A stretch of 63,558 bases of DNA, filler included, from Collodictyon triciliatum (GCA_043381765.1; 5 parts of 5 records of this genome joined end to end with filler, not necessarily neighbours in it), one strand, 5' to 3'. Counted from the whole stretch's first letter, positions 1-63,558 are shown. The notes: generated by a model from the letters alone, not told the origin. Translations and numbers: made by a program.

Positions 1-95
1 TTTTTTTTGTTTTTTTTTCTTTTTTTTTGCTATTCAAAATTTAAGATCTGTACTGAAAATAACAATATTTGAAAAACAAACATGCAGTAATGTAG

Positions 96-735
96 ATGAT
101 GCCCAATATCCAACGTATGAGACTCTCCTAGAGATTCTACCAGTCTTTCATTCTACTTCACATCACCAGGTACCTTAATGAATTACATAAATATATTGCT
201 CTGATGCTATCAACTTGATCTCGTGCTTGGCATTCCTTATTATGTTTATTCACACAAAATTGCATAAATATATGACTAAATATGCATCAACTTTTCCATT
301 CATTAAGGAGAAAACTTTAAACATCGCACCTGACAGTCCACAATATGTCAAGCCTTCTGTTTCTTCTTCTTTGCTTTACTTTATGATGACGGAACTTTTT
401 AGTCCGGCTGTAAAAAATGCTGCACTAAGTTCGGACGAGGTCTTCATTTTCATGTTCCCAGTTTTTCACTTTATCTCCTGAAAGGGAAACGAAGAAGGCT
501 GATACTTTCATCAACCTTTTTTTTTTTTTTTTTATGTTTTGGTTTCTTTTTTGTCTCATCCCAAACATCAATAGACCTCACAAAAAGCTGTTGAGTTACT
601 GAAGATGAGAATCATTCCCCTTATCCTTTCTTTGAGCAGAGAAAATTTCGAGAAGTTCTCTCCTGATCTTTTCCAGTCTTTCGCTGTAAGCACTCATATA
701 TATCAATGTCCCTGTCCACAAAAGTTTATGGTTTA

Positions 736-779
<44 letters not shown>

Positions 780-3700
780 AGTCCACAAAATTTTATGGTT
801 TAAAAAAAAAAAAAAAAAAAAAGCGATTAAAAAACATAAATGACCCTCCCTTCGTAGGATACGATGAAATCGTCTCTACATATTCCAGGGGATGTCAAAT
901 TTTATGCATCAGTAGCTCAGTGCTTGTTAGTTATGGGTTTTTTACAAGAAGATGTCATTCATTTGATCGATGTTTCAAATTTGCTTCTCTTACACACTGC
1001 ACAATTTGGTTCGAGCCTGTTGAAGACTCCTATCGACATCCTTCCGAAAAGCATTAGTTCTACGATAAAGTTACCGCAGGAGAAGCCATCCCCACCGACT
1101 TTTTTTCATAAAATTCTCAGTATGGAATTTATGCATCGCATATGTTCGTCATAGCATCCTTGAACGCTACAATTCACTATAGTATTGTAAAATCACACTC
1201 GCATTCATGCTCCTGTGGTCCCATTTAAATTTATGTCTGCACTTTCATATGATTAGGTATACAACCCACTGGTATATCTTTTGGAAGCAGGAACGGAAAT
1301 ATTGCAGCACTTGAAAACTACGTATACTTCTTCGACACTTTCAATCTCAATAAATGCTGCCTGAATAACAATGGCGTTGAACCAAGTCAAGCTTTCCCGG
1401 TTGTTTCATTGAGAGATGTTACTCTATCAATCGAGGACTATAGGAAAGGATACTTACTCGCAAATGAGGAAGCTACTCTCCGATTGCTATCTTGGAAGAA
1501 TAAGATCATGATTATAACCATCATCGGAGATACAATTTTTATTAACTGTATTAACCATGCGTCGGAGCATGAAAGTCATAAGGTTTAATAGCCATTTTCT
1601 CATAAGATTAACGGAAAATTGTGCTATCCCCATCTATTCTTCTGAAACATGTGTGTTTTTTTAGTCCAAGATATCTACTCCTGTTGCCTGCCTCCTTCCG
1701 CCGGTGGAGCAATCAACTAGTAAGCTTAGCAACAATATTATGCACCTGAGTATAGACTCCATAGGATTTCTACAAGTACTTTACGCGCATCCCATAGACA
1801 CGGCGAAGTTTGTTTTTGTTTATGTTTATAATTATATTTATGTTTCTATTTTATTTTATTTTTTGTTCGCTTATAAAAAGTTTTTTGTTATAGCCCATCT
1901 CACCTTTCACTGATAATTATACTTGCACCATAGATATATGATGGATGTCCTGCGATGTACAGAGGAGTCCGGTATTGTGAATTCAATACTTGTTTGAATT
2001 TCTCTCTCGTGTTTAGTAATGTGGTGGTCAAATGAACAACCTTGGTGATAAAAAGATCGATTAACACATTCTCGTATGATATAGGCTATCTCAAGGTTAA
2101 GTTCATCGAACGACATGAATCCAAGGAGCCAGCTGTTTCGCACTTCACTCCTGAGATGTGTCCTTTCTGTTGTGCGTTGAATTTTGGTGGTGGTGGTGGT
2201 GTTGATTCCTTTAGAAAAGGATGTGTTAATTGTGGTGAGTCGATTGTAAGATCTGGTTTTACTCCAGCGAAAGCCGATAAATCAAACATGGGTGGAGATG
2301 AGGGAACGAGTCCAGAATCGCCCTTTCTCCGAAAACTTTGTGACGATTGGAGACAAATAACGCTACAAAAACCCTATCAGATACCCCAAGAAGCAACTTT
2401 CTTACAGGTAGGCAACATAGGCTACATGTTTGGCGGCATATCTTTTGGGACGAGCGAGATGTATCATAATTCCCTTATTCGCATTGATATTGGTAAATTT
2501 ATTATCCTGTAAACCAAGAAAAAAAGTTAATCATACATGCACCAAACCCTTATATGATTTAGAATTTTCTCTGAAAGAGATTACCCGAATCTTTTCGACG
2601 TGCTGTTTCTTGGTATAACTTGATAAAATGTGATTTTTTTACCATATTAGATGAAAAGAAGGTTGAAACCTTGAAGGCTGTTGGAGAATGTCCCGTGGGT
2701 CGAAGAAATGCTAGCATCGTATCTGTTGGCAATACGATATATGTTATCGGAGGGCAAGGTCATGACAGCATTCAAGTATGTCAAATGGTCTATTAACCGA
2801 TGTGAATCTTTTGTTTATATATAACTATTTTCTTACATTTTTCGATCTGGGTGATTGACTTAGATGGACCTTGATGCCTTCAATACCGATACAAATCATT
2901 GGACTCACATCGAAACCTCTGGTGCTGTAAAGCCACCTCCGTGCTTCTCCTCGAAAGTAGTATACGACCAAGGGTCATATATTTACCTAGTCGGAGGACA
3001 CACAGAAAATGGGCATCTTCCCCTAGATATTTGGAGACTTGATCTGTCAAACTATAGCTGGGAACATATTGAAACTAAATTGGAGAACTATAGAGATGAA
3101 ACTCATCACATAGCAGCTACATTTTATAAGGACAATTTCATCGTCGCTGTTGAGCAACACTGGAACAACCATGAGACAATTACATATCAAATTCTTGATC
3201 TCAATACAAAATTTTGGTCTCGAAAACAAAGAAATTGTCCAACACACAACTCATCAAAAATACTAAGTCACCCAGGTATAACAAAGAATTTCTAGGTTTT
3301 CATTTGATTGTATTAATGGTCGCTATCAAACATGACTGTAGGAATAGCAAAATTGTATATAATGATAAATGTGTCTTTTTAGTTCCAGGAGATATGATTT
3401 GCGCTGCTGCTCTAATCACGGTCGACAACGAAGTCCTCATAGTTGAAATTCCTCTAGATGCAGAAAGGGAGGTAAAAATTATGCAACATTTAAAACTGCC
3501 AGTACTAGGACACCTAGGTTCAATTACCTGGGCGAAGTCTGAAAATAGGTCTGAAGCTAAAATATTTTATTCTTTTTAGTTTCCTCTTTCTTCTTTTCTT
3601 TTCTCCCTTTTTCTTTTCTCCCTTTTTCTTTTCTTCTTTTCTTCTTTTCTTCTTTTCTTCTTTTCTTCTTTTCTTCTTTTCTTCTTTTCTTCTTTTCTTC

Positions 3701-6700
3701 TTTTCTTCTTTTCTTCTTTTCTTCTTTTATTTTTTATTATTTTTATTTTTATTTTTATTTTTATTTTTATTTTTATTTTTATTTTTATTTTTAATTCAGT
3801 TGCCGCCCACATGTTCCAATAGAAAAAGTCACGAAACCATTATTGTATCAAACCGATCTTTATTCTTGCAAGATGTTAGTCCTTACCTTTCTGTTTCCAT
3901 AAACCCAGTTGGTGCATTATATCACTACCGCCAAACGATGCTTCAGAGATATTTGTAAGTATTAGCCAAGAGCATGCGCTTATTATGCATACCATGTTAT
4001 CTACGAGCGTTTCATTTTAAAATATTTTATCATAGGTGCTAAGTCTCCAACCTCGTTTCTTTGATACGGAGAATCAAATCTGGGTATCTGATGACGACTA
4101 CTATTATCTCTATACAGCCTCTCATAGATGTAATGTACCTAAGACGTCTTCAAAAAATGCTGTTGTGTCCAAATACGATAAGGGACTAAAGCATATCATG
4201 GACTTCATGGTGGAAGTGCCTCCAGGGGTCGACTTGGAAAAGGATGCATGGCTTTTTCATTCAAGCCTTGATTTATTTTTGGTAGTTTCAAAAACATCAA
4301 GATTACTACTTGTATTTGAACCTAAAGTCTCTAAGAAATTTGAACCTCCACAAACCCAAGGTGTCATTCAAACAGTGCACGATGTTATAGGGCTAGTTAA
4401 GAAATCAGTTTTTTCGACAGAGAAAGATTCGCTGACAGCTAAAAAGGGATGGGTGATTCAGTCTGTTGATAAATTTTTAACGTCAGTATGTGAACTGATG
4501 GATACGTTGTGCGCCTCTATTTGGAACTACGGCGACGCAACACCTATATTCTCGCTTCTACTAGAATCTCTGCAGATGGTCAAGGATATCATGGAGATCA
4601 TTGCGCTGAAGAAATTAGCTCTTGAAACCTTACCCAAGCAGGACACATTTGCTAAAATTCATCAATTAATCTTGAATGTGCGCAAGAAAACACGAGCTTT
4701 TGGGGGGCAAGAAAACATTTTTTCATTTTCAGGGACATTTACCAGACTTTACCAGAGACTCGTGCACTTATTTTTCTCGATGTCCTTCATATTGTTTGAC
4801 AATTTTAATATTGAACTCGGAGTTCCTCAACTGTCGGATTTACTTTTTGAAGTTCTTGAAGACACGAATTTCGGACAATTTTTGAGTGTGATTGATAACA
4901 AGGAGTTTACTTACTATTCTTCAAGACTCATTAGATCTCACGAAAAAGAAGTCGTGCGTGTTTTAATCTCTAAAGAAATATCACAAAAACACCAATACCA
5001 AATGAACAGAATTATAGATGATTCTTTAAAATTTACTTTGAACGCCACCTCTTTATTGGCTCCTACTTCAAGCTCGGTATCACATTTGCACATGTATTTA
5101 TGCATGTGCAATACAATTGTTTTGCATATACTTCCGAAACTTAATGAACTTGAAAGTATGAATGTTTTAGTGGATGGTTACATGAGGAGACTGCAGTTCC
5201 TGGTGGAATTTATCTGCTCTAAATTGGTATCCAAAACTCATTTATTCGAAGATATATTCAGAAACCATGAATCAGACCTGGAAACATTTCTCCAGCTTCC
5301 AGCAATAATCAGGGATGCTGTAGCAGATCAATCATTTCGAACTCGTATTGTTAACTCATTCAAGGAACTTTATCAATCTGTGAGTAAAATCTATAATGAT
5401 TATATTAATTTTTAACCTAAGTAATGTTTAGTGATAATCAATTTGTGTATTTGGCAGATAACCAAATCCCTTTTCCGGTCAGACTCTGTCTTCGTTACTG
5501 AAGAAAAAATGACACTATTTCAAGATTTGTTCTGCTTGCCCTTGTTTTCATCTTTGTCATGGGTCTGGTTCTAAAAAAAAAAAATTCACATTAAATAATC
5601 TAAAAGGACAGTCTTTGAAGATGCAAACATTTATTTATTGCAAAATGATAAAGTTAGTGTAAAGCGCTCTTAATCCCGATTAAATTGTTTTATTTGCAAA
5701 AAACGTTGAATTATATAACATATTTTTAGGACTCTACTTACGATTCAGTACTGGTGTCTGATTCTGTAAATTGGATGATACCCGTTAACAACGAAACATG
5801 GAAGACAATAGTGGAAGAAAAATCAGAGGGGGACATATCCACCTTCGATAAATGGCTAATGAAGTGTCAGAAGCAAAAAGTTGAATCCTGGGTTGACCCC
5901 CAAAGTATTTTTATTTTCATTTTCAAAAAAAAAAAAATCTGATATTGAACGGATTGATTTACCCTTTTCTTTTAAAAAAAATAATAATGTTAACACTTAG
6001 CTTGGAGGTTGATGAAATGTATCATGGTGACAAAGGCCTATCTGAAGGGAGATTTGCCCCTTCTTAATGATTGCTATTCGATGATGAAGACAAAGTCCAA
6101 TGCAAAGGAATTCATGGAGCCATCAGAAGACTTGAAGTTTGCATGCCAAATTTCAGATCAGGTATGATGCGTTCAATATCACAGTCTTGATTTATAACGG
6201 TAACTGCTTTTCTAAGATGGAACAAATGACTTACTCTCCATGTCACACATCGGCACCCACACATACCCTTCTCTTTTCGACTATCCTGATAACCCCGCTC
6301 GATCATTTCTCTAGATGATATCTCTTCTCCGTGGAAATTCACAACAACTTCGATATCAGCAAGAAAATGGGTCAACTTAAATAACATGTTTTTATATTGA
6401 AAATGCTGCATAAGTGCTCCAGTCTTTATTCTTATTTTTAATTTTAATTTTAATTTTAATTTTAATTTTAATTTTATTTTGTGCCTAAGCCTCTTTGGAT
6501 TAAAAAAATTATGCAACCATATATCAGAGGTGAGAAGAAAGCTGAACAATATTTGAGGCAAGTCGAGCAAAAGTGTCGATTTATTATGACCCTTAGAAGA
6601 AAAGACCTGGAAGTAAGAAGCCCCGGAGCTGCTTCATCGGCACCCAAGAGTTTTTCTCATATTCTCAAGCGTAGCTCATCTTTATACGTCCATCCGTCAG

Positions 6701-9700
6701 GAGATCATAAGTGTATTGATTGCAAAATTTTCTATCTCTATCATCCGTTACAATATGTAGTTTCTGTATCAAAAGCGGTAATGCCTTATCCGCCCAAATA
6801 TATGAGATCATTGTCCATTCGATGCTCACTATATTGAAATTGTAGTTAAATCTTCGTTAAAGAAACAAAAATCAGACCAATTTAGTGAGCCAAGGGTAAT
6901 ATCTTTGTAATTAATGACTGTCTTATTAGGTGTGCCATAACAATTAATTCAATAACTTTAACATGTGCGAAACCTCTTTCATAGGCATCACAGCCAATTA
7001 GCTCAAATATCCATGAGGGACTTTACAACTTTTTGAGAAAAGATAGTGTAGATGCCGTGGATATTTTCAGATATCTTAGTCATACACAAAGGAGCTCTAT
7101 TGTTATGGAATATATTGTGTCTATGTTTTGTAAACTGTTGGAGCAGATAACTGGGCCAGACAAACAAGAACTATTGATTAGCTTTTCAAAGGGAATGCTC
7201 TTTGCGTTGTCCGAAACATCTACTATACTGGCAGTTCCAAAGTCAAGCCTGGTAAATATGTTGTTTTTATTAATAATAGAAATAATATGAGACCAAATAA
7301 CATTTTAATCCTTGGTTCTTTATACTGTTCGTAAAAGGAAAAAATATGTCAATTAGTTGCTGAAAATCTCTTTTTTTAAAAAAAAAACATATCAGGTTCA
7401 TTCGACTAAACTTGGTCTAGTTTTCAATTCCATGGAAAGAATAGTTTCACATATTATATCTGCCATCAAATCTGCTAATCATATGCATTCAGTGATAGCA
7501 ATATCTGTTGTTGTATACCTTCCTGTGCCTGAAGGAATATGGTCTGAAACAAATGTTGCTATGCAAACACTGCAGCAACTGGCCCTTGCATTTGAAGCTA
7601 ATGATACAGGAGACATCCACCTTCAGGACCAAAGAACAAAATTTTTCCTATTGGTTAAATGGCTTTTCAACTCGAATCATAAATCGATGATACTTGTTCA
7701 TCAATTTGTCACTAAAATTATTCAGAAGATTCTGAACAAGAAACAAATCATGCTGAAAGAGGTCAATTATGCAAAGTGGGCTGAAATATGCCATTCTAGT
7801 GAAAATATTATGACAATAAATGAAGCAGTTCAAGGAATTGATATCATCATAGGGCTCATACTCCACCTCTTTCCCTTGCCCACTGCCAGAAAGCATTTTC
7901 AAACACAAGACTTTATAAATGAACTTATCAGTATTGCATCAATGCTTATGCCACGAATTACTGAATCTTGCTGTGAGGTCTTGGGCTATGCTCTCGTTTC
8001 TGAAGACCTAAATAAATCTTCGGACTCATCTTTAAATTCGAGTGTAATAACTGCGTCCTTGGACTATTCTTCAATTTTTGAAGCCCTATTTGCTCTTCTG
8101 GAGACTTATGAGCGACACCCGATTTCTCCATTAGCATGTAAGATATTTATTCGATAATGGGTAACGTATTTGCTCGGTTATTATTGAATATAAATATATT
8201 CGTTTATTTTATTTTCGTAAGCACTTAATTATATTTTTTTAGTCGTATCCTTACCGAACATGAATCAAATGGCTTGTCCTTCTCCTTCAAGTGTATTTTC
8301 AATTCAAAAATCATCTATGCCGCCTCAACAACCTGCTTCATCACCACCATCGCAACCTACACCATTTTCATTTGGGAATGCTCGACCATCGGAACCTACA
8401 ACACCAACCCAATCTACTGCTACACCGCCATCGCAACCTTCACTATTCTCATTTGGGAATGCTCAACCATCAGCATCTTCAACGTCTGCTCAGCCTGCTA
8501 CTGGATTGCCGTCTCCAATTCCTTCATCATTTTCATTTGGGAATGCTCGACCATCAGTATCTTCAACACCAACCCAATCTACTGCTACACCACCATCGCA
8601 ACCTTCACTATTCTCATTTGGGAATGCTCGACCATCGGAACTTACAACATCTGCTCAATCTGCCACTGGATTGCCGTCTCCAATTCCTTCACCATTTTCA
8701 TTTGGGAATGCTCGGCCATCAGCATCTTCAACGTCTGCTCAACCTGCTACTGGATTACCGTCTCCAATTCCTTCATCATTTTCATTTGGGAATGCTCGAC
8801 CATCGGTATCTTCAACGTCTGCTCAATCTGCTACTGGGTTATCGTCTCCAATTCCTTCACCTTTTGGGAATGTTCGACCATCAGAACCTACAACACCAAC
8901 CCAATCTACTGCTACACCGCCATCGCAACCTTCACCATTCTCATTAGGGAATGCTCGACCATCGGAACTTACAACACCAACCCAATCTACTGCTACACCG
9001 CCATCGCAACCTTCACCATTCTCATTTGGGAATGCTCGACCATCGGAACCTACAACACCAACCCAATCTACTGCTACACCGCCATCGCAACCTTCACCAT
9101 TCTCATTTGGGAATGCTCGACCATCGGAACCTACAACACCAACTCAATCTACTGCTACACCACCATCGCAACCTTCACTATTCTCATTAGGGAATGCTCG
9201 ACCATCGGAACCTACAACATCTGCTCAATCTACTGCTACACCACCATCGCAACCTTCACTATTCTCATTAGGGAATGCTCGACCATCAGTATCCTCAACG
9301 TTTGCTCAATCTGCCACTGGATTGCCGTCTCCTATTCCTCAATTCTCCTTTGGAATTACGCCTTCAACGACTCAACCTCCGTTGAACGTCTCTTTGAGTA
9401 GCCAGGGCAAAAAGACGTCAAATCTCATTTTCACAGAAAGGCTAAATCCTGTTGAATATATATTAATGGAGAAAGGGACAACATTTATGACTAGAGATAC
9501 CATATCAGCAAATGAAATTGTAAGGATGAATGACTCTATTAGAAATCTCTTTCAAAAATTACTAATAGATGAGTCTTTTCAAATATTTTTTGAAAACACT
9601 ATGATGGAGAATTGTGAAAATATTAAAACTTGGATTAATGCAAGCACTCAGCAAGAACACAAATCAGGTTTTTCCTGTTTATCCGACATAACTAATATTT

Positions 9701-10191
9701 AAGAGCTATATTTACCATATGAATGCCATATTTGGGTCGAAATTTTGGTAAATAATTTTTATTCTTGGCGTTTTTTTCTCCTCTTCTGTATATATCATAG
9801 TCCATGGTGCGAAGGGGAAATGGGCTATCGTCAAGCAGCTAGTAATTTGGATAGGCTTGATATCTTTTAATCGAAAGCAATCAGGCTACCGAAAATCTCT
9901 GCGCTCCGTGGCTAAGTTGATCGGAATATACGGTTTTTTTTTATGTTTTTTTGTTTTTTATTTTTTTTGTTTTTTATTTTTTTTGTTTTTTATTTTTTTT
10001 GTTTTTTATTTTTTTTGTTTTTTATTTTTTTTGTTTTTTATTTTTTNNNNNNNNNNNNNNNNNNNNNNNNNNNNNNNNNNNNNNNNNNNNNNNNNNNNNN
10101 NNNNNNNNNNNNNNNNNNNNNNNNNNNNNNNNNNNNNNNNNNNNNNTTATTTTTATTTTTATTTTTATTTTTATTTTTATTTTTATTTTTA

Positions 10192-10222
<31 letters not shown>

Positions 10223-11720
10223 CTTCCTTTCAATTTGATTATTATTGATTATTATCCTCAGATACATGAGTGCCCCTCTGTTAATGGTGAAAAGATATCT
10301 ACATCTCTTAGAAAATCATGATATATTACTTTTTATATATAATTGCAGCATCTAGCGAGTTCATTCCCAAAGGTGAAGTAGTTACTATTCGATACAGCAA
10401 CGAGAGAGGAAAAGTAACAAAAGTATGCCACTCGATGAAAACTGTACAGGTTTCCCTCAATACTGGTGCCCAGCGGATTGAACGGGAAATATCTTTTGAT
10501 GACATCCTTCGTGATTTTAAGGTTATCATCTAGTATTTTACCATTAATTTACTACATACACTTACCGGGCTTTCCTCATATACTCCAAGGAGTTTTTAGT
10601 GATAATTCAAATATATAGCATGTTGAAATGCACCTTCTAGAGTCAATATCAGAGTTTCTTATGTCTTCTGCGAGAAAATCAAACTGGTTCAGCCACACTG
10701 ATAGATTGTTGATATCCGTAATTGAAATGCATTTTATTCACATCCTTACACGCAAGGTTGTTATTGGAGAATTGATGTCTGCAAAACTTAAAGGTTCTTA
10801 TAACGATCGATATCTTTCTTGTAACCTATAGGAAGTACACTTTTATTTTACGCTCATTAAATTCGAAATTAATTAGATTTACATTCTCTATGTATTAGGT
10901 TTTATGGCTGAAAATGTTCGAAATGTCAGTCTAAATGGACCCTTAGATACTTTTGATATATCTGATAGACTCGGAATTTGCATTTCACGCCCCAATCTTC
11001 AACGGGAGATCGAGACCTATCAATCAATGATTAATATTGCTCACCTCAACAGAAGCTCTAAAATGAATATGATATCCTTTGCTGGTTCTAAAGGGAACGC
11101 ACAATTCAGATCTAAATACCTGGGTTCTCCTTCACACTGGATTGGCCCTTCATCAGTGATTGACAAGACATACATATTTGCCCATAACAGGTTTTCTTTT
11201 GCGTTATTGATTTGTTCATAATTGTAGTTTTTTATTTGATACTGCCAAATTGGAATGAACTCTGGAATAGTAATATGAGAATGAAACATACATGAGGTTT
11301 ACTGAATTATTATTTTATCTTTTTTTCTATTTCTTTTTTTTTTAACATTTTAGTCAATTGCTTGCCGTGTCCGATGGCGCACATCTACAACATTTGCCTT
11401 TATCCATGGAAACAACATTTTTATCAGCTCAACCAGGGTTTGCCATTTTTAAATTGTGCACTGTTCATCCACACTTGATAAATCTGGTATCTTAACGGGT
11501 AATTATATCATCTCTAGTATTTGTATTGGCTTCGCTGATACTCGCCTTAAGGTGGAAAGTCATGTTGATGAATTCTATGGGCTCTATATTTCAGACGATG
11601 TCAAAATATGTGTTCCTGGTCATGGTTACAGAGCCCATCGAATCCATGATGTTCTGGTAAATATGACAATTTGTGAATCCTCAAAATTCAATACTATTAT
11701 ATCTTGCTGGCTTGATTTAA
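96..11720 (+). CDS. Giant multi-exon protein (partial at both ends): CxxC-CxxC motif, Kelch repeats, helical region, FxFG tandem repeats, SH3-like segment, C-terminal SPRY-like segment; possibly a HERC/HECT-type ligase scaffold
   Basis: Chain of + strand ORFs linked by GT-AG introns (e.g. 4036-5415, 7357-8157, 8243-9668). Kelch blades GYMFGG, TIYVIGG, YIYLVGG...DIWRLDL...W at 2400-3230. CPFC...CVNC near 2160-2235. ICIGFAD...IISCWLDL at 11518-11720. Exact exon structure not fully resolved, and it may be more than one gene. Confidence 0.6.
8340..9360 (+). repeat. Coding minisatellite, about 13 units of 78-84 bp encoding P/S/T-rich FSFGNARPS repeats
   Basis: Recurring ttctcatttgggaatgctcgaccatc core in ORF 8260-9702, with two alternating spacer types. 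Confidence 0.95.
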
Positions 11721-11862
11721 GTTATTTATATATAATTATGGTTTATTTCTAAATTTCTTTTTCTTTTTCTTTTTCTTTTTCTTTTTCTTTTTCTTTTTCT
11801 TTTTCTTTTTCTTTTTCTTTTTCTTTTTCTTTTTCTTTTTCTTTTTCTTTTTCTTTTTCTTT

Positions 11863-11962
11863 NNNNNNNNNNNNNNNNNNNNNNNNNNNNNNNNNNNNNN
11901 NNNNNNTTAATTAATTAANNNNNNNNNNNNNNNNNNNNNNNNNNNNNNNNNNNNNNNNNNNN
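11863..11962. other. Artificial scaffold linker (N44-TTAATTAATTAA-N44)
   Basis: Six-frame stop 12-mer between N runs; the same structure occurs four times. Confidence 0.97.
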
Positions 11963-14190
11963 TCTCACAGAGCTGTGTCTTTGAAGTTCGGGCATATGCG
12001 ATGGATGAGATGCCACATTCCACGCTGCCAAAATCCTTTCGGATGGGTAAGCATATCTGTCCACCATCTCATCGTGAGCGATGTCCATGAAATATCAGGC
12101 GTTATGAATCCCAGCCCTCCCTCTGTGGGTGTCTTAGAGAGCGTCTTGATTTTATATTTTAGACAATTCGTGGCGATGAATTTGCGTCAGATGTCATGGA
12201 ATTGAGACATGTTTAGTTGGAACATGTTTCTTGGAGGCAGAACGTCAGTATGAGCGAAAAGAGCTGTGTTTAGGGCTTCTTTTCAATGTTGATAAGGCCT
12301 CTGCAATAGTTCCCAATCGTAGCCTGCGTACCGAGGAGTGGGAAAAGAGGAGGAGATAGAGTGAACTTTGCTGGCCCTTAGAAAGCATGTATTCCGCGTC
12401 CCCCTGGTTATTTACGTGAGATGCTGGGTTCACCTTCGTTTTCATTTTTTTTTTGTTTCTTTATATTTGGTGATGTACACGGTTGATTCCCTCTCTTGTC
12501 CGTAGATGAGACATAATTTTGGGCGGCTTCATTTTTTTCTTGTGTAGGTGAATCTGTGGTGGGGGATTGAGCAGAGTGTTTAAGTCTAATCTTAGGTTCT
12601 TTTTTCTTCCCTCCTTTTTTTTCTGGAAAGTCGTTTCTTCGTAGAGGGGTGGAGACTATTCGCAATCGGGGTGCGCTCACATAGGGAGCTTGAAGAGCCT
12701 TATGCGAGGGCGAAAGGTTGTGCTGACTGTCATCTCGTATCCAGTTTCTGAGATATTATTATCTAACGTTTCTGATGTGGTCGCTGATGGGGAGAATCTT
12801 TGATGGGTTTGGGAGCTTTATCATCAGAGTGGCTGGTGGGCGCGGTTTTCTCTCCTTTGCTGTTCGATTCGGATACCAGGCAGTTTAAGCTTACCATTCT
12901 TCGATATTCTCTTTAATATCCAAATGCGAGTTTGGTGGGGCATTATCGGGTTGAAAAAGTTGGTAATTTTGGGAGCTGACAGCGTTCTCATCACATCTTC
13001 AAATACCTAGTCAATCACTAAATTCGCCTGCTCCGCATTGATTAATAAACTTGGAATATCATATTCGGACGGATAGACACGTAATTCGGCCATATTTTCT
13101 TGCATCCATTTCTTTTTTCTATTTTACCCTATATTCATTCAAAATGATACAATTTCTTGATTTTTGAGACGCTTCATTAGTATTTATTGTAACACCGAGC
13201 ACTTCATCTTTCAATCGAACAAAGTGGGGAAAAAAACATCGAGCACTTCATCTACGAATTTCTTAGCAATTTTTTCTTACTCCTTCCGATGTTTGAAGAT
13301 GAAGTTTCTTACTTTTTGGCCTTTTAGTTCGGTTCTAGGTGTTTTTTACACACTCGAACCATAAATATCTGACCAGACTTCAAGGCTGTGATTGACTACT
13401 GTTTTCTAGAAGCTCAAGCCGCGAGTGGAAACGGTTTTCTTGTGTGTGGTGCCTTGATTGGATTGACATTATTTTTTACATGGTTTGGTCTTTCCTGCTG
13501 TTTCCTTCTTTGTTGGGTGATGGCGGCAAGTCGAACTCTTCACATAGTGCTTATGTTCACAAGACAGCACTTTCCATGAATGACGATGGAGGAGGGTATT
13601 TTCAATCTTCCCTCCCTCGTCAAAGCTAACAGTCGAGAATTTCATTCGTATTCCTCCTGGCTTTGTCCAGTTGACTTTGATTAGGGTGAAGGACTTTCTG
13701 CGGGCATTTAAATGGTCGGTTCAATTGATTCTAAACGGGATAGTAGGCAATTGTGTGGCCTTGAGGGCATTTTGGCTGAATTGGGAATTTCATGGTGGTC
13801 GAAGGAATGAAATAGCGTGCTCTTAATGAAGGCTGTCATTCTTTACTTTCTAGGAAAAGCTAGTCTGAGGGAGATGACAGGGATGTTCACTATAAGTGGC
13901 ATACCCTCTTCGTGTCAATTTTTGGTGTCCGTCACATTTCTCAGTTGGCCGCAGATATTCGTGCGCTTTGCGCAGGAAAGGAATGGCGATTGCCTCCCAC
14001 AAAGGCGAACAAAACAGTCTTTGTCTTTGGAAAGCTCATTCTCCATTTCACTATTTGAGAGTGGTATGTCAGTCACAAAAGATATATTGGAGCTTTGATT
14101 TCCCGAGGCAAGCTCACCATTACATGAATTTGGATCGATATTAGAACCATTATCATATGTTTCACAAAGTTTTATTGTTAATTTAACCAA
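11963..14190 (-). mobile_element. Decayed non-LTR retrotransposon (LINE): ORF1-like remnant plus N-terminal APE endonuclease of ORF2, cut by the scaffold end
   Basis: On the minus strand, with frameshifts, APE motifs appear in order: LRLGT..CRGL (about 12322-12295), DV/FCLQET (about 12246-12225), GGLGFI (12120-12103), AYART (about 12000-11985). Upstream 1.8 kb is intronless, broken, K/P/S-rich coding-like sequence. 5' boundary approximate. Confidence 0.65.
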
Positions 14191-14325
14191 ACGAAATGGA
14201 AAAAAAAAGCAGTTATTAAGTTTTCATTTAACATGTTACAACACGCTCTCCACTAGGAATATATTTACCGAAAAATACTAAATGATAATAAGGATGGTGA
14301 TAATAAATAAGAATGAGATTGCTTG

Positions 14326-14348
14326 TTTGAATCGAATAAAGGGAAAAA
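14326..14348 (+). mobile_element. Ultra-short poly(A) retro-insertion, family B (older copy)
   Basis: tttgaatcgaataaagggaaaaa flanked by degenerate direct repeats aagaatgagattgctt (14309-14324) and aagtatgaattgctt (14347-14361). Confidence 0.6.
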
Positions 14349-14978
14349 GTATGAATTGCTTAATTATAGTTTATGGATTAAATTATGTTAAATATATTGC
14401 CAGTTATTCAGTACCGTGTAACTCATGTAGGAATGTTATTTTATTTGATTTTAGGTGATTTTATTCAGACTTATTAATATCATTTTACTATGATGAAATA
14501 ATATTAATTTTTGAATCTTTGGTAATTTTAAACAAATGTCGATTCCATACATTAAATATCGCTTCACTTAAGTTCTCCCTTCGCTTGCTTTATGAAAATA
14601 TATGAAAAGCATCCTGCTACGAACATATCCCAGATACCGTTCAACATTTTTCATTCATTTTGGTTTGTAGAATAATTAAGAAATTTTTAACGATACAAAG
14701 ACTTGATGTTGTGTTGCAAATAGTAATATTTTATTCCATTTTCACACATCTATTCTAATTATTTTTTGTTGCAATAATATTCCATTTACCTCCTCATCAT
14801 TTCGCCTCCTTTTCGTCTTACATATTGCTTGTTTTCCTTATGAAATCAATTTAAAAATAACAATTAATCGTAAAATCATAATATTATTGGATATGTATGT
14901 CAATTTTTGCAAATGAGTAGAAAAGAATGACGATGCACCAGATCACTTTGGAGCAGATTTTAAACCCCTTAAGCCACT

Positions 14979-15024
14979 CCAAGCCAACATCTACACCATC
15001 CTGCACAAAATTGGAAGGAAAAAA
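14979..15024 (+). mobile_element. Short retro-insertion, family A (older copy)
   Basis: gccaacatctacaccatcctgcacaaaattggaaggaaaaaa matches the reverse complement of 39559-39608. Degenerate flanks aaaccccttaagccact (14962-14978) and aaaccctaagctact (15022-15036). Confidence 0.6.
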
Positions 15025-15694
15025 CCCTAAGCTACTGAATCATGTCTAATATCTGAGTAACTTCATCCAGTGCAATCAAAAGAAATATTTGTATCGTCAG
15101 ATACGAAGCCTTTATTTTTTTGAAATGCAGACCAAAATTATGAACCAGTAGAATTATTTAACATTTAAAACAATATAATACTCTTCTAGAATTGATTTCA
15201 ACTTTTTGGTATATTTGCTCCCTGGGTGCGAAAAAAAATAAGAAAAATGTCAACAACTACTCATCCAAAAAACGTTCCATGAAAGAGATATTTGATTGTT
15301 TTTTTTTTTAATTTCACAATAGATATCCCGAAATTAGACACCGTCATTTTTTCTGCAAAAATTATCTAAAGTGAATGAGGTAATGTTAGCCAAAGCATCT
15401 TACAATATCTAGTTTAGGATTCATGTTTTCGTAGAATCAAACCTCGATCTTGAGAAAATCCATCTATTAGATGGGACTCCAACTTGATGACACTTTATGA
15501 AAATAATAAGAATATTACGGAGATACTGTTGATTGTGTGAACTCAATATAATATTCTACTATCCTTTACAAGTATAAAAAGAAACGATGATACCTATATA
15601 TTTCTAATATTCTATAAACATCTTAAAACTCCTACAACGTGATCTCTTACATTTTGGACTCCCGAGGTTTTCTATTGAATGAAAAAGGAGAGAG

Positions 15695-15794
<100 letters not shown>

Positions 15795-15812
15795 CAAGCT
15801 TCGTTGATTTCA

Positions 15813-15839
15813 CTTTGAATCGAATAAAGGAAAAAAAAA
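15813..15839 (+). mobile_element. Ultra-short poly(A) retro-insertion, family B
   Basis: ctttgaatcgaataaagg-A9 between perfect 17-bp direct repeats aagcttcgttgatttca (15796-15812, 15840-15856). Confidence 0.8.
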
Positions 15840-16603
15840 AAGCTTCGTTGATTTCAAGCTGCCCCGACCCACCCGCCACCAAACTTCAGATGAAGAATAC
15901 TGCACTCAGCCAGATTGGCATCTTTTTATACAGCAAACCATCCCAGCGAAGCAGCATCTTATGCGTTGACCATGCTACCTATGAGCCCATTAACACCTCG
16001 CAGTGGCCTTCATCGCACAAATATCCCTGTCAATGGCCCAGATTTACTTAATTACTCACAACACACCTTTTTTTTTTTTTCCTTTTTTCTTTTCTTACAG
16101 CGATGCCCAGCACAGTCGTTTCATTGATAGCTAGAATACTGTCCAGCGTCTCTACCACACAGCCAAGAACTTCAGCATATCAGAGCTCCTCGCACCCAAT
16201 GCACTTTGCGCTCTTCTCTTCTCCCTCGCTTTTGTGATATATCCAACATATATTTTCTGCCAGGATTGGCCAAATGTGGCTTCGGCCATGAAAATAGCTC
16301 TATGATGATCATTCTAGGCTGATCAAAGATGTCATGTCCGAGGCTTTACTCGGCCGCTCCAACTTAAACTTGATCGAAAACAGCGACGTTGACACACAAG
16401 TGTGGTGTTTATATACTAACTCAGCACCTTGCTTTACTCGACACAAAGAGCCTTTTATTTCAGGCTCACCTTTGCTAGAAGTTTGGCCTGAACTGGGCAG
16501 CGACCGTGCTTTTTATTTCTATTTTTATTATATTGTCCTCGAGTTGGCTAAAGAATAGATCGCTGGAAGAGGGAATAGAAGACAGTTATCCTTACGGCAA
16601 GAA

Positions 16604-19214
16604 ATGGCGGAACTACATAAACCAGAGGACTATAAACTGCTTGAAAAGATTGGCGAAGGGTAAAAAGCCTACTCTTCTTTCTTTTTTTCGTCTTCTATAC
16701 TATCCTTGTCTCCTTTTCCCTTCAGCTACAAAGGCCACTATGTCTTTTTATTTTATTTTTTTTGTTAAAAAAAAAACAACAATGAAATACAAGGTCATAT
16801 GGAGTGGTCTATAAAGCGATGAGAATTGCCAAAGGATCGCTGGTTGCAGTAAAGCAAATCCCCTTGGAAGTAAATATCGAGACTTCGCTAGCAGAGATCG
16901 ACTTCCTTAAAAAATGCAAACATGCGTACGAATATGTTCCTAAAAACTGCCTTACCGTTCTGTAAAATATACCAGCGTTGTTAAAATGAAATAAAGAACA
17001 AACCGATTATTTTTCTATTTTTTTCTCCATAGGAATATAGTGGAACTCTACGGGACGTGCTACAAAGCTGGACTTCTATGGGTGCAATATGATTATATGA
17101 ATCCTCATACGTTTGTCTCTCTTAGTAATCAGTCCACTCCATGCCTTGGAATAACGTAGTAACATTTGATTCAATTAGATTATTATGGAACTATGTGAAT
17201 CTGGCTCCCTCTCTGAGGTTATGGATGTGCTGAATCGCCCACTCACTGGTACATGTTGAATGGAATCGATGGCATCGCATACTCATAAATAATTAATTCG
17301 AGAAAGTATTGGACTTTGATTTTTATTAACATCTTATAATCAAACAGAAAAAGAAATACAGTCTGCCCTGTCAGATGCCCTCATGGGTCTGGAATATCTC
17401 CACTCCACCAAGAAAATTCACCGCGATATTAAGGCTGGTAATATTCTATTAACTCGTGATGGAACAGCAAAACTCGGTAAGCTTCGTCCCTATCTAAATG
17501 CGAAATGTCATGCATATATTGTATATTCTCCAATTCTTGATTCCAAGAGTGGTTCTTAAAATGCAATGTATTACACAGCTGATTTTGGTGTTGCCGGGCA
17601 GGTTACGGATACTTATGTTAAGCGGTCTGCCTTACTATATATTAAAATGGGACAATGTATACTATGTTTTTGTAACTACTTTGGGCAATAACTATCTGTG
17701 TTTCTGTGTCCATTTACCATTCTCCTTCCAGTATTTACGGACTCGAATATCATAGACACACTGTGACAGGAACTCCTTATTGGATGGCACCAGAAGTTAT
17801 TCAAGACATAGGATACGACTATAAGGTTTTTTTTTTTTTTTTTTTTAAAAAAAGCATTCCTTTTTTTTTTTTTTTTATTTTTTTTTTTTTCCATAATTTT
17901 TTTTTTTTTAGCGAATTTACATTTTTTTTTTTATTTTTTTTTTTTTTTTNNNNNNNNNNNNNNNNNNNNNNNNNNNNNNNNNNNNNNNNNNNNNNNNNNN
18001 NNNNNNNNNNNNNNNNNNNNNNNNNNNNNNNNNNNNNNNNNNNNNNNNNTTTCCACTTCTCTCTTTTTTGTTGGCAACAAAAATTATTAAAAAAAAAAAA
18101 GAAGCCTTTAAGTTTTTTTTTTTTTTTTTTTTTTGTAAAAAAAGCATTCCTTTTAATTTTTGAGAGATTAATTGCTCATTCCATAATCTATGGTATTTAA
18201 GCGAATTACACTTTCTTGATGTATATTATTTTTCTTCGCTTACTACGGGTTAAATTCATATCAATAAACCATACAGGCTGATGTGTGGTCTCTTGGTATA
18301 ACTGCGATTGAACTTGCTGAAATGAAAGCGCCATACAGCGATCTTCCTCCTATGAGGGCAATATTTGGTAATTTTATGAGCTCGCTTTCGTCGGGACTAC
18401 ACCTATAAATTATACACCTTCAGTAGTTTCTATTTTTTCCAACTTCCTATTAACATATTCAAACATCTCATCCTACTGGATAAAGTTATTCCTATTCGAC
18501 CATCTCCAAGGTTATCAGCGCAAGAAAAGTAGTGTAAAATTTTTTTGTGCTAGAGAGATATATTTCACGCAGCTTCTCTGTATTAGAAAAGCCTTTATCC
18601 GTCATATGTTTTGTAAAGAGGACTCTTTTTATTTCAATTCATAGATGGTCTGCTGATTTCCATGACTTTCTTGCTCAATGCCTTATAAAAGAACAGGCTT
18701 CTAGACCTCACGCTCAACAGATATTGGATGTAATTAAATTATCTTATATGCCTTAATANNNNNNNNNNNNNNNNNNNNNNNNNNNNNNNNNNNNNNNNNN
18801 NNNNNNNNNNNNNNNNNNNNNNNNNNNNNNNNNNNNNNNNNNNNNNNNNNNNNNNNNNNNNNNNNNNNNNNNNNNNNNNNNNNNNNNNNNNNNNNNNNNN
18901 NNNNNNNNNNNNNNNNNNNNNNNNNNNNNNNNNNNNNNNNNNNNNNNNNNNNNNNNNNNNNNNNNNNNNNNNNNNNNNNNNNNNNNNNNNNNNNNNNNNN
19001 NNNNNNNNNNNNNNNNNNNNNNNNNNNNNNNNNNNNNNNNNNNNNNNNNNNNNNNNNNNNNNNNNNNNNNNNNNNNNNNNNNNNNNNNNNNNNNNNNNNN
19101 NNNNNNNNNNNNNNNNNNNNNNNNNNNNNNNNNNNNNNNNNNNNNNNNNNNNNNNNNNNNNNNNNNNNNNNNNNNNNNNNNNNNNNNNNNNNNNNNNNNN
19201 NNNNNNNNNNNNNN

Positions 19215-19245
<31 letters not shown>

Positions 19246-20418
19246 GTAATTAATCATTACTATATGACAAGGATGAATACGGGGACTCAGGAACCATTAA
19301 AGTTATCAGGTATTTGAAGTTGATTTACTTTAGTAGATAATGAAGAATAATTTCCTTGTGATTGACTTTATCGTGTTTATCAATTTTCTCTTCTTTTTTT
19401 ATATAGAAAACGAACAAACACTGCGTTCTTGTTTTCATTTATTTTTATCTTTGGTTTGTGTAATTCTTCTTGTTTGGACGTCACGCCCATTTATCGTAAT
19501 ACTGTTTGTTATTAAAGAGGTGGTGATGCATCGGGAACAATGGTTCGAGTTGGTGGTGAAGATGAAGATGTACAAATAATCGATTTACACGACATATCAG
19601 CATATCCTCATACTATACTATTTTATACGTGAATACCTGTTGTGACATTACTAAGAGAAAAATGATTGCATGGATGATACGCTGCAGCAATCTGGCACTT
19701 TCATCCAAAGCGGTATGAAAAAAAATACAAGTTTAGCTATTGATACACCGTTTAGATTTATAGATTTTAAGTCATCCGAATGCAATCTGTTAATGGTGTT
19801 TTGTGTATCATATCATTTCTTTATAGACACCATGAAGGTCAATGACGGCCCTGATTCATATAAGCCAGAATACTTGAAAGTTATGCAGCAGCGACCAGTG
19901 GCCGCTCGTGCGAGACAACAAAACACGGCTTTGGATATGAAGGTTCTGGAACATTCCTTGTGGTTATAAATAAGAAGAAAAAATGATGCTGAGTGTCTTT
20001 GAATACATAGATCTATATATATAATATCAAAAATTCCAAAGATTGTGTGTCTCGTCAGCCGATACTCACGAAAGAAAAAAAAACGACCGTTCCTATTGGT
20101 CGATATAGTATTCCTCATGGACTGTACCCGAGCTCGAGGAACTCGCCCAGTCTCTTAAAGATAGAGAATTGCAAGAGATTGAAGCCATCAAGTAAGGAAA
20201 AAAAAAACCCTGATTCCATCTTCCAGAACACTCTTAATTCACATATTATTTTGTGTTCATTTATTTTTCTCAGTTTCCTTTCACTTTATAAGTTTGTTGC
20301 TATTGTTATTGTTAACAGAATGTAATTTAAAAGAATTTGTGTAACACTATTTAGAAAAAAATATGGCCGACAACTGCAATCCATCAATGAAATCATACAG
20401 AAGAAAAAATCAGGATAA
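16604..20418 (+). CDS. Hippo/MST1-2-like STE20 (GCK-II) Ser/Thr kinase with C-terminal SARAH domain; many exons, some lost in gap 18759-19214
   Basis: Spliced: [16 protein letters not shown]...[75 protein letters not shown]. Last two exons (20109-20191, 20355-20418) give [48 protein letters not shown], which fits SARAH. Confidence 0.9.
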
Positions 20419-20726
20419 CTCTGAGTACAAAGGAGAGAAGATGAAATGGAGGAGAGTGGATCGAGAATAAAGCGAACGAAAACTTTGAGTGATTGAGATT
20501 TAGTACAAAAGGGAACGCTAACAAAAGCAAAAGCAAAAAAAAAAAAAGAGTTTGTTGCAATAAAGATGAGAATAAAGCAGAGCGCAATCCCGTTCTTTTC
20601 TTCTGTGGAGGTGTATACTGGCGAAAACAAAACCCTTTGTGATGGAAAGCTTTGTGGGAATTATGACGTGATTATATTGCGAGACAACGAATTTATCCTT
20701 GTACGCTGACGAGTTCTGTCAATTCT

Positions 20727-21195
20727 ATTTCTCTTTTTCTCTTTTTTCTCTTTTTCTCTTTTTTCTCTTTTTCTCTTTTTTCTCTTTTTCTCTTTTTCTC
20801 TTTTTCTCTTTTTCTCTTTTTCTCTTTTTCTCTTTTTCTCTTTTTTTTCTCTTTTTCTCTTTTTTTTCTCTTTTTTTTCTCTTTTTTTCTCTTTTTTTTC
20901 TCTTTTTTTTCTCTTTTTTTTCTCTTTTTTTCTCTTTTTTTCTCTTTTTTTCTCTTTTTCTCTTTTTCTCTTTTTCTCTTTTTCTCTTTTTTTCTCTTTT
21001 TCTCTTTTTCTCTTTTTCTTTTTTCTTTTTTCTTTTTTCTTTTTTCTTTTTCTCTTTTTCTCTTTTTCTCTTTTTTCTCTTTTTTCTCTTTTTTCTCTTT
21101 TTTCTCTTTTTTCTCTTTTTTCTCTTTTTTCTTTTTTCTTTTTTCTTTTTTCCTTTTTCCTTTTTCTTTTCTATTTTTTTCTTTTCTTTTCTTTT
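20727..21195. repeat. Polypyrimidine (TTTTTCTC-like) low-complexity tract
   Basis: Read directly; ORFs 20699-21226 and 20725-21528 arise from it. Confidence 0.95.
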
Positions 21196-21286
21196 GAAGA
21201 GTATTTTGTCAAATACAAGATCGTGAAATAATAATAAAAATCCAACCGACTTACAGAAAATCGGGCAGAAGGAACCCGCCAGAAGA

Positions 21287-22780
21287 ATGGAAGCAAGCCC
21301 CCAGACACACACCCAGACATCCCAGTCTGACTTACACGAGGCCCACGAAAAGCAATGCGAGGAGCTCGCAGCTCCCTCAAATGACTCGACGCATAGAGCC
21401 CAGGAAGCAAAATACCGCCCCAAGAGTGATAGGGACAACCCAACGATAGGCTGGCTTTCTTGCCTTCGACTAGCTCTCAACATATGGCTCTCCGTGGCTC
21501 TCCGATCGGCCCCAAAGTTGTTCGTCATCGTTCTTTTTATGTGGATTTATTACATCCCTTCCAGAGTCATTACCCATGATTTACTAGACGCAATCAGACA
21601 TGTTTTTTATGAAGTCGTGAGAAATATCATTTCGCTGCTGGCTTTTTGTCTATCGATTATGCTGTGTTTTGTAGAGGTCTTTGGTTTTGGATTTTCGTTA
21701 GATGCGTTCAGATACTCATTTCTTCCCGCCCTTGTATTATCTCTCTTTATGTACGTGATATTCCTGGGTAAATCTTTCGTGTTCAACTTGGTCACAAACA
21801 CCATAGCGATGTTTGGAATTGTTGGTGGGCTCTATCTTGTTAGCAAAGCGAAGAGTCTGGCACACATGGACGAAGAAATGAAAGTATTTTTTCAACTGAC
21901 CAAGGATGGAACACCTATGGCAGTCTTGAAAGGTGTTGTTGGGCTATTTATTCTCGTTATTTTCCTATTGCAAAACATTTTTCCGATATATCTAGAATCT
22001 TCATTCTACAAACAGCTTGCCTTTCGCTTCCTGGTATTCCCGTTGTGCTTCGCAATATCCAAATGGTATCAGATATCAGTAATTTTCGGCTTGCCCAGAG
22101 AACATACCCGAAGAAGATTAATAATCAACAAAATATCTAATTACTATATGCACATAGTGAGTCGGCTATACCTTTCCAACTTGACTACAACTGGGTCAAA
22201 CTCTACAAGGTACATCCTCGTGAACTTTGCATCCGCCGTTTTTGAAGTTCTGTATGTGCTTACTGTAAAATTTCGATTAAGCCTGGTTTTTGAGATGAAA
22301 AGCGCCGTGCGTCGTCTACATAGCATGATATTTAAGTCCAGAACCAATAGGATAGTATCAATTGTACCTCTTGAAGAAAATTCAATTGAAAATCGCATGG
22401 CAACCGATGATGCACAGGAGGAGAAATGTTCTTTTATCAAAGAAGCAATCTCTTTGAATACGGGGCAGATATGTGATGATATTAGTTCTGAAATATACTC
22501 TATTTTTATTGCTCCGTTGGTTATGTACTTTCTCTTTGAGATATACCCTGATACGCCCTTTCAAACTATATCTAGTCTGCATGATTGCTTCAATCAGATA
22601 TTCATCCAGCTGATTTTTGAGTTTCTTGGTGATACGATATCCTTAATTCTTCAAATCCGTCAGGGCCACATTCAAAACAAACTCATATCAGATTGGATTC
22701 CTATCAACAACTATCTTTTGGTGTCATTTTCGATTTTTTGCATTCTCTACACGCACCGCATTGTAACCTTGTTTTCTTAG
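21287..22780 (+). CDS. Intronless multi-pass membrane protein of unknown function (497 aa)
   Basis: Uninterrupted 1.5-kb ATG-to-stop ORF with roughly 9-10 hydrophobic stretches; no family motif recognised. Confidence 0.8.
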   Translation: MEASPQTHTQTSQSDLHEAHEKQCEELAAPSNDSTHRAQEAKYRPKSDRDNPTIGWLSCLRLALNIWLSVALRSAPKLFVIVLFMWIYYIPSRVITHDLLDAIRHVFYEVVRNIISLLAFCLSIMLCFVEVFGFGFSLDAFRYSFLPALVLSLFMYVIFLGKSFVFNLVTNTIAMFGIVGGLYLVSKAKSLAHMDEEMKVFFQLTKDGTPMAVLKGVVGLFILVIFLLQNIFPIYLESSFYKQLAFRFLVFPLCFAISKWYQISVIFGLPREHTRRRLIINKISNYYMHIVSRLYLSNLTTTGSNSTRYILVNFASAVFEVLYVLTVKFRLSLVFEMKSAVRRLHSMIFKSRTNRIVSIVPLEENSIENRMATDDAQEEKCSFIKEAISLNTGQICDDISSEIYSIFIAPLVMYFLFEIYPDTPFQTISSLHDCFNQIFIQLIFEFLGDTISLILQIRQGHIQNKLISDWIPINNYLLVSFSIFCILYTHRIVTLFS

Positions 22781-23737
22781 ATACTGTAAAATCGAAAGAA
22801 AGAGAAAGAGGTTAGGATGATGTATATATTACATCTGAATAAGATTAACTGTGAAATATACCGATTGATATTTACGCATCCACGACACATTAAAACCACA
22901 TGTCGCACAACGAATACAACTCATAAAAAAAAACCTGTATGATTATATTTAACATAAGCGAATGTTAGATTGATGAGCTCTTATCTCCCCCAAATTGGAG
23001 TTCATAAGCAGATGCAGTGTTTCAATAAGGCTGCCCAAGTAGATACTGCAAACTATGTGCATTCCATCACCATTGTGCGTACTATATAACTCGTGAGGGA
23101 ATCCCACCCACAAACCCATCTCCCTTATTTTCTTAGAAAAATAAAAATTAAATTCCGCACATGGAAGGATACACTTGACAGGCACGTCCAGAAAAGAGTA
23201 TAAAGTGACTAATTTGGGCGCCTGGCCAATCAAAACGCCCTTTGGCTTTGTCTTCTCTTTTCTGCCTGTGAATCGAAGCAGACCAAATCTTCTCCACCCA
23301 TGTGTCGCACCAAAACTGAGGGAGGAAAAGAACGCATCGGCTCGGTTTTCCTTGCAAGCCTCATATTTTCAAGCCACTGTGCGCTCAGAATGCAGCAGAA
23401 GCAAAAGCAAAACACAAGACCTGCAGCCTTGATCTTGAGCTCAATTCAAAGAAATAATATGTGCTTCTCTTTTGTAGCGCGTGGCTGAGAGTTGTTGGTA
23501 TTGTTATTATTTTATTATTATTTTATTATTATTTTATTATTATTTTATTATTATTTTATTATTATTTTATTATTATTTTATTATTATTTTATTATTATTT
23601 TATTATTATTTTACTATTAGAGGGTTGATCAAGTTGGAATGTTGTTATGAGGTGTGTTTGATCTTGGTTTTGGGTTTTTATTGTATGGATAATGGTATGT
23701 ATTTTACAAAGATCCTCGCTGGTAGCTTCTATTTCGA

Positions 23738-25114
<1,377 letters not shown>

Positions 25115-25119
25115 TAAAT

Positions 25120-25219
25120 NNNNNNNNNNNNNNNNNNNNNNNNNNNNNNNNNNNNNNNNNNNNTTAATTAATTAANNNNNNNNNNNNNNNNNNNNNNNNN
25201 NNNNNNNNNNNNNNNNNNN
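25120..25219. other. Artificial scaffold linker
   Basis: N44-TTAATTAATTAA-N44. Confidence 0.97.

Positions 25220-25316
<97 letters not shown>
25220..25316. repeat. (CA)n microsatellite
   Basis: Read directly. Confidence 0.95.
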
Positions 25317-25318
<2 letters not shown>

Positions 25319-25402
25319 CAACTATCACACATTTGTGACTAGTCTGGAAGGAAGCTCCTCATCGCTGCTTGTTGACTCGATGCCTTTCCTTGCTTCACGC
25401 AG

Positions 25403-25621
25403 CCCATCGCCCATCCGAAGTGCAGGAATACGCAAAATTGGTACCTTTCCTTTCCTTTCGTTTCCTGTCCTGTGCATTTCACCTCCATCTTCAAATATAC
25501 AAAGATTTTAAAAGACCGCGAGACTCATCCCAAAACCACGTACGGCCTCGAAAGCAGGCCGCAGCCTACAGAGAGAAGCGAGCCCACTTCGCTGCCGTCC
25601 GCCGCTGCGAGTGGCCGATGA
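25403..25621 (+). CDS. Possible last exons of an unidentified gene
   Basis: GC-rich segments with GT-AG boundaries give HRPSEVQEYAKL|ILKDRETHPKTTYGLESR...GR*; no homology recognised. Confidence 0.3.
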   Translation, partial: PIAHPKCRNTQNWYLSFPFVSCPVHFTSIFKYTKILKDRETHPKTTYGLESRPQPTERSEPTSLPSAAASGR

Positions 25622-26562
25622 GATAGTTGGAAACGCGAACGGCAACGACGCGGACGACGAGACGGAGGAACTGACCCGCACAAACGAGCGCTCCGAGACA
25701 AGTGTGCGGCACAACCGGTCGCGCGATGGCGATGAGGCAACACTGAGTCTGCCCCGCCTGATGCACGTGTGATTCCTCCGTTGGCTTTGATTCCTGATAT
25801 TGAGTTATTCTATATATATTTTATGAATACTTCTGTCACATGAACCAACAAGTGTCCGTGGTGGGGATGCGAGGGATTTCATTTGCCATATTTCTCTCTT
25901 TTCCTAGTTTTCTATTCCCCATACATTTTCGTGCTTCTTTCGCACCTTTGTTTTCAACACCGCATTACATGTATTTTCTGTGTATCAGATTCCGGAATGC
26001 CAGGAAAATTATTGCTGCAATTAATAAAACTGAAAATAAAATGAAACGAGAAACTANNNNNNNNNNNNNNNNNNNNNNNNNNNNNNNNNNNNNNNNNNNN
26101 NNNNNNNNNNNNNNNNNNNNNNNNNNNNNNNNNNNNNNNNNNNNNNNNNNNNNNNNNNNNNNNNNNNNNNNNNNNNNNNNNNNNNNNNNNNNNNNNNNNN
26201 NNNNNNNNNNNNNNNNNNNNNNNNNNNNNNNNNNNNNNNNNNNNNNNNNNNNNNNNNNNNNNNNNNNNNNNNNNNNNNNNNNNNNNNNNNNNNNNNNNNN
26301 NNNNNNNNNNNNNNNNNNNNNNNNNNNNNNNNNNNNNNNNNNNNNNNNNNNNNNNNNNNNNNNNNNNNNNNNNNNNNNNNNNNNNNNNNNNNNNNNNNNN
26401 NNNNNNNNNNNNNNNNNNNNNNNNNNNNNNNNNNNNNNNNNNNNNNNNNNNNNNNNNNNNNNNNNNNNNNNNNNNNNNNNNNNNNNNNNNNNNNNNNNNN
26501 NNNNNNNNNNNNNNNNNTTGTGGTATGGAAAGAGACAGAAACTTTCGGCCATACGCACAGCT

Positions 26563-28785
26563 TTATTCGTGTTTGGCTCCTGCATGGTCAGCAGAGGATG
26601 AAGCTGCGGCTTCGGCTTGCTTCTGTTTCTGAAGAATCGAGGACGCAGATGACAACTGCGATTGTTTCTTCCACACACGCACCTTGGACTTAATCATCAC
26701 CTATGCAATCGATCAACCCAGTTAGCATAGTTCGATTCGGTGGGGACAGATGAGGTGTTTCTCTATAAATAGACGTAGTATCGCAATAGAAACAAGGAGA
26801 AATTAAGCGCGTTTGTCCCAGGGCAGATGAAGAAGAGGAGAGGAGAGAAGAGAAGAGAAGAGAAGAGAAGAGAAGAGAAGAGAAGAGAAGAGAAGAGAAG
26901 AGAAGAGAAGAGAAGAGAAGAGAAGAGAAGAGAAGAGAAGAGAAGAGAATTTACCATGCGATACACCTGTGTGGACAAATCAGTAATAGCAGAGTTGATT
27001 TCATCCTCGGAGGCATTGACAATATCGTGGACGTCTTGAGACATCGGCTCGGCTCCGTTGTTTGTAAGGAACGGGTGTTTCTATACAACATAGTCAGCAA
27101 AATATAGGAGGTTTCAATAACAGATATTGCTGCTTTATTCAATATAGAATGATAGAATATATGACTCGGAAGGTAAATACTCGAAAGGAGAGAAAAAGAA
27201 CGTCCGCTTTATCAGAATCAACTGAACACATCGTGTCTGTAGTATAAAATAAGAGACTATTCTTTCAAAGACTGAAACCTTCATCTCGGCGATGGTAATG
27301 CGAGTGTCGGGATTCTTGTCTAGCATACGATTGAGAAGATCTTTGAGGGTTTCTGGGATAGGACCAGGGAAGGTAACTGCGTCGTTCTTGATGGATTCCA
27401 TCAGCGATATCTGAGTGGCGCCTGTGAACGGTAGCTTAGCAAAAACAAAGCAAAAGAACGTCACGCCGAGAGCCCACACATCGACAGGCGGGCCGCGGTA
27501 TTCTCCACCGGCACAGATTTCGGGAGAGTAGAATAGAGGTGTTCCAGCGGTTTTTCGAATTAGCTGGTCACCGTCACTGTGCATCTGCGACACTCCAAAG
27601 TCTCCGAATTTGATAATTCCACCAGAAACCATGATATTTTCTGGCTTGATGTCACGATGGATGACTCCCTGTTGATGCACTATGAGGGGGACGGGGTGGA
27701 GAGCAGGCAAGAATCAGTCACATCTCATCATCATAAAAAATTAATACATTTGGGCCGAAACATGAAAGGTTTAGAGGACTTGATAATCGTCCAAAAAAAG
27801 AAAAGGGGAATTAACAAAATATGAGCTCGAATTTAGCCAGTTCGATTCAAATATTGATACATTCAGACTCACAGTATTCTAGACCAAGCACAGACTGACG
27901 CGCATATTTGTAGGTGGTTTCCATCGGCAGTGGCGTCAAATCCTCCTTTGTGATGTCCATTGTGATTCCATCTGTGGCGTACTCAAAAACTATCATAGAA
28001 TATGATACGAAAAAGGTTTTTTAAAAAAGGGAACCATGTCGGATAGGTGATATTGAATTATTATTTCAGCCTTTTCTCTTGCTTTCAGTAACCGAATAAA
28101 TCAATAATGACCCCAATAGTTCAATATTACTTGTGGGGTCGAGTAGATTCACCAAACTCTCATTTGAATTAAGTGCTTAGTAAGAAAAAAAAATGCGGTG
28201 AGGGTGGCAAAATCATGAACGTACTCATGTAGAGCTTGTCCTCGTTGGGGTCGTCCATGACTTCAAAAAGGCGGATGGCGTTTGGATGGCTCAGTTTCTT
28301 CTGGATGGCGATTTCCCGCAGAATGTTCTGCATGGGATCGTCCTTTGCGAAACGAGAGCGCTTTTTGAGGACTGATTTGTTGCAGATCTTCATTGCGTAG
28401 TAAGCACCCGTGCTTGCATGGCGGCAGCGTTTGACTTTGCCGTATGCGCCTTTGCCAAGTGTTGCTTCCACAATGTACTCGTTCACCTTCTTCTCTCCAG
28501 ACTCGGAGTTTGTTTTGCTGATCTTGTTGGTCTCATGGAATTCTTCCGCTTCATTTGTTCACATATATAGGAAGGAAGATAGTGCGTATTCATATGTTTA
28601 ATGCCACTGTTGAGAACATAACCCTCTGGGCAAGTCAGAAACTAAACGCGGTGTCCTGTGTGATTCGTATGTCAAGGTATTCCAAAATAGTCCCGAATAA
28701 GCCAAAGAAGAAAAAAGAAAGAAAAGAAAGAAAGAAAAGAAAGAAAAGAGAAAGAAGAGAAAGAAAAGAAATTGCTACCTGACAT
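26563..28785 (-). CDS. CaMKK-family (CAMKK/GRIK/Sak1-like) Ser/Thr kinase
   Basis: [124 protein letters not shown]; tail [17 protein letters not shown] resembles the CaMKK autoinhibitory/CaM-binding segment. Start codon inferred from a 7-nt first coding exon. Confidence 0.85.
26846..26948. repeat. (AGAAG)n intronic microsatellite
   Basis: Read directly. Confidence 0.95.
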
Positions 28786-29521
28786 TTTACAGTGCTGAGT
28801 CGCTCGAGTTTGACTTTGCGGATGCAGACGCTTGAAGAGATCCCTGCCTTTCTCTTCTGCCTGAGGAGCAGCAGCAGTCAAGTCAGTGGAAGGAAGCAAT
28901 TGTGGAGACCCAGGCAGCAGTTTGCCGATTTTTTTTCGATTGGACAGGTTTATTCGGTTGAGTTTGGCCTTTTCGCTTGGTTTGCGATTCATTGTTTGCC
29001 GCACACACATATCCACTTGCGTTTGGTTTGGGGCGGTTTGGTTCGCATTCAATGAATGATTGCCCCAAATGCAATATCAAGAGATTCGACAACAAAAATG
29101 TAATTGTGGAACATATATTCTCAGGGAATAGTTTTCGGCTTTGGTAAATCGGAGCGGTGATTTCCACTCTGATCGGGGCTGTGGCACAGACGGGCGTGCA
29201 GGTTTTCTGGGTGCGCAAGGGTTGATTTATTGGGGCTTCAATAAAATTAAGTGAAAAAATGAGAAAGAAAAAAAAACAGTCGTTCCTTATTTATTCCAAA
29301 AACATAGGAATAAATCTGTCGGACTCTATTTTCATTCCATCCGTCAGTAATGTCCAGGTTTTTTTTTTTTTTTATTAGTCTAAGGCTTCACATATATTTG
29401 CGCTGTGATTGATGAGACTCAAGGAGAGAAACAGAGGATGAAAAAAAAGAATGAAAAAAAGAGAAAAAGAATTCATATCGATGCATACAAAAAAAAAAAA
29501 ATATGGTTCTGTTGGATGCAA

Positions 29522-32500
29522 TTAGGACGATGACGACCCGCCAAAGTATCGGTATAGAACCCCGCCAAAAACTGTGCCCAATACGCAGGATACCTGTGTT
29601 TGCCATCCTGCCATGGACATTGTGAACATGCAAAGCAGGATAGGTGGGACACTCATAATCTGAAGAAAGGAGGAGATGAGGATATTTGTTTATTTAGTTT
29701 CTTTTTTCTTTTTTTATTAAAACAAACATACGGAGAATTATCAAACTTTTTTTCGTTTTGCTATCGTAAATGAAAAAATTTTGCGAAAAAATCCAATCGA
29801 AATCTACAGAATGTAAAGATTGAGTATGAAAACTGTGTACCCAGGCGCCCGTGTTTCCTCCAGGAACGCAAAATGGTCGATGCATGTTGGGTTCAGAGTA
29901 CTTGAGGTAAAGAAAAGCAATAAACTCTAATGCAATGGTCCCAGCGTACAGGAACATGTCCACTTCAACGATTGCCTGGTTTATTTTTAAAAATAATAAT
30001 AATAAAGATTTCAGACAAAGGAGGTACATGTAGGAATTGGTAAGTAATTGACAATAACATAATAAATTGTCGATAGGAAATTATCAAAGAGTGGCGACTC
30101 GAGTTCTAACTTTCCTTTAAAATCTGAACACTTTTAGCAAATCATAAATACGGGAGTTTTCCTTTAACATTCAGCAGATGCAATTTTTCCGTTCCAAAAA
30201 AAAAACTGTAATTACACAAATGTAAAAATCAATAGTAATTCTCGCCTCAAAGTCCAAGATGGAGGCAACGAATAAGATAAGCACGGCATTTGACACAATT
30301 GCCACATGTGGGGTGTCTATTGAAAGGAAATGGCTCAGAAGAAATCCACTTGCAACGGTAAATATATAAGATTGCCATACTGTGTCATAATTTTTCTAAT
30401 TTTGTTCGATTTTTTTTTGTAATAAGGGCTGAAACACATGCGAGTCTGCACAAAGTGGAATGAAATATACCATATTTTGGATGTAAGTCTTGCAAAAAGC
30501 TGGGAACCATCCCTAACTCTGCCATTCCATGGATTGCTCTGGCGGATGTTGCCAAAACAACATTAAACATGCCCAGGGAACTCAATGCTGCGGATATAGT
30601 AATCCAGTAACCAAGCCATGGACCGATACTCTGCGTGGTCCATAATAAAATGGAAAGATAGGTTTATTAATATGTTTTCCAGGAAGAAAATAGTATAAAT
30701 TCCTTACGGTTGACCCATGTTTGTAACAACAAGATACAATAAATTATTCCGTAATGTTAAAACAGTATTTGCAAGAGAAAATTTCCATCGTACCGTGTCA
30801 GCAATCTCGGAGAAATAACCATCATACCAGGATGAGAAACTCTGTACAAAAAAGTGTAAAATGAGACATTAATGATAATTTAAAGAGTAGAAAAGAGGTA
30901 TGGTTCTTATATTTTTCTATGAATTTTTTTTGTCAACCGACAGGTTAGATTCAATAAAGTAAGCATAAATATATACCCCAGTTTCCAGTCCAACAGACAC
31001 AGATAATGGAATCAAATAACTGATAATCATCATGAATAATGCGATTAGCATAGCCAACGGGTATGTTCTTTTTGGATTATCTACTTCGCCCGCAACACAA
31101 CCCATCGTGTTCCATCCGCTCGTATTCCACATAATGATAGAAATAAACAAAGACCACTCCGGATGGGGTACAGTCTATGGAATGTACGTTGTGAGTTTTG
31201 GGCGCGCATGTTTAAGGTCAAATCATGTAAGCGGTGCACATACAATAGCAACCTCTAGGAAAAGGAAAAGGAAAAGGAAAAGGAAAAGGAAAAGGAAAAG
31301 GAAAAGTTATTGGTATAAAATACGATGTTTGCTTCTACTTGAAAAATTATGTAACTGTTTTTGAAGATAATAAATTAATGAACATAAGACTAACAGCTTC
31401 CCATTGCCCAGGGTCTATCTCCGGAAGTCCAATAATAAAAAATACAAGGAAAGGAAGAAGGACGAGAACAGTGAAGACAATTGAGACAACACCAACAACA
31501 TCCAGTCCTCTAATATTTACTAAAGTGATGAACCCAACGACGGCCAATTGTATCAAAAACTTGCTAGGTACCCATAAACCAATACAAAAAAAAATATTCA
31601 AAATCAGTGAAAAATTTTGGCTAAAAAGGAAATAAATGGAACCGCTTAATGCGATGTAAATCATATTATTTTGCATTAATTTAGTTATGAATAAACTCAT
31701 AAAAATAACAAAACAAAAAATTACGTTGGTGTTTCAATATCACCCCAAAAGAATTGAATGTAATCGACGAACAATGTGGGGTACAAGGAAGAGTCAATAA
31801 TATTGCAGAATAAACTTATGAATCCATTAATAAAACCAAGCGTGTCACCAAAGGCTCGTTGCACCCAGAGGATATAACTAAAATGAATATATTGTTGATT
31901 CGTATTGTGGAAAAGAATATGGTTGACTTGATAATCGTGCTCCTTTTCTATATCCAAATCAATCTACCCAATCTTCTAGATGCTACCTTAAAGCAAAATA
32001 AACGCACAAATGGCATATTTATTACCCATAAATCCATACGCACTTTCCCGATTATTCGATTGAAAGGCATATCGACATGAGCATAAACACAAGATGACTA
32101 TTCAAATACAATATCAAGGCCAAACCCCATGTTGTGCGGCATGGCCGTGGAAAGCTCCGCAGTCATAAGGGCCATGCTAAGCGACCACACAAACGGCAGA
32201 ATCAGGATGGCTGTGAAGGAATAGAGCGGCCCGCCGGCCTGAACGGCACCTTCCACTCCGTACGGCCCACCACAAGCGCCCAGGAAAGCAAAGGCCGCCA
32301 ACTGCATCACGCCGGTATTTCTTGTGTGGACTTTCGTTTCGATCGAATCCCCCTCGGACAGCGTCGGCACTGCATGGTCGCCCGAGACCAGAAGGCTGCT
32401 TGAGAAGTCGCTGTCATTGTGGGCCAACGCCGCTTGAATCTGCGCCCGTCCCAAAGCGTCTGGCGTTGGCGAAAACAGAAGCGGATCGCTCGGCCGATCT

Positions 32501-32730
32501 CCACACTCGCCTGTCTCTGCTTCTGCCTCGGACTCTGCGTGGCGGGTTCGCGAAGACGTCTCTGAGCGGAAAACACGCAGAGGGATCCCGGACGCCTGTG
32601 CGCTGCCGTCTTCAGCATCGCTCGGCGCTGGGTTGTACAGGAAGGAAAACGACGATGAGCTGGCCAGAGACGAAGTCCAGTCGTCGCTGGTGATCCGATC
32701 AAAGACCGACGACAAAGTCCGCAGACTCAT
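29522..32730 (-). CDS. APC-superfamily amino acid/polyamine transporter (plant PUT/LAT/RMV1-like)
   Basis: ACGGPYGVEGAVQAGGP..ALMTAELSTAMP.N.GYILWVQRAFG; WNTSGWNTMGCVAGEVDNPKRTYP; GMAELGMVPSF..HPKY.TP; LEFIAFLYLKYSEPNMHRPF.VP; GT-AG introns. Confidence 0.9.
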
Positions 32731-33864
32731 GCTCTGGATTTACGTGTTGTGTGAGTGTGTTTGTGTCTGCTGTTCTATGGGTTTTGTGATGTGCGGGCGT
32801 TGCTTTTTTTTTTTTTTACTTACTTTCAGTTTATTTACATATAATAATTCTTATTTATTTTTCTTCTACTCTGCCAGGTGTTTGTGTTGAAGAAGGTCGT
32901 GCTGTGGGGCTCAGAGGTGGGTTGGTTTGTGGAGTGGGGCAATGAAGTGGACTCGACACAAGAAAAAGCGAAAGAGATTTTATAAAAAGAAGTTTTACTA
33001 TTGTGATCGAACTCATTTGAATTTGGCAGGGTTTGCTGATTTCTGGTTGGGGCGACACGCATGAGATATACAGATAGTGCAAGCGCCAGCATCAAGAGAT
33101 TCGACATTCAGGATGCAAAGCTTTTCTGCCACGCGGATTTTGTTGACTTTATTGAAAAAGAAACTTCATATTTATAGAGGTAAATAACAACAGAGGGAGG
33201 ATATAAGGTGAAGGTAGTTTAGGTGTGGTGTATTTTTGAGTTGGTTGTGACGCTGTGGTTTATACAGGTTTCTAAAAATCAATACGTCGAAGATTGGTCA
33301 ACTTAGATTCTTAGAACTGTAAACCGGATGACAGATATTCTGGCCCTTAACGCCGTTGAATCGGGTTGGTTGCTGATCACATTAACCTTTTCTTTCTCCC
33401 TCTTTTTGCGCGTTACTAAAGGCTACAGCTTGTATATATCTTGCATGTAAGGAGTAGCCTATTCCTCAACGCCCCGTGATATAATGTCATTTTTTTTACG
33501 CCAATCTAAATACAAGCCCCTATAGGCAAGTAAATCCCTTTTCAATCGGTTATAGTGTTTACGATACTTGTGTCTCATATAAAGGCTGTACTTCGCGATG
33601 TTGCAACAGCGTCTATATGCTTTTTTCTTTTTTCTTTGGGAATTAGTAAGCAGTGATGTTTGCTCAAGTGACCTTGCAACATTTTTATTTATTTTATTTT
33701 TAAAAGATTGGACTCTTCGGATCGACATATCTATTGGAAACTCAACAATGAAGATTAGCGAGCAAACATTCCATTTTAGCATTTACAGAAAACCAGAACG
33801 ATTCATTCAATTTTTCTCATTTTTTCTGCTAGAGCAGTGCGATGTATTTGCGTGATTTCAACGA

Positions 33865-33960
<96 letters not shown>
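33865..33960. repeat. (TTA)n microsatellite
   Basis: Read directly. Confidence 0.95.
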
Positions 33961-34594
33961 TGCCCAGCTTCATAAATGGTGTTTTGACTGCTTGCTAGGC
34001 CACCGAATCGGCACGACTCTAGCGAATCACCCATTATTCGGGGCTCTGATGCCAATTGGGTTGACACATGATAATGATTTCCCCAGTATCTATTATGTGG
34101 TTCATCGGCAATCTTGGCTCTTGCTTATTTGCAGGGACAATATTGCAAGACCTCATCCCTTTTGACAAACGTGGGACTCCTCGTGCTGCTTTGTTTTTAT
34201 TTTTATTTTTATTTTGTTTTTGTTTTTGTTTTTGTTTTTGTTTTTATTTTATTTTTGTTTTTGTTTTTGTTTTTGTTTTTGTTTTTGTTTTTGTTTTTGT
34301 TTTTGTTTTTGTTTTTGTTTTTATTTTTTATTTTTGTTTTTGTTTTTGTTTTTATTATTGTTATATTTTGGTTTTTTTGTTTGCTTATTTTCCTTTTGAT
34401 ATCACATCACAATAGTTTGTGAAAAAAATTATCAATTAAAAAAGGAAACAAGCAAAAAGCCGTCGTGATGTAAGGAGGTTTCATAAAGGGAGAAGAGCAT
34501 TTATATTCTAGGGTGCGATTTGATTGAACCCATCAAACCAGTTCGATTTGGTTTTTGCTGTTTAGGGTTTTCTGTCCCTGCAAGCTCTTCAAAG

Positions 34595-48953
<14,359 letters not shown>

Positions 48954-49397
48954 TTACTTTTTTTTTCTTTCTTTCTTATTTCTTTTGATGCTGCCTTTTT
49001 CTCTCTTTCTCTCGCAATCGCGCATCCAAAAGGGAATCAAAGTCAGAACCCAAACAAAGTCCAAGGAGATCGACTCACAAACTCTCCGTCGATAATTACA
49101 CATAGCCATAAACACACAAATAGCGAGAGATAAAAGAGAAGAAAGGAAGTATTTCAAACTGAGAAGCGTGAGATGAGTCAACTTCAGAGATTTGTAGTAA
49201 TAATTTTTTTTTAATTCTTGAAAAGCTGCTGCATCTTGAGCTTAATTAAGAGAATAACCAAAGAGAACTAAATAAATTCGGACGCGTGCTTCTGTATTCG
49301 TGGTAATAATAATAATACTTATTACTATCACCGTTCATTCTCGTTCTCTTTTTCTCTTAAAGTTAGACCCTCATATCATCTCTACCCCGTCCCAACT

Positions 49398-51913
49398 TTA
49401 CCAATCGCCATCGCTTTCTTCTGAGCCCTCTGAAGCATCTTCGAGCATGTGATTGCGTCTTTCGATTAAAGCCTGGATTTATGCGTGTAAGTGGTGGAAG
49501 AGTCAGAGCCAGCAGAGAAATTGGGTGAATAGTATCAAATAACTAAGGCTTCTATTATAATTTTTTTGAAAAATAAACAAATAAAATAGAATCTTGTCGT
49601 GTTATTTACTATATATTTTATAGTTAATAACACGATAATGCTGAAAAAACTGATGTAAATAAATGAAAATCAATGTAGAAGAAGGGATTTGGGCTTATAA
49701 AATGAAGATAATAGTATAGAAAATGCTGTGTCTGTTAGTAGAAGTTGAACTACCTTGGCAATGATCGACAAAGCCTTTTTGTCCTCCAGTAAAGCACCCG
49801 CAGCCTTTTTGTTTCTCTCATCATCCGTCTAACACAAAAAAAAATGTTGGTTCGGCTCAACGTCAGATGAACCCCTCCTTTTTTTTTTTTTTTTAATATT
49901 CGGTTTATATATCATCTTATTAATTGGACATACGTGAAATGAAATCATATAAAACGTACGACATGACGAAGCTTTCTCTCACCGCGAATTGCGGCTAACA
50001 GCATATCACGTGTGCCTTTGAATTAGATTTCAAAGAAAAACAAGCAAATATAAAATAGTTGTGTTAATAATAAAGTAGATTTAACGATGAACAAAAAAAA
50101 AGTTAAGGTAGAAAAAAAAAGGCAAATTAAAGGCAAAGTCACTGGAAGAAGATTCTGTTGTCGAGTCGAGCAAGCTTGAAGTCGAATCAATAGTATCGCC
50201 CAATTGCGATGTTGAAGACGATGCAGATAACTTTGTGACCAACGGGGCGGTGGGACGAAAAATTGGTGGTGGGGGCGGTGGGGGCGGTGGGGGCGATGGC
50301 AATGATGGAAATGATGGTACTGATAAAACAGTAGCAAATGTGTCTGTGTTGTCCGCGGGCGAACTGATGGATTCGTTGATGGTTTGCATCCCATTCATCG
50401 ACAATCCAAGTGGTACAGACTCAAACACATGTGCTGTTGAGGATGCATGTCGAAGAGCTTCTTTGACTTTGGCCAATTCAGCTTTGGATAAGTCGGCTTC
50501 CCGCAGGGCTCTTGCATAATCGTTTCGTGCCAATTGAAGAGCTTCAAGCGATTCCCGAAGACGGGCATCAGTTCCTTCGCTATGGTGTGTCGGTGGGATA
50601 GTTGCAAAGGTGTATTTAGGGCTTTGTTCACACCAACGGATTTTTTAACGTGGAAAAAAGAAATATTGAAGACTGCATACCCTCAAACGCATTTTTATAA
50701 TAAAACAAAACAATATAATGTAAAATAGAAGTAAATAAATGGAAAATAAATCATCGTCACTTGATTATGAAATAATAAAATCAAGGAAAATTAGAATATC
50801 ATTTCAGAACCGTCGCTGAAGTTCTCCTTTCAGAGTTGCAACTTCCTTTTGTAAATCATGAACTGCAATATTTTGTCCCTTTTCATGTTCCATGGATTGT
50901 TGTTTTACGTGGGACAATTGTTTGGTTAATTCTGAGATTGATTGATTGGCCAACGATAGCTTCTCTTCGAGCATACTGCAGTTTTGATTAGCGTCACCAA
51001 GCCTCTAAATATTTATAGGCATAATAACACATATTGGCTAAATGAGCGTCTTATATTGAGAGGAAAAAATGTGATGGAAAAAAGAGCGAAATGTTCAAAA
51101 AAATATCAAAAAAATTCAACAAACTTTTTTAAGGTCGGATATTTCAATCTCGTTCTTTTGTTGAATTTGCTGATTAGAGGAAGCTGTATGTTCGAAAAGC
51201 TGGAGAGTAATATTTAATTAGCAATTACTGTTTTCTTGTTCAATATTTTTCTTATTCTAGAATCGTATAAAATTCTGGCTAATAGTCACAGCTATATGGC
51301 ATTACTTTTTTTTTTAAAAAAAAAAAACCAGGAAAATCGATGATAAGAATATTATAATAACTGTTTAGATAAATATTCCATCACAAACTTCTTTAAGGGA
51401 GCGCTTTTCATCCTCTGATTGCCGTAAAGATGCTTCAAGTTTCTGGCTCTTTGATTCAAGTGCTGATTTTGCATGGCTTTCAGTTTCAAGTAATTGTTGC
51501 ATTCTTTGTTTTTCTTTCTCAAAATCCAATTTGAGAGACTACATGTCAAGAAAACAAAAGAGAATGGCGGGATATGAGAACAAATGCATGTGAAGTTCTT
51601 TTCTCTAATCATGGGTATGCTATAGTGGATAAATGTGTTATAAATAATGCGATCATAATATAAATATATATATATCGATATCAAAATTACTTCAACACCA
51701 CTACCGAGTGTCACACTTTCAGCTTTGCGAGCCTTATCTTCAGCACGAAGCTCAGACAATTGTGTTTCCAGTATGAAAATGCGATTTTCAAGGTCAACTT
51801 TTGCAGCAGATGCTTGGTCTATGTGTTGATTTGCCGCATCCAGTTGAGATGATAGATTAGCTGTACGTTGTTCTGAGAGCTGGAGCTGCTTTGTAAAATT
51901 TTCTTGCATCTGT

Positions 51914-51992
<79 letters not shown>

Positions 51993-52012
51993 AAACAACA
52001 ACNNNNNNNNNN

Positions 52013-52100
<88 letters not shown>

Positions 52101-53997
52101 GCAAAGTATTAATAGAAAGTAGTACATATGGTAGTAATGACGATAACTTTAAGGGCATATTTGGCCTACCTGTTTAATTTTTGAGTTAAAAGATTCCTCA
52201 GCATCAGCAAACTGTCTCTGTGATTGCGATGCTGTTGTTGATGCATTTGCCAATTTATTTCTGGCTTCTACATCAGACTTTTGTGATACTTTCAGCTGTG
52301 CATCCAACTCATCAACTCTGGCATTTGATGCTGCAACGAGTTTCTCTGTTTCTTGCAGTTTTTTCTTCAATGCAGATATTTCACTCTGTAGTCTGTCCTC
52401 TAAGCTTTTGGCTTTTTCCTTTTCATTCTGTAAATGAGCTTTGAATATTTTTTCCATTTCTGCGATGCGGGACGTTTCTGTCAAAGGGCTACCCGCGAGT
52501 GCAGAGGAATGTGTTGTTGTAACAGGAGAAAGCGGAGCCGTGCTGATTCTTCTGGGTTTTGTGCCGACAGGAACAGGGGGTGGAGTCGACGCGGAAGACG
52601 ATGCCGGCTGAGGCAATGGTCCAGTATTGGTTGTAGGATCTATGGCTTTTATATTGTGTACAGATGCAAACTGTTGCGCTTTTGATAAAGGAGCCATATT
52701 TTGGGTTGTATCTAGAGGCTTAGCAGTCTCAAGGGGTGGTGCCTTTCCAGTTGTCGATGGATGCGTGGAAATAGCCTCTTTCTTAGGAAGACGATTGCTC
52801 TTTCCTCGCTCTCTGCGGGTTGACACCCTGTGGTATTTTTCAGGAATCGGTTTGCCTAAGAACGCGCACATAAGCAGCTCTCGCTCATCCTCACGGACAC
52901 CCCCAGAAACCCCAAGTTCTGCCAGACACTCATCGATCTTTCTCATCAAACTGGAAAAGTCACTTGGCATCCCTTTGTCCTGCAGGGGAATGTAAGTTGG
53001 GCGAATATATATTAAGAGAGAATGCTGAGAGAATATATAAAACCAGAATGAAAGATACAGCGCATTTCAATATTCAGATATCAGAGTTTTTCAGTGACTT
53101 ACGGATTGCTGATCGTATCGGTAATTGAATGAACCATCTTTATCCCAACCCATATGTCCAGTATGTTTCACATCCACAGGCCCAGATATTTCAATTTCGT
53201 CAGTTTCCTTCAGAAATTAATCCAATCTTCTTAATTATTGAAACCAGTATTATGTCATCTAGAATGCTATCTTTTTTACAAAATGACAATCAGGACAGGA
53301 AAACAAATACAAAAAAAAAAAGTACCTTTTCAGGAGAAAGAAATCCGGGGAAGAACGAATTGACAAACCCTTTGAAAATCCTAGAATTTGAAATAGGCAC
53401 AATTAAAGGGAACCCATCTTCAAAGGTTCACAATGATTGATTAAATAAAATAAAACCACAAAAAATCACAGTAATGCTGCCATTACGAATCAGTGGCTGC
53501 TGGTGTTGGAGGTTGTGATACAGTTGTGTTTAACTTTCCTTCGCTGTTGTTTTTTAAATAAAAAAAACGGAAATTAAATTATTAGCATTAACCCACAGAT
53601 AGAGAAACACCTATCAATTATAATTTCATCTATTTTTTTTTTAATAGAAAACCCGCCTATATTTGGAATCATTAAAAAAAACTACCTTTTGGGGGTTTGG
53701 CTTCTGTACCACGTAAAGAGAGATTAAACAAAACAAAAAAAAATCATTAAGTGTATAATTTGAATTAAATGATTACAGAATTTATGAATTTTTTTTTTAT
53801 TCTTCCTTTCAACTTTTGTGCAGGACCGAGGGGGGAAATACAGAATTTATGAATTTATATTCTTACAATAAATTATCCACAGACGGGCCTATTTTGGTAG
53901 ATTGATATTTAGTATTTCTTTGTTGTTGTTGCTGCGGTGGAACTTGGGTGGTGTTCAAGCTAGCTTTTCTTTGCTGTTGTTGCTGTTGCTGCTGTTC

Positions 53998-54092
<95 letters not shown>

Positions 54093-54690
54093 GATGTTGA
54101 TGTTGATGTTGATGTTGATGTTGATGTTGATGTTGATGTTGATGTTGATGTTGATGATGCGATGACACTTGTGAGGTATTCATGCGAGTATTTCTTTGAT
54201 GTTGTTGCTGCTGCTGACTGCTGGCGCTGGGCTGCTGTGCATGCACGGTGCTCAAGGAAGACTTTGCTGCGTGCTGGGCTGCTTGTGAGCTCGCTGGCGT
54301 GGGTTTGGCAACCGCCTGGGTGGGCTTTGGTACAGTTGCATGAACGGGACTTTTCTGACCGGTCGCTGTGGACACCGAAGAGCTGGGCGGTCCAACGCGG
54401 GGAGAGGAACACGCTTGCTGGGGCACGTCTTTGCTCTGTGGAGGCGACGAAGCAGGCGCTTTTGTGAGGCTCGGGACTTGGCTTGGGATTTCATTTGCAG
54501 ACGAGTATTGGGGGACCGGCGCTTCGTGGTTGTGAAGACATTCGGAACACTTTGTTGGGTTGAACGGGCTGCAAGAGAGGGTCGAGTTTACTCATATGAG
54601 TTGTATGTATGCCTGCGTGTATGTGTGCATGTGTATTTGAGAAAGGGACTTCGGAATCAAGTTGGCGCAGTTGCAGGTGCGACACTTCAT
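49398..54690 (-). CDS. WASP-family Arp2/3 nucleation-promoting factor lacking WH1: Cys/His motif, HQ/polyQ, CRIB/GBD, long coiled coil, polyproline, WH2-C-A
   Basis: CRIB exon 53103-53207 EISGPVDVKHTGHMGWD; P10 tract near 50265-50294; WH2 exon 49960-50015 TRDMLLAAIRGERKLRHV; C-A LSIIAK|ALIERRNHMLEDASEGSEESDGDW*; phases consistent at the junctions checked. Confidence 0.88.
53792..53838 (-). mobile_element. Short poly(A) retro-insertion, family A, intronic
   Basis: Minus strand ...tcctgcacaaaagttgaaaggaagaat-A(n) between perfect 18-bp direct repeats tacagaatttatgaattt (53774-53791, 53839-53856). Confidence 0.8.
53975..54158 (-). repeat. Coding (CAA)n and (CATCAA)n repeats: polyQ and (HQ)n
   Basis: In frame in ORF 53863-54426. 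Confidence 0.9.
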
Positions 54691-54762
54691 CGGTAGCTTT
54701 GGCTTGATCGCTCCCAGCGAGAGGTGAATAGACTCTATTTGTAATGGTATTGTCTGAATGAA

Positions 54763-54856
<94 letters not shown>

Positions 54857-54956
54857 NNNNNNNNNNNNNNNNNNNNNNNNNNNNNNNNNNNNNNNNNNNN
54901 TTAATTAATTAANNNNNNNNNNNNNNNNNNNNNNNNNNNNNNNNNNNNNNNNNNNN
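54857..54956. other. Artificial scaffold linker
   Basis: N44-TTAATTAATTAA-N44. Confidence 0.97.
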
Positions 54957-55310
54957 AAAGAAAAAAAGAAAAAAAGAAAAAAAGAAAAAAAGAAAAAAAG
55001 AAAAAAAGAAAAAAAGAAAAAAAGAAAAAAAGAAAAAAAGAAAAAAAGGAAAAAAGAAAAAAGAAAAAAGTTTGGCTCTCCAGCTGACCGCTGATTTTCC
55101 CCTCATTTTACTCTTGTGTTTATCTTTCTCTGTTGATACAGTTTCCCACTCCTTGTGGGCTTTACCCTCTTGCGCTTTGAAACGATTAAAGTTAAAAAAA
55201 AAAAGGAAGATATATTTCACCGTTAATATATGCTCAGCTTCGTCCAAAAGTCCATTTCTAACACTTTTAGTGGGCTATTCTTTTTGCCCTTCACAGCAAT
55301 ACTCTGGGGG

Positions 55311-58300
55311 ATGGACACAGACCCACTCGATCAAACATTCTACCAACATCTCCACGAAGTCGAGCAATTGTATCAGGATTTCCCCAAACAGGTTCGACAA
55401 TATCTCTTGCCGAAGACTCCGCGTGGCAAATCCTTTCCTTCTTTTTTTTTTTTGGATGCCTTCTAGTTGATTATCTCTCCCCCGTCCAATGAAGCCGATC
55501 AGCAACACATGTACTCTTTACTTTCTGAAACGCTCTTGGTTAATGGTGCATAATCGTCGAAACATGTAGGAGAAAATACGAGTAGAGGCTTGGGTTAATA
55601 AATTATGTGAAGTGTGTCCATTGCCATCATGGAAGCGCAATCGGTCTTTTTAATTTTTTTTATAGCGCCATTATACAATAATAGTTTTTGTTTACTCTTC
55701 ACTCTATCTGAATTGAATTGAATTGAAGTTGGATTTGTGATGCAGATTCATTCCATATTTCGAACGCTCTCACGCAGCTTCTTTATTCCAATATTGTTCG
55801 TCTATCCCTTTGATTTATTCTCTATTCAACAGGAATCGATATAGCCAGATCTTATTACACATGGTGAGGAAGAGAAGATTAGAACCCCCTTTAGACAAAA
55901 GACCCCCTCTTGATGACCTTAAAGTTCTTCCGAGTTGGCAGGTTTTCGATTTAAACACTTCACCATAAACATCCTCACAAATATGATTGTACAAGTGGGA
56001 TTATTTATATTCTACTTTCTCTTGATTGAAAGGTTTCAACTATACCCGAACCCAAAAATCCAAAGTCTCTTCGCTACGACCAAAAAGATTCCTTTCAATC
56101 TCATTCGAGGTCGAAATCGCCCAAATACGTATGACATTACATATCGCTTCATCATATACTCCACCCCTTTTAAAGATATCAATTTTTATTGCACTTGAAC
56201 TCTTTATGGTATTACAAACTAATTTCCTTTGTTGTTTTTATTTTTTTTTTTATTTTGCTGATTTGTTGGTTGCAGGAAGTGCGCTTCGATAGTGAACTAG
56301 ATACCGAACCGGCTTTTTTATCCCACTCAAAGTTTGTTTCGAATCACGTCAATCAATCAAGACAATCATCTACTAATTATGATTTAGGTTCATATCATAT
56401 TATATCATATCATATCATATCATATCATATCATATCATATCATATCATATCATATCATATCATATCATATCATATCATATCATATCATATCATATCATAT
56501 NNNNNNNNNNNNNNNNNNNNNNNNNNNNNNNNNNNNNNNNNNNNNNNNNNNNNNNNNNNNNNNNNNNNNNNNNNNNNNNNNNNNNNNNNNNNNNNNNNNN
56601 CATATCATATCATATCATATCATATCATATCATATCATATCATATCATATCATATCATATCATATCATATCATATCATATCATATCATATCATATCATAT
56701 TTTTACAAAAAGCAAGATACACAAATAAATAATCACTTAAGGTGCAGCGATGAAATCCAGTATCCGGGAAACGCATCAACAGCCCTCAGTAATTACCAAT
56801 CACCAAATTAAAGAGGACACATTTTATTTCTTTGAATTTTTTTTTATTTCTAGATAAACATTCACCCCGATGAAAAAAAAACAATAGCTCTCCCTTTCTT
56901 CCCATCGTGGCATCAGCCCATTCCAGAGGATAGGCGAAGAACCTCAGCTATTGGTACCTGACTAAAAGTTAAATTAAGAAGCCTCTTTTAATATCCTATT
57001 GAAAGGATGGCCAAGTATAATGATATATACATGTACCATATTTGTCCCCTTAGTCTACACTGAATTACACTATTGTTCTTCTGATTTAAAGATGTTCACA
57101 AGACCCACATCTCCTTCACCAGGACTTGCTCACGAGAAGGTAGATTTCCGCATCACGATTGAATGCACATATTACATTAAATTGTTGAATAGATACGCTC
57201 ATTGAGTGGGTTACTTCATCGAAAGCATTCAACAATTCACTAGTCTCAGAAAAACAAACACGAGAATTTCGAAAAGGATATCGCACAAATACATCAACAC
57301 TATGGACACGAGGTTTATACTACATTTGTTGTTTTAAAACTTCTATGTTATCTTATACAAATAAGCCAGATATTCTCAGTTAATTCTATATTTAATTTGT
57401 TGAATCCTTAAAGAATAATGAGTGATATGAATTTCATTCTCGATTTTCATACATTTCTACTTACAAAAGGATTATACTTGTGAATATAAGTATATAATTG
57501 CTACTATACACTAGATCAAGCTACTGAGGCAGCAACTCCAAGACCTCGACCAATCCTATACATCTGTTTGTTTCAATTGAATTCTTGACTCATGCTCTCT
57601 CTTATATTCTTTTTTTCCCGTGTAATATATATATATATATATATCCTGATATCTTTTCATGAATTGCGAATGATTTAGCTAAATTACAGGAAATAAGGCA
57701 GCGTGAGGTTCATTACAAGAAAGAACTACAGAGACTTGAAAATGACTTTCAAAATGAAGCACAGAGTTACAGAGACCAAACAAAAATATTGCGAAGCCAA
57801 GTAGAAGCACTTACCACACGACTTCAGCAACTTGAATCCCAAAAAATAAATGAGCTTATGGATAGGAAGCAAAAGGCGAGTCTTTCAATTTTTTTTGATA
57901 TTCCCTCGATGTATTTGTGACATTATTAAATAAATTTTGAACAACAAGCAAACAAAAAAGCAAACAAAAAAGCAAACAAAAAAGCAAACAAAAAAGCAAA
58001 CAAAAAAGCAAACAAAAAAGCAAACAAAAAAGCAAACAAAAAAGCACAAAACAATAGGTACATCAAGGGCAGGAAAAAATTGACATTCTTCAAAGGGAAC
58101 TTCACTCTTCTCAAGTGAGCCATGCCGAACAACACCAACGAATTTTTTCATTGGAAGCCGAAGTAGAAAACCTAAAGAAAGAGCTTGAGGAAAAAACTGT
58201 AAACATCGACCCTTCCTACGCCAATCAGGCTGAAGCCACGAAAAAGAGGCTCCAGAAGGAAATCGACATATTAAAAGAAGAGCTGGACCAAATGTCACAA

Positions 58301-59644
58301 AGAAACGCATCATTGGAATCTGCAAAGACATCTTTACAGGCAGAGGTAGATAGATTGAACAAAGTGAACTTGAATCTCTCAAAGAATATGATCGAATTGT
58401 CGGAGAAAATTGAAGCTCTTCAGGACGCACCTGAGCAGAACCAAGACATGATTGTAGAGTCGATGCAAAAGGAAAACAAGAGGCTAACGAGTCAAATTCA
58501 TTCCTTGGAAGCGACGGTGGAGTCATGGAAAATGAAATACGAGATGGAAAAAAAAGACGGACCTCCACAGCGAAAGGGTGATTCTGAAGAACAGCGCCAC
58601 TCATCTAAATTCTCTAGAGAACACGAGGATAGGACAAAGTCCACACGATTGGAGTCCAGCATCACACAATTCAGAAAATCTCAACTTGAATCCGACTCAA
58701 GAGATATAGAAAAATCGTACTCTGGCCATGAAAGCTTCTTATCGAAATTGAGAATTTCCAATCCAGCATCTTTGGAGTCATCCCAAAATAGCACTGAGCA
58801 TATCTTCAAAGTTTTTTTTTTATTCCTCACGATTTGATGACCATACTTTTTTCCCCTTCATTCGATTCATTTGATGGCCTTACTTATATTTCTCCCTGTT
58901 TTGACTGCACATACAAGAAATCCTATTGATGCAATAAGTATTAGTAATATTGTATGTGATTTGTCAATTTTTTCCTTCACTTACCAGGGGAGAAACTCTA
59001 CCCTTGGGGAGGCGAAAGAGGACTCTGCCGAAGGTCGAAAGCAGTCACCAAACTCACTGACGACTATCGGCAGGGACGTTAGTGGATTGAGCAAAGCAGA
59101 TGAGCTGTCTAATTCTCGCATATCTACGCGGGTGAATTTTTTTTTTTTTTTTTTTTACACGCCGCCACTTCGCAAAAAACTGTGACCGCCCGCGTGATTG
59201 TTTACCTCACTCATTCATCTCCCCTTCTCTTTTCACTTTTGGTCTCTTCGAAGGATTTTCAGATACAAAACTTTTACATCGAATGGTTATGTTTATTTCA
59301 CCTTTTGACCTTCAAAACAGAGATTCATCGAGCCTATATCTGAGTCTACCTTCGGAAGTGAAGGTGTCACCGATTTCCCAGCCACACAAAAACGCGCTGC
59401 TGCTCGGGGTACGGATGCACCAGAGCCTGAAGAGTCAGGCTTGGGTTCTTATGCATCTCTTGTAAGTTCAGCATATTATCCAGCGAATATCTGCCCCGTA
59501 TAGATTTTTGCAAGAATGCCACAGACTAAATTCGATTCAATCAACCAACTAACCGCATAACAGCACGGCCAGTCGAGGGTCAGAGGCAGCACGGAGAGAA
59601 ACTCAGGGCTGAAAAGCTTTTATTCATGGGGAGAGGCAGAGTAG
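55311..59644 (+). CDS. CEP112/CCDC46-like protein: N-terminal DUF4485 plus long coiled coils
   Basis: MDTDPLDQTFYQHLHEVEQLYQDFPKQ|EKIRVEAWVNKLCE..SWKRNR|NRYSQILLHMV..RLEPPLDKRPP..LKVLPSW fits the DUF4485 pattern (W..KL, RNxY..LL, PF..PP..L..LP). Heptad-rich exons 57690-57850 and 58115-58810. Last exon ends YSWGEAE*. Confidence 0.7.
56391..56700. repeat. (CATAT)n intronic microsatellite spanning a gap
   Basis: Read directly. Confidence 0.95.
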
Positions 59645-59975
59645 CCTGACTTTAGAGCGCAACAAATAAACATAAAACATAATATTATCACAAGTTAACA
59701 GTGACTATGAGAGTAAAAATGAAAATGAAAATGAAAATGAAAATGAAAATGAAAATGAAAATGAAAATGAAAATGAAAATGAAAATGAAAATGAAAGTCG
59801 AATGGTTGTTCGGTTTCATGCACACCCGCCTCGCGCTCGACTATGTCATATCCTCTCGTGAATACGCCTACGCCATGATTTCTTTTTGTCCCGACGTGGC
59901 AATTTTTAGTGTCATTCGCCAATTCCAATTTGACAGACGTGTCAAAGAATTAAAATAAAAAAAAAAACCAAAAAA

Positions 59976-60075
59976 NNNNNNNNNNNNNNNNNNNNNNNNN
60001 NNNNNNNNNNNNNNNNNNNTTAATTAATTAANNNNNNNNNNNNNNNNNNNNNNNNNNNNNNNNNNNNNNNNNNNN
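59976..60075. other. Artificial scaffold linker
   Basis: N44-TTAATTAATTAA-N44. Confidence 0.97.
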
Positions 60076-60249
60076 TTCTTTCTTTTTCTTTCTTTTTCTT
60101 TCTTTTTCTTTCTTTTTCTTTCTTTTTCTTTCTTTTTCTTTCTTTTTCTTTCTTTTTCTTTCTTTTTCTTTCTTCCATGACCTAATCCTTTATTTTCCCT
60201 CTCCGCTTAACTCTGGTATAACTTAAGTAAGTCACCTTAACGGGCTAAC

Positions 60250-62484
60250 ATTTTTGCTCCCTCTTTTGCTCATTCATGGTCGTTGGTCATATCTCCGCAT
60301 CAGTCAAATTGTTCGCTATTGCTTTTACAAGAATATTTGCTTCACTTTATCTCATTTATGGTTTTCGATCTTTACTGGATTCTCTGGACAGGTTAGTCTT
60401 TTGATATATTTGTCGAGTATACGGAAACAGCATCTTTTGTCGCACTTTTCGTGTTATTCTTCAAGATAAAATGCAAGTGTGCTTCACTAGACACTATTGG
60501 ACAGCTTCTACATTGCTGTATTCAACGTATTTTTCACTTCTCTGCCGATTATGGGCCTTGCCATTTTTGACCGTGATGTTCCAAAAAGAGCGATGCAGGC
60601 GTACCCGCAACTCTATACATACCGACAGCAGGCAGAAAGGGTATATACTTAGATGAATATATTAGTCTATTGAAGAATAATGTCCGAATTCTCCACGTTG
60701 CTCTAGACTTTTCTTCCTTTATTTTATTTTAAAAATAAATATAAAAAAACCACCAGACGGAACCTAAGAATTTTTTGGAGCATCTAAGATTTTGTATTGA
60801 ATAGTTTGACATGAGGAGCTTCTGGGTTTGGATATTGGACGGATTTATTCACTCGCTGGTACGTATCTGATCCTATTTTATGCAACTAACCAAGGCACAT
60901 AACCAGCTGACCCTTTGTATGAGAGATAATCAAGGCCATCTTTCAATATGATAATATGTTCCAGCAATATAATCTTGTTTAAACTGACGTCGACGGGTAG
61001 TGAGAAGCTCAAACTCATAATATTGCAACAGATATGTTTCTTCTTTCCATACTTGGTTTTTGTTAATCATGTGTCTTCGCTGGAAGATGGGACTGGTGGA
61101 GGTGATAGTTTATGGGCGCTAGGAACAACCTCCTATACATGTATCATTCTAATGGTTAACCTTAAGGTTTCGTTTATGACAAGGTAAGTGTAACCCTGTG
61201 GAATATTTTGCGAACAAGATTATCACAACCTATATATTTAATTGGAAAATATACGGGTTTGGCTAATTACCCAACTGAATTTTCTTTATGTAATCAGCAT
61301 TAATGTGAAGAGGATTGTTATAATGTTATTAGTACATGGACATTCTGGAATTGGTTCTTTACTGTCGGTAGCGTTGTCATATGGTTCATCTTCCTCGTAA
61401 TATACCATTCCATAAACGTCGTATCGATAGCAGAGGTCTATGGAATCTTTTTCAATCTTGCTGCGATGCCCGCTTTTTGGCTGACCATCTTTGCTGTTCC
61501 ACTACTTGGATGCATGGTTGACTTTGCTATTACAAGGTTACAATAAGATAGGGTCATCCCCCCCCCCCCCCCCGAAAAAAAAAAAAGGGAATTATCACTC
61601 TTTTTTTTTTTCAAATTTTATTTTTCTTTTTAATTCCTTTNNNNNNNNNNNNNNNNNNNNNNNNNNNNNNNNNNNNNNNNNNNNNNNNNNNNNNNNNNNN
61701 NNNNNNNNNNNNNNNNNNNNNNNNNNNNNNNNNNNNNNNNGATAAAAGAACAAAAAAAAACACAAAAAAAAAAATAAAAAAAAATGTGATTTTTATGTTT
61801 GTGTTATAAAAAAAAAAGGGGCCCCCCCCCCCCCCCCCCTAGGAAAAGAAGACATGAGCATTATTACTCTTTTTTTTTTTCAAATTTTCATTTTCTTCTA
61901 GAGTCCCTAAAATGAATTCAAATACATCATTACAGAAAAAAGCGCATATTTTTCTTAACAGTGAAAATCTAAAAAAATTATCTAACTTTTAATCGTGTCC
62001 CAATAATCATTTAGTGGGCGTGAATATATCCAACCCTCTTGCACTACGATTATCCGAGAGAGAGTATATATCGAAAGGGCCAGAAAAAAGAGTAGAGATT
62101 TTGTTCCAGACAACGTAGTGACGCACATCTCTTCGAATTCTCATGACGTACAGATGCGCGACCTAATCGCAGCGGAGCCTCATCATGGTGTGTATCACCA
62201 CGCTCATTTTTTTTATTTTTATGTATTCCAGTATGAAAATAATTATTTATGCCATATAATCGCTCATAAAAATATGTCAAAATCTCCTATTAAAATAAAA
62301 TATTCGGTGGTTGTCTGGGAGGCTACTACTTTGAATCGTATTGAGGTATGAATCATTACAACTAGATGATCAACGCCCAAGCGGCTCAGGAAGGTCTGGC
62401 TCCCCAAGGAGTAAACAGGTGGACCCTGTGAACCAGAGTAACGCGATTTATGGAGGCAACGACACTGCTTGGAAGGTTAGCTAA
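60250..62484 (+). CDS. P4-ATPase phospholipid flippase (Drs2/ATP8/ALA-like), C-terminal membrane region; 5' part absent
   Basis: [95 protein letters not shown]. End of gene approximate. Confidence 0.9.
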
Positions 62485-62909
62485 AAAGCCTTCCTCGCTT
62501 ATTGAAGCAACAGCGGATTCGATATGCTAGAGAAGAGACATAAAGGGAAAAAAAACCAATTTATTTCGTTATCAGCTCATACAGGCAAACCTTTGACTTT
62601 TTTTGTGGGTTTTAGTTTATTCATTTATCTATGGTCATCTTTTCTTTGCTGCTACCGCCCACCCCTTGAGTCTTATCTCAGCATGCCAGGTAATCGTTCC
62701 GTAGTAGATACTAGTAACAAGGAGAAGGCAAACGAGAGACAAGGGGGGAAATAATCAAAACTTGGATAAGTGAACAGGCTGTAGAGTCCGAATGGGGAGT
62801 GTTTGATAAAACATCCGGAGACTCGATGAATCTCTGGCGGCTATATTTGAAAGTTGGGACGCACAAGGGAGACTAGAGTGAGTGGAAGATTAACCAGGCT
62901 AGAATGGTC

Positions 62910-62935
62910 TTTGAATCGAATAAAGGAAGAAAAAA
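62910..62935 (+). mobile_element. Ultra-short poly(A) retro-insertion, family B
   Basis: tttgaatcgaataaaggaag-A(n) between perfect 18-bp direct repeats aaccaggctagaatggtc (62892-62909, 62936-62953). Confidence 0.8.
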
Positions 62936-63466
62936 AACCAGGCTAGAATGGTCGTTGGAAAGAGACTAACACTGCTTTTACAGAGAAAGGTGTAGAACGG
63001 AAGGCACAGCGCAGGTCTCCGAGTTTCAATCGCACGGCAACATGTCAGAAGCAGATTGCTTGTCAGTGTAGTTTTGTGATGGGCTTTGGCCTCGCTGCTA
63101 ACAGCCAAATTTATAGTATTGGCCAGCGAAGTGGAGCGTGTGTATCTGAGTAGAAATGTCTGTTATATATTCCGCAAATGGATGTTTCGACGAAATTTTA
63201 CCTTGTTTTTGGAATGATCGATGAAGCCTCAGGCCAGAGTGTTTGTGTTTGCTCGGACGAAAGCACAGCCGCGATTGTGAGGAATAAATCCCAAGGCGGA
63301 CGGACGCAAGATTGGGCTCGAAGAGTAGATCACGCCCGATTGTTGCAAGGGCGGTCATAAATTGCTCCTGCTGTTCGGCTCTCTATTGCTTTCTCTCTTT
63401 TTCATTTTCGTTCATCTCCACTTCCTTTTTTGTTTCTTTTTTTGTTTCTTTTTTTGTTTCTTTTTT

Positions 63467-63558
<92 letters not shown>

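Follow-up and report, generated by a model that had tools for sequence, protein, structure and literature searches.

The locus between positions 49398 and 54690 of the window (the whole stretch of DNA that was analysed, 63,558 nucleotides with filler, from Collodictyon triciliatum, GCA_043381765.1; GC content 35%) harbors a WASP-family gene and raises the question of whether its domain combination is a new one or belongs to a class already described. An earlier note had read in it a protein without WH1 that carries a CRIB, a long coiled coil, a polyproline stretch, a single WH2 and, behind it, a C helix with a W-terminated acidic tail, and had considered the full combination possibly undescribed. 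The WASP-family reading stands in each of these parts but not in the last claim, since the same architecture was described in 2012 as type II WAWH ('WASP without WH1') by Kollmar, Lbik and Enge in five dictyostelid proteins (PMC3298513), and an identical architecture in described WAWH proteins removes the novelty. Sequence comparison indicates that the gene is very probably (roughly 85%) a type II WAWH nucleation-promoting factor, the counterpart of dictyostelid WAWH_A.

The spliced model runs on the minus strand from an ATG at 54690 to a TAA at 49398, which are exactly the limits proposed earlier, and comprises 15 exons (14 introns, all GT-AG) encoding 1022 amino acids in one open frame of 1022 codons without a frame break and with every splice site canonical. 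Exon 1 (54650..54690, 41 nt) carries the start codon and the first half of a Cys/His module (MKCRTCNC...) and is separated by an 81-nt GT..AG intron (54649-54569) from exon 2 (53867..54568), where the second CxxC (CSECLHNH) is followed by an S/P/A-rich region and by HQ and polyQ runs. Three small exons separate the polyQ exon from that of the CRIB: an 18-nt micro-exon (exon 3, 53703-53686), exon 4 (53543-53487, 57 nt) and exon 5 (53380-53326, 55 nt), the latter with a hydrophobic/amphipathic motif ahead of the CRIB and without a basic region. Transcript evidence consisted of contigs from the public runs X1, X2 and X4, the first and last of which come from a single study and X2 from a second; run X3 gave no contig on the gene. 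The kind of X1 and X4 was guessed as RNA, and both skip GT..AG introns.

Exon 6 (53103..53207) harbors the CRIB motif at 53192-53142 (minus strand, EISGPVDVKHTGHMGWD), which matches the Pfam PBD family (PF00786) with an E-value of 9.1e-6 and 26.3 bits against a cutoff of 21.3; the match spans profile positions 1-21 of 59 and is partial because an intron splits the domain. The best PDB sequence matches of this exon were WASP (1cee_B, E 0.037) and N-WASP (8s5t_A, 0.066), ahead of PAK (0.74). Exon 7 (52170..52979, 270 aa) comprises WAID-like helices (52970-52851), a linker rich in P, T and S (52850-52491) and the beginning of the coiled coil. AlphaFold2 (AF2) predicts three short helices after the CRIB (residues 7-21, 30-41 and 47-52 of exon 7, pLDDT 72-81) followed by low confidence, and a phmmer search of the WAID segment against the PDB gave as its best result a chance nucleoporin match (E 1.7). 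The CRIB and the helices behind it, as read earlier, are borne out by the PBD match above cutoff and by the AF2 helices.

The long coiled coil, which had been placed at 52450-50450, was located at 52490-50441 on the minus strand (residues ~490-855, about 365 aa) across exons 7-12, with exons 8-11 (51909-51691, 51538-51389, 51199-51125 and 51004-50811) lying within it and exon 12 (50579-50143) holding its end. Its heptad power reaches a z of 5.8, a value attained by 0 of 500 shuffles, and residues 168-269 of exon 7 are modelled by AF2 as one helix with pLDDT 94-98. The earlier suggestion of a dimer is backed by a homodimer model of the coiled coil, predicted to be parallel and in register, with a score of 0.61 compared to 0.01 for the best of three controls, agreement between runs in at least 95% of contacts and a partner pLDDT of at least 85. 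Of 30 proteins solved as pairs, 21 attained the score mark applied, compared to none of 23 solved as single chains (17 of 29 and 0 of 30 respectively in eukaryotes); coiled coils resemble many solved structures, and therefore the pass of this dimer model may reflect likeness only.

The remaining C-terminal parts were likewise all read in the spliced model on the minus strand, in agreement with the earlier description. The polyproline region (50314-50246, exon 12) contains ten consecutive P (residues 905-914), and exon 13 (49960..50015) encodes the single, probable WH2 motif (50013-49960). This motif scored an E-value of 0.012 and 15.7 bits in Pfam, below the cutoff of 23.1, with a 23-aa query piece that included 5 intron-derived residues; its LLAAIR agrees with positions one to six of the published pattern and its LRHV differs at one position from L-[KR]-[KR]-[VTA]. 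The weak WH2 match lies directly ahead of the C helix and the acidic tail: exon 14 (49754..49828) supplies a spacer and the first half of the C (connector) helix, and exon 15 (49398..49472) its end (ALIERR), the acidic tail ending in W (49445-49401) and the stop codon. Seven of the last 15 residues are D or E, and the chain terminates in W.

Assignment to type II rests on comparison by eye with the published WAWH sequences. The type II rows of the authors' alignment (WAWH.fas) comprise DdWAWH_A and the proteins of D. fasciculatum, D. purpureum, Polysphondylium pallidum and Acytostelium subglobosum, and in these five species the same domain order is found in one polypeptide, with the Cys module starting within the first 3-9 residues (MxxC... 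to MTNQSNC...) (PMC3298513). By eye, the Collodictyon protein is colinear with the five dictyostelid WAWH_A over the whole length between its first Cys and its terminal W. They share the absence of WH1, an identical Cys/His spacing, an NP-F-x-P core, a Ser-rich low-complexity region (less dominated by Ser than in Dictyostelium and followed by polyQ), the lack of a basic region, a CRIB starting with EISGP, a putative WAID segment of equal length that can be aligned by eye with no gap, an S/T/P linker, a coiled coil of ~365-400 aa, a proline-rich region (PPR), one WH2 and an acidic tail with W. The C helix reads ALIERR here compared to ALIDRR in all five type II rows. On the other hand, the Collodictyon protein carries a long HQ/polyQ insertion unlike the dictyostelid proteins, its CRIB ends in HMGWD, as do those of WASP and type I, where WAWH_A has HIGI, its WH2 ends in LRHV in place of LKKV, and W is its very last residue whereas DD follows W in WAWH_A; additionally, its gene has 14 introns, and the linker and coiled coil show low similarity to WAWH_A.

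This low similarity outside the motifs would also suit an independent origin, in which CRIB, coiled coil and VCA were shuffled together by convergence, for example in a WHAMM/JMY-like protein, and exon 7 found no database homologue. No relative of it was detected among 8000 scored candidates (the longer proteins of a protein collection), nor at E<=0.001 over 1.84 billion representatives by a full HMMER search; the best ESM Atlas score was 0.86, under the lead level of 0.9, and none of 390 pattern matches in metagenome contigs was confirmed. An exact DNA search with a 32-nt piece of the CRIB exon, aimed at a cDNA spanning exons 5-7, gave no match in metagenome contigs. However, the Cys/His spacing and ALI(D/E)RR are specific to the type II rows and do not occur in the rows examined for type I, Entamoeba, Acanthamoeba and Thecamonas. 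WHAMM and JMY resemble the protein in having a long coiled coil at their centre, with PPR and WCA behind it, but they possess N-terminal domains of their own and 2-3 WH2 motifs and are not known to carry a CRIB, unlike the CRIB and single WH2 found here, and no WHAMM/JMY family appeared among the Pfam matches of nine exon translations at E<=1. An independent origin is regarded as very unlikely.

The surroundings of the gene were also searched. A plus-strand gene starts near 57663, a neighbouring 459-aa ORF had no homologue in the searches made, and Rfam and tRNA scans of the window found no RNA genes. For a neighbouring CaMKK-like kinase exon, 193 of 1256 candidate proteins matched at E<=1e-10, led by a EukProt transcriptome protein with 83% identity; dictyostelids appear at ranks 6, 16 and 23 (50%, 43% and 40% identity), amid euglenid, fungal and oomycete matches, a pattern that at most hints at Amoebozoa.

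The N-terminal Cys/His module, the hallmark of WAWH type II, had been missed in the earlier note. It consists of CRTC at residues 3-6 (exon 1) and CSEC at residues 21-24 (exon 2), with the spacing C-x2-C-x-C-x12-C-x2-C-x-H-x-H, and an X4 contig, which has 30 letters on the upstream side, shows the intron between the two halves. A Met at ~54182 was set aside as start codon, the X4 joint placing the ATG at 54690 in frame. Behind the module, residues 27-145 are rich in S (18%), P (14%), Q (14%) and A (13%), and Q makes up 63% of residues 146-235.

A canonical WASP whose WH1 exons lie further upstream, in or beyond the assembly gaps at 54735-54950, has to be weighed at this point. The frame upstream of the ATG is open up to an (ATT)n microsatellite and N gap within 54735-54950, and therefore no stop codon excludes an upstream extension; the X4 contig reaches just 30 letters upstream of the first intron. 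Nevertheless, WH1 (PF00568) was found neither in nine exon translations at E<=1 nor, at E<=10, in 37 of the 40 upstream minus-strand ORFs of 54601-57700 (the three omitted being microsatellite or N translations), a stretch that includes the assembly gaps. Additionally, the 30 residues ahead of the CRIB hold 2 K+R compared to 5 D+E, so that the basic region is lacking, and the plus-strand gene near 57663 leaves only ~3 kb for further exons. The Cys module sits near the N-terminus in all five dictyostelid type II proteins, as it does here. A hidden WH1 is very unlikely, and the earlier description of the protein as WH1-less agrees with the lack of a WH1 match in the gene and the 37 upstream ORFs and with the Cys module that occupies the N-terminus.

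Transcripts were obtained for much of this type II WAWH model, and the verification of exons by RNA that had been called for is partly achieved: exact predicted borders are present in the listed joints for 8 of 14 introns (seven in run X1, one in run X4), three more introns have weaker support and the remaining three none. The joints of exons 8/9, 9/10, 10/11 and 11/12 are present in contigs, exons 13 and 14 have X1 joints on both sides, and the exon 7/8 intron is bridged by adjacent pieces of a single X1 contig. Two introns rest on one short X1 contig with the 18-nt micro-exon, a support that is weak because one side of the contig has only 27 letters; in this record 12 extra letters between 53867 and 53549 match exon 3, and exon 4, placed by its splice sites and phase, is partially covered. 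The introns of exons 4/5, 5/6 and 6/7, which include both sides of the CRIB exon, have no evidence in the public-run contigs, and no joint was seen for exon 5. An X4 contig covers 54183-54568 of exon 2, X2 is confined to the interior of exon 7 (52519-52839), and 52170-52292 lies in an X1 contig. Contig cover is lacking for the CRIB exon, for the part of exon 1 upstream of 54679 and, in X1, for most of exon 7, which does not speak against these parts.

The missing joints between exons 4 and 7 and the patchy X1 cover of exon 7 are what would be expected if the model fused two genes, one for a CRIB protein and a separate one for a coiled-coil/VCA protein. This is very unlikely, given that the helices behind the CRIB and the first 100 coiled-coil residues are encoded together in the uninterrupted 270-codon exon 7, that exons 7 through 12 are spanned by one X1 contig while another continues from exon 12 into the 3' UTR (reaching 49332), and that the same order exists in a single polypeptide in the five dictyostelid species (PMC3298513). 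An expressed but decaying pseudogene, as the long polyQ/HQ expansion and the off-consensus LRHV of WH2 might suggest, is extremely improbable against the 1022 codons in 15 exons without frame break, the canonical splice sites and the spliced transcripts, which come from two runs of a single study with different organism labels, diverge by ~1% and keep the ORF where they cover it. The gene is intact and transcribed.

Among the known systems, WAWH type I (for example DdWAWH_B) is also WH1-less and possesses GBD and WCA, but it keeps a short basic N-terminus and lacks the Cys module and the long coiled coil found in the Collodictyon protein. WASP and N-WASP have in common with it the order of CRIB, post-CRIB helices, PPR and VCA and a presumed GTPase-released autoinhibition; unlike them, it has no WH1 and no basic region and carries mid-protein a long coiled coil modelled as dimerising. 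In a review (PMC8305917), the Dictyostelium proteins WASP-B (wasB) and WASP-C (wasC), which are WH1-less, are both reported to carry GBD and WCA and to be found at clathrin puncta, and the GBD of WASP-B to bind active Rac1B, RacA, RacB and RacC.

By analogy with the family, the protein would be expected to act through GTPase binding, autoinhibition, Arp2/3 activation, zinc binding and targeting. At rest, the post-CRIB helices (WAID) would hold the C helix, which would be freed when a GTP-bound Rac-type GTPase engages the CRIB. WH2 would then bring an actin monomer, and the C helix together with the acidic tail and its terminal Trp would bind and activate the Arp2/3 complex. The ~365 aa coiled coil would form a parallel dimer and therefore two VCA tails may act together on one Arp2/3 complex; the in-register dimer model agrees with VCA dimerisation as a built-in feature of WAWH type II. 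The proline run may recruit profilin-actin or SH3 proteins, and the Cys/His module, probably zinc-binding, would stand in for WH1 as the targeting element.

Dictyostelium members of the family have been studied genetically. For the field the matter is a small one, the architecture having been named and drawn in 2012, and the gene adds a careful spliced model backed by RNA, with an 18-nt micro-exon, where automatic pipelines would probably break the gene up. Its divergent sequence marks the parts of type II that are conserved, namely the exact spacing of the Cys and His residues, a CRIB with EISGP, the length of the WAID segment and ALI(D/E)RR; since the Cys/His spacing is kept in so divergent a member, the N-terminal module is probably of functional importance. 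With somewhat more doubt than confidence, it may be proposed that this is the first type II WAWH outside dictyostelids and that the Cys/His module and the dimerising coiled coil represent an old, conserved amoebozoan design. The many introns of the gene, the GC content of 35% in the window and the identity of just 40-50% between the neighbouring kinase gene and its dictyostelid relatives bear on this proposal. If true, targeting by WH1 would be taken over by a small zinc-binding module in an Arp2/3 activator that is constitutively dimeric and gated by Rac.

The WASP-family gene is modelled on the minus strand as 15 exons in one open frame of 1022 codons (ATG 54690 to TAA 49398), with compatible exon phases and 14 introns, all GT-AG, of 81-281 nt; the limits assigned to it in the earlier note, 49398..54690, are the exact ends of this frame. 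The surrounding window is eukaryotic in character (~35% GC), with numerous microsatellites and N gaps. Three small exons separate the polyQ exon from the CRIB exon: a micro-exon of 18 nt (53703-53686) and 53543-53487, both placed by phase and a contig of X1, one of the public sequencing runs, and 53380-53326, placed by the splice model. Public runs were queried with 49398-53560, and four of them (X1 to X4), all as contigs, were compared with 49300-54860. The exact predicted borders appear in a listed contig joint for 8/14 introns, seven in X1 (49472/49754, 49828/49960, 50015/50143, 50579/50811, 51004/51125, 51199/51389 and 51538/51691) and one in X4 (54568/54650). At the exon 7/8 intron, the second X1 record matches in adjacent pieces that bridge it; the two introns flanking the micro-exon rely on a single 194-nt X1 contig with just 27 letters on one side; and for introns 4/5, 5/6 and 6/7, which border exon 5 and the CRIB exon 6, the four runs gave no contig evidence. 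Exons 7 to 12 are joined in one X1 contig, and exon 12 to the 3' UTR in another. X1 and X4 come from one study under different organism labels, X4 showing 5 differences in 386 nt; their kind is given as RNA by guess only, but since their contigs skip GT..AG introns they derive from spliced RNA. A second study supplied X2, a freshwater metatranscriptome whose contigs match only inside exon 7 (52519-52839). In intron 2, at 53774-53861 (minus-strand reading), a ~45-nt element precedes a poly(A) run, with direct repeats of 18-23 nt on either side (53774-53796 / 53839-53861, 91% identical); the arrangement resembles the tail of a 5'-truncated retroposon and its target-site duplication; the element recurs in many X1, X2 and X4 contigs (summed depth up to 1358) with loose ends on both sides.

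The encoded protein starts with a Cys/His module at residues 3-28 (C-x2-C-x-C-x12-C-x2-C-x-H-x-H), split by the first intron, followed by a region rich in S/P/Q/A (residues 29-145) and by HQ repeats and polyQ (residues 146-235). A hydrophobic motif lies just N-terminal to the CRIB, and no basic region precedes the latter, as the 30 preceding residues include 2 basic and 5 acidic ones. The CRIB, EISGPVDVKHTGHMGWD, is recognized as Pfam PBD (26.3 bits, cutoff 21.3), and the best PDB matches of its exon are WASP (1cee_B, E 0.037), N-WASP (0.066) and then PAK (0.74). When exon 7 was folded alone with AF2, its first part formed three short helices (pLDDT 72-81), after which came ~110 residues at low confidence and a single helix at exon residues 168-269 (pLDDT 94-98). 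Heptad periodicity extends over residues ~490-855 of the protein (power z 5.8, matched by 0/500 shuffles), whereas the two low-complexity regions showed none (z 1.7 and -1.3). Beyond the coiled coil come a ten-proline run, a single WH2 (15.7 bits in Pfam at E 0.012, short of the 23.1 cutoff), a helix with the motif ALIERR and a last stretch of 15 residues with 7 acidic ones and a final W. Every element that had been read from the sequence is present in this model: CRIB, long coiled coil, polyPro, one WH2 (of sub-cutoff Pfam score), ALIERR helix and acidic-W tail.

To test for dimers, residues 160-270 of exon 7 were modelled as a pair of identical chains, together with three controls. The pair scored 0.61 (three runs: 0.60-0.61), whereas the best control reached 0.01. 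Since coiled coils resemble many solved structures, this value speaks for similarity to coiled-coil dimers rather than for a measured interaction. The mark used was reached by 21/30 proteins solved as one-chain pairs and 0/23 single chains, by 17/29 pairs and 0/30 single chains among eukaryotes, and by just 1/7 eukaryotic proteins without an older solved relative. Contact agreement between runs was at least 95% and partner pLDDT at least 85; residue i contacts residue i at a spacing of 3-4, so the model points to a parallel, in-register coiled coil, in line with the earlier suggestion that the protein is possibly dimeric.

WASP proteins without WH1 were defined as WAWH by Kollmar, Lbik & Enge (2012; PMC3298513), whose alignment rows (WAWH.fas) include five of type II, from Dictyostelium discoideum, D. 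fasciculatum, D. purpureum, Polysphondylium pallidum and Acytostelium subglobosum. Judged by eye against these rows, the published type II architecture is, at the level of sequence, that of the present protein. Both have the first Cys 3-9 residues from the start, an identical C-x2-C-x-C-x12-C-x2-C-x-H-x-H spacing and an NP-F-x-P core, with CSICLHNH in type II and CSECLHNH here at the second Cys pair. The type II CRIB, EISGPTDYKHNTHIG, is followed by a post-CRIB segment of equal length, gapless by eye, then by an S/T/P/N linker, a ~400 aa coiled coil, PPR, one WH2, a C helix with ALIDRR (ALIERR here) and a terminal acidic tail with W. The rows compared for type I WAWH, Entamoeba, Acanthamoeba and Thecamonas are without the Cys module and the ALI(D/E)RR helix (PMC3298513). 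Unlike type II, the present protein carries a long HQ/polyQ insertion and fourteen introns, ends its CRIB in HMGWD (as WASP and type I) instead of HIGI and its WH2 in LRHV instead of LKKV, and has W as its very last residue. Outside the motifs the likeness is very low, and exon 7 found no relative in any protein or metagenome-contig collection searched. The assignment as a WH1-less WASP-family protein was correct, but the domain combination thought possibly undescribed had already been published as type II WAWH (PMC3298513), and by its sequence the protein is a new, divergent member of that subtype. In Dictyostelium, a 2021 review (PMC8305917) describes WASP-B and WASP-C as having GBD and WCA domains and localizing to clathrin puncta; the WASP-B GBD binds active Rac1B, RacA, RacB and RacC, wasB-null cells show impaired polarity and chemotaxis, and WasC influences adhesion and phagocytosis.

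WH1 was sought in two places. The Pfam matches for nine exon translations included no WH1 family, and of the 40 stop-to-stop ORFs on the minus strand at 54601-57700, 37 were scanned (three microsatellite/N translations being left out) with 0/37 matching WH1 at E<=10, a limit at which HMMER filters discard most matches above ~0.1. The frame 5' of the ATG is stop-free up to an (ATT)n/N gap, and upstream a coiled-coil gene begins on the plus strand near 57663. The absence of WH1 would thus rest mostly on the comparison with type II WAWH, more than on the local sequence. That neighbouring gene (57663-58837) is divergent from the WAWH gene, has just weak leucine-zipper-type Pfam matches, and is separated from it by ~3 kb of non-coding DNA with several microsatellites and N gaps.

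Elsewhere in the window, a 493-aa ORF at 8221-9702 (+), which repeats a unit of 30-40 aa around FSFGNARPS and TPPSQPS ~14 times, looks like an FG-repeat nucleoporin. Two CaMKK-like kinase exons lie at 27135-28558 (-) (Pfam Pkinase, E 4e-31 and 2.7e-15), with a best relative 83% identical (a EukProt transcriptome protein) and dictyostelids (50%, 43%, 40%) among other eukaryotes as nearest named ones. Taken with the type II hallmark, these matches suggest that the DNA may be amoebozoan, while intron density and GC content hint at a source outside the dictyostelids. C-terminal exons of a phospholipid-translocating P4-ATPase occupy 60491-61543 (+) (PhoLip_ATPase_C, E 1e-14 and 4.7e-10) and a Kelch-repeat ORF 2864-3295 (+) (Pfam Kelch families, best E 7.2e-16). 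The long ORFs at 4036-5415 (+; 459 aa) and 21227-22780 (+; 517 aa) matched no Pfam family, and for the former a search of proteins 805-2295 aa long gave no homologue. N runs lie within long microsatellites (51915-52100, 54735-55060, 56400-56700 and many more sites), namely (GTT)n, poly-T, (ATT)n, (AAAGAAAAG)n and a 15-nt unit translating ISYHI, which indicates that the assembly breaks at simple repeats; gap sizes are probably placeholders.

Joined to the sequence features, splicing, transcription and dimer model observed here, steps drawn from the family make it very probable (roughly 0.85) that the protein is an activator of Arp2/3, constitutively dimeric and gated by Rac. The C helix would be kept in check by the post-CRIB helices and released on binding of GTP-Rac to the CRIB; WH2 would supply actin, and the C helix and acidic-W tail would engage Arp2/3. 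The coiled coil would pair two VCA tails, dimeric VCAs being much more potent, as reported by Padrick et al. The proline run may serve as a site for profilin or SH3 partners, and in place of WH1, targeting would fall to the Cys/His module, a small knuckle that probably binds zinc.
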